Source: a bacterium (GTDB taxonomy: Bacteria; Patescibacteriota; Minisyncoccia; UBA6257; GWB1-50-10). Taken from it: DNA of 44,388 bases. The stretch lies in the NCBI GenBank assembly GCA_021801565.1, contig JAJYXV010000005.1:1-44388 (forward strand), in the 5' to 3' direction. Positions 1-44,388 of the stretch are shown here, piece after piece (positions within the stretch are counted from its first letter, which is position 1; each line of letters opens with the position of its first letter). A model generated the notes under the pieces. That model did not search any database and was not told the DNA's origin. It was given only the letters and a program-made list of their open reading frames with translations. A program made the position numbers and the translations under genes.

Positions 1-79
1 GGATTCCGTATCCATTCCGAACCATGTTCACCGCCTCCATACGAAGACGAGGAAGATGAGGATTGTTTGTGTATGCCAT
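1..79 (-). CDS. IS481-family transposase, N-terminal fragment (partial; alternative ATG at 85)
   Basis: Manual translation MAYTNNPHLPRLRMEAVNMVRNGYGI, resembling the HTH start of IS481 transposases; not in the ORF track. Confidence 0.7.
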   Translation of the reverse strand, partial: MAYTNNPHLPRLRMEAVNMVRNGYGI

Positions 80-127
80 GTACATATCGTAAAACCTTGG
101 GTGGTCTCAAGCTATTGAACCATTACA
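1..127 (-). mobile_element. Left end of IS481-family insertion sequence (truncated by window edge)
   Basis: Read on the minus strand from 127: TGTAATGGTTCAATAGCTTGAGACCAC. TGT terminus; shares TCAATAGCTTG..ACCA with the IS end at 44281. Followed by a transposase-like N-terminus. Confidence 0.8.
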
Positions 128-198
128 CCTGGTTGACAAAATTGTAACAATAACGCAATATGTTTTTAGCATCTTATCAACAAGTATTTGAGGTGGAA

Positions 199-384
199 AT
201 GAACAGAATCACGAAGTTAATCGTATTTCTAGCCGTATGCGCAATTTTCTTCATCATCTTTGTCGGAATACACTGGTTCAGTGATACCCCCATCAAGGAG
301 TGTCAAATGGTGCCGCTTGAAATAATTTTTTTCTCTGTGTGCTCGCTTTGGGCATATCAAGAATTACGAAATTGGCTTGAGTGA
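199..384 (+). CDS. Small membrane protein, hypothetical
   Basis: Two hydrophobic segments; GAGGTGG just before ATG 199 favours this start over 160. Confidence 0.55.
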   Translation: MNRITKLIVFLAVCAIFFIIFVGIHWFSDTPIKECQMVPLEIIFFSVCSLWAYQELRNWLE

Positions 385-446
385 CCATCAAAAACATTAC
401 AATATCTCAGAATAGTAAAGGAATGGACAGTATTCAAAAAATAAAT

Positions 447-474
447 AAAGACTCCAATATATATCGGGGTCTTT
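447..474. terminator. Bidirectional intrinsic terminator
   Basis: AAAGACTCC-N10-GGGGTCTTT between convergent genes. Confidence 0.65.
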
Positions 475-477
475 AAT

Positions 478-900
478 TTATAAAACGCCTTTTATCGACG
501 TTATATATTTCCTCAGGCTCTGAAAACCGAATGCATTTTCTGCACGATCGATCGGAACCCACTCCAAACTCGTATCATTATATTCACTTTTTAATTCCCC
601 ACCCACAATTTCCATGTGAAAAAAATGAATGATAATATCATCCCCCGTTTCACTATTTTTATATTCAAGCGTCGGAAGTTTTTTTATAATCCTTGTCTTC
701 AAGCCCGTTTCCTCAAAACATTCTCGAATTGCCTCGTCTTCCAATGATGTGTGACGCTCAACGTGCCCCTTCGGAAACGAATAATCCCCATTGAAGCCAA
801 CGAGTAACACTTCCTTTTGTCCATTGTGTTCCCTTACAATCACCCCACCCGCCTTCAAAAGCTTTTTATTCTCGTCAAAAAGTTTAATTAAGTGTTCCAT
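478..900 (-). CDS. NUDIX hydrolase
   Basis: Nudix box PKGHVE...EAIRECFEETG. Confidence 0.9.
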   Translation of the reverse strand: MEHLIKLFDENKKLLKAGGVIVREHNGQKEVLLVGFNGDYSFPKGHVERHTSLEDEAIRECFEETGLKTRIIKKLPTLEYKNSETGDDIIIHFFHMEIVGGELKSEYNDTSLEWVPIDRAENAFGFQSLRKYITSIKGVL

Positions 901-903
901 ATA

Positions 904-1485
904 TTACAACAAGAGTTTTTCCGAATGCAAAAGCGTGTATTCTGGACCCTCAGGAAATAACTCCGATTCCATAAGATCAATTTCCTCAATCGGAAATGAA
1001 ATTCCTAGTTCTTCATGTATACGGACATCTTTATGCGGGCGCCGTGAAAAACGCATGAGTGTGATATGTATAGTGAACTTTTCAAAATCATTTGATCCGT
1101 GAATGTGAGAATCTGAAAGACGGTGTGAAATATATTCTTTTATTTTTCTCAGTTCTTCAGATGATGATTTGTCTCCGTGTACCCACATCATTCGCTTCTC
1201 TATCGACTCAAAGTCAATATGTTTTAACATCACTGAAATTTTCGAATGTATACTCTCGCGTGCCACTTCTTTCAATATTGAAATAATCTGCGGAATTTTT
1301 TCTTCATCCTGTTCCCCCAAGAAATTCAATGTAATGTGCCACTGTTCCTCTTTTTCTTCTCTTCCATATGAAAAAATATCCGGATCGACTCTATCAAGTG
1401 CATATGATATTTCTTTTTTTATATGTTCCGGAATCGGAATTGCAATAAAAAGTCTTCTTTTCATTATTTTTATAATACCATACAA
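904..1485 (-). CDS. thpR: RNA 2',3'-cyclic phosphodiesterase (2H family)
   Basis: RLFIAI start and two HxT motifs (WHITL, IHITL). Confidence 0.85.
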   Translation of the reverse strand: MYGIIKIMKRRLFIAIPIPEHIKKEISYALDRVDPDIFSYGREEKEEQWHITLNFLGEQDEEKIPQIISILKEVARESIHSKISVMLKHIDFESIEKRMMWVHGDKSSSEELRKIKEYISHRLSDSHIHGSNDFEKFTIHITLMRFSRRPHKDVRIHEELGISFPIEEIDLMESELFPEGPEYTLLHSEKLLL

Positions 1486-1492
1486 TTGAGAT

Positions 1493-1759
1493 ATGAAAGG
1501 AAGAATACAATCGAAAGAATACCTCGAATCATTAAACGAGCGCTCAAAAGATAAACGAGTAAGTAAAAATTATCAACTTATCGGACTTGAAATCGCAGAT
1601 TTATTAGAAGACAAAGCACACAAAGCACTTTATATAAAACTTGCAAAAGAACACAGCGAACAAAAACTTCGGGGACTTGCAAAAAATATTGCGGAGCGGA
1701 AAGATATAAAGAATAAGGGAGCATATTTTATGCACATGCTCTTTATAAAAGAAAAATAA
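1493..1759 (+). CDS. Hypothetical basic protein upstream of def
   Basis: 88 aa ORF in a tight operon with def-fmt. Confidence 0.7.
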   Translation: MKGRIQSKEYLESLNERSKDKRVSKNYQLIGLEIADLLEDKAHKALYIKLAKEHSEQKLRGLAKNIAERKDIKNKGAYFMHMLFIKEK

Positions 1760-1768
1760 TCCAATCCC

Positions 1769-2296
1769 ATGAAAGAGACAATAGTAACGATAAAAGAGAA
1801 AAAAAACGAAAAATTTCTCCGTGAAAAAACGAAGGAATTTGATATATCAAAACTAAAAGATAAAAAACAGGCAAAAGAGATCCGTGAATTAATACGAAAG
1901 ATGCGTGAAATAATGAAACAGGCAAACGGCGTGGGACTTTCCGCAAATCAAATTGGAATTCCAGAACGTTTTTTCGTCGCTCAAGTTCCCGACGGACAGG
2001 GGCATCAAAAATTTTATGCGATTTTTAATCCAGAAATTACGAGAACATCAAAAGAAACAGAAACAGTTGAAGAGGGGTGTTTGAGCGTGCCCGAAATGTA
2101 CGGTCCCACGGAACGCCATTATGAAGTAACGCTTACGGGATATGACCAACACGGAAAGAAATTGAAGATAAAAGCCTGGGGACTTCTTGCTCGTGTTTTT
2201 CAACATGAGGTGGGCCATCTTGATGGTAAATTGTTTATCGACATTGCAAAAGAAGTTCATAAATTTGTACCGTTAGAAAACGCAAAAAAAATCTAA
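1769..2296 (+). CDS. def: Peptide deformylase
   Basis: GVGLSANQIG, EGCLS and QHEVGHLDG motifs. Confidence 0.97.
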   Translation: MKETIVTIKEKKNEKFLREKTKEFDISKLKDKKQAKEIRELIRKMREIMKQANGVGLSANQIGIPERFFVAQVPDGQGHQKFYAIFNPEITRTSKETETVEEGCLSVPEMYGPTERHYEVTLTGYDQHGKKLKIKAWGLLARVFQHEVGHLDGKLFIDIAKEVHKFVPLENAKKI

Positions 2297-2305
2297 ATTA
2301 TATTT

Positions 2306-3163
2306 ATGGATTACAAATTTGCATTCTTCGGCACTCCACGATTCGCCGCAATTGTGTTGGAACAGTTTATCACACAAGGATTAATCCCTTCGGTGGTTAT
2401 TTGCAATCCTGACCGCCCCGTAGGAAGAAAAAAAATAATCACTCCTCCCCCAACGAAACTCCTTGCCAAAAAACATGATATCAAAGTTTATCAGCCAGAA
2501 AAATTGGAAATTGGAAATTGGAAACCTGCCCGTTCCGCAGGCGGGTTGGAAATTGGCGAAGTAGACTTCGCTCTAGTTGCTGCCTACGGAAAAATTATTC
2601 CAAAAGAAATATTGAATACTCCAAAATTTGGCACACTAGGAATACACCCCTCCCTCCTCCCAAAACACCGTGGTGCAAGCCCAATACAAACAGCGATTAT
2701 AAATGGCGATGAAGAAACCGGTGTTACCATATTTCTTATGGATGAGAAAGTCGATCATGGTAAAATCATTGCACAAAATACAATAACCATAATGGACAAT
2801 GACACATATCTTTCACTAGAAGAAAAATTGGCAAAACTCGGAGAAGAATTATTCATAAAAACCCTACCGGAATATATAAACGGAAAAATCATCCCACAAG
2901 AACAAAATGATTCAGAAGCAACATTCACAAAAAAATTTGAAACCCAAGACGGATTTATCTCTTTTGATGTATTGGAGGCAGCACTCCAAGGAGAAAAAGC
3001 GTTTTGGATCCACAAAAAAATATGCGCCCTAAATCCCCAACCCGGAATATGGACACTTAAAAATGACAAACGAATGAAACTTCTCGAATCAGAATTAAAA
3101 GACAATAAGCTTGTCCTAAAAAAAATCCAAATTGAAGGAAAAACTCCGCAGACACTAAATTAA
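2306..3163 (+). CDS. fmt: Methionyl-tRNA formyltransferase
   Basis: FFGTP, HPSLLPKHRGASPIQ and MDEKVDHG motifs; follows def. Confidence 0.96.
   Translation: MDYKFAFFGTPRFAAIVLEQFITQGLIPSVVICNPDRPVGRKKIITPPPTKLLAKKHDIKVYQPEKLEIGNWKPARSAGGLEIGEVDFALVAAYGKIIPKEILNTPKFGTLGIHPSLLPKHRGASPIQTAIINGDEETGVTIFLMDEKVDHGKIIAQNTITIMDNDTYLSLEEKLAKLGEELFIKTLPEYINGKIIPQEQNDSEATFTKKFETQDGFISFDVLEAALQGEKAFWIHKKICALNPQPGIWTLKNDKRMKLLESELKDNKLVLKKIQIEGKTPQTLN
2501..2556 (+). repeat. Heptamer (AAATTGG) array containing a CCTGC..GCAGG palindrome, in frame inside fmt
   Basis: AAATTGG x3, then AAA CCTGCCCGTTCCGCAGGCGGG TTGG AAATTGG; encodes KLEIGNWKPARSAGGLEIG. Confidence 0.75.
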
Positions 3164-3583
3164 ATCTACCACATCTCCTTCTTCTACCTCACTTCCTACT
3201 GGTAATTCCAGTATTCTTCTGTGTTTCGGATTCCAAAAGAAAAATTTTCCTGGTTTCATATTTTTCCTTATTTTTTTTACCATACCGCTTTCATCAAGCA
3301 CTAACACATCAATCGGAAATTTCATTCCGAATGTATGTACTCCGCACCAAAATAATGAAAAGTCAATAACCGGATGAATGATATTCCGAAAAACATGTTT
3401 CATCTTTTCTCCAAAGATCTTATGCTCCACATACGGCACGGGGCAAGTTCCCCATCGTGTTTCGAAATACATCGCATGGGGCATTTCATATTTCAATAAT
3501 CCTTCTGATTTTTCCTTAAACGTCCACGCAACCTCAACTTCTTCCACCACTACACAATTTTTCGTTTTATTAAATACTTTCAT
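3155..3583 (-). CDS. DUF192-family protein with a 36-aa in-frame insertion
   Basis: GLL..., HTFGMKFPIDV and ILELP motifs; extra segment between RWG and VHTFGM. Confidence 0.8.
   Translation of the reverse strand: MKVFNKTKNCVVVEEVEVAWTFKEKSEGLLKYEMPHAMYFETRWGTCPVPYVEHKIFGEKMKHVFRNIIHPVIDFSLFWCGVHTFGMKFPIDVLVLDESGMVKKIRKNMKPGKFFFWNPKHRRILELPVGSEVEEGDVVDLI
3341..3448 (-). mobile_element. Degenerate MITE-like insertion in frame in the DUF192 gene
   Basis: 108 bp; ends GCCCCGTGCC...GGTGCGGAGT are imperfectly complementary; the GGA codon is duplicated at the junction. Confidence 0.55.
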
Positions 3584-3605
3584 ATTTTTCTTTATTTCTC
3601 TCTCT

Positions 3606-3631
3606 GGGTACTATGACGCGTCCTAGTACCC
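3606..3631. repeat. CTATGACGCGTCATAG-family palindrome, copy 1 (one mismatch)
   Basis: GGGTACTATGACGCGTCCTAGTACCC. Confidence 0.85.
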
Positions 3632-3669
3632 CTCCTTCATACTACGTTATAACATAACATCTAATAATG

Positions 3670-3888
3670 CTAAAAGATTTCAAAAACTTTTTCTTTTGAT
3701 GTGTGCCCTTGAATCAAAAACACAGAACTTTTTGAAATATCGAAATGTTCTGCAAGTAATTCCTCAACCCTTTTATTCGCTTTCCCCTCTTTTGCCGGCG
3801 CGTTCGCTCGCACTACAAAATGTATCTCATCAATCTTCTCCACCCCTTCCCGTTTTGAATTTGGTTTTACCAAAACAAAGATTCTCAT
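3670..3888 (-). CDS. DUF167 (YggU-like) protein
   Basis: VKPNSK, APAKEGKAN and GHTSKEK motifs. Confidence 0.88.
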   Translation of the reverse strand: MRIFVLVKPNSKREGVEKIDEIHFVVRANAPAKEGKANKRVEELLAEHFDISKSSVFLIQGHTSKEKVFEIF

Positions 3889-3932
3889 ATTAATATCCTG
3901 TAAATTTGAATTTATTTAGAATTTAGTAATTA

Positions 3933-3953
3933 CCTGCCTGCCGGTAGGCATGG
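3933..3953. repeat. CCTGCCTGCCGGTAGGCA(T)GG palindrome within a degenerate heptamer array
   Basis: TGCCT-GCCGGT-AGGCA flanked by GAATTTA/GAACTTA/GAAATT units (3901-3966). Confidence 0.75.
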
Positions 3954-3969
3954 GAACTTAGAAATTCAC

Positions 3970-4827
3970 TCATCTGAAAAGTGAGTGCAGTATCTCTATA
4001 TTTTTTTTATCCGGACCTTCATTATCAAATCCCGGCACTTCAAGAAGCCAGGCTTTATCAAATATCCTTTTCTCTTGTGCCAGCATTTCAAATCCTTTTC
4101 TCCCGATGTACCCCTCCCCAATATTTTCATGCCGATCGTGATGTGATTCATATGTGGTTTTTGAATCATTGATATGAAGTGCAATCATGTGTTCCAGCCC
4201 GATTTCTTTCTCCCATGCGTCAAAAAGTTTTTTTACACTTTCTTTTGTATAATCGCCGATAAGTCCCGCCTCAAACGCGTGTGCGGTATCAAAACATACT
4301 TTTACTCGATCTGATTTTATCTGTTCATACAAAAATTTTATTTCCTCAATATTTGAACCAATTTTATCCCCGCCTCCCGCAGAATTCTCCATAATAAGAA
4401 ATGACTCTCCCGGAACGTGTCTCAACACCTCTTTCATCCCCATAACTTCTTTTTCTAATCCCTCCTCCTTTGAAATGCCCTTATTCGACCCGAGATGAAA
4501 AATAAGTCCCTCAGCCTCAATTAACTCGGCAATCTTCAAATGTTCGGAAAGATTTTTTATAGATTTTTTATATATATCTTCCGATGCACTTGCAAGATTC
4601 ACCAAATATGCCGCGTGTAAATACACCGACGCAATTGAACTTCTCTTTTTTTTATCTTTAAACTTCTCTATTTCTGCTTCTGACGGAAATTTTGTTCCCC
4701 ACATTTGCGGTGATGATCCAAAAATCTGTATCGCGGTCGCACCAATTGCCTCACCATTTAAAATAGCGTTTGAAATTCCCCCTGCCGTGGAAACATGTCC
4801 CCCAATATGTGGAATGTGTCTTTCCAT
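3970..4827 (-). CDS. nfo: Endonuclease IV (AP endonuclease)
   Basis: IGGHVSTAGG, HAAYLVNL, MENSAG, DTAH, HINDS and DRHENIGEG motifs. Confidence 0.96.
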   Translation of the reverse strand: MERHIPHIGGHVSTAGGISNAILNGEAIGATAIQIFGSSPQMWGTKFPSEAEIEKFKDKKKRSSIASVYLHAAYLVNLASASEDIYKKSIKNLSEHLKIAELIEAEGLIFHLGSNKGISKEEGLEKEVMGMKEVLRHVPGESFLIMENSAGGGDKIGSNIEEIKFLYEQIKSDRVKVCFDTAHAFEAGLIGDYTKESVKKLFDAWEKEIGLEHMIALHINDSKTTYESHHDRHENIGEGYIGRKGFEMLAQEKRIFDKAWLLEVPGFDNEGPDKKNIEILHSLFR

Positions 4828-4829
4828 TG

Positions 4830-5657
4830 TTATGGCTGAAGCGCCTCAGCTGAATTTCCGTTCACCGAGATAATTACTTCGGAAACCGACGGAAATTGAC
4901 GAAGTGTATTTACAATCTGTGAACGTATCGCCGCAACCCTGCACGATCCACCCGTTTGCATAGCAAGATTGAAATCAACTCTCGCAACTCCTCCCTCAAT
5001 TGAAATACTCTGTAATATTGTTTCTTTTGGAATGCTCGTTTTCATTCCTGCCAAGCTCTCATCAATGGTAGTCCCCTTCAATAATTCCTCCATTGTTTTT
5101 TTGGCAATCCCAGAAACCTTGGGAATAACACGGGAAACAGGATATGTTTTTCCGCATTCAAGCATTTGAGGATCTTTGTTTATATCACTGAAAAACAATT
5201 GAATAGTCGTTTTTTCGAGTGAAAAGTTAACCGGAATACTTACTGATTTATCATATTGACGAAGGTCGGAAGGATTATCTTTTTTAAGAATTAATTCACC
5301 TTGTGCAACTTCAGGAGTTCCAAATTCAAGTTCTCCGATGAACGGAACAAAATCCTGCGTCATCCAATCTTTTTGTGCAGTGACAAATCCCTCTTTTATC
5401 ACAATTCCATTTTCATCCTTAAGTACTACCGGAAAACTTCCTTCAAAAAACCACGTCCCTCTCGCTTCACCAGAAATCTTGAGAGGACTCTTCACTAGTT
5501 CATTCGGTTTTGGGCTGAAAACATTTACATCGGAGTTCACAGATTCCCGTGCGGAAGGCAAAAAGAAATACCAATATGCAACGCCAAGGGCGACAAAAAG
5601 TATCGCAACAATAACAATCCATGTGTGTGATTTACTTTGTTTTTCTTCTGTTTCCAT
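4830..5657 (-). CDS. Membrane-anchored Gmad2 Ig-like plus GerMN domain protein
   Basis: N-terminal TM; GEARGTWFFEGSFPV (Gmad2-like); ELLKG, VARVDF and QIVNTLRQFPSVSEV (GerMN-like). Confidence 0.8.
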   Translation of the reverse strand: METEEKQSKSHTWIVIVAILFVALGVAYWYFFLPSARESVNSDVNVFSPKPNELVKSPLKISGEARGTWFFEGSFPVVLKDENGIVIKEGFVTAQKDWMTQDFVPFIGELEFGTPEVAQGELILKKDNPSDLRQYDKSVSIPVNFSLEKTTIQLFFSDINKDPQMLECGKTYPVSRVIPKVSGIAKKTMEELLKGTTIDESLAGMKTSIPKETILQSISIEGGVARVDFNLAMQTGGSCRVAAIRSQIVNTLRQFPSVSEVIISVNGNSAEALQP

Positions 5658-6048
5658 CTTTCTGTGTAAGCGTCGTTTTTATTTCTTCAAGATCTCTTTC
5701 TATTTTATTTATTTTTTCATTCATTTTTTTTATTTCACTTTCTTCCATAAGCACCTCAGTCTCCGTTTTCTCTGTTATTTTTTTCTGCGACCTGAGTCCT
5801 GTAAGAAGAATTGAATCACCAATAAATGAGGAAACAAAAAGTCCGATAATAAGTAAGAGAAGAATGCTTGCAATAACCGATCCTAACCCATCGAGAATTG
5901 GAAAATATTCTGCAGTTTCCCATACTCCTTTCCAAAATAATACAATACCAATACCACCAAGAAACGCATAAAGAATAGGTTCATGACTCAGGACGTGACG
6001 CACTCGATCTTCAACCTTATCAAAAAAATTCTTTATTTTTTCGATCAT
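5632..6048 (-). CDS. Hypothetical membrane protein
   Basis: Two TM segments (GIVLFWKGVW) and a coiled-coil tail. Confidence 0.75.
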   Translation of the reverse strand: MIEKIKNFFDKVEDRVRHVLSHEPILYAFLGGIGIVLFWKGVWETAEYFPILDGLGSVIASILLLLIIGLFVSSFIGDSILLTGLRSQKKITEKTETEVLMEESEIKKMNEKINKIERDLEEIKTTLTQKDGNRRKTK

Positions 6049-6057
6049 GTACTCATT

Positions 6058-7329
6058 TTAACTCTTTTTCAAAAATCCCGCACGTCTTTTCTTCCTATGA
6101 AACGCAATTGCAAACCGATGTGCTTCATCTCTCACTCGTATAAGCGTCTGAAGCGATACCCATAATGGTTTTTCCCCTATAATATCCGTTCTTTTTCTTT
6201 TCACACCCTTCGCCATACCGATAACCGGAACAAGAATATGTATTTCTTTCAGCACATCTTTTACTATATTCACTTGCCCCAATCCGCCATCAACAAGAAT
6301 TAAATCCGGACGCTTCCAACTATTATGAAACCTCCTTTTCACCACCTCTTTTAACATCCCTGTATCATTTTGTCCCTCAACTGTTTTTATATGAAACTTC
6401 CTATATTCGCTTTTTTCTGGTTTATTATTTGAAAAAACAATCATTACCCCAACCGAATTTGTTCCCGATATATTTGAAATGTCATAACCTTCTATTCGCT
6501 TTCCGCCCGAGGCGGGCTGATCGTAAGCTGGCGCGTCTTCGTTTTTCAGCAATGCCGTGTCATTGATATGACTCAATGCAAATACTTGTCGTCGTATTTT
6601 CTCGGCTCTCTCAAATTCCAACCTCTTACTTGCGGTATTCATTTCTTTCTCAAGATTTTTCACAATTTTTTCTTTTTTTCCCTGGAAAAACAGAATGATA
6701 TTTTTAACTGCCTGTGCATATTCTTTTTTTGATATTTTCCCGATACATGTTCCGGGGCAAAGTCCAATTTGATAATTGAAACATGGCTTATTCGCATTAT
6801 TTGTTTTATTTGTGTTATTCGCGATTACTTTTTGATGGTCGTTCCACGGGAAAATTTTTCGTATAATCCGGAGTGCCTCGCGAACACTCGAAGCCGACAC
6901 AAATGGTCCGGCAGCATATTGATAGATATCCTCAGAGGTTTGCATATCTTTCCCTCTTATCAAAAGAACCCGAGGAAATTCTTCGTTGGTAAACGCAACA
7001 TAAAGAAAACTTTTGTCGTCTTTCTCTTGTATATTAAATGGGGGTTGATACTGTTTAATAAGCTTCGATTCAAGAATAAGCGCTTCAAGTGCCGAATCAG
7101 TTTCTTTTATGTCTATTCTTGCAATTCCGCTTACCATTTTTTGAATACGAGTGTCGTGCTTGCCCGCCCGTAAATTCTGATTGGAGGAGGGTGGACGCAT
7201 GAAATAACTCGAAACTCGTCGTTTTAGATTTGCCGCTTTTCCAATATACAAAACTAATCCGTGCGCATCTTTCATAATATACACACCAGGAGTCTCTGGA
7301 ATGTTTTTATATAACTTCTGCATACCCAC
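6058..7329 (-). CDS. uvrC: Excinuclease ABC subunit C (short form, no C-terminal HhH)
   Basis: GIY-YIG (PGVY..YIGKA), UVR domain, RIEGYDIS, PDLILVDGG and RDEAHRFA motifs. Confidence 0.9.
   Translation of the reverse strand: MGMQKLYKNIPETPGVYIMKDAHGLVLYIGKAANLKRRVSSYFMRPPSSNQNLRAGKHDTRIQKMVSGIARIDIKETDSALEALILESKLIKQYQPPFNIQEKDDKSFLYVAFTNEEFPRVLLIRGKDMQTSEDIYQYAAGPFVSASSVREALRIIRKIFPWNDHQKVIANNTNKTNNANKPCFNYQIGLCPGTCIGKISKKEYAQAVKNIILFFQGKKEKIVKNLEKEMNTASKRLEFERAEKIRRQVFALSHINDTALLKNEDAPAYDQPASGGKRIEGYDISNISGTNSVGVMIVFSNNKPEKSEYRKFHIKTVEGQNDTGMLKEVVKRRFHNSWKRPDLILVDGGLGQVNIVKDVLKEIHILVPVIGMAKGVKRKRTDIIGEKPLWVSLQTLIRVRDEAHRFAIAFHRKKRRAGFLKKS
6502..6516. repeat. TCCGCC..GGCGG palindrome in frame in uvrC
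   Basis: TCCGCCCGAGGCGGG; encodes PASGG just before RIEGYD. Confidence 0.55.
6788..6823. repeat. 9-bp tandem repeat x4 in uvrC
   Basis: TTATTCGCA TTATTTGTT TTATTTGTG TTATTCGCG; encodes the ANNTNKTNNANK stretch. Confidence 0.7.
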
Positions 7330-7429
7330 TCACTCTACTCCATCATACCCATAGTTCTCAAGACAAGTTGAAATTTTATATATTCCTTGCTTTCATATAT
7401 ATAGTATTTTCAAAATAAAAAGGTGTGTC

Positions 7430-8062
7430 ATGAAACGTGGAAAACTTGTGGTAATTTATGGAAATATGTTCTCAAATAAAACAGGGACGTTAATTAATGA
7501 AATCGAAACGCTTCGAAATTATGGGAAAAAACGTATCTGTGTGATAAAGCCAAAAACCGATACACGGAGTGGGACTGGATTTATCAAAAATTCAAAAGGA
7601 CTGCAAATGGAAGCATTTGAAGTACCGGGAAATACTCCATCAGAGATATTTGATGTCATACGAAGAGAAGAATTAAAGCAGGGCTCTGACTTTAATATCA
7701 TCGCAATTGATGAGGTACAATTCTTTACTCCTCCTCTGTCCATATTTCAAACAGTAAAAGAACTTCTGAGAAAGGGATATGATGTGATTGTCGCGGGACT
7801 CTCACTTGATTTTAAAGGCGAGCCATTCGGAGTGACATTACAACTTATTGGACTCTGTGATGATGTAAGAGATGTGATAAATCTCCATTCACGATGTCAT
7901 GAGTGTGGTGAACAAGGTGATCTTCCTCAACGACTTGTTGATGGAAACCCCGTTCCATACAACTCTGATCAATTAAAGGTCGGCGGAGAGGAAACATATC
8001 AGGCACGATGTTATAAATGTCATGAACTCCCCGGAAAACCGGATATCGAACATGTTTCATAA
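7430..8062 (+). CDS. tdk: Thymidine kinase
   Basis: GNMFSNKT P-loop, IDEVQF, GLSLDFKGEPFG and the Zn-binding CHEC...CYKC pair. Confidence 0.93.
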   Translation: MKRGKLVVIYGNMFSNKTGTLINEIETLRNYGKKRICVIKPKTDTRSGTGFIKNSKGLQMEAFEVPGNTPSEIFDVIRREELKQGSDFNIIAIDEVQFFTPPLSIFQTVKELLRKGYDVIVAGLSLDFKGEPFGVTLQLIGLCDDVRDVINLHSRCHECGEQGDLPQRLVDGNPVPYNSDQLKVGGEETYQARCYKCHELPGKPDIEHVS

Positions 8063-8075
8063 AAATTTATATGCA

Positions 8076-8106
8076 AAAAAGCCGCTGATATTGCCAGCGG
8101 CTTTTT
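8076..8106. terminator. Bidirectional intrinsic terminator
   Basis: AAAAAGCCGCTG-N7-CAGCGGCTTTTT between convergent genes. Confidence 0.85.
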
Positions 8107-8113
8107 ATTTTAA

Positions 8114-8668
8114 TTACTCATATTTTTCCAACACAAGTGATCCATCGGAAAAGGAGAGAACTCCATCGGGTTCAATTACCCTTGGTTCATTTCCAGTTCT
8201 TTCTCCAGTGATCGAATCTTTGTCCCATATTTTTACCGGTTTGAGCCTGTCGTTTCCCTCAAATCTTGAAACACGGGACACACAAGCAACAGTTATATCG
8301 GTATCATGAGAAAAAATTTTTACCGTCCAGAATGCTTTTTCAAAAATATCGAGAAACGACTTTTTCAAAAGCTCTTCTTCTACGGTATTAACCCTTTCTG
8401 TTCCAAACTCAAATTTTACTGTCGTATAGAACATCTTTTTTTCCGACGTTCTTTTTTGGGCATACCCATTTTGAATAAACAAACCCTCTTTTTCCAAATC
8501 AAAGAAAATATTTTCTAAAGAGGTTTTTTTCCATTCATGGGATAATCCAGGAACTTCCATTCCCTTAAAACGGACAGAATCATCGGGTTTAATCCATTTT
8601 AATGTAGATGGAACAACGGTTGGATTTGTAAACGACACTGCAAAAAAAAGTTTTCTTAATTTTTCCAT
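8114..8668 (-). CDS. Hypothetical protein
   Basis: 184 aa; AAGGAGG RBS, consensus promoter and own terminator. Confidence 0.8.
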   Translation of the reverse strand: MEKLRKLFFAVSFTNPTVVPSTLKWIKPDDSVRFKGMEVPGLSHEWKKTSLENIFFDLEKEGLFIQNGYAQKRTSEKKMFYTTVKFEFGTERVNTVEEELLKKSFLDIFEKAFWTVKIFSHDTDITVACVSRVSRFEGNDRLKPVKIWDKDSITGERTGNEPRVIEPDGVLSFSDGSLVLEKYE

Positions 8669-8726
8669 CTGATCCTCCTTCGGGGGATGTTTTTTAAATA
8701 ATTAGTTGATAATTAATTCTGTTATA

Positions 8727-8755
8727 AGTATAGCATACTATATTGAATGTGTCAA
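8727..8755 (-). promoter_or_regulatory. Sigma70-type promoter
   Basis: TTGACA-N17-TATACT with extended TG. Confidence 0.8.
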
Positions 8756-8790
8756 GTATTTTCTCAATCTCTTCAAATTATGCACATACA

Positions 8791-8830
8791 TAAGAAAAAC
8801 CGCTATGTTATAGCATAGCGGTTTTTCTTA
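8791..8830. terminator. Intrinsic terminator downstream of patatin
   Basis: TAAGAAAAACCGCTATG-N6-CATAGCGGTTTTTCTTA. Confidence 0.8.
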
Positions 8831-8839
8831 TATTTCTTC

Positions 8840-8879
8840 AATCCGTATAAATCCGTTTATATTCGCATCTATCCGTGTT
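8840..8879. repeat. 10-bp degenerate tandem repeat x4
   Basis: AATCCGTATA AATCCGTTTA TATTCGCATC TATCCGTGTT. Confidence 0.6.
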
Positions 8880-8881
8880 TT

Positions 8882-9742
8882 TTAATCGTTATAGAAAATG
8901 AAGTCCATAAACTGTTCAAATGGTTTCTTTTGTGGAGGGATTGTTCCGCATCCTTTGTAAATATCACGCAACTTATTTTTTGTTTCATTCTCTCCACATT
9001 TAATAATCTCTTTTGCATCATCAAATTGAAACATCTTATATCCCAAGACGGGCGGAGTAAGTACTATATTTGCCTCTTTCAATATTCTGCGGGCAATCTG
9101 ATACTCAATAATTGAGAGTGCTTGTGGAATCATGTTATATACCTTAATCGGGTTTAATGATTCGGTTTCAAGGTTTTCCCAACGGCTTGATACGTCAACC
9201 GCAATGATGAACTCTGCTCCCATTTTTTTTACCACGTCAGCGGGAACCGGATTTACAAATCCTCCATCCATAAGCATTCGTCCATTAATAGTCACCGGTT
9301 TAAAAATTAACGGGAGTGCTGTCGATGCCTGAATTGCATCATGCAAACTTCCCGATGCAAGAATTATTTCATCACCATTTTCGACATCTGTTGCAACCGC
9401 AGAAAACGGAATTTTACAATCTTCCACACGAAATCCGCTGATTTGTTCGGAAATCATATCGAGAACCGGCTTATCTTTAAAAAGCTCCCCGTCTTTCTTT
9501 CGCACGAGATGTGAAAGACGATAAATATCTTTGTGTTCTATTTCTAAAAATAAATTCTCCAAAAATGCGATATCTTTCGTTGCTGCATAATATCCGCCAA
9601 TAAGTGCACCCATGCTCGTTCCTGCAATATAACTGATTTCAATTCCCGCTTTTTCGAGTACGCGAATAACTCCAATATGTGCAAGTCCCTTTGCCGCTCC
9701 ACCCCCAAGCGCCAATCCAACTTTTTTCGGTTTTGTTACCAT
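8882..9742 (-). CDS. Patatin-like phospholipase
   Basis: ALGGGAAKGLAHIG, GTSMG nucleophile and DGG motif. Confidence 0.93.
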   Translation of the reverse strand: MVTKPKKVGLALGGGAAKGLAHIGVIRVLEKAGIEISYIAGTSMGALIGGYYAATKDIAFLENLFLEIEHKDIYRLSHLVRKKDGELFKDKPVLDMISEQISGFRVEDCKIPFSAVATDVENGDEIILASGSLHDAIQASTALPLIFKPVTINGRMLMDGGFVNPVPADVVKKMGAEFIIAVDVSSRWENLETESLNPIKVYNMIPQALSIIEYQIARRILKEANIVLTPPVLGYKMFQFDDAKEIIKCGENETKNKLRDIYKGCGTIPPQKKPFEQFMDFIFYND

Positions 9743-9743
9743 A

Positions 9744-9877
9744 CCAAGTAGTAGAAACTCAATTGATAGTTTTTGAAGACTTTTATTTTTTTCATAGATC
9801 TGTTTTATTTAATCACCTTACTAAACTCAGTTTACTCCTTCTGCACCTGCGGTGCACATTGAGTTTTCACTACTTGG
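9744..9877. mobile_element. MITE-like element (CCAAGTAGT family), copy 1, on the patatin start codon
   Basis: 20-bp TIRs with 18/20 match: CCAAGTAGTAGAAACTCAAT / ATTGAGTTTTCACTACTTGG. CATA direct repeat on both flanks (TATG on the coding strand). Confidence 0.8.
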
Positions 9878-9943
9878 CATATATTTATACTAAAACAAAA
9901 AAGAGCTTTTTCATAATTTCAAAAAAGCTCTTTTATACTAAGA

Positions 9944-10135
9944 TTAAATTTCAAAAATACTCCTTATATATCCTTCTCCCTCATAGAATATCCCACCTGG
10001 ATTTACTAAAACTGGATCATGTGCCGCAGTAGAAATAAGCGTGATATTTTCTTTTCCAAGTTTCTTCGTTAACGCGCCAAATAATTCACTCGCTTCTTTC
10101 GAATTATCTGCCCAAAGTTCATATTTCTTTTTCAT
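9944..10135 (-). CDS. Small hypothetical protein
   Basis: 63 aa with its own TTGACA promoter-like site near 10175-10198. Confidence 0.55.
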   Translation of the reverse strand: MKKKYELWADNSKEASELFGALTKKLGKENITLISTAAHDPVLVNPGGIFYEGEGYIRSIFEI

Positions 10136-10202
10136 TTCTTTCTCTCACAAGATTAATAAAATACTGTTTTCATTATTACTCTCCATACTTTTATGTCAAC
10201 AT

Positions 10203-10234
10203 AAAAAGCCTTTTCTATTTTGAAAAGGCTTTTT
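10203..10234. terminator. Intrinsic terminator
   Basis: AAAAAGCCTTTTC-N6-GAAAAGGCTTTTT. Confidence 0.8.
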
Positions 10235-10237
10235 ATT

Positions 10238-10525
10238 TTAAACAAGTCCTAAAAACCTAATAAGATTATATCCCAAGAAAAAAACCAACAGGGATACAAA
10301 GAAGCTCATTCCAGCAACTTCTAAAGATGGGAGATCGGGCTCTCCATCTTTCCGTTTTTTTGGCTTAAACAGTACCAAAAGTACTACCCAAAATGAAAAT
10401 CCGAGAAACGGCCCTGCAATATCCTGTCTAAGATAAAGAAATACTAATGCCACAGTAGCCAAGAATCCACCAAGAATTGTTCCGAAAACAAATCCTATTA
10501 TTTTCCGTATCACGCCAACCTCCAT
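10238..10525 (-). CDS. Hypothetical membrane protein
   Basis: Three hydrophobic segments; 3 bp from the upstream gene. Confidence 0.7.
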   Translation of the reverse strand: MEVGVIRKIIGFVFGTILGGFLATVALVFLYLRQDIAGPFLGFSFWVVLLVLFKPKKRKDGEPDLPSLEVAGMSFFVSLLVFFLGYNLIRFLGLV

Positions 10526-10528
10526 CTT

Positions 10529-11050
10529 TTAATACTTCTTTAACGCGCCTCCAATACCAATAATAGAGGATGCAATCTGAAAGTGTGCAAACATCTCCTG
10601 ATGTTTCACATATCCAATGTGCGCGGCAGTGAGATGTGTTGCCGCTAAAATCGTCCATCCCCATTTCATCTTCCACATATCATTTTTTGGATGGAGTAAA
10701 TAAAATGCGATAAGCATACCAACCGAACTAAAAAATTCGAGAATGGTAAGTTGCCCTTGGAATGTAAGAAGTGCAAGTATAATTGCGATTATAAAAGTTA
10801 CACACTCAATTCCTATCTCTACTTTTCTATTTTCCTTTTTCACTACCGCCCCATATACCGTGAGAACAAATAATCCAATTTCCCCTATAGCGTATACAAA
10901 AAGGTGTAACAGAAAAAAGTAGTATATTGCGAGCACCGCAGCAATAGCTCCCATCCACCACCCAATTGGGTTTTTTCTCTCAAGAAATAACCCTACCTTA
11001 TTCGAAAAAAAGATAAGTGAGATAAGCGCCTCAAGCACCTTAATTATCAT
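10529..11050 (-). CDS. Polytopic membrane protein, possibly PnuC-like
   Basis: About six TM segments; GWWMG...YG pattern loosely resembles PnuC. Confidence 0.6.
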   Translation of the reverse strand: MIIKVLEALISLIFFSNKVGLFLERKNPIGWWMGAIAAVLAIYYFFLLHLFVYAIGEIGLFVLTVYGAVVKKENRKVEIGIECVTFIIAIILALLTFQGQLTILEFFSSVGMLIAFYLLHPKNDMWKMKWGWTILAATHLTAAHIGYVKHQEMFAHFQIASSIIGIGGALKKY

Positions 11051-11092
11051 CTTTTACCTCAAAATATTTTTTATTATTTATATTCTAAGATA

Positions 11093-11121
11093 GTTATACC
11101 TCCTAAATTGCATTCTGTCAA
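11093..11121 (-). promoter_or_regulatory. Sigma70-type promoter
   Basis: TTGACA-N17-TATAAC. Confidence 0.75.
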
Positions 11122-11126
11122 ATTTC

Positions 11127-13643
11127 TTACTTCAAAACTTTTCTCAAATATTCAGCAGTAAAGCTTCCTGCTTTTCTTGAAACTGCCTCAGGCGTTCCTT
11201 CAGCAACAATCTTTCCTCCCTTATCCCCTCCTTCAGGACCTAAATCAATCACCCAATCAGCAGTTTTTATCACATCCAAATTATGTTCGATCACAACCAC
11301 TGTATTTCCCCTATCTACTAATCGATGAAGTACGTTTAACAGCTGCTGCACATCGGCAAAATGAAGTCCGGTGGTTGGTTCATCTAGAAGATAGATCGTT
11401 TTTCTCGTGTCTCGTTTCCCAAGTTCCGCGCCCAATTTTACACGTTGCGCTTCTCCACCCGAAAGTGTCGTTGCCGACTGACCCAATTGTAAATACCCAA
11501 GCCCAACTTCGTCCAAAATATTCAACCGATCATGAAGCCATGGAATATCTTCAAAAAACTTTGTTGCTTCTTCAATCGTCATCTTCAACACGTCGTAAAT
11601 ATTTTTACCCTTATATTCCACTTCAAGTGTTTCCCTATCAAAACGTTTTCCCTTACAGACATCACATTCGACATACACCGTCGGTAAAAAGTGCATCTCA
11701 ATTGCAATCACTCCGTGTCCCTCACAGTTTTCACATCTTCCTCCTTTCACATTAAAACTAAAACGCCCTGGTTTATACCCACGCACACGCGCATCTTCAG
11801 TTGCGGTAAAAATATCGCGAACAAATGTCCATGCACCAACATAGGTCGCTGGATTTGAACGTGGCGTTCTTCCGATCGGCGATTGATCGATGTTTATGAC
11901 CCGATTAATATATTCCAATCCCAACATTCCTTTATGGGCACCAACAGAATAATTTGCTCCATTAAATTTATTTGCGAGTGTTTTCCACAGCACATCATAC
12001 AACAACGTACTCTTCCCCGATCCCGATACACCGGTAATTGCCACAAAACGACGGAGCGGAATTGAAATATCGATGTTTTGTAAATTATTTTCACTTGCTT
12101 CCTTTATTTTTAAAAACGTATGATCTTTTTTTACTCCCCTCCGTTCTTTCGGAATCTGCACATATTCTTCTCCACGAAGATATTTGAGTGTAAGTGAGTT
12201 ATTTTTTTTATCTTTTAAAATCTCAGGAATGGGTCCCTCCGCGACAATCTTTCCTCCGTGTACACCGGCACCCGGACCAATATCCACAAGATAGTCGGAC
12301 TCCCGAATTGTTTCTTCATCATGCTCCACCACAATCACCGAGTTCCCCAAATCTCGAAGTTCATGAAGTGTTTTGATGAGCTTTGCATTGTCTCTCTGGT
12401 GAAGCCCAATGGTCGGTTCATCAAGAATATATAATGTGCCAGTAAGTCGGGATCCAATCTGTGAGGCAAGACGAATACGTTGTGCCTCTCCTCCGGAAAG
12501 TGTTCCCGCTTTTCGCTCGAGAGTGAGATATTCAAGTCCTACATCAATCATAAATTTCAATCTGTTTTTTATTTCGCGCAGAGGTACTTCCGCAACTTCC
12601 AAAAGTTTTTCATTTTTTATTTTTTCCACTTCTGCAAAAAATGCATATGCATCTTTTATCGGCATCGCTACCACCGAAGAAATATTTTTCCCCTCAATAA
12701 GCACATGTAACGCTTCCTCTTTTAATCTCTTTCCCATACATTTTTCACATATTTTTTCCGACCACACACTTTCCACACCAAGCCCATGACATTCAGGACA
12801 CGCACCATAAGGACTATTAAACGAGAAAAGGCGTGGCTCTATTTCGGGAAAAGAAAATCCATCATTCGGACATGTGAATTTTGCGGAAAGTGATGTTTCC
12901 TTTTCAGTGATAATCGTTACTACATTATTTCCATATTTAAGCCCTGATTCAATTGCCTCAGAAAGACGAAGGCGATTATCTTTATTTGAGAAATCTAATC
13001 CTGTGGGAATACGGTCAACCAGAAGATCAATGGTGTGTTGTTTATATCGCGAAAGATCAATGCGATCACGAAGAGAGTAGAATTTCCCATCAACGCGTAC
13101 CTCTGAAAACCCCGCATTTAAAAAATCATAGAGCATCTGGTAGTATTCTCCCTTTCGTCCACGTACCACTGGGGCGAGAATAACGAGATTTCTTTTCTTT
13201 TCATTCTGCAAAGAAATTTGCACCGCAACATCAACAATTTGTTCATTTGTCATCTTGCGTATTTCTTTTCCACATATCGGACAAAACGGAGTTCCCACGC
13301 GAGCAAAAAGAACGCGAAGATAATCATATATTTCGGTAATTGTTGCAACTGTCGAGCGCGGATTTCCCGAGTGGCTTTTCTGATCAATGGAAATTGCCGG
13401 AGAAAGTCCCTCAATTTCATCAACATCGGGTTTATCAAGTCTCCCTAAAAATTGTCGCGCATATGCAGAAAGCGACTCGATATACCTTCTTTGTCCTTCC
13501 GCAAATATGGTATCAAACGCAAGTGACGACTTCCCCGATCCGGAAAGTCCAGTAAACACCACCATCTTATTCCTCGGAATTTTAAGATTAATATTTTTGA
13601 GATTGTGCTCTCTTGCACCCTTAATATGTATAAAGTCATTCAT
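11127..13643 (-). CDS. uvrA: Excinuclease ABC subunit A
   Basis: Two ABC cassettes ([24 protein letters not shown] twice) and Zn fingers. Confidence 0.98.
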
Positions 13644-13736
13644 ACTGTTTCTTTTTTATTAGGATTTAGAAATTAGTAATTTAGAGTTTATATACCTAAG
13701 CTCCCTTCGTTTTGGTTCGTTAGGGACTATAGAAGC

Positions 13737-13765
13737 ACTTTACGAAGAATGGTATAAAAAGTCAA
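13737..13765 (-). promoter_or_regulatory. Putative uvrA promoter
   Basis: TTGACT-N17-TAAAGT. Confidence 0.55.
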
Positions 13766-13789
13766 AAGAGTTGCATGCGCAACTCTTTT
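13764..13789. terminator. Intrinsic terminator
   Basis: AAAAGAGTTGC-ATGC-GCAACTCTTTT. Confidence 0.8.
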
Positions 13790-13838
13790 TTAATTATTAT
13801 CTAAATCAACTTTGTAAGTTCTTTGATAGTTATACTAC

Positions 13839-15728
13839 TTATTCTTCATCTTCTTCGGTGCCTTTTGATTTATACCAAAGATATAACGCATAGAGAATAA
13901 GAAAGAAAATAAAGATAACAAAAAATGTAATTCCGTTTGTTCCTTCACCAAGAGAAAGAATACTCGCAAGCAATTTCAATTGTGGAGATCCATTATCGAG
14001 AGTTGAAAATCCAAGCACACTTGGAATTTGCGCACCAGCAAGTTTGTTATAATTTTCTGCATCAAGCACATATGCATTTTCTCCGAATGAGATTGCTCCC
14101 GCTCCAGGCTTTTTTGCAACGAATCGGAATACTCCAAACACCTTTTTTTCAGTGAACCCTTCCGGATATCCAGCGGTTTTGACAATAATCCCCTTATCCA
14201 CATCATGGATATCATACTCAGGACGAATCACTGGAACCCAGTTGTCCCAATAGGTCACCGATTTGAATTCCAAAAGATCTTTTGGATATTGCAATTTCAC
14301 CTGTGCGGTATATGTCTTTTCATTTGTTCCTGGTTCGACAGTCACTATTGCATAAAATTCTTGCCCCTCTACCACAGTAAGTCTTGTCGGAGCAAAAGAA
14401 ATAATCGTTCCTGATTGTGTCTTATAATTTTTATCCACTTTCATTTCCGTCCAATCTCTCATAAGTTCATACACATCGCGGTTATCCACTTCTCCATCTT
14501 TATTAAGATCGGCAAGATTATTTTTTCGTGAGACACCCCAATTTACCATAAGCGTATTAAAATCGAGTGTTCGGGCGCCTAATACCTCGCCACGAGGCGG
14601 CTGTGGAACCGGAATTGGAGTAGGAATCGGTGTTGGTGTGGGAATAGGAGTGGGGGTCGGAATTGGAGATGGTTCATTCCCATATTGAATATCATCAAAA
14701 ACGATTATACTTTCCTCATTATTTGAATTCCTATATTTTACATATACCGTCTTCTTCCCATACCCTTCCGAAAGAATCCAAGATTTTTTATCTGTATATG
14801 CCTCCCATGATGCATCAGAAACATCTGCCTTATTTGAAATCTTCATCTGTGAAGCACTCACCGCTGTAAGTGTGAGATTCACATCACGCGTATCAGTTCT
14901 CTCTGCATCATTATTTATAATTATTTTATAACCCGCTACCGGAAGAATAGGGCCCCCTCCGGATCCACCCCCGCCACCGCCTCCACCGCCACCCCCTCCA
15001 GAATTTGTGGTTGCGGAAGTAGTTACAAACGGAGATCCTGAACCACACAAATTAAAAATTTTGATTGCAAAATAATATTTTGTGTTTGTTTCTAATCCGT
15101 TCACTGTCATTGTTTGTGTCTGTCCTGAAAATGGATGAGGGGTTCCTGTATATTGTGTAGAAATATAAAATGTTCCCTCGGTTATTTGATTTTTTGAATA
15201 ACGAAGATCAAATTCAGAAAGATCTGATTGTGTTTGTGTCTGCCAAGAAAGTGTAATAACACTTGCAGAATTTGGTGTCCCAGAAAAGTTCATTACGGAA
15301 AACGGGCTCGGACATCCTTGTCCACCCCCTCCACCACCTCCAGGAGAAACAGTAATAAATGCGATGCCAGAAAATTCACCCATAATATTGTAGAGTTTTA
15401 ATCCAAAATAGTATGTGGTGTTTGCATTCAGTCCATTCACAGTCATTGTCTGTGTTTGTCCTGAAAATGGATGAGGAGTTCCTGTATATTGCGTCGCTAT
15501 AGAAAAATTTCCATCGTTCAATGGACTTGTTGAATAACGCAATTCAAATTCAGATAAATCACTTTCTGCTGGGGTTTTCCATGAGAGAGATGCTGATGTT
15601 CCTGATATGCTACCGGTAAAGTTTGATACAGACGAAGGAACCGCGGCATACGTAAACGGCACCGAAACTACCGAAATCACGATAATTGAGATAACGGTAA
15701 AAATTGTATAAAGATGATTATTTTTCAT
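13839..15728 (-). CDS. Secreted, C-terminally membrane-anchored protein: two FN3 domains, dockerin-like motif, cohesin-like domain
   Basis: Signal peptide; duplicated FN3 module; poly-G and PT linkers; ADLNKDGEVDNRDV EF-hand loop; cohesin-like beta domain; C-terminal TM. Confidence 0.8.
   Translation of the reverse strand: MKNNHLYTIFTVISIIVISVVSVPFTYAAVPSSVSNFTGSISGTSASLSWKTPAESDLSEFELRYSTSPLNDGNFSIATQYTGTPHPFSGQTQTMTVNGLNANTTYYFGLKLYNIMGEFSGIAFITVSPGGGGGGGQGCPSPFSVMNFSGTPNSASVITLSWQTQTQSDLSEFDLRYSKNQITEGTFYISTQYTGTPHPFSGQTQTMTVNGLETNTKYYFAIKIFNLCGSGSPFVTTSATTNSGGGGGGGGGGGGSGGGPILPVAGYKIIINNDAERTDTRDVNLTLTAVSASQMKISNKADVSDASWEAYTDKKSWILSEGYGKKTVYVKYRNSNNEESIIVFDDIQYGNEPSPIPTPTPIPTPTPIPTPIPVPQPPRGEVLGARTLDFNTLMVNWGVSRKNNLADLNKDGEVDNRDVYELMRDWTEMKVDKNYKTQSGTIISFAPTRLTVVEGQEFYAIVTVEPGTNEKTYTAQVKLQYPKDLLEFKSVTYWDNWVPVIRPEYDIHDVDKGIIVKTAGYPEGFTEKKVFGVFRFVAKKPGAGAISFGENAYVLDAENYNKLAGAQIPSVLGFSTLDNGSPQLKLLASILSLGEGTNGITFFVIFIFFLILYALYLWYKSKGTEEDEE
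15097..15491 (-). repeat. Internal module duplication (15097-15155 vs 15433-15491)
   Basis: Near-identical 59-bp segments 336 bp apart, both encoding QYTGTPHPFSGQTQTMTVNG. Confidence 0.85.
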
Positions 15729-15748
15729 AACTTCAACTGTTACATTTT

Positions 15749-15777
15749 TCTTATGTTATCATATAACTTAAAATAAG
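15749..15777 (-). promoter_or_regulatory. Putative promoter of the FN3/cohesin gene
   Basis: TTGACT-N17-TAACAT with extended TG; -35 abuts the MITE target duplication (coordinates approximate). Confidence 0.5.
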
Positions 15778-15782
15778 TCAAG

Positions 15783-15931
15783 CCCAGTAGTGCCTGCCTG
15801 CGGTAGGCAGGAAAACTCAATTTTATATGTATAAACTCATGTACTCATAAAAAATCTAAAAATTTATGTATTACTTTGATATATAAAAATCTTTTTGTCG
15901 CGAAACGACATATTGAATTTCTACTACTGGG
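15783..15931. mobile_element. MITE-like element (CCAAGTAGT family), copy 2, with a nested palindrome
   Basis: CCCAGTAGTG[CCTGCCTGCGGTAGGCAGG]AAAACTCAAT ... ATTGAATTTCTACTACTGGG; 5-bp direct repeat TCAAG at 15778-15782 and 15932-15936. Confidence 0.8.
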
Positions 15932-15964
15932 TCAAGACCCCCCTATTTATTGGCCGCTAAAAGT

Positions 15965-15993
15965 AAAAAGCCCTAGAATTTCTAGGGCTTTTT
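15965..15993. terminator. Intrinsic terminator
   Basis: AAAAAGCCCTAGAATTTCTAGGGCTTTTT. Confidence 0.8.
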
Positions 15994-15998
15994 TATAA

Positions 15999-17720
15999 TT
16001 ACTTTATGAGAATCATCTTCTTTGTCGCCGAAAAATTTCCGGCCTGGATTGTATAAAAATATAATCCGGCGGATAAATTTGAAGCACTAAAAGAAGTTTG
16101 ATATCTTCCTGCTGCCTTTTCTGAATTAACGAGCATCGCTATTTTTTTGCCAAGAACATCATATACAGTAATTTTTACATTACTTGGTGCCGGCAACTGA
16201 TAACTAATAACCGTTGTTGGGTTGAATGGATTTGGATAATTCTGTTCCAACTTAAATTCGGTTGGAATTTTATTCTCATCAACACTAGTTGTGTTTCCGA
16301 TCATAAAATTCCAAACATCTGACCACTCACCCACAACACCCGCATTTCCTATCCCTCTCACTCTCCAATAATAAAGAGTGTTTGCATATAAGATAGAAAC
16401 GTTTTGGTAATTGTTTGGTGGTGTTGCAGCATATTCTAAATTTAAAAATGCATTTGTTTTAGAAATCTGCAACTCATAGTTCAACACGCCCGAGACAGTA
16501 GTCCACACAAATGAAATCGGCGTTACCATTCCAGTCGAATTATTTGCTGGTGACAAGTGAATTGGTTTAGTAATGGTTATATTATTTACCGTAGTAAATG
16601 ATCTCCACGCAGACCACCCAATGCCGCTAGCTCCAATTGACCCAAGTCTCCACCAATATATCTGATTAGATTTCAGGTTATTAAGAGTTATTGGGCTTGA
16701 AGTGTAAACGAGGTTGTTTACCAACGTTCCTGTTTGCGAGTTCTCTCGCAACTCAAGTTGATATCCAGAAATTCCAGTTACAGAAGTGTAGTTTAATGTA
16801 CCACCGTTTTGAGGAAAACCAGTCAATCCATCCGCAGGAGCACCAAGCGTCGGTGCGTCGGGAACCACCGTTCCTGTGCCAGTACTAAAACTTCTTGTAG
16901 AACTATAAGCCGATGTCTGTCCATTCTCACTCGCATTTACTCTCCAATAATAGATTGTATTGGCAAGTAAATTTGAAAGAGTGTAAGAAGTTGCACCCGT
17001 AACATTTTGATTCACAACAAATGAGGCAAACACCTGACTCGTTGAAACCTGAACATTGTAACTCACTATTCCACCGGAAACGGGAGTAACTGCATTCCAA
17101 TTTAGTGTCCCGCCATTTAGTGCAAAGTTTGTTGCGCCATCCAAAGGAGTTGTAAGAACCGGAATTCCAGGTGTTATCCCAGCTTGAGGAATATCAATAG
17201 GAGTTTCTGTACCACCGGTCACTCTCCAAATTCCAAGAATATAAACTGAAAAATTTCCAGCTGCTTGTCCCGGAGATTGTGAAAATGAAATCTTTAATTG
17301 GTCGGCATTAAAAGCTGTTGCACTGAAAACATTCACCAAATAATCGGTGACAATTCCGTTGTTAGACAACTCAACTAATCCACTTGTCCCCTCTACTCCT
17401 GTTGAATTAAAAAATCCAATCCCCATTTTCATTTTTAATGAAGATGAAGGACATGCGGCTCGAATCTTTAACTGTGTCTGAACTGGCATGTTTTGAACAG
17501 CAAACGCTTTTCGAAATTTCACATAAGGCACGTCACCTGTTTGTGGATAACTGATTACAACACTTCCGCTGAACAAATAGGCATTCGCCAAATTGTAAGA
17601 CGAAAGAGAAGCTCCGCCGGTTGCATTACTCGTTCCAAATGGAATATACCCAGTGTCCTGAGCAAAAATGTTTGTTACAGTTACAAAAAGAATTACGAAA
17701 AGAAATAACAATCGTTTCAT
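15999..17720 (-). CDS. Secreted FN3-like repeat protein with a T9SS (Por) C-terminal sorting domain
   Basis: Signal peptide; three modules ending YWRV/WWRL; C-terminus LEQNYPNPFNPTT...VYDVLG...GLYFY...KKMILIK. Confidence 0.9.
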   Translation of the reverse strand: MKRLLFLFVILFVTVTNIFAQDTGYIPFGTSNATGGASLSSYNLANAYLFSGSVVISYPQTGDVPYVKFRKAFAVQNMPVQTQLKIRAACPSSSLKMKMGIGFFNSTGVEGTSGLVELSNNGIVTDYLVNVFSATAFNADQLKISFSQSPGQAAGNFSVYILGIWRVTGGTETPIDIPQAGITPGIPVLTTPLDGATNFALNGGTLNWNAVTPVSGGIVSYNVQVSTSQVFASFVVNQNVTGATSYTLSNLLANTIYYWRVNASENGQTSAYSSTRSFSTGTGTVVPDAPTLGAPADGLTGFPQNGGTLNYTSVTGISGYQLELRENSQTGTLVNNLVYTSSPITLNNLKSNQIYWWRLGSIGASGIGWSAWRSFTTVNNITITKPIHLSPANNSTGMVTPISFVWTTVSGVLNYELQISKTNAFLNLEYAATPPNNYQNVSILYANTLYYWRVRGIGNAGVVGEWSDVWNFMIGNTTSVDENKIPTEFKLEQNYPNPFNPTTVISYQLPAPSNVKITVYDVLGKKIAMLVNSEKAAGRYQTSFSASNLSAGLYFYTIQAGNFSATKKMILIK

Positions 17721-17787
17721 GAACGACCTCCTTATTTTGTTTTATTAATTAAAAAGTAAAAATTTGAGTACTTTTAGCACTGGTTAC

Positions 17788-17816
17788 AATATACTACAGA
17801 ACTCTCAATTTGTCAA
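17788..17816 (-). promoter_or_regulatory. Sigma70-type promoter of the T9SS-CTD gene
   Basis: TTGACA-N17-TATATT; AAGGAGGT RBS before ATG 17720. Confidence 0.75.
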
Positions 17817-17818
17817 CC

Positions 17819-17842
17819 AAAAACGGCTATTTCGCCGTTTTT
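17819..17842. terminator. Intrinsic terminator
   Basis: AAAAACGGC-N6-GCCGTTTTT. Confidence 0.65.
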
Positions 17843-17921
17843 GCCTCTCCCTTCTTACAACCCCATCTTTTCACATATATTCCTGTCTATACTCTTTTCT
17901 TATATTGAAAATATAATACAC

Positions 17922-17945
17922 GCCACTATGACGCGTCATAGTGGC
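17922..17945. repeat. CTATGACGCGTCATAG-family palindrome, copy 2
   Basis: Perfect 24-bp GCCACTATGACGCGTCATAGTGGC, 1 bp after the stop of the TrpR-like gene. Confidence 0.9.
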
Positions 17946-17946
17946 A

Positions 17947-18381
17947 TTAGTATGATACATACGTCGTTCCAAACTTTGTCCTTACCCTTCTTCTTTTTAT
18001 CTGGCGATTGGGAACAGATGACACTTGGCTTTTTACCTGCTTCCCATTACTCTCTTCGCGATAACTTTGATATTTATCCCTATTTATTGACTTCACAATA
18101 CCGCTGATTGTTTGTGGTGAAATCCACAATTCATTACCAATTTCTTTATAACTTTTTCCAGAATTAATCATCTGAGACACAGCTACACGCATTATTATAT
18201 TATGACACTCATAAGAGGTAATAAACGATTGTAGAGATATCTTATCTTTTACAATGTTTTTCCAACATTCAGATTCCCACTCTTTTCGAGAATTATATTT
18301 ACTTATCGGCGGTATGGCGGAAAAAATATTTTTTCTACCTTTCTTCTTTGTTTTATATGAATTCTCTTCCATAAATACCAC
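17947..18381 (-). CDS. TrpR/YerC-like helix-turn-helix protein
   Basis: IIMRVAVSQMINSGKSYKEIGNELWISPQTISGI resembles the TrpR-family HTH; start may be 18372. Confidence 0.7.
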   Translation of the reverse strand: MVFMEENSYKTKKKGRKNIFSAIPPISKYNSRKEWESECWKNIVKDKISLQSFITSYECHNIIMRVAVSQMINSGKSYKEIGNELWISPQTISGIVKSINRDKYQSYREESNGKQVKSQVSSVPNRQIKRRRVRTKFGTTYVSY

Positions 18382-18409
18382 GCTCTATTTATACATCCTA
18401 CCATATATT

Positions 18410-18447
18410 CACACAGGGTACTATGACGCGTCATAGTACCCTGTGTG
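18410..18447. repeat. CTATGACGCGTCATAG-family palindrome, copy 3
   Basis: Perfect 38-bp CACACAGGGTACTATGACGCGTCATAGTACCCTGTGTG between the uvrB stop and the TrpR-like start. Confidence 0.92.
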
Positions 18448-18472
18448 TTAATAAAATACCACTCAGATAGTC

Positions 18473-20506
18473 TTATTTAGAAATTTCACTTTTCTTCTTT
18501 CCCTTTTTCATCTTTTCTTCTTCTTTTTTTAATATTTTCAGTTCATCTCTTAATATCGCCGCAAGTTCAAAATTAAGTTCCTCAGCTGCCTTTTTCATCT
18601 CTTGTTCTTTTTCTCTTATTATTAACTCAAATCCTTTCTTTGATTTTGGAATCGGCAATATTTCGAGTTTTAATATTTCATCAGCTGGCAATATATCTTT
18701 TATTTCTTTGATGATAGTCTTCGGGATAATGTGATGTTTCTTATTATACGCAAGTTGTATCTTTCTTCTTCGATCTGTCTCTCGTACTGCTCGTTCAATT
18801 GAGCCGGTGATGGTATCTGCATACATCACTACCTCTCCCCGCACATTTCGTGCTGCACGCCCAATTGTCTGTACGAGCGACGTTTCGCTTCGAAGAAATC
18901 CCTCTTTGTCAGCATCAAGAATCGCAACAAGTGAAACCTCGGGAAGATCGAGTCCTTCGCGCAATAGATTAACTCCAACAAGTACGTCAAAATTTCCTTT
19001 GCGTAAATTCGTAAGAATTTTTATTCGATCAAGTGTTTTCACATCGCTATGGAGATAGGTCACTTTTATTTTTTTCTCTTCAAGATATGCGCTTAAATCC
19101 TCTGCCATACGCTTCGTAAGCGTAGTTACCAATACACGTTCTTTTCCGCCAGTTGGCGGATTCACGCGCTCTTCAATCCGCGGGATAAGATCGTCAATCT
19201 GTCCCTTCACAGGACGAATGGTAATTTTTGGATCAACAAGACCCGTGGGTCGAATAATTTGTTCAACCGTCTGCACGCTTTTTTTCTTCTCATAAACACT
19301 AGGAGTTGCGGAGGTAAAAATAATCTGCCCCACTCTTTCTTCAAATTCCTTAAATGTAAGCGGACGATTATCAATCGCCGAAGGAAGACGGAATCCATAT
19401 TCAACAAGTGTTTTTTTACGCGATGCATCCCCCGCATACATTCCCTGTATTTGCGGCACGGTCACGTGGGATTCATCAATAATAGTGAGAAAATCAGCTT
19501 GTCCTGAATTTGTTGAATGAGGAAAATAATTTAAAAGCGTATCGGGTGGTTCCCCTGCTACACGACCCGAAAGATGTCGAGAGTAATTCTCAATTCCATT
19601 ACAATATCCAATCTCACGCATCATCGCTAAATCAAATTTTGTCCTCCGCTCAAGTCGTTCCGCCTCAAGAAGTTTCCCCTCGTTTTCAAATTTCTTAAGT
19701 TGCTCTCTCAATTCTTCCTGAATTGCTTTTATTGCGCGTGCCCGATCGCCCACGGGAGTAATAAAGTGTTTTGCAGGTGCAATATAAACCTCACGTAATG
19801 ATGGCGTTTTCTCCTTTCGAAACCCTTCAGCCGGAACTATTTCGAAAATTGAGATGATTTTTCCCTTTTTGACTTCAAAAAGATAGACGAGCTCCCTATC
19901 GGGTGGCATGATCTCCCATTGATCACCACGAAGACGAAATGTTCCACGTTTTAAATCTGCATTCGTACGCGTATATTGAAGTTCAATAAGTTTTCGTACA
20001 AACGTATTCCGATCAAGTGTCCCCCCAACCTTTAAATGGAAAATATTTTCTGCATACACCTCCGGCGCTCCCAGTCCGTAGATACACGACACCGATGCAA
20101 CTACAATTACATCCTTACGCGTCAAGAGTGCTGTTGTCGCCGCATGACGAAGTTTATCGATTTCGTCGTTAATCATTGCCTCTTTCCCTATGTAGGTATC
20201 AGAAGAAGGTATGTATGCCTCGGGTTGGTAATAATCATAATATGAGACAAAATAATTCACAGAATTATGTGGAAATAATTCACGTAACTCATTCGTAAGC
20301 TGCGCCGCAAGCGTTTTATTGTGTGCAATGACAAGCGTTGGCTTTCCAATTTTTTCTATTACATTTGCAACGGTAAATGTTTTTCCCGATCCGGTTACCC
20401 CGAGAAGCGTTTGATGTGAGTATCCCTTTTTGATTCCACCAATAAGTTTTCTGATAGCCTCCGGTTGATCTCCCGCTGGTTTATTTTTAGAGACAATCTT
20501 AAACAT
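18473..20506 (-). CDS. uvrB: Excinuclease ABC subunit B
   Basis: [18 protein letters not shown] beta-hairpin, DESH, GRAAR and C-terminal UVR domain. Confidence 0.98.
19145..19160. repeat. TCCGCCAGTTGGCGGA palindrome in frame in uvrB
   Basis: Encodes PPTGG before ERVLVTT. Confidence 0.65.
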
Positions 20507-20595
20507 AATACTTCCACAGTATCAAAGAAGACATAAAAAGCAAAACCCCGCCAACTTGTGAATTGACTGGGGTCGCTGTTGAAATATAAAAGTTA

Positions 20596-20841
20596 CTACA
20601 TTCCAATTTGTTTCTGCTCTTCGTGTTTTTTGCTAAATACATAGAGATAGAGAATCTCTAACACACCAACCGTATTTATAACAAGAAGTGCAATAAACCA
20701 TCCCTGTTTATCAAGCTTTGATGCCTTCCAAAGCGCCATTCCCTTCCAATAAAGCGTCCATGCGGTAAGAATAAGGACGATGATAAAAAAAAGAGTTGGA
20801 TTCGATTCTGCAAACTGAGAAATTGGATCTCCTGGTTTCAT
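20596..20841 (-). CDS. DUF5652-family membrane protein
   Basis: WKGMALWKA...WFIALL.INTVG.LEILY pattern. Confidence 0.8.
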   Translation of the reverse strand: MKPGDPISQFAESNPTLFFIIVLILTAWTLYWKGMALWKASKLDKQGWFIALLVINTVGVLEILYLYVFSKKHEEQKQIGM

Positions 20842-20871
20842 ATATGATATATATGCTATATACGACGACTT

Positions 20872-21711
20872 TTATAAGGGAAGTGATAATGGAATCTGCT
20901 CTGTACTTGTGGTAACAACGGTCGACGTAGTAATGGTTGATGTTGCGAGAGAAATTGTCGATGTTGCAGTGGAAGTGGAAATCGATGTTAATTCGTTCCT
21001 TAATTCTATAAATGGCCCTTTTTCATTCTCCGAAGCACCCTCTTCAAAATTAGTGATAACATTCTTGATAATCTCCTGTTGTGTAACGTCATCCGATGCT
21101 ACTGGAGTAGTGGGAGAAATAAACGTTTTTCGTACTGCATGCACTAATTCGTCTGCCGGAACCATCCTTGATATTGATTTTGTGGTTTTTTCTAGCTCCT
21201 GTTTTGCGCTTTCTGTAAGGTCTTTCAATTGCTCTTGGTTGGTATATTGTCCCTCGAGCGAATGGAGAAACCCTTCATGGGCAACTGCCTTTACTGCCAA
21301 TTCTTCGACTAATTTACCTGATGCTCTACTCCTTGGAAGATTTTTTATTTCTTCAAGTTTTGCAGAAAGCTGTGTTTGCGATTCTTTATAATTCTCTATT
21401 GCCTTTGAAATGGCTGAAACGTCATTTGGCTTGAATTCTTGTACTTTCTTCAGTTCTGCGGCTTTTTCATTCGCTATTTGAAGCTCTAAAATTGCTTCTG
21501 AAACGGGATTGGTAATAAATAAACGCATTAAATCTCTCCGTATCTCTTTCAGAAAATAAAGAGGACTTATAGGAAGAATTCCGACATTTTCCATATTTAA
21601 ATCAAAACCAATCCCGTCTTTAGCTCCCTCGGTTGCCCCAAAGGAAGAGACTGGACTAAGGAGTCCTATAATCAATAAAAAACTAGCATAAATACTAGCC
21701 CTTTTACTCAT
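20872..21711 (-). CDS. DUF5667-domain secreted protein with a Ser/Thr-rich tail
   Basis: GILPISPLYFLKEIRR; signal peptide from MSKRAS (start moved from 21747). Confidence 0.75.
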   Translation of the reverse strand: MSKRASIYASFLLIIGLLSPVSSFGATEGAKDGIGFDLNMENVGILPISPLYFLKEIRRDLMRLFITNPVSEAILELQIANEKAAELKKVQEFKPNDVSAISKAIENYKESQTQLSAKLEEIKNLPRSRASGKLVEELAVKAVAHEGFLHSLEGQYTNQEQLKDLTESAKQELEKTTKSISRMVPADELVHAVRKTFISPTTPVASDDVTQQEIIKNVITNFEEGASENEKGPFIELRNELTSISTSTATSTISLATSTITTSTVVTTSTEQIPLSLPL

Positions 21712-21800
21712 GTTTCTATTATACCAGAAACATACGAGACTTTCCACTATATGGAGGGGTCAGAAAACATTGACAAAAAGTATAAATTAATGCTGTGTAC

Positions 21801-21828
21801 TTGCAAAATAAAAAGGATGTGCTATAAT
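21801..21828 (+). promoter_or_regulatory. Sigma70-type promoter
   Basis: TTGCAA-N16-TATAAT with extended TG. Confidence 0.65.
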
Positions 21829-21857
21829 GGGAGTATCCTCGAAAGGGGGCTTTTTTT

Positions 21858-22298
21858 ATGGGTAAACGATTCATAATCATTAGTTTGTTAGGAATACTGT
21901 CATTTCTTGCGACTCCGGCTCCGGCAGTAACACCCGATCGTGGTTTTGGGTTTAAACAAAGTGCCGTTTCAATCGCCCATGCCGCAACGGAAGATATGAA
22001 AAACCAGACAAAAAAGGTCTGGGTAACTGCATATTCGAGCACCCCAGAAGAAACCGACGATACTCCTTTTATTACCGCCTCAATGACAAAAGTCAGAGAT
22101 GGTATTATCGCTACTAACTTCCTCCCCTTTGGAACAAAAGTAATGATTCCAAAACTTTTCGGAAAGAAAATATTTGTGGTTGAGGACCGCATGCATGAAC
22201 GAAAAACGAATTTTGTTGATGTTTGGATGCCAACAAAAGAAGATGCAATTGAATTTGGGATTACATATGCAGAAATTGTAGTAATACACGAAGGATAA
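21858..22298 (+). CDS. 3D-domain protein (MltA-like, peptidoglycan related)
   Basis: VTAYSS...TD.TPFITA, VEDRM and VDVWM motifs; signal peptide. Confidence 0.88.
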   Translation: MGKRFIIISLLGILSFLATPAPAVTPDRGFGFKQSAVSIAHAATEDMKNQTKKVWVTAYSSTPEETDDTPFITASMTKVRDGIIATNFLPFGTKVMIPKLFGKKIFVVEDRMHERKTNFVDVWMPTKEDAIEFGITYAEIVVIHEG

Positions 22299-22322
22299 GA
22301 GTATAATAAGGATGTTGAGGGT

Positions 22323-23657
22323 ATGGCACAGAGTCCTTCCATCCAAAAAAAGATAATGAACTTCCAGATTGATGGCGGCACTCCCCTTTCTGGAACAATC
22401 ACCACAAACACAGCGAAGAATTCAGCTGTGTCCCTTTTATGTGCATCACTCCTGAATAAAGGAAAGACCGTGCTCGAACGTATGCCGCATATTGAAGAAG
22501 TGAATAGAATTCTTGAGGTGTTAAAAAGCATCGGGATAAAAATTACATGGGAAAAAAATTCACTGATTCTCGAACGTCCAGAACATCTTCCATTTGACAA
22601 ACTTGATGCAGAAGCCGCAATAAAAACAAGAAGTATTATTATGCTTCTCGGTCCCCTGATTCATGAATTTCCACATTTCCAACTTCCGCAAGCGGGAGGA
22701 TGTAAATTGGGATCACGAACAGTTCGCCCGCATTTTTTTGCACTGGAAACACTGGGAGTAAAAATAAAGACATTTGAATCGGCATATGATGTCACTGTAC
22801 ACACACTTAAAAAGAATAAAGAAATCATACTCTATGAGTCAGGAGACACCGTCACAGAAAATGCACTTATGGCGGCAGCCCGCATTGAGGGAAAAACAAC
22901 TATAAAGTTTGCCTCTGCAAATTATATGGTCCAGGATCTCTGTCACTTTCTTACAAAACTCGGAATTCGTATTGAGGGAATCGGAACTACGACACTTACG
23001 GTATTTGGAAAACGCGATATCAAGGTTGATCTTATATTTACTCCAGGAGAAGACCCGATTGAATCAATGCTTTTTCTTTCAATCGCCGTGACCACCAATT
23101 CATCAATTATAATTGAAGCGTGTCCAATTGATTTTCTTGAACTTGAACTTTTAAAATTGGAGAAAATGGGATTTAAATATAAAATTCTCAAACGCTATAT
23201 TTCAAAAAACGGATATACAAAACTCGTAGATATAAAAACATTTCCCTCCCACCTTCATGCGCTCGAAGAAAAACTGGAAGCTCGTCCGTTTCCGGGACTC
23301 AATATCGACAACCTTCCATTCTTTGTCCCTATTGCGGCAATTGCAAAAGGACAAACACTTATTCATGATTGGGTATACGAAAGCCGCGCAATTTATTATA
23401 TGGAACTCACAAAACTTGGTGCTGACATGGTGCTCGCCGATCCACACCGCGTGTATATTAACGGCTCTGCAAAATTCAAGCCTGCAGAAATTGTATGTCC
23501 TCCCGCACTTCGCCCTGCGGCAATCATTTTAATTGCAATGCTTGCTGCTCCCGGCACTTCAATTCTGAGAAATGTATATTCAATTAACCGAGGATATGAA
23601 GACTTGACCACGCGTCTTAAAAAACTTGGTGCAAAAATTGAGATATTGGACCAATAA
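22323..23657 (+). CDS. murA: UDP-N-acetylglucosamine 1-carboxyvinyltransferase
   Basis: AKNS, GGCKLGSR, ENALMAA and RGYEDL motifs; start may be 22356. Confidence 0.92.
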   Translation: MAQSPSIQKKIMNFQIDGGTPLSGTITTNTAKNSAVSLLCASLLNKGKTVLERMPHIEEVNRILEVLKSIGIKITWEKNSLILERPEHLPFDKLDAEAAIKTRSIIMLLGPLIHEFPHFQLPQAGGCKLGSRTVRPHFFALETLGVKIKTFESAYDVTVHTLKKNKEIILYESGDTVTENALMAAARIEGKTTIKFASANYMVQDLCHFLTKLGIRIEGIGTTTLTVFGKRDIKVDLIFTPGEDPIESMLFLSIAVTTNSSIIIEACPIDFLELELLKLEKMGFKYKILKRYISKNGYTKLVDIKTFPSHLHALEEKLEARPFPGLNIDNLPFFVPIAAIAKGQTLIHDWVYESRAIYYMELTKLGADMVLADPHRVYINGSAKFKPAEIVCPPALRPAAIILIAMLAAPGTSILRNVYSINRGYEDLTTRLKKLGAKIEILDQ

Positions 23658-23731
23658 GTAAAAATTTGACGCGCCCTGCCTCTGGTATTAATCTGTATTT
23701 AGAATATAAACATAGAGAGGAGGAACATCCA

Positions 23732-24013
23732 GTGGAAAAAGAAATTAACTTAAAACCAGAGGATTTTTATAATTCGTTTTTTGATACGCAAAAACCGACA
23801 CGGCGAATGGTTAATAAACGACCCGCAATTGAAGGAGTTACGGTCACGGATAATTTTATAAAAGTCGGTTTTACTTGTTTTTTAGATAATGGCGAATTAT
23901 CTATAGTAAATGAAAATAACGACAAACTTTTCTCAGGAAGGATTAGAACTCCGGAAGAATTTGAAGAAGCGTTGAAAAAAGCTGAGAAAAAACACAAAAC
24001 ACTTACTTCATGA
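23732..24013 (+). CDS. Hypothetical protein
   Basis: GAGGAGG RBS before GTG 23732; the TTG at 23666 coincides with a TTGACG -35 box. Confidence 0.6.
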   Translation: MEKEINLKPEDFYNSFFDTQKPTRRMVNKRPAIEGVTVTDNFIKVGFTCFLDNGELSIVNENNDKLFSGRIRTPEEFEEALKKAEKKHKTLTS

Positions 24014-24057
24014 AATTCCACCGGCATATGCCCGTGGTTTTCTCGAAATGATACATA

Positions 24058-24088
24058 AAAAATCCCGCGTTAAAAAGGCGGGATTTTT
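24058..24088. terminator. Bidirectional intrinsic terminator
   Basis: AAAAATCCCGC-N9-GCGGGATTTTT. Confidence 0.8.
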
Positions 24089-25227
24089 CATTTCCACACA
24101 CGGCGAATCTTTTCTGGAATTCTCACAAGTATTTCATAGGGAAGTATTCCGCATTCATTTGCTATTGATTCTATAGAGTTCTTATCACCCGGGTTACTGC
24201 TTATTATTTCGATGATATCTTTCTCCTTCACATCATAAATATGAGAAACATCAACACTCGTCATGTTCATACTCACTCGCCCAATAACGGGACAATATTT
24301 CTCTTTTATCTTAAAAAATCCTTTATTTGAAAGTCTTCGATCGACTCCCTCAAAATACCCAACAGGAACAACCGCAACTGTCATCTCTCGGTCGGCACAA
24401 AATGTTGCATTATATCCCACACATTCCCCTTTTTGTATTTTCCGTATTCCGGCAACAACGGATTCCATACGTAATATCGGAGCAATGGACAAATCATTTC
24501 TCTTTGCCGAATCAATTCCGTATATTCCAAGCCCCACGCGCAATACGTTCGCATGGATAAGATTCCCATACTGAGTTCCTGCGGTTGCTTCCGTATGCAT
24601 ATATTTCAAATTCGGAAATTCTTTTTTCATTGATGCAACAATATTATTCCATCTTTCTATTTGTTTCTTCGTTGGCTCAGAATTTTTTATATCCGCATCC
24701 GCAAAATGAGAACATATACCCTCAAGGAGCATATACGGGTTTTTCTTTATCAATCTTACTGCGCGCAAAAGATCATCTATTGAAATTCCTTGCCGATGCA
24801 TTCCTGTGTCAATTTTCAAATGAAACCGTTTTTTCTGTTTTAATGATTTGGAAAGTTCTTCAATCTGACCGATGGAGGTCAATCCAAATACCACGTCGTT
24901 TCTTCGTGCATTCAGTATGTTTTGAGGAAATGTGTATCCAAGTATTAAAATATCGGAATAAATTCCTTCATTCTTCAATATAACGGCTTCGTGATATGAA
25001 TCGACAACAAAAAATGGCGGATGTTCATTATCCAGTTTTTTTCCGACAAGTAAAAGCCCGTGTCCGTATGCATTACTTTTTAACACCGGTGCAACACACA
25101 CTCCCGGACGCATGGTGTTAAAAACACGAAAATTCTTGATTAACCGATCGCCGTCAAGTTCCACCTTCACAAGCGGTTCGTAAGAAAATTTTTTCTCTCT
25201 CAATTTTCGTATAAGTGTGCGGATCAT
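24088..25227 (-). CDS. alr: Alanine racemase
   Basis: VLKSNAYGHG PLP-lysine motif, HLKIDTGMHRQG, VGYNA and GRVSMN. Confidence 0.95.
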   Translation of the reverse strand: MIRTLIRKLREKKFSYEPLVKVELDGDRLIKNFRVFNTMRPGVCVAPVLKSNAYGHGLLLVGKKLDNEHPPFFVVDSYHEAVILKNEGIYSDILILGYTFPQNILNARRNDVVFGLTSIGQIEELSKSLKQKKRFHLKIDTGMHRQGISIDDLLRAVRLIKKNPYMLLEGICSHFADADIKNSEPTKKQIERWNNIVASMKKEFPNLKYMHTEATAGTQYGNLIHANVLRVGLGIYGIDSAKRNDLSIAPILRMESVVAGIRKIQKGECVGYNATFCADREMTVAVVPVGYFEGVDRRLSNKGFFKIKEKYCPVIGRVSMNMTSVDVSHIYDVKEKDIIEIISSNPGDKNSIESIANECGILPYEILVRIPEKIRRVWK

Positions 25228-25270
25228 ATTTTTATTATATTTTATGTATGAATAGAAAAATAGATTTTTA

Positions 25271-25972
25271 TCAATATTGCCTGAACACCTCCTCGCTTCC
25301 TAAAAATTTTTTTATCTCCTCTTCCGATAAAATCGAACGGCTCTGTTTCTGCCATCCTTCGCTTTTATATGGCTCACATAAAACCTGACTTTTCATTTCA
25401 AACAACGCTTTTCGCTTTGTCTCAAGCGAATCAGAAATCAAAATAATCTTATCAGGATCCGGTATAGTTCCTTGTATGGCGAATTGATACACCTCTGGTC
25501 TATAACTTAGTTTTTGTAGCATATTTTTGACAATTTTACCTACAGATATGTGGTCTATGTGCGGATCAAGCAAATAGTTGGAATAAATGATATCTGGTTT
25601 TTCTTCTTCTGTGATTCGCACAACGGTATCGATAACATCCCCCTTATCCCTCCAAGAAGGACTTTCTCCGTCAATTTGGTTTAAAAATTTTAATCTATTC
25701 TCTTTTATTCCTAAAAGCTTCATAGCCTCTTTTATTTCTTTTTTTCTTTTCTCTTTTACTTGCTGCGGGCTTGGATTTTCCAAAAATCCGAAAACACGAA
25801 AATGCGAATTTTCTCCATCAGTAAAAATAACCACAAATACATCGTCCCCCATTTCTCTGTGTTTTATAATGGTTCCCCCCACACCTATTATCGAATCGTC
25901 GTCGTGAGCTACATAGACCCCTATTTTTTTATTTTTCTTTTTCAAAAAAGATAATAATCTCTCTAATTTCAT
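25271..25972 (-). CDS. PIG-L/LmbE-family deacetylase
   Basis: AHDDD (HxDD), TDGE and PHIDH motifs. Confidence 0.88.
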   Translation of the reverse strand: MKLERLLSFLKKKNKKIGVYVAHDDDSIIGVGGTIIKHREMGDDVFVVIFTDGENSHFRVFGFLENPSPQQVKEKRKKEIKEAMKLLGIKENRLKFLNQIDGESPSWRDKGDVIDTVVRITEEEKPDIIYSNYLLDPHIDHISVGKIVKNMLQKLSYRPEVYQFAIQGTIPDPDKIILISDSLETKRKALFEMKSQVLCEPYKSEGWQKQSRSILSEEEIKKFLGSEEVFRQY

Positions 25973-25999
25973 ATAAATAGAGTGGTGAAAATATACGAA

Positions 26000-27055
26000 T
26001 CAATTTTTCGATATGTATTTCAAGAATAAACTCTCAAAACTGTCGATCATTCTTTTTTCAGAATATTGTGCCGCTGTCTTTATCGCATTGGAAATAATAG
26101 TATTTTTAAATCGTTTTGTATTGTTATGAATTCCATATATCGTCGATACGACTGAATCGACATTCCTCTGCACGATGAGACAATTTTTTTTATTGACTGC
26201 AAAATCATTTATACCACCCGAATCGGTAACAACGCCGATAAGTCCCGATGCCATAGCCTCTAGCAATGTAAGACCAAATCCCTCTTTTTGGGAAAGGTGA
26301 AAAAATACATCACTTTCATTATAAATATGTGCTAATTCTCTGTTATTTCTTGGTTTATGGACAAAAACATTATATTTTGTATCAAACGTGACGCTTCTTT
26401 GTGTAGCTATATGTAATTCAAAATTAATATCCTTTATGTGTGCACATGCCCTCATTAAAATATCCAAACCCTTATTTTTACTTTCCACATCACCTACAAA
26501 TAGTAATTTTAATACGTGGGGATTTTTCTTTGTTTTGGGTTTAAATGTATTCACATTAACACATGGAGGAATAACTATTGTCCTGTTTCTGAATCTCTGT
26601 TTTATCATTTTCCCCAGAAAAGTGGACGGTACAACAATAGGGATATTTAATTTAAAGGCTTCATAAGATATTCCATTTAATATCTTTAATCGGGGCGGCA
26701 CGAAATCATATGCCTCATCTGCTTGGGCTAAAAAAATTGTTCTTCCTCGTCTATCATTTGCAATACACGGTAATACGGTATACACCCAATTTGCAAGATA
26801 TATGTCCGATGGAGGCAAATTATTTGCAAGTTTATTCATACCCCTTAGAACAAAATCAAATAAATTTTTCTTCTCACTGTGAAATGGTACGGCAATTACA
26901 TTCACCTCTTTTGAAATTTTATATGGAAGAACCTTCGTTCCAAGGTTTACCATATTGACCACGTGCCCTCTTTTTGAGAGACCGTTGGCAATAGTAATTA
27001 TCATTCTGTCGCCCCCAGTTGTGCTCAAACCAAATGAAGGTATCGTAATAATCAT
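26000..27055 (-). CDS. Glycosyltransferase family 4
   Basis: KG.DIL and EGFGLTLLEAMASG motifs. Confidence 0.9.
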   Translation of the reverse strand: MIITIPSFGLSTTGGDRMIITIANGLSKRGHVVNMVNLGTKVLPYKISKEVNVIAVPFHSEKKNLFDFVLRGMNKLANNLPPSDIYLANWVYTVLPCIANDRRGRTIFLAQADEAYDFVPPRLKILNGISYEAFKLNIPIVVPSTFLGKMIKQRFRNRTIVIPPCVNVNTFKPKTKKNPHVLKLLFVGDVESKNKGLDILMRACAHIKDINFELHIATQRSVTFDTKYNVFVHKPRNNRELAHIYNESDVFFHLSQKEGFGLTLLEAMASGLIGVVTDSGGINDFAVNKKNCLIVQRNVDSVVSTIYGIHNNTKRFKNTIISNAIKTAAQYSEKRMIDSFESLFLKYISKN

Positions 27056-27123
27056 AGAATAGTTTTAATTATATGACTTTTTAAAAATTATTGATAATTT
27101 GACTGTGCTTTCTAAACTTTCAA

Positions 27124-27143
27124 AGTCCGCCACGGGGCGGACT
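27124..27143. repeat. TCCGCC..GGCGGA-family hairpin, intergenic
   Basis: AGTCCGCC-ACGG-GGCGGACT; may also act as a terminator. Confidence 0.6.
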
Positions 27144-27254
27144 CTTTTAAACACTAGGCGTATATTAATTAAAATTAATTTATTATCTTTCTCCAGCTAT
27201 TTCTTATACTGATATAAAATGCTTTTTCTAAACTCGTTCAATCGCTTATGTAAA

Positions 27255-27572
27255 CTAATCATTTTCCGATCCAGCACTTCCCCTCTTTAATCGTTTCTCA
27301 TATTTAACCAAAACAGCATCAACTGTTCTTTCTAAATCAATATTTAAGGAATTTGCAATCGTAATTACAGAATATAACAAATCACCGATTTCTAACTTCA
27401 TTTCTTCTCTAAAATTCATCTTATTTTTACCGTAATTTGTCATTTTCAGCATTTCTTTTGCAACCTCACCAAGTTCTGAGATAGTATCCAAAATCTTATA
27501 TTCTGGGGCGGAATCTAAATTATGAACCATTGAAAATTCTCTTATTTTTCCTTGTAATTCTTTGATTGTCAT
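27255..27572 (-). CDS. MazG-like nucleotide pyrophosphohydrolase
   Basis: SELGEVAKE and EIGDLLY motifs; start MTIKELQ at 27572, because the longer ORF overlaps tRNA-Ala. Confidence 0.88.
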   Translation of the reverse strand: MTIKELQGKIREFSMVHNLDSAPEYKILDTISELGEVAKEMLKMTNYGKNKMNFREEMKLEIGDLLYSVITIANSLNIDLERTVDAVLVKYEKRLKRGSAGSEND

Positions 27573-27598
27573 AGGTATATGCAGACACGAATGAAATT

Positions 27599-27672
27599 TG
27601 GTGGACCTTAGGGGAATCGAACCCCTATCTCCCGGATGCAAACCGGGTGCTCTACCACTAAGCTAAAGGCCC
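27599..27672 (-). tRNA. tRNA-Ala(UGC)
   Basis: Cloverleaf with CCCGG-TTTGCAT-CCGGG anticodon arm, GTTCGA T-loop, G3:U70 pair and encoded CCA. Confidence 0.97.
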
Positions 27673-27683
27673 TTAGTTAATTT

Positions 27684-28007
27684 TTAACGATTGTCACCGG
27701 CTCCTTTCACCGCATTTCTCTCAACTCGCGACCGTAATTTTTCCAAGTTCATCGATGCAATATTCTCAAGCGATAACCCCAATTCCAAACCCACTCGAAC
27801 AATATACCACAATACATCTCCGAGTTCTTTTCCTATCTCCTTTTTTGCCTCATCATCCAGAATATCATTCTTGTCGCGTATCACCTTTTTTACTTTTTCT
27901 GCAACTTCACCCGCTTCTCCACATAGTCCAAGTACCGGATATTCAATTCCCTTCTTTCGCTCAAAGATATATCGCTCAACAAACTTTTGATACTCATTAA
28001 ATTCCAT
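27684..28007 (-). CDS. MazG-like nucleoside triphosphate pyrophosphohydrolase
   Basis: LGLCGEAGEVAEKVKK, ELGDVLWY and NLEKL.SR motifs. Confidence 0.92.
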   Translation of the reverse strand: MEFNEYQKFVERYIFERKKGIEYPVLGLCGEAGEVAEKVKKVIRDKNDILDDEAKKEIGKELGDVLWYIVRVGLELGLSLENIASMNLEKLRSRVERNAVKGAGDNR

Positions 28008-28013
28008 AAAAGG

Positions 28014-28088
28014 TGGTGGGCATGGGAGGGATCGAACCTCCGACCTCTGTCTTATCAGGACAGCGTTCTACCACTGAACTACATGCCC
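28014..28088 (-). tRNA. tRNA-Ile(GAU)
   Basis: Cloverleaf with CTGTC-CTGATAA-GACAG anticodon arm, GTTCGA T-loop and encoded CCA. Confidence 0.97.
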
Positions 28089-28130
28089 AAATCTTACCAT
28101 ACCACTGCTTGTATACTTTTCTTAATTTAA

Positions 28131-28334
28131 CTATTTCCTTATCAAGTGTAACTGTTCAAATCCATCAGTGTCAAATTTTATAACAACCGGCTTCTTGATC
28201 TCAACATCAAATGCTTTTGTGATGTTACTTACGAGAAATGTAAACATATATGAGGATAATCCAAATACAATCAAAACCATCACCCCAGCAAGGCTAAATA
28301 ATAACGTTTGTTTTAACTTTCTCTTTTTCTTCAT
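28131..28334 (-). CDS. Small single-TM hypothetical protein
   Basis: Basic N-terminus plus TM; 6 bp after the PilO-like gene. Confidence 0.65.
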   Translation of the reverse strand: MKKKRKLKQTLLFSLAGVMVLIVFGLSSYMFTFLVSNITKAFDVEIKKPVVIKFDTDGFEQLHLIRK

Positions 28335-28340
28335 ACTCTT

Positions 28341-28865
28341 TTACTTTCTAAAATACACCCTTCCCCGGATAGATACATTTGATTTTTCTTCCCGGTTATC
28401 AAACGTTAAACTTTCTACTCCCATGAGATATCGAAATTCTTCGAGTTTTTTCAAAAAACTTCCGACCGTTTCAAGACTTCCTTGGATGGTAAGGCTTATC
28501 CCCACCGAACCAAGTTGCGGTGCATTTGTGCTTTGCTCTCCTAAAAACGAAAACGACATCTCGAGCTTTTCCGATGATGCAAGATATTGAAAATCTTTTC
28601 TTAAATTTATCAACTCATCTTTCTCTGGGATTATTTCCTGCAATATTTCTGAATATTCTTTTGCTTTTCCTGTATATTGGGATCGCACCGCAGAATATGA
28701 TTGCACCGACGCATTCCAATCAGAAACTTCTTTCCGTGCAGTAACGATTTTTTCGCTATTTGCGCTTATACGTGAACCACAAACAAGAATTCCTATAATA
28801 AAAATAACCACAATTCCTGCGGTGGTACCAATATTCGTGAATAATTTTTTCTTAAATTCTTGCAT
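28341..28865 (-). CDS. PilO-like type IV pilus assembly protein
   Basis: N-terminal TM, coiled coil, then ISLTIQGS...FLKKLE.FRYLM.VESL ferredoxin-like fold. Confidence 0.65.
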   Translation of the reverse strand: MQEFKKKLFTNIGTTAGIVVIFIIGILVCGSRISANSEKIVTARKEVSDWNASVQSYSAVRSQYTGKAKEYSEILQEIIPEKDELINLRKDFQYLASSEKLEMSFSFLGEQSTNAPQLGSVGISLTIQGSLETVGSFLKKLEEFRYLMGVESLTFDNREEKSNVSIRGRVYFRK

Positions 28866-28921
28866 ATACTCCCCATTACACTCATTTCCTCTCTCTGTGT
28901 TATTATTTTACCATACTCTCT

Positions 28922-29833
28922 ATGTTTCAACCTTACGACATATATGAAATAACTCCAGAAGACATACGTTTTCCTTCCTTATTAAAAGAGATGCAGAATC
29001 CACCACAACGGTTTTTTCTTAAGGGAATGCTCCCAGAATCATCACTCTATATATCCATTGTTGGAACCCGCAAGGCAACATATGAAGGAAAAGAACTTGC
29101 AAAACAGATTGCACGACGACTTGCGGAAAAAAACATTATTGTGGTAAGCGGACTTGCGCTCGGTATTGATGCGGCGGCACATGATGGAGCACTTATAGGG
29201 GGAGGAAAAACAGTTGCAGTGCTTGCAAACGGTCTTGATACAATATACCCCCGTCAACACGAACAACTTGCACACAAAATACTTGAATCCGGAGGAGGAA
29301 TTATCTCTGAATACCCGATCGGTACTCCTGCGCTTCCCCATCAATTTCTCGAACGTAATAGAATTATAAGCGGTATTTCTTCCGCTACAATTGTGATTGA
29401 GGCTCCACTTCGTTCCGGTTCTATCGTTACCGCTCGTACCGCCGCCGAACAAGGACGAGAGGTATTCGTTTTCCCCGGACCGATACAGAATCAAAACTAC
29501 AGAGGCTCCCATCAACTTATTCGAAATGGAGCGCGACTTGTATCAAGTTTCGATGATATTGTTGAAGATATTTCTGAATTAATAAAAGAATATGAAACAG
29601 ACAAAAAAAATTCGCTATGTGAAAATTTGAACAATGATATGATGGAATTGATTAATGATGAAGAAAAAGTAATTATGAAAATACTAAAAGAAGCCGGAAC
29701 GCCCCTCTCCGTTGACAATATCATTGAGTCAACTACACTGGAATCTAACGTGGTCCGTCAACATCTTACCTTTCTCCTTCTTGATGGACACATAAAGGAA
29801 CAAGGAGGATTTTTTTCACCCTCATCTTCATAA
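28922..29833 (+). CDS. dprA: DNA processing protein A
   Basis: IVGTRKAT, VSGLALGIDAAAH and FLERNRIISG motifs; C-terminal winged helix. Confidence 0.95.
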   Translation: MFQPYDIYEITPEDIRFPSLLKEMQNPPQRFFLKGMLPESSLYISIVGTRKATYEGKELAKQIARRLAEKNIIVVSGLALGIDAAAHDGALIGGGKTVAVLANGLDTIYPRQHEQLAHKILESGGGIISEYPIGTPALPHQFLERNRIISGISSATIVIEAPLRSGSIVTARTAAEQGREVFVFPGPIQNQNYRGSHQLIRNGARLVSSFDDIVEDISELIKEYETDKKNSLCENLNNDMMELINDEEKVIMKILKEAGTPLSVDNIIESTTLESNVVRQHLTFLLLDGHIKEQGGFFSPSSS

Positions 29834-29835
29834 AT

Positions 29836-32007
29836 ATGAAATTACTTATTGTTGAAAGCCCGACAAAAGAAAAAACAATTTCGAAATATCTGGGTGGTGC
29901 ATATACAGTACGCGCAAGCGTTGGACACATTCGAGATCTCCCAAAAAGCAATAAAAAAGCAATTGATATTCCAGGAGGATTTATTCCACGGTACGAAATT
30001 GCAAAAGGCAAGGAAAAGGTTGTTTCTGAAATAAAAAAACTGACGAAAAAGGCTGACGAAATTTATCTTGCAACCGATCCCGATCGCGAAGGAGAAGCAA
30101 TTGCGTGGCATATCAAAGAATCATGCGGATTGGAGAACCCAAAACGTATTGTTTTCTATGAAATTACAAAAGAAGCAATCACCGAAGCACTGCAACATCC
30201 GCGTAACATCGACGAAAATTTGCGGAAGGCCCAGGAGGCACGGCGCGTACTTGACCGTATTGTCGGATATGATTTAAGCGGACTTATTTGGAAAAAAGTA
30301 CGCTACGGACTTTCTGCAGGGCGCGTACAATCTCCGGCACTTCGCATCATCATGGAGCGCGAAAGAGAAATCCGAGCATTCATTCCGGAAAAGTTTTGGG
30401 TTATTGCTGGGGAATTTAAAACGAAAAAAGGAGAAGTGATTACCCTCACGTGCGAAAAAGAACCTCGCGATGAAAAAGAAGTAAAACACATTCTTGAATC
30501 AGGAAAAAAATATCCATGGCATATTAAAGGAATTAAACAAACAGAGGTAAAACGATCTCCAAAACCTCCATTCATTACTTCAACACTTCAACAAACTGCG
30601 AATTCACGCCTCGGATTCTCTCCCTCTCACACGATGGCTATAGCGCAAAAACTTTATGAACAAGGGCTTATCACCTATATGCGCACCGATAGCACCACCA
30701 TGAGCATGATTGCCTTAAAAGAAATATATGCTGAAATACAAAATATTTATGGAAAGGGACATCTCGAACCCCGCACATATGTGACAAAAAGCAAAAATGC
30801 ACAGGAAGCTCATGAAGCGATACGCCCTACACATGTATCGACACGAAAAGCCGGGGCAACAGAAGAACAAAACAGACTTTATTCACTTATTTGGGAACGA
30901 ACGGTTAGTTCACAGATGGCTGATGCAAAAATTCTTCGCACAAAAATTTCAGCAAATATAGAAGGAGAAAAAATTCCTGATTTTTCTGTAAATGGAAACC
31001 TGGTAGTGTTCCCCGGATGGCTCGCTGCCGATCCAAGCGGAAAGGGAGAAGAAGTGGACGTACCAAACGTGAAAGAAAAAGAAAAAATTATATTACTTCA
31101 TATTGAAAGCGGAGAAAAATTTACCGAACCGCCGGGGCGATACACCGAGGCAGGACTTGTGCGAGAACTTGAAAAACGAGATATTGGAAGGCCGAGTACA
31201 TATGCTTCAATTATTAGAACAATTGTTGAGCGAGGATATGTAGAAAAAATAAACAGAACACTGCTCCCTACCGACACGGGTGAGGTAGTAAGTGATTTCC
31301 TTGAAAAAAATTTCCCCACATACATTAGTGATTCATTCACCGCAGAAATGGAGCAGGAACTTGATGAAATTGCAGAAGGAAAGAAAGAATACAAGAAAAC
31401 ATTAACTGATTTTTATAAGCCATTCACAAAAGAAGTAAAAGAAAGGGAGAAATTAGAAAAGGCGACAAATCTCGGAGATGCCGGAGATGAATTTAAATGT
31501 CCTCTCTGCGGCGGACCGATGATCATAAAACTTGGACGTACAGGAAAATTTTTAAGTTGTAAAAAATTCCCCGATTGTATGGGCGCGCGTAAACTCGACG
31601 GATCAATTATGGAGGGCCCGAGAGAAACCGGCGAAACATGCCCGCAATGTGAAAAAGGAAAGCTTATTGAACGCGAAGGACGTTTTGGAAAATTTGTCGC
31701 ATGCAGCAACTATCCAAAATGCAAATATGTGAAGCAAAGTGAGGAAGAAGAAGCAAAGAAAAAAACTGGCGTTCATTGCCCAGAATGCAATGGCGGAGAA
31801 CTTATGGAACGAAGGGGACGTTTTGGCGCATTTTTCAGTTGTTCGAATTATCCAAAATGCAAGTTTATTATGAAATCAAAACCAACGGGAAATAAATGTC
31901 CTGAATGTGGAGCACTTATGATGCAAGGAACGAAAACCATTCCGGAACGATGTAGTAATAAAGGATGCAAAATGCACAATCCACATAAAATTGAGAAAAA
32001 GAAGTAA
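29836..32007 (+). CDS. topA: DNA topoisomerase I
   Basis: IVESP, ATDPDREGEAI, SAGRVQS, LITYMRTDS and C-terminal Zn ribbons. Confidence 0.98.
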   Translation: MKLLIVESPTKEKTISKYLGGAYTVRASVGHIRDLPKSNKKAIDIPGGFIPRYEIAKGKEKVVSEIKKLTKKADEIYLATDPDREGEAIAWHIKESCGLENPKRIVFYEITKEAITEALQHPRNIDENLRKAQEARRVLDRIVGYDLSGLIWKKVRYGLSAGRVQSPALRIIMEREREIRAFIPEKFWVIAGEFKTKKGEVITLTCEKEPRDEKEVKHILESGKKYPWHIKGIKQTEVKRSPKPPFITSTLQQTANSRLGFSPSHTMAIAQKLYEQGLITYMRTDSTTMSMIALKEIYAEIQNIYGKGHLEPRTYVTKSKNAQEAHEAIRPTHVSTRKAGATEEQNRLYSLIWERTVSSQMADAKILRTKISANIEGEKIPDFSVNGNLVVFPGWLAADPSGKGEEVDVPNVKEKEKIILLHIESGEKFTEPPGRYTEAGLVRELEKRDIGRPSTYASIIRTIVERGYVEKINRTLLPTDTGEVVSDFLEKNFPTYISDSFTAEMEQELDEIAEGKKEYKKTLTDFYKPFTKEVKEREKLEKATNLGDAGDEFKCPLCGGPMIIKLGRTGKFLSCKKFPDCMGARKLDGSIMEGPRETGETCPQCEKGKLIEREGRFGKFVACSNYPKCKYVKQSEEEEAKKKTGVHCPECNGGELMERRGRFGAFFSCSNYPKCKFIMKSKPTGNKCPECGALMMQGTKTIPERCSNKGCKMHNPHKIEKKK

Positions 32008-32033
32008 CTAGTAATCAGTGATTAGTAATGTAT

Positions 32034-32061
32034 AAAAATCCTCCAAAGTGGGAGGTTTTTT
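32034..32061. terminator. Probable bidirectional terminator
   Basis: AAAAATCCTCC-AAAGTG-GGAGGTTTTTT between convergent topA and map. Confidence 0.55.
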
Positions 32062-32119
32062 ATAAACCTTGTAGAACTCTTACATTTTTTGTTGTGAGTT
32101 GTTTGTTATAAGTCGTTAG

Positions 32120-32878
32120 TTATCTTGTCAGTACTTCTGATCCGTTTTCTGTAACCGCAACCGTATGTTCAAAATGAGCGCTTAAACTCCCATCGCTTGT
32201 TGCATAACTTTCATCGGAAAGTTGAATAATGTCAGAAGATCCAATACTCAACATCGGCTCAATCGCCAATACCAATCCTTCCTCAATAATCATCCCTGTT
32301 CCTTTTTTGCCAAAATTATATACTACCGGATCCTCATGAAGTTCAAATCCAACTCCATGCCCAGTAAGTCCATCGACAACAGAACACTTATTTTTCTTCG
32401 CAGTTGATTCTATTGCAGACCCAATATCGCCAAGATGTTTTCCTATTTTGCATTCTTCCACTGCCTCAGCAAGGGCATATTTTGTTGTTTCTAATACCTG
32501 TTTTGCGTCTTTAGACACCCTTCCAATGGGTACAGTAACCGCCCCATCAGTAATATATCCCTTATAATTGACTCCAATATCAATTTTCAATAAATCCCCT
32601 TCTTTCAGCATTCTTCGCGACGGAACGCCATGTACTACCACATCATTCAATGACGCACAAATTGCCGCGGGGTATGCCTTTGCAGTTCCTTCTGGACGAT
32701 ATCCTAAAAATGCAGAAGATGCCTTATATCGTTTCAATAGCTCCCGCGCAAAAGAATCAAGGGAGGAAACATAAGTTCCCTCCCTTGCATTTTGTTGGAG
32801 TGCACGAAGCACGTCCGATAATATTTTTCCGGAAATGCGGAGATATTTAATGTCCTCTTTTGATTTCAATCGGATCAT
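32120..32878 (-). CDS. map: Methionine aminopeptidase type I
   Basis: VVHGVP, DIG, DGA, GHGVG, AIEPM and AHFEHT motifs. Confidence 0.96.
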   Translation of the reverse strand: MIRLKSKEDIKYLRISGKILSDVLRALQQNAREGTYVSSLDSFARELLKRYKASSAFLGYRPEGTAKAYPAAICASLNDVVVHGVPSRRMLKEGDLLKIDIGVNYKGYITDGAVTVPIGRVSKDAKQVLETTKYALAEAVEECKIGKHLGDIGSAIESTAKKNKCSVVDGLTGHGVGFELHEDPVVYNFGKKGTGMIIEEGLVLAIEPMLSIGSSDIIQLSDESYATSDGSLSAHFEHTVAVTENGSEVLTR

Positions 32879-32883
32879 GTCAA

Positions 32884-33567
32884 TTAGAGTTTAAGAGCTT
32901 TTTTTACAGAAAAAAACACTTCAAACGGCATTGGTTCTCCGTTTATTTTGTGAATATGATATTTTTCCTTTTTCATTTTTTCAATAATCGGAAATGTCCT
33001 TCCTTTGTATTCTTCCAATCTTTTTTTCATCACCGTCGGATCATCCAAAGACCGCGTGCGAAGAGGCGCGTCACAAAATACACAACGATCACCATGGGCG
33101 TGAGCAAGCTTTGGAAGACCACACAAAGAACATACTTTCCTTGCAATATTTCTTTTTGTCACGACATCATCTTTTACAAGAAGCCGGATTACATGTACAT
33201 TTTCCTTTCCATATAGATCTTTTAGGGTTTCAAGCAATCCTTTGTTTTTTTTGTCTCCATATGCCTCAAAAAGAGTTCTCGGGGAACCACTATAGACAAC
33301 CCCAAGGCCACCTTTCCCTATTCTTTTTGTAGCATCCGAGACAATTTTCAAAACAAAAGACGGAGTGTTTAAAAATCCCTTATCAAAAAGTTTTTTCTCC
33401 TTCCTGATTATTGGATCCTTTAGAGCTTTTTTATCAAGATAAAAACGTTCTAGAAACCGTCCTGTATCAAAATGAACAAAACCAAAATTGCGGGCAAGTA
33501 ATTCTGCTTGCGTTCCCTTTCCCGATCCCGGAGGCCCCCAAATAATAATTGCTTTCATGTTTTTCAT
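32884..33567 (-). CDS. adk: Adenylate kinase
   Basis: GPPGSGKGTQA and Cys4 LID; between secY and map; start likely 33567 or 33558. Confidence 0.88.
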   Translation of the reverse strand: MKNMKAIIIWGPPGSGKGTQAELLARNFGFVHFDTGRFLERFYLDKKALKDPIIRKEKKLFDKGFLNTPSFVLKIVSDATKRIGKGGLGVVYSGSPRTLFEAYGDKKNKGLLETLKDLYGKENVHVIRLLVKDDVVTKRNIARKVCSLCGLPKLAHAHGDRCVFCDAPLRTRSLDDPTVMKKRLEEYKGRTFPIIEKMKKEKYHIHKINGEPMPFEVFFSVKKALKL

Positions 33568-33634
33568 TATACATCTCCATTTTAATGTTGAAAATAACTG
33601 ATTCAATTCTAAACCAACACGTTTCATGTATCAA

Positions 33635-33663
33635 TAACCCCGCTGATCCATAGATCGGCGGGT
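33635..33663. repeat. GC-rich hairpin followed by a heptamer array, between secY and adk
   Basis: AACCCCGCTGATC-CATA-GATCGGCGGGTT, then GGAAATT/GGTAATT/AGAAATT units (coordinates approximate). Confidence 0.55.
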
Positions 33664-33697
33664 TCATTGGAAATTGGTAATTAGAAATTAGAAATTT

Positions 33698-34969
33698 TTA
33701 CAATATTCCTTCATATTCTCTTACGGTAAGCTGCGATTCAATCTGCTTCATTACTTCGAGAGCCACAGATACCACGATAAGCAAGCTAGTTCCCCCAAGC
33801 GAAAACGCCTTAATTCCCGTTGCTATCTGAGTCAGATTTGGAAGTATCGCAATAATGCCGAGGAATAGTGCACCAAACAACGTTGTACGATGGACGATTT
33901 TCCCGATCATAAGTGATGTCGCTTGGCCTGGACGAATACCGGGAATAAAACCTCCGCTTCGCTGTAGATTTTTTGATATTTCTTCTGGATCAAATGTGAT
34001 AGCGGTGTAAAAATAAGTGAAAAGTACCACGAGCACAAAATAGAGAGCGCTATAAAGAAAAATATTATTAAAGAATGAAGAAACAAACTGATTTACCGTG
34101 AGCGACCACTCCTTTGAAATAATCGATATCGCTTGCGCAAAAAATTGCGGGAATAAAAGAAGTGAGATTGCAAAAATAATCGGAATCACTCCCGCTTGAT
34201 TCACTTTGAGTGGAAGATACGTTGAGGCTCCTCCATACATTTTATTTCCCCGCACCTGCTTTGCATACGAAACAGGTACCTTTCGTTCCCCCTCGCTAAT
34301 ATATACCACTCCTGCAATGACAATAATAGCCAACACAATGAAAGTAATATATGTGGGGATCATTTCCGGAGAAAAATTTAAAAGACTCTGTCCGATTTTC
34401 TGTGGAAGTGAACTTACGATACCAGCAAAAATAATGAGTGAAACGCCATTTCCGATTTTATACTCAGAGATAAGCTCTCCAATCCACATAAGAAGTAAAC
34501 TCCCCGCGGTAATAACAATTACATTAATAAGCAACTGATTAAGAGGGAGGGGAGGAACTACCCCACGCGAGGTGAGAAGATTAATAAATCCATATGCCTG
34601 CATCATTGCAAGAGGCACAGTAAGATATCTTGAAATTCGATTAAATTTTGCTCTTCCTTCGGCGCCTTCCTCGTAATATGCCTTTTTTAAATTTGGGAAA
34701 ATGATAGTAAGCAACTGCATAATAATCGTTGCGGTGATATATGGACCGACACCAAGCATTACAACAGAAAGATTACTAAGCCCACCACCGGAAAATAAAT
34801 CAAGAAAACCTAAAAGTTGATTTGAGTTAAAAAAATCATGGAGACGCCCCGAATCTACCCCAGGAACGGGAATCGCTGCAAGCAACCGAAATACAAGGAG
34901 GAGAAACAGTACTATAAGTACTTTCTTCCTCAAATCGGGGATCTTAAAAACTTGGAGAAATTTATTCAT
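33698..34969 (-). CDS. secY: Preprotein translocase subunit SecY
   Basis: LGVGPYITATII, GNGVSLIIFAG, IPGIRPG and GGTSLLIVV motifs; start MNKF at 34969. Confidence 0.98.
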   Translation of the reverse strand: MNKFLQVFKIPDLRKKVLIVLFLLLVFRLLAAIPVPGVDSGRLHDFFNSNQLLGFLDLFSGGGLSNLSVVMLGVGPYITATIIMQLLTIIFPNLKKAYYEEGAEGRAKFNRISRYLTVPLAMMQAYGFINLLTSRGVVPPLPLNQLLINVIVITAGSLLLMWIGELISEYKIGNGVSLIIFAGIVSSLPQKIGQSLLNFSPEMIPTYITFIVLAIIVIAGVVYISEGERKVPVSYAKQVRGNKMYGGASTYLPLKVNQAGVIPIIFAISLLLFPQFFAQAISIISKEWSLTVNQFVSSFFNNIFLYSALYFVLVVLFTYFYTAITFDPEEISKNLQRSGGFIPGIRPGQATSLMIGKIVHRTTLFGALFLGIIAILPNLTQIATGIKAFSLGGTSLLIVVSVALEVMKQIESQLTVREYEGIL

Positions 34970-35130
34970 TCCGTTCATGACAGGAAACGTAAACATTTCC
35001 GCCTGCCTGCGCAGGCAGGTACGTCTTTTTTACATTTATCGCGCCTTTCTCTATTGTTTTAAATATGTACATGTTTTTAAATATAATTTTAATCACTTTC
35101 CCCTAAAAGACCAGTAATAGCGGGATTTAT
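34965..35130. mobile_element. Start-codon-embedded TIR element at secY (degenerate), including flanking repeats
   Basis: Plus strand TTCAT-TCCGTTCATGAC...TAATAGCGGGA-TTTAT; contains a ~54-bp cassette shared with the rplB copy. Confidence 0.7.
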
Positions 35131-35146
35131 TATTTATATTTTTCTA

Positions 35147-35575
35147 TTATTTTACCTCCCCGCCGGCTTTTTCAATCTTTTTTTTAGCGCCTTCTGATAT
35201 CGGAACCCCTTGGATAAAAAACGCGGTTTTTATCCCATCATTTCCAATAATTTTCACATTATCCGTTGCACGAGCAATAATTCCTTTCTCCAAAAAAGAA
35301 TTCTTCGTAATTGTCTTTTCTCCCTTAAAAACATGCTCAAGACGAGAAATTTTAAACTCAGTAACCCGCGCTCGTACTTTCTTTGCTGGATTTTTTATAC
35401 CGCGTAGCTTCGGAAATTTAAGAAGAATATCGCGTTCCGCGGGACGAAGTTTCCTCCCCGCACGTGCTCCTTGTCCTTTTTGACCACGCCCGGAAGTTGT
35501 ACCACGCTTTCCTCCGCGCCCAACTCTTTTTTCTCTCATTATTTTATATTTCGAACGTAACTCGTGAATTTGCAT
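35147..35575 (-). CDS. rplO: 50S ribosomal protein uL15
   Basis: RVGRGG..G.TSGRGQKGQ and KIEKAGG motifs. Confidence 0.96.
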   Translation of the reverse strand: MQIHELRSKYKIMREKRVGRGGKRGTTSGRGQKGQGARAGRKLRPAERDILLKFPKLRGIKNPAKKVRARVTEFKISRLEHVFKGEKTITKNSFLEKGIIARATDNVKIIGNDGIKTAFFIQGVPISEGAKKKIEKAGGEVK

Positions 35576-35579
35576 GTGT

Positions 35580-36086
35580 TTATTCTTTTATTATTTTCTT
35601 TTCTTTCGCCGGTATCTTTTTTAACTTTTTTAATGCCTCAACGGTTGCCATTGCATTGGTGAGTTTATTTGTTGTCCTTCCTATAATTTTAGCAGATATA
35701 TCTTTTACCCCAGCAAGCTCAAGAATTGCACGACATGAACCTCCCGCGATTAATCCATTTCCCTGACGTGCTGGCTTCAATCGAACGCGTGCCGCACTAT
35801 ATTTTGCCTCAACATCATGAAGAATGGTCCGCTTATCTTTTAATTCGAGAAATACAATATTTTTCACTGCCTGGTGTTTGGCCTTCTGTACTGCGGCAGC
35901 AACATCAAGACCCTTTGCAACACCAACACCAACCTTTCCTCTTCGATCACCCACAACAATAGTTGCACGGAAACTGAAACGTTTTCCTCCTGCAACAACA
36001 CGGGTCACGCGACGCACTTCAAGCACCTTATCTTCATATTCGCTTTTCTTTTGATTCATCCTTGGTTGATTCATTCTTGGTTGCAT
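35580..36086 (-). CDS. rpsE: 30S ribosomal protein uS5
   Basis: RVVAGGKRFSF and NGLIAGG motifs; start at 36086 avoids overlap with rplR. Confidence 0.96.
   Translation of the reverse strand: MQPRMNQPRMNQKKSEYEDKVLEVRRVTRVVAGGKRFSFRATIVVGDRRGKVGVGVAKGLDVAAAVQKAKHQAVKNIVFLELKDKRTILHDVEAKYSAARVRLKPARQGNGLIAGGSCRAILELAGVKDISAKIIGRTTNKLTNAMATVEALKKLKKIPAKEKKIIKE
36051..36083. repeat. 15-bp tandem repeat at the rpsE 5' end
   Basis: TTGATTCATCCTTGG TTGATTCATTCTTGG TTG; encodes QPRMNQPRMNQ. Confidence 0.85.
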
Positions 36087-36090
36087 AAAA

Positions 36091-36453
36091 TTAAAAATTA
36101 AGTCCGCCCTCTCGTGCACCATCCGCGACTGCTTTTACACGTCCATGATAGCGATAGCTTGCACGATCAAATACCGCCTTTGTAATTTCTTTTTCTTTTG
36201 CTTTCTTTGCCAAAAGTTTTCCAATTTCTTTCGAAATATCCTGTTTTTTACTCTTTACATTTTTCACCGACAGAGAAGAAGCAGAAACAATCGTTTTTCC
36301 ACTACTGTCATCAATAAGTTGAGCATAAATATGTGCATTGCTTCTAAACACCGAAAGACGTGGACGGTCAGCGGTTCCTCGGGAAACGGACTTGCGGACA
36401 CGAGCTAATCTTCTTATTTTTCTTTTGTGTGTTATGTGTTCTTTAATACTCAT
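36091..36453 (-). CDS. rplR: 50S ribosomal protein uL18
   Basis: [10 protein letters not shown] and [17 protein letters not shown] motifs. Confidence 0.97.
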
Positions 36454-36465
36454 AATAATTTAAAA

Positions 36466-37014
36466 TTAGGAAGACGAGGTTCCACTCTTCTTTCCCGCCT
36501 TACGACGAATTACTTCATCACTATAATGAAATCCCTTACCCTTATATGGTTCTGGCTTTTTTAATGCACGAATTTCAGCAGCAATTTTTCCAACTATCAT
36601 CTTATCGGCTCCTCGTATTTTCAAAATAGAGTTTTTTTCAACATCAAACACAATACCGGGAACTACAGCATAACGGACTGGATGAGAAAAACCAAGGCTC
36701 AATATAAGACCATCGCCCTCTTTTGTTACACGATATCCGACACCTTCGAGAATGAGGGTTTTTTCATATTCTTTCAAAAGTCCCTGTACCGCATTATTTG
36801 CAAGAGATCTCATTGTTCCCCAATTGCTTCGAGCTTGTTTTGTATTATTTAATACCTCAAAAGAAAGTTCAGTACCTTCAAGTTTTGGTTTTACGCCATA
36901 AAGAAGCGGAACGCTTAACGATTCCTTTTTATTCTTTAATATAATAGCCGTATCAGAAATTTGCGCGGTAATTCCCTCTGAAATTTGTATCGGTTTTTTT
37001 CCTATTTTACTCAT
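36466..37014 (-). CDS. rplF: 50S ribosomal protein uL6
   Basis: MSKIGKKPI start and PEPYKGKG motif. Confidence 0.97.
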   Translation of the reverse strand: MSKIGKKPIQISEGITAQISDTAIILKNKKESLSVPLLYGVKPKLEGTELSFEVLNNTKQARSNWGTMRSLANNAVQGLLKEYEKTLILEGVGYRVTKEGDGLILSLGFSHPVRYAVVPGIVFDVEKNSILKIRGADKMIVGKIAAEIRALKKPEPYKGKGFHYSDEVIRRKAGKKSGTSSS

Positions 37015-37039
37015 AATCTTTTCGTATTTTCGTAATTGT

Positions 37040-37411
37040 TTACCACACCTCAAATAACATTTGGCCTCCGACTTTTTCCTTTTTAGCCCGAACTCCTGAC
37101 ATAATTCCCTTCGATGTAGAGACTATAAGAAGTCCAAAACCGCCTTTCACTGATTTAAACTTATCATATCCAGCATACACTTTTATTGATGGACGGCTTA
37201 AAAATTTAAGACCAGTAATTGGTTTCTCTGGATTCAAAGAAATTTCAAGTGTTTTCTTCGGTACTCTTCCTTTTATTTCTACGCGTTTTAAAAAACCGTA
37301 TCTCACCAGTTCTTCGGCAATTGCATAATCCATTTTCGAAAATGCTGATTTTATCCCCTTCTTTCCCGCCTGCTCTGCGTTTTTTATTTTTATGAGAAAA
37401 TCTATATACAT
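37040..37411 (-). CDS. rpsH: 30S ribosomal protein uS8
   Basis: SRPS, STSKGIM and VGG motifs; operon position. Confidence 0.96.
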   Translation of the reverse strand: MYIDFLIKIKNAEQAGKKGIKSAFSKMDYAIAEELVRYGFLKRVEIKGRVPKKTLEISLNPEKPITGLKFLSRPSIKVYAGYDKFKSVKGGFGLLIVSTSKGIMSGVRAKKEKVGGQMLFEVW

Positions 37412-37440
37412 ATGTGTTGTTTGAATTTATTTGCAGTTAT

Positions 37441-37626
37441 TTACCAACTAGATTTTTTTATTCCAGGAATTTCGCCTTTACTTGCAAGCTCACGGAAACA
37501 AATTCTACACATATTGAAATCACGCATATATCCTCGCTTGCGACCGCACCGAAAACACCTTCGGACTATCCGCGTAGAAAATTTCGGTTTTTTATTTGCA
37601 CGGGCAATGGTTGATGTTTTCGCCAT
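37441..37626 (-). CDS. rpsN: 30S ribosomal protein uS14, Zn-binding type
   Basis: RCFRCGR...MCRICFRE, 61 aa. Confidence 0.97.
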
Positions 37627-37630
37627 AATG

Positions 37631-38110
37631 TTATTTCTTTAATGGTACTCCGCTTAATTTGTAGAAATCAACTGCTTTCTCTCTATTTTTATTCTTTGGA
37701 ACAACAGTGACCTGTAATCCGAAATTCACAGTCGAGTGATCAATATTAATTTCCGGAAATACATATTGCTCTCGAAACCCAATATTTAGATTGCCATGTT
37801 CATCAATATGATCAACAGAAATTCCACGAAAATCTTTTACACGAGGTAATGCGAGGTGAATAAGTTTTTTAAAAAAATCTTCCATGCGTGTTCCACGAAG
37901 CGTCACCTGAAGTCCCACAGGATCTCCCGTGCGCGTTTTAAAATTAGCGATCGCTTTTTTTGCTTGTCGCAATGCTGGTTTTTGTCCGGTGATAATAGAA
38001 AGTTCCTTTATCACCTCTGGAAGCACCTTATCTTTAAACTGCGGACGTTGTGTAAGTTTTCCTATTCCAATATTTACCACTATTTTTTCGATTTGTTTTT
38101 TTATTTCCAT
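37631..38110 (-). CDS. rplE: 50S ribosomal protein uL5 (N-terminally short)
   Basis: [15 protein letters not shown] and LPRVKDFRG motifs. Confidence 0.96.
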
Positions 38111-38123
38111 ATTTCAAAAAATA

Positions 38124-38432
38124 TTAAAAAACGGTCTGACATTTCCTGCAATACCGGACCTTTTTTGTATCTTTCTCCGCTTTGAACCCAACGCGAATCG
38201 CTTTTCCACAAGAAGGACACACCACAAGAGCATTCGAAGATATAAGCGGACGCGTAACAGAAACTATTTCCCCCTTTTCTCCCTGCCGCTTTGGTCGAAC
38301 ATGTTTTTTGTACACATTTACTCCTTCCACGGTAATTTTTCCTATTTTCGTATGCACGTGAATCACCTTCCCGGTTTTTCCGCGATCCTTCCCCGAAATT
38401 ATTTTAACTGTGTCTCCTTTTTTTATTTTCAT
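38124..38432 (-). CDS. rplX: 50S ribosomal protein uL24
   Basis: KGDTVKIISGKDRGKTG KOW motif. Confidence 0.97.
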   Translation of the reverse strand: MKIKKGDTVKIISGKDRGKTGKVIHVHTKIGKITVEGVNVYKKHVRPKRQGEKGEIVSVTRPLISSNALVVCPSCGKAIRVGFKAEKDTKKVRYCRKCQTVF

Positions 38433-38555
38433 CCCGTTAGAAATAGATCGCGACTAAACGACCCATGGTAGATTCTATTACGACTGAATTTTTCATTATA
38501 TATTCCATAATTGTTTTTTATTTTACATACGATCGCGATTTCTAACGGGATTCAT
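38428..38555. mobile_element. Start-codon-embedded TIR element at rplX, including flanking repeats
   Basis: Perfect 14-bp IR ATCCCGTTAGAAAT (38431-38444) / ATTTCTAACGGGAT (38538-38551); TTCAT at 38428-38432 and 38551-38555. Confidence 0.88.
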
Positions 38556-38560
38556 ATGTA

Positions 38561-38929
38561 TTACACGAGTTCCTCTGCAAGCGACGCAATAGTATCATAT
38601 CCTTTTTCTTTTATTTCTCTTGGTATCGGACCAAAGATTCTTGTTGCTTTTGGCTCCTTTCCTTTATCAAGAATAACCACAGCATTATCATCGAAACGCA
38701 CATATGATCCGTCTTTTCTGCGCAGTGCCTGTTTCTGTCGAACAATTAATCCGTGGACAATATCCTTTTTTTTCACCGCTTTCCGTGGTTCCGCTGATTG
38801 GACCGATGCAATAATAATATCACCAACGCAAGAATATCGCTTTCTGCTTCCTCCTAAAATGCGAAAACAACGCACAAATTTTGCTCCTGAATTATCTGCA
38901 ACTTTTAATATGGCTCGTTCTTGTATCAT
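38561..38929 (-). CDS. rplN: 50S ribosomal protein uL14
   Basis: VADNSGA, FDDNAVV and TRIFGP motifs. Confidence 0.98.
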   Translation of the reverse strand: MIQERAILKVADNSGAKFVRCFRILGGSRKRYSCVGDIIIASVQSAEPRKAVKKKDIVHGLIVRQKQALRRKDGSYVRFDDNAVVILDKGKEPKATRIFGPIPREIKEKGYDTIASLAEELV

Positions 38930-38934
38930 ATATA

Positions 38935-39207
38935 TTATGCTTTACTATCTTTTTTTGTATCAACCGCTTTTACAATATTCCAACGCTTTTCTTTCGAAAA
39001 TGGACGTGTTTCTTCAATAATCACTGTCATTCCGGTTTTATATGAATTTCCTTCGTCATGCGCTTTGTATCGTTTCGTTATTTTATAAAACTTGTGATAT
39101 TGTGAATGTTTTTTTGTCCGGGTAACAGCAATAACCCGGGTCTTATTCATTTTGTCAGACACCACCACGCCTTGTAATTTTCTTTTTTGTACTTTCTTTA
39201 TGGTCAT
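38935..39207 (-). CDS. rpsQ: 30S ribosomal protein uS17
   Basis: GVVVSDKMNKT, AHDE and ETRPFSKEKRW motifs. Confidence 0.97.
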   Translation of the reverse strand: MTIKKVQKRKLQGVVVSDKMNKTRVIAVTRTKKHSQYHKFYKITKRYKAHDEGNSYKTGMTVIIEETRPFSKEKRWNIVKAVDTKKDSKA

Positions 39208-39221
39208 ACGTTTTATAATTA

Positions 39222-39419
39222 TTATTTTGCTCTTCCATTTAAAAGCGTTTCAAACTGAGCAATTGATTTTTTAATTTCTTTCATCTCCTTTAGGCTCTTC
39301 ACCTTACCAGTTGCTAAATCTATTTTCAAATTTACCATGCGCTCTTTAAGAGTTTTTAATTCTTTTTCAAGCTCCGGCATCGGTTTTTCTTTATATTCTT
39401 GAAATGCTCTTTTTTTCAT
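39222..39419 (-). CDS. rpmC: 50S ribosomal protein uL29
   Basis: Helical-hairpin pattern, KK.IAQ..T; operon position. Confidence 0.93.
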   Translation of the reverse strand: MKKRAFQEYKEKPMPELEKELKTLKERMVNLKIDLATGKVKSLKEMKEIKKSIAQFETLLNGRAK

Positions 39420-39423
39420 ATGT

Positions 39424-39837
39424 TTATTCTTTTGCGATTATTTTCGTTTTTACGGGCAATTTGTGTCCGGCAAGCCGAAACGCTTCAACGGCACTTGATT
39501 TCGGCACGCCACCAATCTCAAAAAGTATTCTTCCTGGTTTTACTGGAGTAACAAAGTGATCAACATTACCCTTTCCTCCCCCAAGAGTAACTTCTGGTGG
39601 AAGTTTTGTAACTGGTTTATCCGGAAATATGCGGATCCAAATTTTTCCCTCACGCTTCAGTGAGTGAGCTATGGTTTTTCTCACCGCTTCAATTTGACGT
39701 GCAGTAATCCATATACTTCCGAGTGCTTGCAATCCGTATTCTCCATAACTTACCGTAAGTCCGCGAGTTTCCTTGATGCGGCCGCGCGAACGTCCTTTCT
39801 GCATTTTTCTATGTTTTTGTTTCTTTGGCTGTAACAT
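39424..39837 (-). CDS. rplP: 50S ribosomal protein uL16
   Basis: MLQPKK and [12 protein letters not shown] motifs. Confidence 0.98.
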
Positions 39838-39848
39838 ATCTTTGAAAA

Positions 39849-40568
39849 TTACCTTGCTTTCCGTGGAAATCGTTGCGACTGCGGCTGTGAATGTTGTGCC
39901 GATGTTTCTTCAAAAATTTCACCTTTATAAATCCATACTTTTATACCAACAGTACCATAGGTGTTAAAAGAGGTAGCTTCGGCATAGTCAATATTTGCTC
40001 GCAAAGTTTGAAGTGGCATTCTTCCAAAAATCATCCAGTCACTTCTCGAAATTTCCGCTCCATTTAAACGCCCGGATACTTTTATTTTTGCTCCTTGGAT
40101 TTCTTTATTTTGTTTCATTAATTCCAAATTTCTTTTCAGCACGGTACGATATGGTTTCCTTTTTTCAATATCAAACGCAATCTGCTGTGCAGTCACCGCA
40201 GCAGAAATCTCAGATCGTTTTAATTCTTCAATGTTTATATATAACGAAAAGACAGTTGCTTTTTTATTCTTTATTCTCAATTTACGTATTCCTTTTATTA
40301 CCGCGGTTTTTAAATCTTCAATCCCCTTTCCCCCTCTTCCAATAATGAGTCCCGGCCTACTTGCCCGAACAAGCACGCGTATTGTAGTGCCAATGCGCTC
40401 AATCTCAATACCCGCAATGCCTGCCGCCAAAATTTTCTCGCGGATAGTTTTTCGAATAAGACTATCCTCCTCGAGGAAAAATGCGAGTGATTTTTTATAG
40501 AACCACCGACTTCCCCAAGGGAGTGTTATTCCGAGACGTAATGTATTTGGTTTAATTTTTTGTGCCAT
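39849..40568 (-). CDS. rpsC: 30S ribosomal protein uS3
   Basis: [19 protein letters not shown] and [11 protein letters not shown] motifs. Confidence 0.98.
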
Positions 40569-40580
40569 AATAAGCGGAAT

Positions 40581-41093
40581 TTAAATTGATTTTCTACGGA
40601 ATACTTTTCTAAAACCCGTTGGTTCGGAAGATTTTTTTCCTCCATCGGAAATAATATCTTCTTTTTTCTTTTTCTGAGAAGTTTTCTTTTCTTTCTTTTC
40701 CGAGACCTTCTTTTTTGGTTTTTCAGGAATAACATACTTCACCTTCTTCATATTTTCTTTCACCCCAAGCACCACAATAACATGACTGGTTTTCTTCTCT
40801 ATAATAGCTGATGAGCCACGTGCACGAGGTGTCCATCGTTTTTGTTTCGGGCCTTGATCTACTCTAATCTCTTTTATATAAAGTGCCTCTGGATCAATTT
40901 TTTTAAATACTGCATTCGCACGTGCGGAATTAACTAATTTCAATAAATCAGCACTCGGTCTCCGAGGAGAAAGCATAAGTTGAGCCTGTGCCTCTTTTAA
41001 CTGCAATCCGCGTATCATATCAGCAACAAAACGCACTTTTCGCGGTGCTATTTTTAGATATCGTACTATTGCTGTTGCGTTGAGTTCTTTCAT
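40581..41093 (-). CDS. rplV: 50S ribosomal protein uL22 with a Lys-rich C-terminal extension
   Basis: APRKVRFVAD and RARG...SHV motifs; start MKELNA at 41093. Confidence 0.96.
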   Translation of the reverse strand: MKELNATAIVRYLKIAPRKVRFVADMIRGLQLKEAQAQLMLSPRRPSADLLKLVNSARANAVFKKIDPEALYIKEIRVDQGPKQKRWTPRARGSSAIIEKKTSHVIVVLGVKENMKKVKYVIPEKPKKKVSEKKEKKTSQKKKKEDIISDGGKKSSEPTGFRKVFRRKSI

Positions 41094-41097
41094 AAAA

Positions 41098-41409
41098 TTA
41101 CTTTGCTGCTGGTGGTTGTACTGCTTTTGCTTTTTGTTCCAATTCTTTTTGCATTTTTCCTCCATGTCTTACAAATTTCCTTGTAGGCGAAAATTCTCCA
41201 AGACGATGACCGATCATATCTTCCGTAATGGTAATTTCGATAAATGTTTTTCCGTTATGAACCGCAAACGTGTACCCTACCATTTCTGGAGCGATTTCTG
41301 AGGCGCGAGACCACGTCTTTATCACGGTTTTTCCATCCGGCTTTACCCCGGCTATTTTCTTCAATAACTTTGGATCAACGTATGGACCTTTTTTTGATGA
41401 CCTACTCAT
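41098..41409 (-). CDS. rpsS: 30S ribosomal protein uS19
   Basis: KKGPYVD, KTWSR and [11 protein letters not shown] motifs. Confidence 0.98.
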
Positions 41410-41458
41410 ATGTTTGTTTATACTACGCGATGTAATACCGTGTAGTCAATTAAATCTT

Positions 41459-42283
41459 CTATTTCCTTCGCTTCATAATAAGCTTATTCGACCACTTTTT
41501 TCTATTACGCGTTTTTCTTCCTCCTGTGATTTTTCCCCATTTCGTTTTTGGTCTACGAGTACCGCGTTGAGTTCTTCCCTCTCCACCTCCATACGGATGA
41601 TCGCGTGGATTCATAACGGATCCGCGAACTGTAGGACGCACTCCAAGAGCTCGAGAACGGCCAGCCTTCCCGATATTTACAAGATTATGTTCAATATTTG
41701 AAACTTGACCAATTGATGCAAAACATTCTGATAACACTTTCCGTACTTCGCCAGATGATAATTTTAAATGAGTGTACCCCGCTTCGTGCGCAAGTACCTG
41801 CACCGACACACCGGCTGAGCGTGCCATTTGCCCCCCTTTCCCTGGAGTAAGTTCAATATTATGGATAAATGTTCCCACTGGGATTCTTTTTAATTGCGTC
41901 CTGTTCCCTGGTTCAAACGGTGCTTCATTTGAAGTGCTGACAGTTGCCCCTACTTTTAATCCATTTGCAGCAAGTATATATCTTCTCTCTCCATCCTTAT
42001 ATGTTATCAACGCAATAAATGCGGTACGATATGGATCATATTCAATTGTCTCAACAACTCCTGGAACCCCGATTTTATTCTGTTTGAAATCAACATTCCG
42101 GTACACAATTTTATTCCCCCCACCTTGATGGCGGGTGGTTATCCGTCCCTGATTATTTCTTCCCGAGTTTTGTTTTAACTTTTGAGTAAGCTGCTTTAAC
42201 GGTTTTTTCCGAGTAATATTGGCGCGATAATCAACTGACGTATAGTGTCTGCGTGATGCTGTTGTTGGTTTATATTGTTTCAT
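41459..42283 (-). CDS. rplB: 50S ribosomal protein uL2
   Basis: GRNNQGRIT, YDPYR and MNPRDHPYGGGEG motifs. Confidence 0.98.
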   Translation of the reverse strand: MKQYKPTTASRRHYTSVDYRANITRKKPLKQLTQKLKQNSGRNNQGRITTRHQGGGNKIVYRNVDFKQNKIGVPGVVETIEYDPYRTAFIALITYKDGERRYILAANGLKVGATVSTSNEAPFEPGNRTQLKRIPVGTFIHNIELTPGKGGQMARSAGVSVQVLAHEAGYTHLKLSSGEVRKVLSECFASIGQVSNIEHNLVNIGKAGRSRALGVRPTVRGSVMNPRDHPYGGGEGRTQRGTRRPKTKWGKITGGRKTRNRKKWSNKLIMKRRK

Positions 42284-42439
42284 CCCGTTAATAATAGGAA
42301 ACGTTTACGTTTCCGCCTGCCTGCGCAGGCAGGTACGTTTTTTTACATGAATTTCGTCCTTTTTTTGTCTGTGTATAAAACATAATTTTATTTTCTTGTT
42401 TCTTTAATAATGATAAAAACTATTATGAACGGGATTCAT
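42279..42439. mobile_element. Start-codon-embedded TIR element at rplB, including flanking repeats
   Basis: 15-bp IR with one mismatch: ATCCCGTTAATAATA (42282-42296) / TATTATGAACGGGAT (42421-42435); TTCAT on both flanks. Confidence 0.88.
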
Positions 42440-42442
42440 ACA

Positions 42443-42784
42443 CTAAATAATTTCTATCTTTTGTCCTTTTTTAATTTTCACCACAGCTTTTTTTGTACCT
42501 TGTCGCCGTTGTGTTGAATATCGAAATCTCTTTATTTTTCCCTTTATATTCGTCATCGTCATTGAAACAACATTCACTCCGTATCTTTTTTCAATTTCTT
42601 CTTTCACCATTTTCTTATTTGCATGAGGATACACCAAAAACGTATAGCGGTCTTCACCATAAAGACGTTGTGCTTTTTCACTCACCCAGGGTCTTTTGAT
42701 GATACTTCGAATCACCATCGCAGAAGTTCCTGCTATTTCTTTTTTCTCTCCTTTTTCTTTTGTTTTATTTTTTACAGGACTCAT
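42443..42784 (-). CDS. rplW: 50S ribosomal protein uL23
   Basis: RPWVSEKA, YTFLV..ANK and KKAVV motifs. Confidence 0.95.
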   Translation of the reverse strand: MSPVKNKTKEKGEKKEIAGTSAMVIRSIIKRPWVSEKAQRLYGEDRYTFLVYPHANKKMVKEEIEKRYGVNVVSMTMTNIKGKIKRFRYSTQRRQGTKKAVVKIKKGQKIEII

Positions 42785-42790
42785 ATTATG

Positions 42791-43417
42791 TTATTCTTCC
42801 GATTTTTTAACATGCAACACCGCATCTTTTTCAATAAAAATAAATTTATGCGCTACACATTCGTATGCGTTTAGCGACGATACAGAAATAACCAATACAC
42901 CGGGAATATTCCGTGCTCCCAAAAACGCATTCTTTTTTTCTTTCGCTACTACCACAAGAGCACTTGCCTGTTTTTTGAAAAAATATTTCAAAAACGCGGC
43001 ATACTCTTTTGTCTTTGCGCTTCCAAAATCAAAATTGTCTACTACAATCAATTGTTTATCTGTAAATTTTTTGGAAAGCGTCGAAAAAAGTGCCGCTTGT
43101 CTCATTTTTTTATTTGTTTTCTTTGAAAAATCACGATCATTTCGTGGTCCATGAGTGATACCTCCTCCTGACCAAATTGGAGAACGAGTTGAACCGTGTC
43201 GAGCCCGCCCCGTATGTTTTTGACGCCACGGTTTTTTTCCTCCACCGGCAACTTCTCCTCTCGTTTTTGTGTGTGCAATCGTATTTCTTTTGTTTGCAAG
43301 ATGCGCGGTTACTATTTGATGCACCAATTCAGGATTCCATTTCACCGAAAAAACCCCTGCCGGTAATGCAAGTGTTCCTACTTTTTTATTCTCTTTATTA
43401 ACAACGTCAATATTCAT
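42791..43417 (-). CDS. rplD: 50S ribosomal protein uL4 (in-frame upstream ATG at 43576 adds 53 element-derived codons)
   Basis: TKTRGEVAGGGKKPWRQKHTGRARHG; homology begins at MNIDVV. Confidence 0.96.
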   Translation of the reverse strand: MNIDVVNKENKKVGTLALPAGVFSVKWNPELVHQIVTAHLANKRNTIAHTKTRGEVAGGGKKPWRQKHTGRARHGSTRSPIWSGGGITHGPRNDRDFSKKTNKKMRQAALFSTLSKKFTDKQLIVVDNFDFGSAKTKEYAAFLKYFFKKQASALVVVAKEKKNAFLGARNIPGVLVISVSSLNAYECVAHKFIFIEKDAVLHVKKSEE

Positions 43418-43576
43418 TCCGTTTAGAAACTCGCCTGAATGAGAAGATTTATTCTTTCGGGCAGGTAGATCACGATCCGAATTTTTTAATTCGGTAGTGT
43501 GAGTATTTTTTGATTTTTTTTCAACCGTTTGTTTCATATTTGTCTTTTTGTGATCATAATTTCTAACAGAATTCAT
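43413..43576. mobile_element. Start-codon-embedded TIR element at rplD, including flanking repeats
   Basis: ATTCCGTTTAGAAAC (43416-43430) / ATTTCTAACAGAAT (43559-43572); TTCAT on both flanks. Confidence 0.8.
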
Positions 43577-43587
43577 AAATATAAAAA

Positions 43588-44022
43588 TTATTTCTTTATT
43601 ACCTCAACAACTGTTCCGCGCATTCCCGGAACCGCGCCGCGAAGCATGAGAATTCCTTTTTCTAAATCAATGTTTGCCACTAAAAGATTTTTTACATGTG
43701 CACGTTCCATACCCATGTGTCCCGCCATTTTTCTCCCCTTCACGACACGCTGTGGAGCCGTTGGACCCAAAGATCCAGGAGCTCTCATGCGATTTTTTTG
43801 TCCATGTGTTGCTGGACCACCATGAAATCCATGGCGTTTTACCACCCCTTGAAATCCTCTTCCTTTACTGAGTCCACTTACTGAAACTTTTTCTCCCACA
43901 GAAAAACCCTCGAGCGTATCATTTTCGTTCTTTTTCTTCAACTCAAGAACCGTTACGGGAACAACCGAATCACCTTTCCAAAGTTGAGTCATTTTTACCT
44001 TTTTTGCAAAAATTTTCTTCAT
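43588..44022 (-). CDS. rplC: 50S ribosomal protein uL3 (internally shortened, 144 aa)
   Basis: KK.KMTQ, PVTV, SKGRGFQGVVKRHGF and MAGHMG motifs. Confidence 0.95.
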   Translation of the reverse strand: MKKIFAKKVKMTQLWKGDSVVPVTVLELKKKNENDTLEGFSVGEKVSVSGLSKGRGFQGVVKRHGFHGGPATHGQKNRMRAPGSLGPTAPQRVVKGRKMAGHMGMERAHVKNLLVANIDLEKGILMLRGAVPGMRGTVVEVIKK

Positions 44023-44123
44023 CCCTTCACATAATACAAGATTGTATACACACAATCCGTTTCTATCTGGTTAGCATTATAAAATCCTTCACTAAGAGCC
44101 ATTGCCTTACGTGAGGGATTCAT
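44018..44123. mobile_element. Probable start-codon-embedded element at rplC (variant ends)
   Basis: ATCCCTTCAC (44021) / GTGAGGGAT (44119); TTCAT on both flanks; a second internal arm ATCCTTCACTAAG at 44084. Confidence 0.6.
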
Positions 44124-44163
44124 ACTACGCCAAAATATCCTAATATGTTTTCGATAAGAAAAC

Positions 44164-44183
44164 AACAGGGGGAGAGCCCTGTT
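44164..44183 (-). promoter_or_regulatory. Leader hairpin with U-rich tail upstream of rplC
   Basis: Transcript AACAGGG-CUCUCC-CCCUGUU followed by GUUUUCUU. Confidence 0.5.
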
Positions 44184-44214
44184 TTCCTGTTTATAGTAAT
44201 GGCTAACCCATATT

Positions 44215-44243
44215 ATCGTAACCTACCCCGTTATTTTCGTCAA
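44215..44243 (-). promoter_or_regulatory. Putative promoter of the rplC operon
   Basis: TTGACG-N17-TACGAT. Confidence 0.6.
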
Positions 44244-44280
44244 CCGTTTTCCTCTGATTTTATGCTGTTCAGACGAGATA

Positions 44281-44388
44281 TGTTTTCAGGTCAATAGCTT
44301 GTAACCATATTCATATAAAATATCGACAGGGGTCTTCATCATGAGTGCCATGTGTGGTCTCTCATGGTTGTAGTAGCGAAGGAACTTC
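44281..44388 (-). mobile_element. Right end of IS481-family insertion sequence (truncated by window edge)
   Basis: Terminus TGTTTTCAGGTCAATAGCTTGTAACCA matches the IS end at 127; preceded by an integrase-core tail. Confidence 0.8.
44286..44387 (-). CDS. IS481-family transposase, C-terminal fragment (partial)
   Basis: Manual translation KFLRYYNHERPHMALMMKTPVDILYEYGYKLLT*; YN..RPH..L...TP motif. Confidence 0.8.
   Translation of the reverse strand, partial: KFLRYYNHERPHMALMMKTPVDILYEYGYKLLT

Follow-up and report, generated by a model that had tools for sequence, protein, structure and literature searches.

Small inverted-repeat elements at start codons and −35 boxes in Patescibacteria, and a candidate full-length form encoding a GIY-YIG nuclease

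Two short repeats in the window, the 44,388-nucleotide stretch of bacterial DNA analysed here, lie exactly at expression signals, one at the start codon of a patatin gene and the other at the predicted −35 box of a fibronectin-III (FN3) gene, and this raises the question of what they are and why they sit there. The initial annotation took them for a MITE-like family, independent of a first one, with a habit of landing on and duplicating expression signals that it put down to survival bias. Copy 1 (134 bp), which has terminal inverted repeats (TIRs), a target duplication (TSD) and empty sites in relatives, is laid out as follows.

9744..9877, minus strand: copy 1, a gene-less (MITE) member
9858..9877, minus strand: G arm, CCAAGTAGTGAAAACTCAAT read inward
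9744..9763, plus strand: A arm, CCAAGTAGTAGAAACTCAAT read inward
9740..9743, minus strand: proximal TSD, CATA on the plus strand = TATG, containing the working patatin start codon (9742-9740)
9878..9881, minus strand: distal TSD, CATA on the plus strand = TATG, with an ATG at 9880-9878
9827..9880, minus strand: uORF MPSSENSMCTAGAEGVN and stop, beginning in frame at the distal ATG
9842..9856, no strand: subterminal GC hairpin TGCACC-TGC-GGTGCA, adjoining the G arm
8882..9742, minus strand: host gene, an intact patatin-like phospholipase of 286 aa (Pfam Patatin, E = 4e-32)
9899..9934, minus strand: terminator of the gene upstream of patatin

Read in the direction of the host gene, copy 1 presents its G arm first and its A arm adjoins the patatin ATG. 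The left arm and the reverse complement of the right arm are identical at 18 of 20 positions and, judged by the sequences, the two mismatches are a family-wide G/A asymmetry at arm positions 10-11 rather than decay. The distal ATG is preceded by the original upstream context AGTATAAATA, and the uORF that starts from it opens with MPSSENS, an arm-encoded leader common to the whole family. The match between the arms, the TATG on both coding-strand flanks that duplicates the patatin ATG, and the in-frame upstream ATG with its short reading frame are thus as the initial annotation had described them. In relatives the same upstream terminator sits 11-14 nt before the patatin ATG. The site is empty in three congeneric genomes (G001, G002 and G003), and copy 1 is also missing from a 98.7%-identical metagenomic contig of a near-identical strain. 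Its predicted fold has z = −5.2.

The second repeat (149 bp) runs from G arm to A arm on the plus strand, upstream of a gene read from the minus strand.

15783..15931, plus strand: copy 2, a gene-less member
15783..15821, plus strand: G arm, CCCAGTAGTG, then an insert, then AAAACTCAAT
15793..15811, no strand: 19-nt GC hairpin CCTGCC-TGCGGTA-GGCAGG, inserted at arm position 10
15912..15931, minus strand: A arm, CCCAGTAGTAGAAATTCAAT read inward
15896..15910, no strand: subterminal hairpin TGTCG-CGAAA-CGACA, adjoining the A arm
15778..15782, minus strand: proximal TSD, TCAAG on the plus strand = CTTGA, supplying the TTGA of the −35 hexamer
15932..15936, minus strand: distal TSD, TCAAG on the plus strand = CTTGA
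15753..15781, minus strand: predicted FN3 gene promoter, TTGACT, 17-nt spacer, TG-n-TAACAT (promoter scan)
13839..15728, minus strand: downstream host gene, a 629-aa fibronectin-III repeat protein

Here too the clean 5-bp TCAAG duplication was confirmed. That it copies the TTGA of a −35 element agrees with the promoter scan, in which the proximal duplicate reads CTTGACT on the minus strand, and the predicted promoter is kept in the congener G003 as ATTGACT, 17 nt and TAAGAT. The copy 2 site is empty in G003 and occupied in a ∼91%-identical strain. The predicted fold has z = −5.8, with the 19-nt insert forming a side hairpin on the terminal stem. This left-arm hairpin had gone unmentioned in the initial annotation. 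Subterminal hairpins of the TGTCG-CGAAA-CGACA type recur, with compensatory changes, in most copies of the family.

A genome-wide search for the arm pattern, which the initial annotation had proposed together with the search for empty sites, gave 21 matches in this 0.74-Mb genome and 0 for the reversed control, and the family numbers at least 27 copies with 4-bp TSDs. Each element combines one G arm (CCNNGTAGTGAAAAYTCRAT) with one A arm (CCNNGTAGTAGAAAYTCRAT), exactly one of each type being found in 53 of 57 elements, and the two 20-bp arms are complementary outside positions 10-11 (...AGTGAAAA... against ...AGTAGAAA...). At the variable arm positions (3, 4, 15, 17, 18 and 20) the arms of one element match each other far above shuffled partners (0 of 2000 shuffles), and the interior between them shows no conservation. 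The gene-less copies are small (60-156 bp), non-coding and multi-copy, and nested or tandem copies occur. Across the order the arms have a patchy distribution, being present in 72 of 401 genomes with reversed-pattern controls near zero, and they are also found in MAGs of Paceibacteria, Doudnabacteria, Jorgensenbacteria and Liptonbacteria. The copies had no Rfam match at gathering score, only chance-level matches at E up to 5, and we found no published description of the family. Because both copies have empty sites, at least 27 copies with TSDs occur in this genome and the arms recur in 72 of 401 genomes, it is practically certain that copies 1 and 2 are mobile MITEs. Both probably represent non-autonomous members of a family of TIR/TSD mobile elements in Patescibacteria (CPR, ultra-small bacteria).

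The TSD is 4 bp long, occasionally 3 or 5, and its sequence is far from random. Of 53 clean TSDs, 26 are TATG/CATA, a word that forms 1.0% of intergenic 4-mers (p = 2e-37), and 11 are TTGA/TCAA, which forms 1.2% of them (p = 5e-11), so that the two words together make up 37 of 53 (70%) against ∼2%, statistics that may be inflated since some of the sampled insertions may be orthologous. In this genome 13 of ∼22 non-nested copies lie exactly on a start codon (of the patatin, S12, class-II aaRS and MgtC genes) or on a −35 hexamer (of the FN3, S2, GroES, S20 and IF-1 genes), and the habit noted for two copies is therefore general. In nine TTGA-type TSDs of this genome the sequence is TTGAC[ATG], followed 16-18 nt further on by a TAnnnT or AAAAAT hexamer, and these lie in predicted promoters upstream of the S2, GroES, S20, IF-1 and FN3 genes. 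Orientation is equally constrained, with the G arm upstream at 27 of 30 ATG sites (27:3, p = 8e-6) and a bias of 23:1 for gene-less 60-bp copies at such sites; in an independent sample of 31 mini-elements TATG occurs 11 times and CATA 0.

The same arms also enclose a gene. The full-length form spans 292-331 bp (roughly 310), and its sole gene encodes an ∼85-aa GIY-YIG (UPF0213/Slx1-like) protein; the single full-length copy in this genome, which is not at an ATG, is the following.

G000 C6:2693-3001: full-length copy, 309 bp, comprising G arm, 9 nt, ATG, 85-aa ORF, TAA, 2 nt and A arm

The ORF matches Pfam GIY-YIG (PF01541) with E = 1.3e-18. Of the 30 best homologue loci, 13, spread over many genera, are bounded by these arms with a span of 297-331 bp (14 with 287-331 bp by a looser measure of flanking repeats), and most of the remainder have other TIRs, beginning CCC. 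At least six TIR types each enclose this nuclease family and nothing else. The ORFs of the 30 homologues are intact and all 30 keep the catalytic residues, the Tyr, Tyr, Arg, His/Asn and Glu of the GIY-YIG domain appearing in the pattern YxY..YxGxT..R..EHN..E..RExYLK. The protein is a bare core of ∼85 aa, closest to UPF0213 (1ZG2, E = 2e-6) and with only a faint likeness to SLX1. Sixteen full-length copies sit at ATG sites, and in every one of them the nuclease gene runs in the direction of the host gene, which follows directly downstream. The captured 5′ ATG shares the frame of the nuclease ORF in 10 of the 16, and two loci (L057 and L072) have no other ATG ahead of the GIY motif. It is very likely that copies 1 and 2 belong to the same element family as this 310-bp unit. 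The presumed independence of a first and a second family does not hold, both arm types flanking homologues of the same GIY-YIG gene, and the candidate for the autonomous IS sought with these ends is the ∼310-bp unit that shares the arms, whose gene encodes a GIY-YIG nuclease with a putative role as transposase.

Why the copies sit where they do could be explained by survivorship, with random insertion followed by the loss, in compact genomes, of every copy whose duplication does not restore an ATG or −35 box. This genome is ∼86% ORF-covered, disruptive insertions at essential genes such as those for S12, S2, S20, IF-1 and GroES would be lost, and a minority of copies do have other TSDs, such as TTTA, CTTG, AAAA and CGTA. 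Purifying selection surely also purges insertions within genes, and to this extent the survival bias proposed initially contributes, but it does not suffice. At copy 2 the stretch from the upstream terminator to the −35 box offers some 35 harmless bases, but the element has inserted precisely at TTGA|C, a register that recurs nine times in this genome; two words make up 70% of TSDs; and selection for a rebuilt ATG alone would not bias a near-symmetrical element 23:1 in the gene-less 60-bp copies. We therefore regard pure survivorship as improbable. The exact register, the two dominant target words and the fixed orientation argue for a built-in choice, as do the co-directional ORF, often in frame with the captured ATG, and the nuclease homologues common to the two arm types, and target and orientation choice are likely to be intrinsic to the element. 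Still less probable, to the point of being very remote, is that the repeats are regulatory or structural modules (5′-UTR hairpins, RNase targets or uORF-based control) that the host retains to its own advantage, and not selfish DNA: the stable 20-bp stem, the conserved uORF leader MP[GS]SENSI and the placement at highly expressed genes would suit such a role, but presence and absence differ among congeners and near-identical strains, conservation is lacking in the interior, there are TSDs as well as nested or tandem copies, the spread over the order is patchy and no Rfam family matches.

The more serious competitor, although we consider it unlikely, is a conventional transposase acting in trans on the arms, for example an IS1380-like DDE enzyme, with the GIY-YIG gene as a passenger or a nested selfish gene. 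The combination of TIRs and TSDs classically marks DDE transposases, short TSDs being typical of their elements, and IS1380 elements have CC ends and duplications of 4-5 bp, with which the ends and TSD seen here agree. Only 8 of ∼20 MITE-rich genomes yielded a cognate full-length copy, a pseudogene in one case, and the co-occurrence of GIY-YIG gene and arms is in itself weak evidence because small GIY-YIG genes are very common in the order (214 of 401 genomes). Against this, in a set of genomes that are mostly fragmented MAGs, where repeated IS elements may be missing and several contigs stop inside an arm, the IS1380 transposase model (NF033539) gave no match above cut-off in 20 MITE-rich genomes, its one weak match, in G003, being unrelated to the arms. 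Of 17 MITE-rich genomes, 2 contain DDE_Tnp_1 and 6 contain rve; this genome has neither. The only Y1 transposase of this genome was rejected as the mover, belonging to an IS200-like unit with different ends. Among ∼130 loci, no arm pair in the proper orientation encloses more than ∼330 bp. By sequence comparison across the families searched (IS1380, DDE_Tnp_1, rve and Y1, a subset of all families), no IS1380 or DDE transposase fits the arms. The presence of the same nuclease family alone within at least six TIR types also speaks against a passenger, and a passenger is hard to reconcile with an ORF built to read from a captured ATG through the arm.

The family resembles several known systems but matches none of them. 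Correia elements (CREE/NEMIS) of Neisseria are likewise 100-150 bp long with TIRs in two variants, duplicate their target, lie beside genes, affect or create promoter elements and yield transcripts that form a long hairpin, and no transposase is known for either. Correia elements, however, have a TA duplication and 26-bp TIRs of unrelated sequence and are restricted to Neisseria, whereas the elements described here have 4-bp TSDs (TATG or TTGA), different arms and hosts among the Patescibacteria, and identity was rejected on these grounds; nor is a full-length protein-coding form, start-codon targeting or ATG capture known for them, all of which occur here. REPINs and their RAYT partners share the short hairpin-forming doublets with co-varying arms and a variable loop, and the many gene-less copies per genome with one or few protein-coding partners. 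They differ in having no TSDs and in being moved by an HUH (Y1) enzyme; with 4-bp TSDs the rule here, Y1_Tnp missing from 6 of 17 MITE-rich genomes and the Y1 unit of this genome bearing other ends, this identity was also rejected. For IS1380-family insertion sequences and MITEs the likeness of the CC ends and 4-5 bp duplications is set against a length of 1.6-2 kb, compared with ∼310 bp here, and the identity was rejected for want of a transposase above cut-off in the 20 MITE-rich genomes. Selfish elements that depend on a GIY-YIG nuclease, as this family would, include free-standing homing endonuclease genes of that type (Seg/Mob of T4, I-TevI) and Penelope-like retroelements. Homing, however, copies a gene into an allelic site by repair, without TIRs, TSDs or new sites, Penelope elements additionally require a reverse transcriptase, and the nucleases of both have extra DNA-binding domains in place of the bare ∼85-aa core. 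The occupation of many host sites in one genome, each with TIRs and a TSD, led us to reject a homing endonuclease gene.

The explanation that we prefer, with a probability of roughly 0.6, is a TIR/TSD family whose full form carries the GIY-YIG gene and which inserts in a targeted and oriented manner, duplicating an ATG or a −35 box. The analysis shows the mobility and the TSDs, the target words and the orientation, and the gene content with the fusion of the ORF. Insertion is accompanied by a 4-bp (rarely 3 or 5) duplication and strongly prefers T-A-T-G, mostly at start codons, and T-T-G-A(C), at the −35 hexamer, in a fixed orientation with the G arm upstream. The duplication leaves the host gene with a complete ATG or −35 box, the promoter as well as the leaderless start being predicted. 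When the element is full-length, the nuclease ORF begins at the upstream copy of the ATG, and the element would therefore need no promoter or start site of its own. This ORF reads through the arm as M-P-[SG]-S-E-N-S, either as an in-frame fusion or by coupling via a short uORF. The nuclease may recognise the two arms together, in a structure that is probably an extruded hairpin or cruciform with the conserved mismatch at its centre, and make 4-nt staggered cuts at the element ends and the target, after which host ligase and polymerase could complete the insertion, for example by sticky-end cut-and-paste carrying one TSD copy. Whether the GIY-YIG protein is the mobilising enzyme we judge to be an even matter. 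Against it we counted that a catalytic core of 85 aa shows no obvious domain for reading DNA and is unable to carry out strand transfer, and that GIY-YIG enzymes are not known to perform transposition.

Tentatively, and at slightly below even odds, these elements may represent an unrecognised class of prokaryotic transposable element, ∼300 bp long, whose only protein would be a bare GIY-YIG nuclease that reads the arm pair as a structure and cuts and pastes the element at 4-nt staggers. Having no promoter or start codon of its own, such an element would home to start codons and −35 boxes, borrow the ATG of the host and return a duplicate. If this is true, it would be the smallest autonomous prokaryotic transposable element known, at ∼300 bp, and would provide a function for the widespread orphan family UPF0213.

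Two gene-less elements of the window lie directly beside the genes listed here.

9744-9877: copy 1, with arms CCAAGTAGTAGAAACTCAAT and, from the opposite end inward, CCAAGTAGTGAAAACTCAAT
8882-9742, minus strand: patatin-like gene, 286 aa (Pfam Patatin, E = 4e-32), its start codon within the inner TATG of copy 1
15783-15931: copy 2, upstream of a gene for a 629-aa FN3-repeat protein
15793-15811: 19-nt GC hairpin that splits the left arm of copy 2, absent from the initial annotation

Copy 1 is a true insertion. Both of its flanks read CATA, which is TATG on the coding strand, and the outer ATG begins MPSSENSMCTAGAEGVN*, as had been described from the sequence, so that the site reads ...AGTATAAATA[TATG]-element-[TATG]GTAACA. 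In three congeneric genomes an upstream terminator, 11-14 nt, an ATG, and the patatin gene follow without interruption, which is the empty form of this site. The site is moreover polymorphic among close strains, because an unrelated groundwater metagenome contains a 463-nt contig, 98.7% identical over 9430-9727, that does not carry the element. Nearby, a 301-nt segment (9931-10231) is a second indel polymorphism, missing from a near-identical strain (metagenome run X9) and from the congener G003; it contains a 63-aa ORF (9944-10135) with no Pfam match and a strong predicted promoter-like site (10199-10172, minus strand), and is edged by two copies of one terminator-like hairpin (9899-9934 and about 10198-10240).

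Copy 2 is likewise a true insertion, lying between two copies of TCAAG, with the empty site (ATTGACT, 17 nt, TG-n-TAAGAT) preserved in G003. The gene-proximal duplication reads CTTGACT on the coding strand, and the earlier proposal that it copies a -35 element agrees with our prediction, in which the top-ranking promoter-like site ahead of the FN3 gene consists of TTGACT, a 17-nt spacer, and TG-n-TAACAT; as G003 keeps the same arrangement, this predicted promoter is conserved. Copy 2 is retained in a strain about 9% diverged and is therefore the older of the two insertions. Three metatranscriptomes from the same study yielded no reads on 8000-18000 and none of the organism, and the promoters, leaderless starts, and re-initiation are predictions.

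Both copies belong to a large family. With coordinates curated by hand, at least 27 elements of 68-156 bp and one of 309 bp were counted in the 0.74-Mb genome (G000, 16 contigs); the arm pattern matches this genome 21 times, compared with 0 for a reversed control. The pattern is present in 72 of the 401 genomes of the order, and strict mini-elements also occur in MAGs labeled Paceibacteria, Doudnabacteria, Jorgensenbacteria, and Liptonbacteria. Several short contigs, together with contigs of two further genomes (G385 and G376), terminate inside an arm; the family thus interrupts assemblies and probably has more copies than are counted. At C6:2650-3180 and C9:700-950 of G000, elements stand head to tail, spaced by just 4 nt (TAAG, TTTG).

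Most element interiors cannot be aligned to one another; conservation is seen in the arms and in a GC hairpin subterminal to them. Of 57 elements, 53 combine a single G arm (..AGTGAAAA..) with a single A arm (..AGTAGAAA..), and the variable arm positions 3, 4, 15, 17, 18, and 20 agree within an element far more often than they do between randomly re-paired arms (0 of 2000 shuffles). This covariation indicates that the arms pair with each other, leaving a conserved G.T plus A.C defect midway in a 20-bp stem, and copies 1 and 2 fold as such arm-paired stems with z = -5.2 and -5.8. Some copies carry a 19-21-nt GC-rich hairpin inside the G arm, at the following positions.

15793-15811: in copy 2 of the window
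C8:12094-12133, C8:152424-152442, C5:38795-38813, C12:215991-216034: elsewhere in G000
C12:23671-23690, C8:33819-33838, C5:14483-14503: further copies in G000

The insert falls exactly on the conserved G/A mismatch (arm position 10) and occurs as at least three sequence variants (CCTGCC..GGCAGG, CCGCCTGCC..GGCAGGG, and CCCGTCTGCC..GGGCGGG), whose stems differ by compensating changes. It represents either a structural subfamily with a three-way junction or a nested mini-element. Rfam gave no match to the elements at the gathering score, nor beyond chance at E up to 5, and we rejected their reading as an RNA gene.

Two words dominate the duplications. Among 53 clean 4-bp duplications, sampled with strict arm patterns and pooled from G000 with its relatives and from 31 independent loci of a species collection, TATG/CATA accounts for 26 and TTGA/TCAA for 11, while each word makes up ∼1% of intergenic 4-mers (p = 2e-37 and 5e-11, respectively, upper bounds on the strength of evidence as some counted insertions may be orthologous across related genomes). 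The TATG copies in G000 sit on the start codons of the patatin, ribosomal protein S12, class-II aminoacyl-tRNA synthetase, and MgtC genes. Nine TTGA copies read TTGAC[ATG], followed after 16-18 nt by a TAnnnT or AAAAAT hexamer, and lie upstream of the S2, GroES, S20, IF-1, and FN3 genes, among others. Two further elements (C5:14474-14621 and C5:15767-15890, duplication TTTA) occupy neighboring type-IV pilin-like genes, one in each, exactly at the junction where the prepilin is cleaved (Gly|Phe-Thr). The original leaders, MRRDDG| and ...KGAG|, are stranded upstream, and the elements encode the replacements ...RVFTTG| and ...QVSTTG|, in which the arm end ACT-ACT-GGG (T-T-G) supplies the obligatory -1 glycine.

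The 309-bp copy (C6:2693-3001) consists of a G arm, 9 nt, an ATG, an 85-aa ORF, TAA, 2 nt, and an A arm. Its protein is a GIY-YIG domain (PF01541, E = 1e-18); among solved structures it is closest to the UPF0213 proteins BH0048 and EF2693, and it resembles SLX1 only faintly. Homologues (E ≤ 1e-15) are found in 214 of the 401 genomes; at the best 30 loci, from many genera, the same arm family encloses the gene in 13 (span 297-331 bp), or in 14 by a looser flanking-repeat measure (287-331 bp), with one G arm and one A arm apiece at the arm-bearing loci. The catalytic pattern YxY..YxGxT..R..EHN..E..RExYLK is kept in all 30, and nearly all the ORFs are intact. A second GIY-YIG gene of G000, on contig C13, is 78% identical to the C6 gene; directly upstream of it (C13:8376-8560), four or five micro-hairpins of ∼32 nt stand in tandem, each built solely from the outer half of both arms (CCCNGTAGTAGAAGC-GTT-GCTTCACTACNGG).

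Most of the remaining best-30 loci have different terminal repeats of 14-24 bp, likewise starting with CCC. One such type, ATCCCGTTAGAGA/ACCCCGTTAGA, also supplies the arms of the window's other MITE family, with copies at 38433-38549 and 42284-42433 (arms CCCGTTAGAAAT.. / ..AACGGG); arms of the ATCCCGTTAGAGA and ACCCCGTTAGATA types flank GIY-YIG homologues at loci L060, L063, L066, L070, L109, L111, and L118-L121. Because both arm types flank homologous GIY-YIG genes, the two families are sister lineages of one superfamily and cannot serve as the independent witnesses for which the initial annotation had taken them. Further repeat types (ATCCCTCACCCTTGAAAAAC, ACCCCCACACTCAAAAACTACT, ACCCTGCACCATAAATA, ACCCTCCCAACTTTTTGGAT) surround homologous ∼85-aa GIY-YIG genes at loci L113, L114, L125, L128, and L129 in relatives, in elements spanning 288-300 bp; that every repeat starts (A/T)CCC suggests a large superfamily.

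The nuclease gene itself is fitted to the duplicated start codon. In 16 of 21 full-length copies an ATG lies within the duplication, and in all 16 the nuclease gene is codirectional with the host gene, which takes the downstream copy of the ATG as its start; the host ORFs reach 490 aa and include DnaX-like and L3-like N termini. In 10 of these 16 the nuclease ORF can be read in frame from the upstream copy of the ATG through the arm, as M-P-[SG]-S-E-N-S-x-x-I-M-F-Y-Y-V-Y, and at L057 and L072 no other ATG precedes the GIY motif. The stop codon of the nuclease ORF is placed 7-35 nt ahead of the element end or overlaps the host ATG. The MPSSENS... upstream ORF of copy 1 is this same arm-encoded leader, which marks copy 1 as a deletion derivative in the canonical position and orientation. 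Decay of full-length copies in situ as the sole origin of the MITEs was rejected, given near-identical MITEs at different sites (C8:11984 and C12:215887; C12:102273 and C12:106210; C6:344, C6:3006, and C9:798).

It had been proposed that insertions on expression signals are simply those that survive. Selection does act, with ∼86% of the genome covered by ORFs and with essential genes as hosts, but survivorship does not suffice as the whole cause, as it does not account for insertion in exact register, for the dominance of two words, for the biased orientation of gene-less copies, or for how the nuclease ORF is designed. Read along the host gene, 27 of 30 ATG sites have the G arm on the upstream side and the A arm directly against the host ATG, as do 23 of 24 when only gene-less copies are considered; in an independent sample the orientations were TATG 11 and CATA 0. 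Rebuilding an ATG alone would not so constrain the orientation of a nearly symmetrical 60-bp hairpin, and at copy 2 about 35 apparently harmless bases adjoin the site actually used. We thus attribute the habit to the element superfamily itself, with selection probably sharpening it further.

As to what moves the elements, we put the probability that the nuclease does so at about one half. Across roughly 130 loci, no properly paired arms were found to enclose more than about 330 bp, and all 20 regions next to arms that seemed unpaired turned out to be contig ends or short elements whose partner arm is degenerate. IS1380, with CC ends and 4-5 bp duplications, was tried as the parent and rejected, its transposase model having no match in 20 MITE-rich genomes. 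DDE_Tnp_1 and rve are absent from G000 and from most other MITE-rich genomes searched; the transposase families covered were IS1380, DDE_Tnp_1, rve, and Y1. The sole Y1_Tnp hit in G000 belongs to an ordinary IS200-like unit that has hairpins of its own and unrelated ends (C8:146400-147000, a 145-aa transposase between hairpins GGAAACCCCGCAC.. / ..GGAGTCCGGGG); a similar GGGGAAA hairpin remnant adjoins elements at C12:179832 and on contig C9. These negative searches leave the nuclease as the only element-encoded candidate. It would recognize the paired arms as a hairpin or a cruciform bearing a central defect and cut with a 4-nt stagger at the element borders and at T-W-K-R targets, host ligase and polymerase then completing a cut-and-paste reaction. 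Against this model, we know of no GIY-YIG transposase, the protein is a catalytic core only, and just 8 of about 20 MITE-rich genomes have a cognate full-length copy, one of them a pseudogene. The genomes are also fragmented MAGs from which repeated IS elements could be missing. We consider mobilization by a hidden conventional transposase rather unlikely.

Searches of full-text literature outside subscription journals returned no account of MITEs in CPR/Patescibacteria, nor of a prokaryotic element with terminal repeats and target duplications that encodes only a GIY-YIG protein. Known prokaryotic transposition is of the DDE, DEDD, HUH, Ser, Tyr, and Cas1 types; should the nuclease move the element, GIY-YIG would be added to these chemistries and a new lower size limit set for an autonomous element. 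The association suggests a possible purpose for the orphan UPF0213 proteins, and the elements offer a possible compact insertion tool that spares expression signals in laboratory strains. Whatever the mover, a host with a minimal genome survives mobile DNA placed exactly on the start codons or -35 boxes of its essential genes, among them S12, S2, S20, IF-1, and GroES. The element rewrites the 5' ends of genes, adding upstream ORFs and N-terminal extensions and, in two pilin genes of G000, replacing the whole prepilin leader peptide, which bears on how gene starts in CPR bacteria are annotated and interpreted.

Follow-up and report, generated by a model that had tools for sequence, protein, structure and literature searches.

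A strain-variable cassette in a Patescibacteria genome encodes a probable adhesin-type protein with a T9SS type A C-terminal domain

The window analyzed here, a whole stretch of 44,388 nt, carries on its reverse strand a gene for a protein laid out as a predicted signal peptide, a CBM-like head, 3 FN3-like domains and a T9SS type A C-terminal domain (CTD). The features of this gene and of its surroundings are as follows:

13839..15728, minus strand: gene for a 629-aa surface protein, downstream of the CTD gene in 8/8 loci
15941..17709, minus strand: replaced allele cassette, ~68% identical at the nucleotide level to MAG GCA_027423605.1 inside identical flanks
15965..15993, minus strand: intrinsic terminator hairpin, a 13-bp stem with a 3-nt loop, followed by a U-run
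15999..17720, minus strand: ORF encoding the CTD protein, 573 aa, ATG start
16002..16265, minus strand: T9SS type A CTD, aa 486-573, from profile matches and motifs
16213..16256, minus strand: DNA encoding EQNYPNPFNPTT, where the Logan unitigs of this allele branch and depth rises 3-30 fold
16287..17165, minus strand: three FN3/Ig_Rha78A_N-like domains forming a predicted rod-like stalk (Pfam, AF2, Foldseek)
17166..17657, minus strand: head domain, a predicted beta jelly-roll, aa 22-185 (AF2, Foldseek)
17661..17720, minus strand: predicted Sec signal peptide, aa 1-20, cleaved between NIFA and Q (by eye, AF2 helix)
17726..17733, minus strand: ribosome-binding site (RBS) AAGGAGGT, 5 nt 5' of the ATG, read directly
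17788..17816, minus strand: sigma-70-like promoter TTGACA-N17-TATATT, a consensus match only
17947..18381, minus strand: TrpR/YerC-like HTH gene, directly upstream of the CTD gene

The gene lies among uvrA/B/C, murA, alr, topA, dprA, secY and a ribosomal protein operon. The best named relatives of the SecY encoded in the window are those of 'Patescibacteria group bacterium' MAG033 (91% identity) and Ca. Jorgensenbacteria (75-80% identity), followed by Ca. Brennerbacteria and Ca. Paceibacterota. In addition, the gene for L30 is missing from the spc operon, where S5 (35580-36122) directly adjoins L15 (35147-35575). Judged by these sequence features, the contig is truly of Patescibacteria (Jorgensenbacteria-like) origin, and the CPR housekeeping context described in the original prediction is borne out.

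The same prediction had treated the gene as a self-contained expression unit. The RBS and the gene's own terminator hairpin (15965-15993, -18.9 kcal/mol, z = -2.4) agree with this, while the promoter is weaker: the TTGACA-N17-TATATT site at 17816-17788 has the best score (11/12) among 17 promoter-like sites in 5 kb, a number not above the shuffle expectation of 15.6, and it was therefore graded as a consensus match. Three metatranscriptomes from a mine-drainage study yielded no sequence of this organism; the sole match there was an unrelated contig touching the codons for NYPNPFNP. The GC content of the CTD gene (0.393) and its GC3 (0.307) are typical of the window. Its codon usage is somewhat atypical (L1 distance 7.4, against 3.5-5.8 for window genes of similar length), which could reflect amino-acid composition or a continuing import of DNA.

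Seven orthologues of the CTD gene, each from an independent assembly, occupy the same site, and by a wider count the gene has this position in no fewer than 8 assemblies made independently in separate studies (synteny set: GCA_040757555.1, GCA_027423625.1, GCA_027423605.1, two assemblies from ENA and four from Logan). The order uvrB, TrpR-like gene, CTD gene, ~630-aa surface protein, uvrA is conserved, and the flanks of these loci diverge in step, at 75-100% nucleotide identity. The chromosomal site is thus fixed in at least 5 related species, two of which are separated by a housekeeping dS of ~1-1.6. Because the orthologues from independent assemblies occupy the same place, a chimeric assembly, the outcome named in the original prediction as speaking against it, is ruled out. 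In most related loci, the TrpR/YerC-like gene is again a neighbour of the CTD gene; in the window, an 18-bp palindrome occurs on either side of it (17925-17942 and 18420-18437).

The protein ends in ...KLEQNYPNPFNPTTVISYQLPAPSNVKITVYDVLGKKIAMLVNSEKAAGRYQTSFSASNLSAGLYFYTIQAGNFSATKKMILIK. This tail matches PF18962 (Por_Secre_tail) from Pfam with 48.8 bits (cut-off 27) and TIGR04183 ('T9SS type A sorting domain') from NCBIfam with 49.2 bits (cut-off 23). The match lies at the extreme C-terminus, at aa 495-570 of 573, and covers profile positions 2-70/72. It contains the motifs NYPNPFNP, YDxLG and GxYFY, the ending TKKMILIK and a Lys close to the C-terminus, and it also matches, by sequence, the translocon-bound F. 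johnsoniae CTD in PDB 8GLJ chain D (E = 2.5e-4). A Lys near the C-terminus of CTDs is almost invariant, functionally important and in contact with PorV (PMC10994853); at position -6, it is found in 30/30 CPR tails and 166/174 FCB tails. No other block of the allele alignment is as well conserved as the tail. Among the clade's type-2 CTDs, which cover at least 4 syntenic CPR species, it is under purifying selection, with a dN/dS of 0.05-0.12 at an amino-acid identity of 83-88% and a dS of 0.5-1.2. The literature on CPR bacteria in general describes them as having no outer membrane, and the lineage is held to lack a T9SS as well; no T9SS components were found among the annotated ORFs of the 44-kb window, the largest of which is UvrA (838 aa). 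By profile scores and SecY affinity, a Patescibacteria genome nonetheless encodes a genuine protein of the T9SS type A CTD kind, as originally proposed.

Upstream of the tail, the predicted signal peptide (MKRLLFLFVILFVTVTNIFA, followed by QD) has, as judged by eye, the expected n-region (MKR), h-region (LLFLFVILFVTVT) and c-region (NIFA, cut before Q), and residues 4-19 are helical in the AF2 model; this part of the original prediction holds as well. In the alignment, the Gln at +1 is invariant and the site of cleavage between Ala and Gln is present in 8/8 alleles. The stalk consists of three domains (aa 186-285, 286-378 and 379-478) that score 45.2 bits against fn3 (cut-off 25) and 45.5 bits against Ig_Rha78A_N in Pfam. 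AF2 models them as all-beta beads, for which Foldseek returns multi-FN3 ectodomains at E-values of 1e-13 to 1e-9. As a fold search with the full-length model yielded only generic FN3 strings, the head was modeled separately (AF2 pLDDT 85, pTM 0.80). It then matched CBM28/17/27/4/11 and the carbohydrate-binding domains of phage tailspikes (E ~1e-4, TM 0.5-0.6, 10-16% identity), a moderate resemblance of predicted fold to carbohydrate-binding modules. By sequence, a phmmer search of 1.84 billion representatives found no relatives of the head outside its own cluster, and Pfam gave zero matches even at E = 1. The protein has no recognizable transmembrane segment, lipobox or sortase motif as an anchor, so it may simply be released from the cell.

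Taken together, the stalk and tail share 35-43% identity with a set of proteins in which every named member comes from an FCB taxon, and outside the clade the named matches are FCB-labelled proteins only. The tail alone is 55-66% identical to CTDs of Ignavibacteriales/Melioribacteraceae, in keeping with the Ignavibacteria-like style noted at the outset, and the consensus of the CPR tails is essentially that of FCB tails. In a neighbour-joining tree, which is a weak phylogeny as it rests on a 90-aa tail, the two CPR tail types form clades with 197/200 and 200/200 bootstraps. They are not sisters (7/200 bootstraps) and are both placed among FCB tails. Cleavage between Ala and Gln, a signature of Bacteroidetes signal peptides (PMC5837995), is found in all 8 alleles and in 20/22 members of a second CTD family from other Paceibacterota, described below; the other two members have no recognizable signal peptide. 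An origin of the gene in phages was considered and rejected, with no relative found in IMG/VR. Given the Ignavibacteriota-type tail and the FCB-only named matches, a horizontal origin from FCB bacteria is the best reading of these sequence affinities. The original prediction of horizontal acquisition is thereby supported as regards descent from FCB bacteria and amended in its form: with a fixed site in at least 5 species, this is not a one-off insertion. Of the opposing idea, an old vertically inherited CPR clade lacking FCB affinity, the vertical residence is found, but the FCB affinity is strong, and so the acquisition is not refuted.

The most informative property of the locus did not figure in the original prediction: by sequence comparison, it is a hypervariable, mosaic and modular cassette. 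The flanks at 18511-17710 and 15940-5998 are 100% identical to MAG GCA_027423605.1 (locus L005; ~10.7 kb in total), while the ORF between them is only 68% identical at the nucleotide level. Mismatches to this locus are confined to 17709-15941. From one allele to the next, the types of head (A/B/C), of stalk and of tail are reassorted into different combinations. The three head types are mutually unrelated (15-23% identity) and take the same position in different alleles. One allele (P0006) shares 88% identity with the window protein in the head and 36-42% in the stalk, while another (P0005) shares 20% in the head and 81-85% in the stalk. Compared with locus L001, the head shows a dS of 0.15, against housekeeping values of 1.0-1.6, and the tail is only 60% identical. 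No positive selection was seen on the head, with a dN/dS of 0.14-0.27 within head type A; diversity arises via module replacement and not via point substitutions.

The branching of the unitigs at 16213..16256 marks this stretch as the probable crossover point between stalk and tail. The stretch encoding NYPNPFNP reaches a depth of up to 300x in the same metagenomes, against 5-10x for this genome. As no exact 32-nt match to it was found in the fetched FCB loci, the shared metagenome stretches would belong to other, unsampled genes or alleles. In run X8, ORF-specific unitigs reach a depth of ~3.7x where the flanks reach ~8-9x, and the 3' flank also occurs as a 5.8x variant with the four differences of the L005 type; run X6 contains the body, at 8x, but not this tail. 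These Logan contig depths indicate that alleles coexist in one population, although this reading of allele frequencies is soft, since Logan contigs show presence and not absence. The JGI metagenomes contained no additional full-length alleles and gave tail-only FCB matches.

Taking these results together, the explanation that we favor, and consider reasonably probable, is that of a Sec-exported protein of adhesin type, modular in build and descended from FCB bacteria (Ignavibacteriota/Bacteroidota), whose gene has become a resident cassette, variable between strains, in a clade related to Jorgensenbacteria. The signal peptide would carry the protein over the single membrane and, going by its sequence, be cut before Gln21. 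The three FN3-like domains would then act as a rod that presents the N-terminal CBM-like jelly-roll head, and the head may bind a surface glycan or another ligand, most plausibly on a host cell. In a cell lacking an outer membrane, a T9SS-type beta-sandwich would be unable to serve as an outer-membrane export signal; instead, the tail probably serves for binding or anchoring, as a folded 'foot' retained under the purifying selection observed above. This foot could have as its partner the neighbouring cohesin-like protein with its membrane anchor, the wall of the cell itself or a component of the host. Specificity would be altered by exchange of modules or of the entire ORF, rather than by point mutation, through homologous recombination at conserved stretches, namely the codons for the signal peptide and for NYPNPFNP and the region of the terminator, a step supported by the mosaic pattern and the clean breakpoints. 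Incoming DNA probably arrives via natural-competence machinery; genes for DprA and a PilO-like protein lie in the window. The CTD protein is a good candidate for host contact because it is FCB-derived, kept under selection and swapped by module between otherwise identical strains.

Among the alternatives for the tail, we first weighed an attachment of the CTD to the cell's own surface, for example to a cohesin-like module of the 629-aa protein encoded directly 3' of it, so that the two would together build a single surface fibre. That protein has a signal peptide, 2 FN3 domains, poly-Gly and Pro/Thr linkers and a C-terminal transmembrane anchor, complementing a CTD protein that has no anchor of its own; from its sequence, it is a candidate partner or scaffold. 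Its dockerin and cohesin matches, however, are below the Pfam thresholds (E 0.017 and 0.028), and the adjacency of the two genes in all 8 loci is weak evidence among close relatives. Each of the two genes also has signals of its own, a terminator for the CTD gene and an upstream region for the 629-aa gene, the second CPR family lies in a different locus that has no such neighbour, and, as a hint, the L005 tail differs while the neighbouring protein is 100% identical. We thus regard self-attachment as unlikely.

Less likely still is that the tail keeps its original binding function and aims it at the T9SS of the host, tethering the epibiont or, in one variant, even leaving the protein covalently fixed to the host's surface lipopolysaccharide. 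A tail consensus indistinguishable from that of Ignavibacteriota CTDs, strong purifying selection within the CPR clade and the retention of the PorV-contacting Lys in all 30 CPR proteins would all fit such mimicry, as would the binding of CTDs by the extracellular loops of PorV (PMC10994853) and the abundance of other CTD-encoding sequences in the same metagenomes. However, over half of the surface to which a CTD binds comes from the interior of the SprA pore, and free PorV should bind it with only low affinity (PMC10994853). Moreover, the conserved CTD motifs specify the fold rather than binding, so that folding alone explains their conservation (PMC10994853). We accordingly give only a slim chance to the idea that T9SS tails serve some Paceibacteria as grappling hooks, with the adhesin tail recognized externally by the PorV carrier or attachment complex of an Ignavibacteriota/Bacteroidota host and possibly ligated by PorU to host lipopolysaccharide. 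Were it true, swaps of head, stalk and tail would retune which host strain is caught, and the tail type would predict the hosts of these Paceibacteria lineages.

That the tail is a mere relic, imported together with the FN3 stalk and without a role in Patescibacteria, appears very improbable. The missing T9SS context and the generic Ig-like sandwich of the CTD would suit a passenger, and frequent re-import from FCB donors could keep the tail canonical without selection in CPR bacteria; yet its low dN/dS across syntenic CPR species and its standing as the best-conserved alignment block speak against this, as does its retention in two independent CPR families (30 proteins, 0 truncated). Finally, an ORF stemming from a co-assembled FCB genome and joined to the CPR contig at short repeats or hairpins can practically be dismissed: although Logan unitigs break at 15789-15822, 18410-18447 and 16230-16254, and near-identical short stretches at the NYPNPFNP codons exist in other community sequences, the gene keeps its position in independent assemblies, the ORF unitigs of runs X1-X4 are as deep as those of the flanks, its GC and GC3 fit those of the surrounding DNA, and the breaks at 15789-15822 and 18410-18447, rejected as mis-joins, fall on a stem-loop and a perfect palindromic hairpin, a known effect in de Bruijn graphs. 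One of these two hairpins is conserved at the same place in L005.

The favored adhesin-type protein is relevant because hosts and ways of attaching to them are known for hardly any Paceibacteria (Parcubacteria). Here, a protein with a stalk and tail borrowed from FCB bacteria and an FCB-style signal peptide is kept under selection in a cell with no expected use for a T9SS signal, and module exchange between otherwise identical strains is the signature expected of a determinant of host range or host contact. This offers a concrete lead to Ignavibacteriota/Bacteroidota as donors, and perhaps hosts. It also suggests that a CTD fold of the T9SS kind can persist where its usual T9SS context is missing, a point of interest for what the domain does besides export. 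The NCBI pipeline already labels T9SS-type proteins in Patescibacteria MAGs; a full-text literature search found no papers discussing them.

Compared with known systems, the protein resembles the T9SS type A cargo of Ignavibacteriota/Bacteroidota (TIGR04183/PF18962), such as the FN3-rich surface proteins of Melioribacter and Ignavibacterium and the RemA/RemZ-type adhesins of Flavobacterium. It shares with them a Sec signal peptide with Gln at +1, a passenger of CBM-like and FN3 modules, and a canonical C-terminal CTD with all fold motifs, the conserved Lys and the tail identity given above. Unlike such cargo, it is encoded by a lineage held to have neither outer membrane nor T9SS, its head has no detectable sequence relative, and there is one CTD gene per locus, whereas several lie within 20 kb in 47/79 comparison loci from a genome collection (77 of the 79 being FCB-labelled).

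A second, larger CTD family, absent from the original prediction, occurs in other Paceibacterota: L013 (Ca. Nomurabacteria nzgw486) and P0241-P0262, the latter bearing the NCBI title 'T9SS type A sorting domain-containing protein [Candidatus Paceibacterota bacterium]'. It resembles the window protein in signal-peptide style, in its KKM.L.K tail (66% tail identity) and in its conserved site among housekeeping genes. It differs in having an unrelated passenger of ~330 aa, no FN3 stalk and another locus (glutaredoxin ... YtxH-PPDK-enolase), at which the gene is in some cases present twice in tandem. As 23 contigs carry one member without any difference, the family shows no sign of strain-level cassette swapping.

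In cultivated Patescibacteria (Saccharibacteria), surface adhesins are needed for epibiotic growth (PMC11665869). Compared by description rather than by sequence, these are similarly secreted or surface multi-domain proteins of reduced genomes with a presumed role in host contact, but T9SS tails are not reported there, and their function rests on genetics, whereas that of the window protein is inferred. The head shares its predicted jelly-roll fold with the beta-sandwich CBMs (CBM28, CBM17, CBM27, CBM4, CBM11) and phage tailspike domains, yet differs from the CBMs in its low identity, its lack of a Pfam match and the occurrence of three unrelated types in one position. In the capsule, O-antigen and adhesin loci of cultivated bacteria, allelic cassettes are replaced by recombination between conserved flanks. 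The present locus shares with such hypervariable surface-protein loci its identical flanks, highly divergent ORF, mosaic modules and coexisting alleles; it differs from them in consisting of a single gene in an uncultivated ultra-small bacterium, with modules that include a secretion-system tail foreign to the phylum.

At the sequence level, the protein encoded between uvrB and uvrA belongs to the type A CTD family, judging by a Por_Secre_tail domain at amino acids 495-570 (Pfam; 48.8 bits), a match to TIGR04183 'T9SS type A sorting domain' (NCBIfam; 49.2 bits, cut-off 23), and the alignment by sequence of its tail (E 2.5e-4) with PDB 8GLJ chain D, which is the CTD solved within the F. johnsoniae SprA/PorV translocon. 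The original prediction of a T9SS CTD protein with a signal peptide in a Patescibacteria genome is confirmed. The N-terminus, MKRLLFLFVILFVTVTNIFA followed by QD at the predicted cleavage site, is a typical Sec signal peptide; fn3 and Ig_Rha78A_N were also matched in Pfam, and no TM segment, lipobox or sortase motif was found in the protein. Modelled at full length with AlphaFold2, it is an all-beta, beads-on-a-string molecule (pLDDT 71) that structure comparison places close to multi-FN3 ectodomains. The head modelled alone forms a confident jelly roll (pLDDT 85, pTM 0.80), with CBM28, CBM17/28, CBM27, CBM4, CBM11 and phage tailspike carbohydrate-binding domains as its best structural neighbours (TM 0.5-0.6, E ~1e-4). 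The predicted architecture is thus that of a secreted or surface adhesin or glycan-binding protein. The promoter-like site, RBS and terminator each lie where the original prediction had placed them.

Features at and around the CTD gene
15999-17720, minus strand: CTD gene, encoding 573 residues
17816-17788, minus strand: promoter-like site, 11/12 matches
17726-17733: RBS of the CTD gene, AAGGAGGT
15965-15993: terminator of the CTD gene, 13-bp stem, -18.9 kcal/mol
15787-15811 (2682-2706 in L005, a locus in MAG GCA_027423605.1): GC-rich stem-loop GTAGTGCCTGCCTGCGGTAGGCAGG in the gap that separates the CTD gene from the next gene downstream, conserved in L005
13839-15728, minus strand: gene of a 629-aa surface protein, always directly downstream of the CTD gene
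17925-17942, 18420-18437 and 3610-3627: 18-bp perfect palindrome ACTATGACGCGTCATAGT, one copy with 1 mismatch

The palindrome occurs three times in the window against 0 copies expected by chance. Two of the copies lie on either side of the TrpR/YerC-like HTH gene that closely precedes the promoter of the CTD gene, and may serve as terminators, as operator sites or as both. The stem-loop stretch (~34 nt) shows 2-3x depth and several other sequence contexts in metagenomes, and is therefore a short repeated element. No expression of the window's CTD gene was seen in the metatranscriptome of run X14; a 614-nt contig there (depth 35) matches the window only at the 33 nt coding for NYPNPFNP (16212-16244, 3 mismatches), so that an unrelated CTD gene is expressed in that community.

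The gene is resident in Patescibacteria. The window carries uvrA/B/C, murA, alr, topA, dprA, def/fmt, secY-adk-map and the S10-spc ribosomal operon, and its S5 gene is directly followed by the L15 gene (35147-36122, minus strand) with no L30 gene between them, the absence of L30 being a CPR hallmark. The best named relatives of SecY belong to 'Patescibacteria group bacterium' (91%) and Ca. Jorgensenbacteria (75-80%), followed by Ca. Brennerbacteria and Ca. Paceibacterota. Full-length orthologues of the CTD protein (51-75% identity, 90-100% query coverage) are present in 3 NCBI MAGs, 2 ENA assemblies and 4 Logan assemblies, and the order uvrB, (TrpR-like HTH gene), CTD gene, ~630-aa surface protein, uvrA holds at every locus with enough assembled flank, the short contigs covering immediate neighbours only, always in that order. 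Nucleotide identity across the flanks of these loci is 75-100%. Across four metagenome runs, drawn from two studies, unitig depth over the ORF equals that of its flanks (about 10-14x); the unitig breaks coincide with a stem-loop (15789-15822) and a perfect palindromic hairpin (18410-18447), and the composition of the gene is native (GC 0.393, GC3 0.307). Considering this synteny across assemblies, matching depth, native composition and the hairpins at the breaks, chimeric assembly can in practice be ruled out, and we give an assembly artefact almost no chance. We also observed that uvrC (6058-7329), uvrA (11127-13643) and uvrB (18473-20506) all lie inside 15 kb, with variable surface-protein genes inserted between uvrB and uvrA, an arrangement kept in related MAGs. 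Separately, tRNA-Ile(GAT) and tRNA-Ala(TGC) lie ~340 nt apart (27599-28088, minus strand) in a window without an rRNA gene; the usual place of this pair is the 16S-23S spacer.

Beyond what had originally been observed, the CTD gene is a hypervariable, modular, swappable cassette. The TrpR-like, 629-aa, UvrA, p173 and patatin proteins of L005 are 100% identical to those of the window, while its CTD protein shares only 65% identity; the DNA is identical over 18511-17710 and 15940-5998, and all 576 of the 576 mismatching columns lie from 17709 (codon 4) to 15941 (just past the terminator). Between the window and the syntenic locus of another species (L001), housekeeping genes have dS 1.0-1.6, the head has dS 0.15 (91% amino acid identity), and the tail shares only 60% identity. 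In a per-module identity table the heads fall into three unrelated types, 15-23% identical to one another, the stalks into at least two types and the tails into two. Allele P0006 combines a head that shares 88% identity with that of the window with a stalk at only 36-42%, P0005 combines a head at 20% with a stalk at 81-85%, and the alignment of P0002 shows one additional FN3 repeat. The window allele's unitig graph forks precisely at the EQNYPNPFNPTT codons (16213-16256), with a 3-30 fold rise in depth at that point; in run X6 the gene body is present at 8x and the window's tail is absent; and in run X8 the ORF stands at ~3.7x against ~8-9x for its flanks, with a 3' flank variant at 5.8x carrying the four differences of L005. 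These data indicate that alleles coexist, with soft estimates of allele frequency, since Logan contigs are better at presence than absence. New combinations probably come from recombination that uses conserved stretches as anchors, namely the codons of the signal peptide and of NYPNPFNP together with the terminator.

Horizontal acquisition of the stalk and tail from FCB bacteria, as originally proposed, is well supported; that the donor was a host is a guess. Database matches outside the clade cover the FN3 stalk and tail only (~68% of the query, 26-43% identity), and all named ones are Ignavibacteria, Bacteroidota, Balneolales or Gracilimonas. Searched alone against one genome per GTDB species, the tail shares 55-66% identity with its counterparts in Ignavibacteriales, Melioribacteraceae and Ignavibacterium, and the CPR consensus practically equals that of 174 FCB tails. 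The phylogeny of the CTD that had been suggested as a check, a neighbour-joining tree of 183 tails, recovers the window's tail type (P0001 and P0003) in 197/200 bootstraps and that of the other six alleles in 200/200; the two are sisters in only 7/200 and lie scattered among FCB tails, so this tree of 92 columns, itself weak, lends no support to a CPR-specific tail lineage. Gln stands right behind the predicted cleavage site (after FA; window codon 21, 17658-17660) in 8/8 alleles, and the native neighbouring surface protein has no Gln there. With phmmer, the head (aa 22-185) found only its own cluster among 1.84 billion cluster representatives, and it had no Pfam match even at E = 1.

Such proteins are not unique to the window's clade within CPR. 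A 416-aa protein (L013 9392-10642, plus strand), encoded on a 336-kb contig of Ca. Nomurabacteria nzgw486, has a similar signal peptide, the tail end KKMILIK and a passenger unrelated to that of the window's protein. It has ~20 full-length relatives (38-71% identity); one full-length and one partial relative carry the NCBI name 'T9SS type A sorting domain-containing protein [Candidatus Paceibacterota bacterium]'. The site is conserved in the contigs examined, between glutaredoxin and YtxH-PPDK-enolase, a single member recurs unchanged on 23 contigs, and some genomes have two tandem copies.

Second-family genes in Paceibacterota
L169, 5421-6695 and 8001-9527
L170, also

Gln follows the predicted cleavage site in 20/22 proteins of this family, the remaining 2 having no recognisable signal peptide; in both families, its predicted position matches the 'Q-rule' for Bacteroidetes SPI substrates (PMC5837995). 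A full-text literature search found no paper discussing T9SS tails in Patescibacteria.

We think it reasonably probable that the protein is a Sec-exported, rod-shaped adhesin whose FCB-derived tail is a folded binding or anchoring module, not an export signal, and whose specificity is reset by module replacement. Sec would export the rod to the surface, where the variable CBM-like head would touch a ligand on another cell and the tail would bind or anchor to a partner; recombination, presumably preceded by natural transformation, would then exchange modules. A PilO-like protein (28341-28865, minus strand) and DprA (28922-29833, plus strand), parts of a pilus/competence apparatus, are encoded beside topA and could provide the uptake route for cassette-replacing DNA. 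It is unlikely, in our estimate, that the tail instead docks on the adjacent membrane-anchored 629-aa protein. That protein combines a signal peptide, two FN3 domains with poly-Gly runs between them, a Pro/Thr linker and, at its C-terminus, a TM anchor. Sub-threshold matches there to dockerin (E 0.017) and cohesin (E 0.028) speak weakly for docking; L005 pairs a different tail with an identical copy of the neighbour, a combination that lends no support to co-evolution of the two. Binding of the tail from outside to host PorV or the attachment complex appears less likely still.

The tail is maintained in CPR rather than decaying, and its fold is certainly under selection there. No other block of the alignment is as well conserved, and in the syntenic species tail type 2 retains 83-88% amino acid identity at dS 0.5-1.2, with a dN/dS of 0.05-0.12 that indicates constraint as tight as, or tighter than, that on the stalk. 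That the tail is a relic is contradicted by these data, and we consider it very improbable. In translocon structures the conserved motifs of the CTD determine its fold and make no contact with the translocon, with the exception of an almost invariant, functionally important Lys close to the C-terminus (PMC10994853). This Lys, at position -6, is found in 30/30 CPR proteins and 166/174 FCB tails, a retention suggestive of selection beyond the fold. The CTD gene is real, and of more interest than a plain horizontal-transfer oddity: a phylum that to our knowledge should lack T9SS is home to a T9SS-type cargo protein, which persists there under selection and in the form of a swappable cassette.

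Follow-up and report, generated by a model that had tools for sequence, protein, structure and literature searches.

Start-codon elements in a ribosomal-protein operon and a candidate family of very small mobile elements with a GIY-YIG nuclease

Five elements on the start codons of the operon

The locus described here raises the question of how the start codons of five core genes, rplC, rplD, rplB, rplX and secY, came to hold a short inverted-repeat element each. In the window (the whole stretch of DNA that was analysed, 44,388 nt), five such ORF-less elements of 99–159 nt were located within 10 kb, the minus strand being the coding strand for all five gaps. Re-reading of the sequence bore out the earlier description of these gaps as running from one ATGAA to another (ATAAA in the left copy at secY), with ATG-to-ATG distances of 101 (rplC), 159 (rplD), 156 (rplB), 123 (rplX) and 161 bp (secY), and with the upstream ATG lying 3 (rplB), 5 (rplX), 11 (rplD) and 16 nt (secY) after the previous stop codon. 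Five of the seven operon genes with an ATGAA start are occupied by an element, and no further repeat pairs of this kind were found in the 44-kb window. The 12-mer of the inverted repeat by itself, mismatches permitted, is not above chance in the window, whereas the paired arrangement is.

The rplC-start element spans positions 44018–44123 including both pentamers (minus strand, as for all elements below), with the element proper at 44021–44119 (99 nt) between GA at 44120–44121 and GA at 44019–44020, and with the rebuilt ATG at 44022–44020. A uORF of 34 codons runs from its left ATG, and the TGA of this uORF overlaps the rebuilt ATG. The rplD-start element (43413–43576; element proper 43416–43572, 157 nt) has degenerate ends, ATTCTGTT...AAACGGAAT, and is in frame and free of stops, so that L4 is wrongly called with 53 additional N-terminal residues (261 aa in all); the L4 homology begins at the rebuilt ATG. 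The rplB-start element (42279–42439; element proper 42282–42435, 154 nt) carries the near-perfect inverted repeat reported before, here counted as 15/16, and an 18-nt GC palindrome at 42316–42333. The inverted repeat of the rplX-start element (38428–38555; element proper 38431–38551, 121 nt) is indeed a perfect 14 bp (ATCCCGTTAGAAAT / ATTTCTAACGGGAT), and a 10-codon uORF (MNPVRNRDRM and a stop) leads from its left ATG through the 5' arm. The secY-start element (34965–35130; element proper 34968–35126, 159 nt) is the oldest-looking of the five, with its ATAAA pentamer and decayed terminal stem, and its 3' 71 nt share 89% identity with the rplB element, including the palindrome (35002–35019), this common 3' part having the same orientation in both. 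SecY is called 9 aa too long by gene callers (432 aa). The inverted repeats, typically 14 bp in the family, are weaker in rplD and rplC and decayed in secY, and the 2-bp GA duplication is present in four of the five copies, the left one at secY being mutated.

In every element except that at secY, RNA folding predicts a terminal stem, which is bounded by the fifth base of the left ATGAA and by the T of the restored start codon. The z-scores amount to −3.7 for rplX, −6.7 for rplB and −3.8 for rplD (equally good shuffles 0/200 for each) and to −2.8 for rplC (2/200), while the decayed stem of secY reaches −1.2 only.

Empty sites and the target of insertion

The earlier note had taken these sequences for insertions rather than ancestral spacers and had called for empty sites with a single ATGAA in relatives. 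In the closest relative (L001, ∼82% nucleotide identity) all five positions are empty and the intergenic gaps short, with a single ATGAA at the starts of rplC (agtATGAATAAAATTTTTGC), rplB (tttaatgtATGAAACAATAT), rplX (ctaatatatATGAAAATAAAAAAAGG) and secY (aaataATGAACAAATTT), and ATGAC at that of rplD (tatatttATGACTATTGAC). More distant relatives show tight spacing at these sites too, and independent copies are present at the secY start of L006 and the rpsS start of L009, the latter having ends similar to those of the rplX element. In addition, six assemblies made independently for this species (99.6–99.97% identity) contain all five elements without gaps, and the elements are hence not assembly artefacts. 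Nine of the 42 strain SNPs fall inside element sequence, which makes up 6% of the span.

The tabulation of repeat-pair flanks against gene starts, likewise proposed earlier, was carried out on metagenome copies, searched for by the inverted repeats only, with the flanks left free (123 usable copies). Eighty-five of these lie on a start codon followed by a long ORF (ATG 76, GTG 6, TTG 3), the share of NTG starts expected by chance being calculated as ∼0.6%. An exact 2-bp target duplication is found in 97 of the 123 and is missing from 26, and the pattern T-NN-A, with NN duplicated, fits 94. At the start-codon sites ATGAA accounts for 72 of the 85, the base 3' of the duplication is A in 84, and the duplicated dinucleotides are GA (73), GG (8), GT (3) and GC (1).

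The boundary had been open to two readings, a 5-bp duplication of ATGAA or a 2-bp duplication with the start codon supplied by the terminal AT of the element, and it is the second that holds. The left flank is GTG or TTG in nine copies, yet the right copy is always ATG, and the 12 non-GA duplications are identical on both sides; the terminal AT thus belongs to the element proper (ATCCCGTT...AACGGGAT, inverted repeats of ∼14 bp), and the duplication consists of G and the next base. Since the duplicated G follows this AT, a fresh ATG arises directly 5' of the untouched ORF, while the old start codon stays upstream of the element together with its coupling context.

The ORF starting at the rebuilt ATG has a median length of 189 codons, versus 16 in the opposite orientation. 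Such ORFs are housekeeping genes, including those for L24 (twice), L9, S2, SSB, enolase, CTP synthase and topoisomerase, and copies were found at genes of 92 different Pfam families. A Shine-Dalgarno (SD)-like motif precedes the right repeat in 22 copies, compared with three at the mirror position. In phage contigs, four of the five full inverted-repeat pairs obtained by a flank-free search sit exactly on gene starts, as do two more repeat-paired copies from single-end scans, each of the phage start-site copies carrying an SD-like AAGGAG or AAAAGG immediately 5' of the right repeat. Tandem copies in L347 (ATGG-element-GG-element-GG) and nested copies in L303 point to repeated insertion.

Insertion has a real sequence preference, T-NN-A, and mostly ATGAA. 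As to whether start codons are truly targeted or merely left over by selection among preferred sequences, the preference itself is clear and ∼10 copies with clean duplications lie away from start codons; by rough count, start codons seem to be occupied more often than filtering for neutral insertions alone would predict.

Full-length copies and a candidate mobilising nuclease

In agreement with the earlier note, no mobiliser is visible in the window; a GIY-YIG gene was found neither there nor in the 20-kb strain contigs or L001–L010. Full-length relatives of ∼280 nt with the same ends occur elsewhere, their sole gene encoding an 86-aa single-domain GIY-YIG nuclease, and in L281, L329, L356 and L418 the ends ATCCCGTTAGAG...CTCTAACGGGAT enclose this ORF. 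The copy in L418 is a perfect one (ATGA-ATCCCGTT..ORF..AACGGGAT-GA). The right inverted repeat supplies the last codons of the nuclease (…RFLSLTG), whose TGA stop consists of the final T of the element followed by the duplicated GA and shares bases with the rebuilt ATG (ATGA). In all ten loci inspected, the nuclease ORF points the same way as the gene downstream of it. Full-length copies lacking a clean duplication or a left start codon were also encountered (L281, L398, L408, L422), and two 100% identical nuclease units on one contig (L419/L421) have 391 nt in common, running past the repeats, which hints at another mode of movement.

The protein matches the Pfam GIY-YIG family (PF01541) with E ∼1e-14 and its family forms more than 4169 clusters at 90% identity, the most frequent length being 86 aa. 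No variation occurs at Y5, Y16, G18, R26, H30 or E62, and N76 is conserved in at least 90%; the protein thus shows both the GIY-YIG fold and the catalytic residues of the superfamily (Tyr, Tyr, Arg, His, Glu, Asn). It comprises the catalytic domain only, without a separate DNA-binding domain. The AlphaFold model (pLDDT 92) has UPF0213, Slx1 and the I-TevI catalytic domain as its nearest structures.

No GIY-YIG match above noise was obtained for the window copies. The rplB and secY elements retain CGTTTCC followed by the repeat, which reads KRFLLLTG-stop (in the same frame as the GIY-YIG ORF) and LRFLS-stop, respectively, like the full-length copies; the best E-values of such coding remnants are 0.03–0.08 in a tiny search space, and the resemblance is partly forced by conservation of the repeat.

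We consider it likely that the five window copies belong, as non-autonomous and MITE-like relatives, to a widespread family of ultra-small mobile elements with an 86-aa GIY-YIG nuclease, and they are most likely internally deleted, ORF-less derivatives of the full-length elements. Insertions occur at T-NN-A with a 2-bp duplication, overwhelmingly at NTG-NA, i.e. the start codon and the next two bases. We infer that the nuclease is the mobilising enzyme. It would cut both the ends of the element and the target with a 2-nt stagger, and the non-palindromic 2-nt overhang would set the orientation of the element relative to the gene. The GIY-YIG enzymes I-TevI and Eco29kI cut with 2-nt 3' overhangs, which is consistent with a 2-bp duplication. 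We know of no GIY-YIG enzyme that acts as a transposase. The joining step with such a nuclease would require host ligase or repair.

Purely as speculation, the full-length element could be expressed by a translational relay leading from the host start codon through a short uORF to the nuclease ORF and, via the ATGA overlap, to the host gene. In the case of the ORF-less window copies, ribosomes starting at the left ATG might translate the 5' arm, melt the terminal stem and thereby expose the rebuilt ATG. The elements might persist in essential operons because a compact genome offers no other position than the start site at which an insertion spares the protein.

Taken in its widest form, the proposal is that of an unrecognised class of prokaryotic and phage transposable elements of ∼280 bp, which use a bare 86-residue GIY-YIG nuclease as their “transposase”, land on start codons, rebuild the ATG and ride host translation by stop-start overlaps, their ORF-less derivatives littering the initiation regions of core genes, including ribosomal-protein operons, in CPR bacteria, other phyla and phages. 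This remains tentative, and we would rate it slightly below an even chance. If autonomous, an element of ∼280 bp would be the smallest mobile element of that kind known to us, and no published description of the family was found in the literature searched.

Alternative explanations and known systems

The elements could be ordinary MITEs moved in trans by a conventional transposase, e.g. a DDE enzyme generating a 2-bp duplication, with the GIY-YIG ORF as a passenger. DDE elements are classically marked by inverted repeats together with a target duplication, and several nuclease-bearing copies without clean duplications, as well as the L419/L421 unit exceeding its repeats, would suit this explanation. 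It is nevertheless unlikely, since the GIY-YIG ORF is the only one seen between such repeats, the right repeat and the duplication provide the C-terminus and stop of this ORF, and the fixed orientation to the gene is unpredicted by symmetric DDE ends. A MITE derived from IS630/Tc1-mariner was rejected, the duplications being GA, GG, GT or GC rather than TA and a DDE gene being absent between these ends. Homing without true transposition seems similarly improbable, although the sequences by themselves would suit it as well as the preferred reading: here the nuclease would cut empty ATGAA-like starts and repair would copy the occupied site, guided by 4–5 nt of ATGAA microhomology at either flank, and what looks like a duplication would be inherited microhomology. 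Five nucleotides are very short for templated repair, and both the exact T-NN-A symmetry about a 2-bp core and the tandem triple-GG array of L347 are explained more simply by a staggered cut; yet GIY-YIG genes are classical homing endonucleases, the prevalence of ATGAA and the left GTG or TTG with a right ATG are compatible with such copying, and the rarer GG, GT and GC variants agree between left and right, as expected of heritable flanks.

A single-strand (IS200/IS605, PATE-like) or serine-recombinase (IS607-like) insertion 3' of ATGAA, the right end of the element being ATGAA or a GA crossover dinucleotide being carried along, would yield a fixed orientation and an apparent repeat, and the inferred circle junction AACGGGAT-GA-ATCCCGTT would make a neat palindromic recombination site. 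Under both mechanisms, however, the element-borne right end should be constant, whereas in the 12 non-GA cases its 2 bp change together with the left flank, and neither TnpA nor a serine recombinase is associated with the copies, which renders this explanation very improbable. PATEs lack inverted repeats and a duplication and have a constant, element-borne right cleavage site and separate subterminal hairpins; the end-to-end inverted repeats found here, absent from IS200/IS605 elements, led to their rejection. We give hardly any credence to the spacers being non-mobile, whether as in-place regulatory RNA hairpins (translational operators, RNase III sites) or as sequences lost from the RNA in an intron-like manner or skipped by a gene-60-like hop between matched AUGs. 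The strong terminal stems, seen in all copies except secY, and the matched AUGAA at both ends would fit, but the spacers are absent from L001, evolve fast internally according to the strain SNPs, match no family in an Rfam search and share their ends, together with target duplications, with copies at more than 100 unrelated genes of bacteria and phages, the full-length ones encoding the nuclease. T4 gene 60-type bypass in particular appears not to apply on sequence grounds, as the matched “take-off” AUG is followed by AAU instead of a stop and no nascent-peptide signal precedes it. An integron attC (5'-RYYYAAC ... GTTRRRY-3') was also discarded, the order here being GTTAGAA ... TTCTAAC on either strand.

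The preferred reading, a MITE-like family with its own nuclease, agrees with bacterial MITEs (Correia/NEMIS of Neisseria, RUP, ERIC) in that the window elements are short, ORF-less and multi-copy, with terminal inverted repeats, a short target duplication, empty sites in relatives and a longer coding element with the same ends, the ORF of which is the candidate mobiliser; co-transcription with neighbour genes and long hairpins are also shared. Known MITEs, in contrast, derive from DDE insertion sequences and land intergenically regardless of reading frames, whereas the window elements sit in fixed orientation on a start codon rebuilt by their own terminal AT and have their ends in common with a nuclease-only element, not an IS. 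Free-standing GIY-YIG homing genes (T4 seg, the I-TevI family) are likewise selfish, lie between phage or bacterial genes and make 2-nt staggered cuts, but their enzymes exceed 200 aa, have separate DNA-binding domains and reach a single cognate site through homologous repair, without inverted repeats or target duplication. The present element, a repeat-bounded bare catalytic domain at hundreds of unrelated sites, is therefore not a classical homing endonuclease gene. Rickettsia palindromic elements are small, palindromic, mobile and tolerated in essential genes because the gene product stays functional; unlike the window elements, which leave the protein unchanged and duplicate the start codon, they lie in frame inside coding sequences and are translated as an extra peptide, with no encoded enzyme known. 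Penelope-like retroelements also use a GIY-YIG nuclease for integration, but are eukaryotic, kilobase-sized and dependent on reverse transcriptase, nothing comparable being present here. The nearest relatives in sequence and structure, UPF0213/YhbQ (COG2827; 1zg2, E 5e-9) and Slx1 (TM ∼0.63), are of similar size and stand-alone catalytic domains; UPF0213 proteins are without established function or mobility, and Slx1 is a cellular structure-specific nuclease dependent on Slx4. No family repeats flank the classical UPF0213-type paralogues seen in L294 and L305.

Such elements would represent a route for selfish DNA into the most constrained parts of compact genomes with genes left unbroken, the start codon serving as a regenerated safe harbour, and possibly a new, extremely compact enzymatic path to transposition. 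With its very small size and defined cut-site logic, such a nuclease could also serve as a tool. The translation-initiation context of essential genes is altered by a uORF and a hairpin, in organisms whose initiation rules are poorly known, and annotation is affected systematically: besides the extended L4 and SecY, L3 is called truncated.

Element insertions in the ribosomal protein operon

The window, which originates from a Patescibacteria/Paceibacterota (CPR) bacterium, contains, on its minus strand, an S10-spc-type ribosomal protein operon that extends from rplC to secY (33.7-44.1 kb). Most of its intergenic gaps span 4-14 nt and contain no Shine-Dalgarno sequence (for example ACAT, TATAT and CATT; examples of such gaps are at positions 39420-39423, 38930-38934 and 37627-37630). 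The five long gaps, located before rplC, rplD, rplB, rplX and secY, had been read in an earlier note as an inverted-repeat element bounded by ATGAA on either side; this structure was borne out, and every distance, spacing and repeat length quoted there proved correct on re-measurement. By pattern, BLAST and inverted-repeat scans, no further copies were detected in the window outside the operon. By definition, the window copies are MITEs.

That the elements are insertions, as had been proposed, is evident from the empty sites of related genomes. The closest genome of the species collection (L001, ∼82% nucleotide and ∼90% protein identity) exhibits tight junctions at all five sites, with a single ATGAA at four of them and ATGAC at rplD, and seven more distant relatives are tight at the element sites as well, except for one copy in the CPR genome L006. 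The latter, an independent copy, sits at the start of secY and has a distinct interior between perfect repeats of 15 bp; another independent copy, flanked by ATGA|...|GAGCAGG, occupies the rpsS start of L009 (Wolfebacteria, CPR). All five elements are present, gap-free, in six independent assemblies of the same species (99.6-99.97% identity); hence, the insertions are fixed in the lineage and do not represent assembly artefacts. Elements make up 6% of the span compared between strains, and harbour 9 of the 42 variable positions. Six of the nine are found in the rplC copy (44031-44110, compared with strain contigs L085 and L086), and all six are transitions. Positions 44110 and 44031, which are partners in the terminal stem, form G·U in the window, G-C in L086 and A·C in L085. 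The interiors evolve fast among strains, which fits non-functional, decaying or trans-mobilised derivatives.

Alignments of relatives (tblastn) open at residue 1 or 2 of L3, L4, L2, L24 and SecY, precisely at the second ATG, which is the true start. The left ATG opens a uORF that terminates in an ATGA overlap in the rplC copy, short uORFs spanning the 5' arm in the rplX and rplB copies, and an in-frame extension of 53 aa in the rplD copy, while the left start codon of the secY copy is dead. Gene calling goes wrong at the elements (gene calls of the same-species contig L081; window 43413-43576 and 34965-34996): L4 is given 261 aa, 53 of them false, SecY is given 432 aa, 9 of them false, and L3 is begun at an ATG further downstream (134 aa). 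RNA folding yielded a terminal stem that begins at base 5 of the left pentamer and ends with the T of the rebuilt ATG in the rplX, rplB, rplD and rplC copies (z-scores of -3.7, -6.7, -3.8 and -2.8, respectively); in the secY copy this stem is decayed. An Rfam gathering scan of the whole window returned two tRNAs only, the elements matching no RNA family.

Target sites and the rebuilt ATG

Public collections were searched with the inverted repeats only (ATCCCGTTAGA, gap, TCTAACGGGAT), the flanks being left free. The metagenome sample comprised at least 120 contigs with 124 element sequences among the matches listed, all of them distinct and 123 with sufficient flank; the counts that follow all refer to these listed matches. 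An exact 2-bp duplication was present in 97 of the 123 copies and the T|NN|A pattern in 94. A start codon ended at the first duplicated base in 85 copies (ATG 76, GTG 6, TTG 3), compared with ∼0.6% expected by chance according to our own calculation. At these 85 sites the duplication was GA in 73 cases, GG in 8, GT in 3 and GC in 1, and the base following it was A in 84. At the next position, T occurred 29 times and A 30 times among the 85, so that the idea of the target as a mimic of ATGAAT was dropped as unsupported. The ORF opening at the rebuilt ATG had a median length of 189 codons, versus 16 in the opposite orientation, and the genes behind such ATGs are housekeeping ones, including those for L24 (twice), L9, S2, SSB, enolase, aldolase, CTP synthase, topoisomerase I, FtsW, SecDF and TrmD. 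The uORF frames across the family are unconstrained (25/30/30).

Where the left codon is GTG or TTG, the right one is ATG in every case, and non-GA duplications are identical on both sides. The terminal AT is thus the element's own and the duplication is 2 bp, which decides between the two boundary readings offered earlier (duplication of ATGAA, or of GA only) in favour of the second. Taken together, the elements are bounded by inverted repeats, duplicate 2 bp at T|NN|A targets, strongly preferring ATGAA, and regenerate the ATG with their own end. Insertion is also repeated: tandem copies (ATGG-el-GG-el-GG, contig L347) and nested copies (L303) show, at the level of sequence, entry into the regenerated site.

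In viral contigs, four of the five full inverted-repeat pairs lie exactly at a gene start, with the left ATG 2-9 nt past the previous stop in three of the four, those that were checked; the fifth pair (L088) is intergenic and has other flanks. Single-end scans of viral contigs with 14-mers gave mostly chance matches, along with two extra repeat-paired copies, each in two contigs and in the same arrangement at gene starts. A 1562-nt "pair" in L093 was discarded, since the tail-fibre genes between its repeats are of the opposite strand. An SD-like AAGGAG or AAAAGG directly precedes the right repeat in all six viral start-site copies, whereas the operon genes of the window lack a Shine-Dalgarno sequence; the 3' part of the element seems to be adapted to the initiation mode of its host.

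Whether the elements target start codons as such, or have a sequence preference on which selection then acts, was a choice posed in the earlier note, and it is only partly settled. The sequence preference is real and off-start copies do exist (∼10 clean ones among the matches listed, several at ATAA|AA or GTAA|AA), so selection acting on a preference at the DNA level would in principle be enough. T|NN|A sites are, on the other hand, too common to account for the ∼70-80% start-codon occupancy among the matches listed. The reconstructed pre-insertion window contains 200 ATGAA sites, 18 of them intergenic and ∼14 at ORF starts; all five insertions occurred at starts and in one operon, for which (14/32)^5 gives a rough figure of ∼0.02. 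Propagation may be limited to start-codon copies, if only there the nuclease described below is translated, and the ORF-less copies may be derivatives that formed in situ from these. A further possible factor is local hopping.

A nuclease-coding form and its possible mode of insertion

Elements of ∼280 nt with the same ends, found in the same loci, contain a single ORF of 86 aa with a Pfam GIY-YIG match (E ∼1e-14). A textbook full-length copy is that of L418, aaggtatATGA|ATCCCGTTAGAGAAA..ORF..TTTCTCTAACGGGAT|GAaaatt. The final codons of the ORF (...R F L S L T G) are encoded by the right inverted repeat, and its TGA stop, composed of the element's last T and the GA duplication, overlaps the rebuilt ATG, which offers a reason for the predominance of GA (or AA) duplications. 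The full-length form encodes the nuclease only, with a stop-start overlap, and the ORF is co-directional with the downstream gene at 10 of the 10 loci inspected. The nuclease family is very large and uniform, with over 4169 clusters (90% identity, modal length 86 aa) from Patescibacteria, Omnitrophota and Flavobacteriales whose sole annotation is "GIY-YIG nuclease family protein". Of the catalytic residues, Y, Y, R, H and E do not vary and N76 is retained in at least 90%; the C-terminus varies at a single position. The AlphaFold model (pLDDT 92) matches UPF0213 BH0048, Slx1 and the catalytic domain of I-TevI.

As the earlier note had stated, no matching mobiliser is seen in the window: no GIY-YIG gene was found there, nor in near relatives. 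The rplB and secY elements have 71 nt in common (89% identity, same orientation) and keep ...CGTTTCC plus the repeat (KRFLLLTG* and LRFLS*), resembling the 3' end of the nuclease ORF, while rplB also retains ATG TTT TAT ACA (MFYT), similar to its N-terminus; these are weak remnants, the latter partly our own reading. In viral contigs, a single-protein scan gave no match to the nuclease, and a profile scan gave four distant relatives, the three with inspectable ends being without ATCCCGTT termini. A sister subfamily with ends ACCCCGTT...AACGGGGT rebuilds GTG (L388). Two 100% identical 391-nt units with a GIY-YIG gene of this subfamily occur on one contig (L419 1001-1761 and L421 1-684); the identity begins 42 nt before the left repeat, TATAAT included, and stops ∼90 nt past the right one. 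Identical proteins on many contigs (P0009, P0058) were rejected as evidence of recent hops, every contig representing the same locus, whereas P0081 was encoded at two loci.

The GIY-YIG nucleases I-TevI and Eco29kI leave 2-nt 3' overhangs. By analogy, the element-encoded enzyme would make 2-nt staggered cuts, the non-palindromic overhang would set the orientation of the element, and joining would be finished by host ligase or repair; the predicted circle junction is AACGGGAT-GA-ATCCCGTT. Expression of the nuclease and translation of the host gene would both depend on coupling, with the left start codon retaining its original context and translation of the 5' arm opening the stem in which A and U of the rebuilt AUG are otherwise base-paired. 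Repeat positions 12-14 differ between copies and match between the arms; this covariation and the Slx1-like fold raise the possibility that hairpin or cruciform structure, rather than sequence, is what the enzyme recognises.

Two other routes are possible. The nuclease may be the cargo of a hidden DDE transposase, although between inverted-repeat pairs 0.25-6 kb apart no transposase was found, only pairs of separate small elements and the ∼280-nt nuclease copies. Alternatively, the nuclease may drive homing via ATGAA microhomology, a model that sequence data do not separate from staggered cutting. Insertion of the IS200/IS605 or serine-recombinase type is contradicted by the covarying duplications, and no such genes were found. 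Hairpins that arose in situ as regulators, or removal at the RNA level, are at odds with the empty sites and with the lack of an Rfam match. The core geometry is wrong for attC sites, and sequence geometry likewise ruled out likenesses to BHB introns, dif/Xer sites and tRNA T-arms. We know of no IS family that matches the window copies in target logic, fixed orientation and nuclease-only partner. No description of the element family was found in the full-text literature searched; most subscription journals lie outside its coverage, and an earlier description is possible.

Neighbouring repeats and genes

Both the rplB and the secY element contain a nested GC-rich palindrome of 18 nt, CCTGCCTGCGCAGGCAGG (42316-42333 and 35002-35019, respectively). 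Near-identical palindromes in L396 and L380, upstream of more distant GIY-YIG genes located beside tRNA genes, interrupt tRNA-like D-loop sequences (GGTA|...|GAGC), which suggests, from sequence context, a sister family associated with tRNA genes. In L010, another CPR genome, many gaps of the same operon (7247-14152) contain different palindromic repeats of 60-240 nt, with motifs such as TTCGTAATATTCG and ACTAATTTAC; as these lie off start codons, other families of hairpin elements also colonise the ribosomal protein operon.

Directly 5' of rplC, the minus strand carries a conserved promoter-like TTGACG-17-TACGAT followed by a hairpin, AAAACAGGGCTCTCCCCCTGTTGTTTTC (44124-44262), which is conserved in L001, L002, L005 and L006 and may be an S10-operon leader or attenuator. 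Just 5' of this promoter lies the C-terminal end of an rve_3 integrase-type transposase (44290-44388, minus strand, E 7.5e-6). The site varies among same-species strains (L081 8380-8530, L082 8120-8500 and L083 1-150 were compared): the transposase is found in the window and L083, S10 and a hairpin in L081, L084 and L086, and a different, ∼260-nt longer insert in L082. The fragment was rejected as a mobiliser, being an unrelated strain-variable insertion whose junction is without a TCCCGTT end.

No rRNA gene was found anywhere in the 44-kb window; tRNA-Ala(TGC) (27599-27672) and tRNA-Ile(GAT) (28014-28088) lie ∼340 nt apart on the minus strand. In addition, a perfect 19+19 bp palindrome (CACACAGGGTACTATGACG/CGTCATAGTACCCTGTGTG) is located between two minus-strand ORFs at positions 18410-18447.

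Follow-up and report, generated by a model that had tools for sequence, protein, structure and literature searches.

The window analysed here, a stretch of 44,388 nt within the 742-kb genome G000, carries at the start of the ribosomal protein gene rplD a 159-nt segment that represents an old, non-autonomous and by now partly decayed copy of a mobile element, one that targets start codons and forms hairpins. The copy is open throughout and in frame with uL4, and the resulting N-terminal tail of mobile-DNA origin is probably translated, as judged from its sequence context.

The open reading frame at 42791..43576 on the minus strand encodes 261 aa beginning MNSVRN, with the conserved uL4 start, MNIDVV, at residue 54 (ATG at 43417). 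A sequence-only reading of this DNA had claimed that the frame runs without a stop for 159 bp from the ATG at 43576 to that at 43417, and that the upstream ATG lies 11 bp past the rplC stop. The translated ORF bears out the first claim (159 nt, 53 codons, no stops), and the distance from the rplC (uL3) stop codon (TAA, 43588..43590, minus strand) to the ATG is exactly 11 nt. The remaining two frames of the same 159 nt contain four and five stops. The full fused frame yields 261 aa from Met1, 248 aa from Met14, or 208 aa from Met54, the last corresponding to the conserved uL4 coding sequence (42791..43417, minus strand, 208 aa plus stop), and the junction peptide from tail to uL4 is SSHSGEFLNGMNIDVVNK. 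The product matches Ribosomal_L4 (PF00573) over residues 70–257 (210 bits vs. a cut-off of 25.8, 3.1e-62 in Pfam), and the gene lies in the S10 operon with rplC and rplW as neighbours. The 261-aa protein is on record on eight contigs and a 236-aa form from a second species, G001, on three; a search for tailed uL4 in a collection of 5.8 billion proteins returned no variants beyond these two forms. The tail is rich in Lys, Asn, Ser, and Thr and is predicted to be disordered, with AlphaFold2 giving a pLDDT of ~30 for residues 1–52 and a confident fold starting at residue 55.

Comparison with the sequences of relatives proves that the rplD segment is an insertion. In G003, L033, and L034, the rplC stop is followed by the same 11-nt spacer (one base off in L033) and then by the uL4 ATG. 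G002 and L032 are also empty at rplD, the element being absent from this site in five of seven lineages of the genus; three of the empty sites came from a metagenome scan. Since the empty sites of G003, L033, and L034 have the 11-nt spacer, the ATG at 43576 stands in the native rplD initiation context and is the original start of the gene, the ATG at 43417 being the duplicate. The earlier view of the segment as mobile DNA is thus upheld by these empty sites together with the repeat copies described below. The empty site of L032 (metagenome contig Ga0265292_1001041) reads ATGAATAATATT, with an extra AAT codon (MNNIDV) that could be the footprint of an imprecise excision or a simple triplet duplication.

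Duplication of the target is evident at rplD, rplB, rplX, rplF, and secY, each of which is filled in one genome and empty in another. The duplicated target is ATGAA, ATGAG, or ATGGA, and variation in its left copy is mirrored in the right one (ATGGAT with ATGGAT). A given site can hold one subfamily in one species and another subfamily in the next, which marks such start codons as hot spots. In G002 (L023), two identical type-A copies, at rplB and rplX, both have ATGAGT on the left, and the rplB gene itself starts ATGAAA; this identity despite differing right sides suggests that the left “duplication” may be carried along by the element itself and not created anew each time it inserts.

The conserved Met is the first residue of uL4 in 19 relatives belonging to other genera, where it lies a few codons past the rplC stop, and none of these 19 loci holds an extended uL4 gene, the long frame in G012 being a masked stretch. 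The comparison of uL4 N-termini that had been proposed as a check therefore identifies the tail as an addition, element-free relatives starting at the conserved Met, and is undecisive as to whether the tail is translated. The start of uL23 (42784), where MSPVKN resembles MNPVRN, was considered as an older exapted copy and rejected, as a Lys/Glu-rich N-terminal extension occurs family-wide (G014, G016, G024) and is not element-like.

The family to which the rplD copy belongs consists of dispersed, oriented, hairpin-forming repeats whose AACGGG 3′ end abuts the host ATG and whose 5′ side carries ATGAAT, ATGAGT, or ATGGAT, the insertion targets being start codons of the form ATGAA/ATGGA. Copies measure 115–160 nt, with terminal repeats of 12–25 nt that are either type A (CCCGTTAGAAAT, then CGCGATC) or type B (CCCGTT[AC]ATAATAG), and at least 18 of them are present in G000. 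The 5′ motif occurs four times in the window vs. 0.16 expected, and four G000 copies lie within the S10-spc operon, at rplD, rplB, rplX, and secY. The 3′ end followed by ATG is found in 36 of the 61 genomes of the taxonomic family, with no occurrence in the reversed control. Terminal repeats, small size, and dispersed copies, the hallmarks of bacterial MITEs, are thus all present, and the empty sites add target duplication. In the literature on MITEs, start codons, and Patescibacteria, we found no published description of a start-codon element family.

The copy at rplX spans 123 nt from ATG to ATG (38555 to 38432) and that at rplB 156 nt (42439 to 42283); as the sequence-only reading had noted, their in-frame products end early, after 10 and 11 codons (MNPVRNRDRM and MNPVHNSFYHY, respectively, each followed by a stop). 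The secY start carries a type-B copy (34967–35127, minus strand) in which the duplicated upstream ATG is now ATA. Loss of the upstream ATG (to ATA, ATT, or AAG) is seen in about half of the G000 copies and may result from selection against an extra start. A full-length type-B copy of 299 nt (C5:35066-35365 in G000) contains an ORF for an 87-aa GIY-YIG nuclease (Pfam, 9.5e-16), which begins inside the copy and closes on an ATGA overlap with the host gene. The closest solved relatives of this nuclease are UPF0213 proteins, and it is the only protein encoded by the full copy, which codes for no known transposase.

The anatomy of the rplD copy can be followed from its upstream end, all features being on the minus strand. 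ATGAAT at 43571..43576, the original start plus one codon as seen in the empty sites of G003, L033, and L034, is the left copy of the target duplication. It is followed by the 5′ terminal inverted repeat (TCTGTTAGAAAT + TATGATCAC, 43550..43570), which is predicted to pair with the 3′ repeat and is degenerate relative to the family consensus (CCCGTTAGAAAT + CGCGATCAC, from an alignment of 13 type-A copies). The internal ATG (Met14, 43537) lies in an A-rich block (43507..43538) of which 31 of 32 nt are identical in the G001 copy. The inner part of the 3′ inverted repeat (TCGGATCGTGATCTA, 43466..43480) reads GGATCG where a frame-0 stop, TGATCG or TAGTCG, is usual. A nested 36-nt secondary hairpin (43430..43465) adds 12 stop-free codons; it is found inside other copies of G001 and G002 and is absent from the G001 rplD copy. 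The outer 3′ inverted repeat (TTTCTAAACGGA, 43418..43429) has one A more than the canonical TTTCTAACGGG, and the right copy of the duplicated target, ATGAAT, then opens the uL4 coding sequence. The copy is thus flanked by ATGAAT on both sides and ends TCTGTT...AAACGGA, degenerate vs. CCCGTT...AACGGG.

The extra A (the 3′ repeat being CTAAACGGAATG vs. the canonical CTAACGGGATG) sets the ATG-to-ATG distance at 159 nt, in frame 0, rather than 158; at 158 nt the upstream ORF (uORF) would close on an ATGA overlap. This extra base and the lost in-frame guard stop together let the rplD uORF run into uL4 instead of closing at the host ATG or 4 nt short of it. This 3′ variant, with a 5-nt spacer, is shared by the secY copy and the C1 copy of G000. 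The inverted repeats at rplD still pair in the predicted fold (−37.6 kcal/mol, z = −3.1), in which the probability of being unpaired is 0.82 for Met14, 0.31 for Met1, and 0.24 for Met54. A search of the gene strand inside the element for a promoter that could yield a message lacking Met1 gave no hits in excess of the shuffled expectation, and Rfam gave no match at E ≤ 1 across positions 42000–44388. At window positions 42330–42350, 35000–35020, and 43430–43465, element copies harbour short, nested, GC-rich palindromes (CCTGCCTGCGCAGGCAGG and a 36-nt relative), which recur across other copies and genomes in the manner of second-order inserts.

We scored 74 copies of the family (17 in G000, 36 in G060, and 21 in G061) for uORFs, defined as ATG-started frames of at least 15 codons that end at a TAA 4 nt before the host ATG or on an ATGA overlap. 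A uORF closing at the host start was present in 63 of the 74 (G000 15/17, G060 33/36, G061 15/21), counts that are not independent, since the G060 and G061 copies are related by descent. The terminating codon is either the TAA of TAACGGGATG, at −4 relative to the host ATG, or the TGA of the overlap. Among the 31 G060 copies in which the ATG is duplicated, the frame opened by the duplicated ATG reaches the TAA at −4 in 21. The interiors of the G060 copies are open in frame 0 in 26 of 36 cases, compared with 6/36 and 3/36 in the alternative frames and a shuffled expectation of 4.8; terminal repeats were excluded from this count because the 5′ repeat contributes TGA and TAG to the two alternative frames. 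Of 46 copies that have a duplicated ATG, 5 have the two ATGs in frame, and each of these reaches a stop early. No fusion starting at the duplicated upstream ATG was found among 41 G060 and G061 copies or among the remaining G000 copies, and in 7 of the 17 G000 copies a frame-0 stop lies exactly eight codons before the ATG. In-frame fusion is a rare failure of the family design, not its habit. In shuffles, a 52-codon frame is open by chance in 1.5–3.4% of cases, which is not negligible at ~10 copies per genome, yet the family-wide open uORF explains the rplD frame better than pure chance, which we therefore rejected.

The 3′ end of the 16S rRNA of the organism (G000 C12, ~217990–218050) reads GGATCAATTAAATT where CCTCC is expected, and so lacks an anti-Shine-Dalgarno sequence; the usual bacterial 3′ end is GGATCACCTCCTT. 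Genes of the operon have AT-rich leaders devoid of Shine-Dalgarno motifs and start 2–14 nt after the preceding stop. Translational coupling is reported to be strongest for NTGA overlaps and very short spacings (PMC12548453). The element, we infer, maintains expression of its host gene by routing ribosomes through the uORF, a hand-over that fits an organism without anti-Shine-Dalgarno in its 16S rRNA.

The element inserts on ATGAA or ATGGA start codons, duplicating the target and leaving a rebuilt ATG at its 3′ end. In intact copies, the native or an internal ATG opens a uORF through the hairpin that closes 4 nt before or on the rebuilt ATG, and we propose that ribosomes are passed to the host gene by unfolding of the hairpin and/or by termination-reinitiation. 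At rplD, ribosomes re-initiating at Met1, 11 nt past the rplC stop, would read straight into uL4, as would those that load at Met14, which is exposed. At least a fraction of the uL4 molecules would then bear a disordered tail of 40–53 residues, and some short uL4 may also arise from Met54. We infer translation of the family uORFs and of the fused frame alike; for the tail it is favoured by the native start context, the apparent dependence of the family on upstream translation, the lack of a Shine-Dalgarno route to Met54, and the open frame in G001.

The best-surviving alternative, which we regard as possible but on balance doubtful, is that the cell makes only short, conventional uL4, the hairpin being cut by RNase III or bypassed, or ribosomes loading directly at 43417, so that the upstream frame is a silent accident. 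A point against the tail is that rplX and rplB, behind uORFs of 10–11 codons, and secY, behind a copy with ATA, must still be expressed; the 3′ end can then support initiation at a rebuilt ATG without read-through, which makes a short uL4 feasible. The conserved-Met starts of all 19 relatives agree with this, and the genome encodes RNase III. Correia transcripts are cut at their inverted repeats (PMC10969869), and by analogy a cut in the repeat stem could remove Met1 from the rplD message. However, of the three AUGs, Met54 is predicted by folding to be the least exposed, no anti-Shine-Dalgarno sequence would guide ribosomes to it, and the native coupled context is still in place at Met1. Moreover, rplX and rplB each have a second uORF (23 and 31 codons, respectively) closing at the TAA at −4, so upstream translation may be required by these genes as well. 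G001, too, has the frame open, although the 5′ repeat is lost there, leaving no stem to be cut.

Translation of the tail, the reading we prefer, also draws on the G001 locus. Its rplD gene holds a decayed copy at the same site, with the 5′ repeat and the first ATG deleted and the 3′ repeat degenerate. The Met14 equivalent is now the first ATG past rplC, 13 nt after the stop, and from it the frame is open for 28 codons into uL4, giving 236 aa. The expectation that the frame would be preserved across strains thus holds in the sole other species with an element at rplD. The 70-nt interior shared by the G000 and G001 copies is 84% identical and has no other match in four genomes of the genus. On this sequence evidence the two copies are likely orthologous; they could also have been inserted independently. 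The ribosomal protein tree, (((G000,(G003 group,L032))81–85,G001)100,G002), places beside G000 a clade (G003, L032–L034) that lacks the element, at a node with 81–85% support, and under this topology a single origin needs one precise loss, unless the weak node is wrong.

Across seven flanking ribosomal protein genes, G000 and G001 are 48% identical at four-fold sites (dS 1.47, dN 0.082). The 23 alignable codons of the tail have a dN of 0.15 and a dS of 0.31, with no replacements in the first ten codons from Met14 and no third-position bias, and a dN/dS of ~0.5 over so few codons gives no clear sign of selection on the tail peptide. The low dS may reflect constraint, at the nucleotide level at least, or copies younger than the species split. 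In the alignment of copies, the conserved interior block coincides with the conserved core of the family itself, and its conservation may serve the element rather than uL4.

A more far-reaching form of the preferred reading, to which we give only tentative credence, is that the element rewrote the initiation of uL4: ribosomes would flow in via Met1 and Met14, selection for uL4 supply, and not for the peptide, would keep the frame open, and two species would carry tailed uL4. If true, the birth of a ribosomal protein extension has been caught in progress. It is unlikely that the tail is both translated and maintained by selection for a function in uL4 or in its expression, whether because entry at Met1 or Met14 demands an open frame or because the tail acts on the ribosome surface. 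Such selection would account for a frame open in two species, an extension whose dN is ~10 times lower than the rate at flanking neutral sites, ten codons from Met14 without an amino-acid change, and a G001 deletion that brought Met14 close to the rplC stop. Against it, five of the seven genus lineages manage without the tail, its dN/dS is not clearly below 1, the conserved block is that of the element core, and the comparison is between two sequences only, whose orthology is likely but unproven. Finally, the in-frame state hinges on one base within an AAA run, but a miscounted A in CTAAACGG is a most improbable explanation given that the identical 261-aa product is found on eight contigs, the same 5-nt-spacer variant recurs at secY and in the C1 copy, the independent genome G001 is also in frame, and a run of three bases is not error-prone.

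The sequence-only reading had likened the segment to the Rickettsia palindromic elements (Ogata et al. 2000), which lie within genes, habitually in frame (PMC10969869). The analogy stands for the outcome, reached here by a different route, in that a hairpin repeat of ~100–150 bp ends up within an essential protein that tolerates the addition, here as a predicted translated tail. It fails for the habit of the family, which, in a different host phylum, occupies start codons with duplication of the ATG and normally lets none of the three frames run past the host start, a uORF ending there in 63/74 copies; among the copies scored for fusion, only the rplD copy is fused from the duplicated start.

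Correia elements (CREE/NEMIS) and co-transcribed MITEs share with this family the terminal repeats, target duplication, many copies close upstream of genes, co-transcription, and a hairpin potentially open to cutting by RNase III (PMC10969869). Correia elements differ in duplicating TA, in having a transposase-type parent, in carrying promoters rather than a coupling uORF, and in the lack of start-codon targeting (PMC10969869). The Ssn NTS/SRM systems (Chenal et al. 2025, PMC11893778), as presented in the accessible part of that paper, similarly have a tiny GIY-YIG gene surrounded by dispersed hairpin repeats; the same part makes no mention of start-codon insertion, ATG duplication, or uORF hand-over. 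The likeness is one of GIY-YIG domain and repeat layout, and the best solved relatives of the nuclease are UPF0213 proteins. Coupled gene pairs (PMC12548453) offer a further parallel, in that the family uORF stops on the host ATG or 4 nt short of it and its translation would melt the stem at the downstream start. Here, however, it is a mobile element that provides the upstream partner, and at rplD the coupling has collapsed into fusion.

The rplD locus presents a dated stepwise series, from the empty site through an intact insertion with a duplicated start to a one-base slip into fusion, with a last step in the second species, where a worn remnant is recognisable just as a tail. The family seems to be harmless because it closes three frames and hands ribosomes on, and the same design can fail into fusion. 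Ribosomal proteins of ultra-small bacteria often carry disordered, lineage-specific tails, and the rplD locus offers an example of how one may originate. Confirmation of the uL4 tail by proteomics would be direct evidence of mobile DNA feeding new sequence into the ribosome.

A second element family, with ends CCCTCACG...GTGAAGGG, is represented on the rplC start (44023–44123, minus strand). From its duplicated ATGAAT at 44123, a uORF of 34 codons runs to a TGA that overlaps with the rplC start codon at 44022 (ATGA), and the site is empty in G003, where the ATG follows directly. The gap between rpsJ and rplC measures 600–900 nt in all four genus genomes (window 44056–44388, L021–L023), which is unusual in an S10 operon, and a terminator-like hairpin lies between the two genes at 44183–44164. 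Elsewhere in the window, a palindromic repeat of the GGGTACTATGACGCGTCATAGTACCC type occurs at three sites (3599–3631, 17918–17942, and 18409–18444), and at 15051–15587 a 201-nt segment is repeated 336 nt apart with 75% identity.
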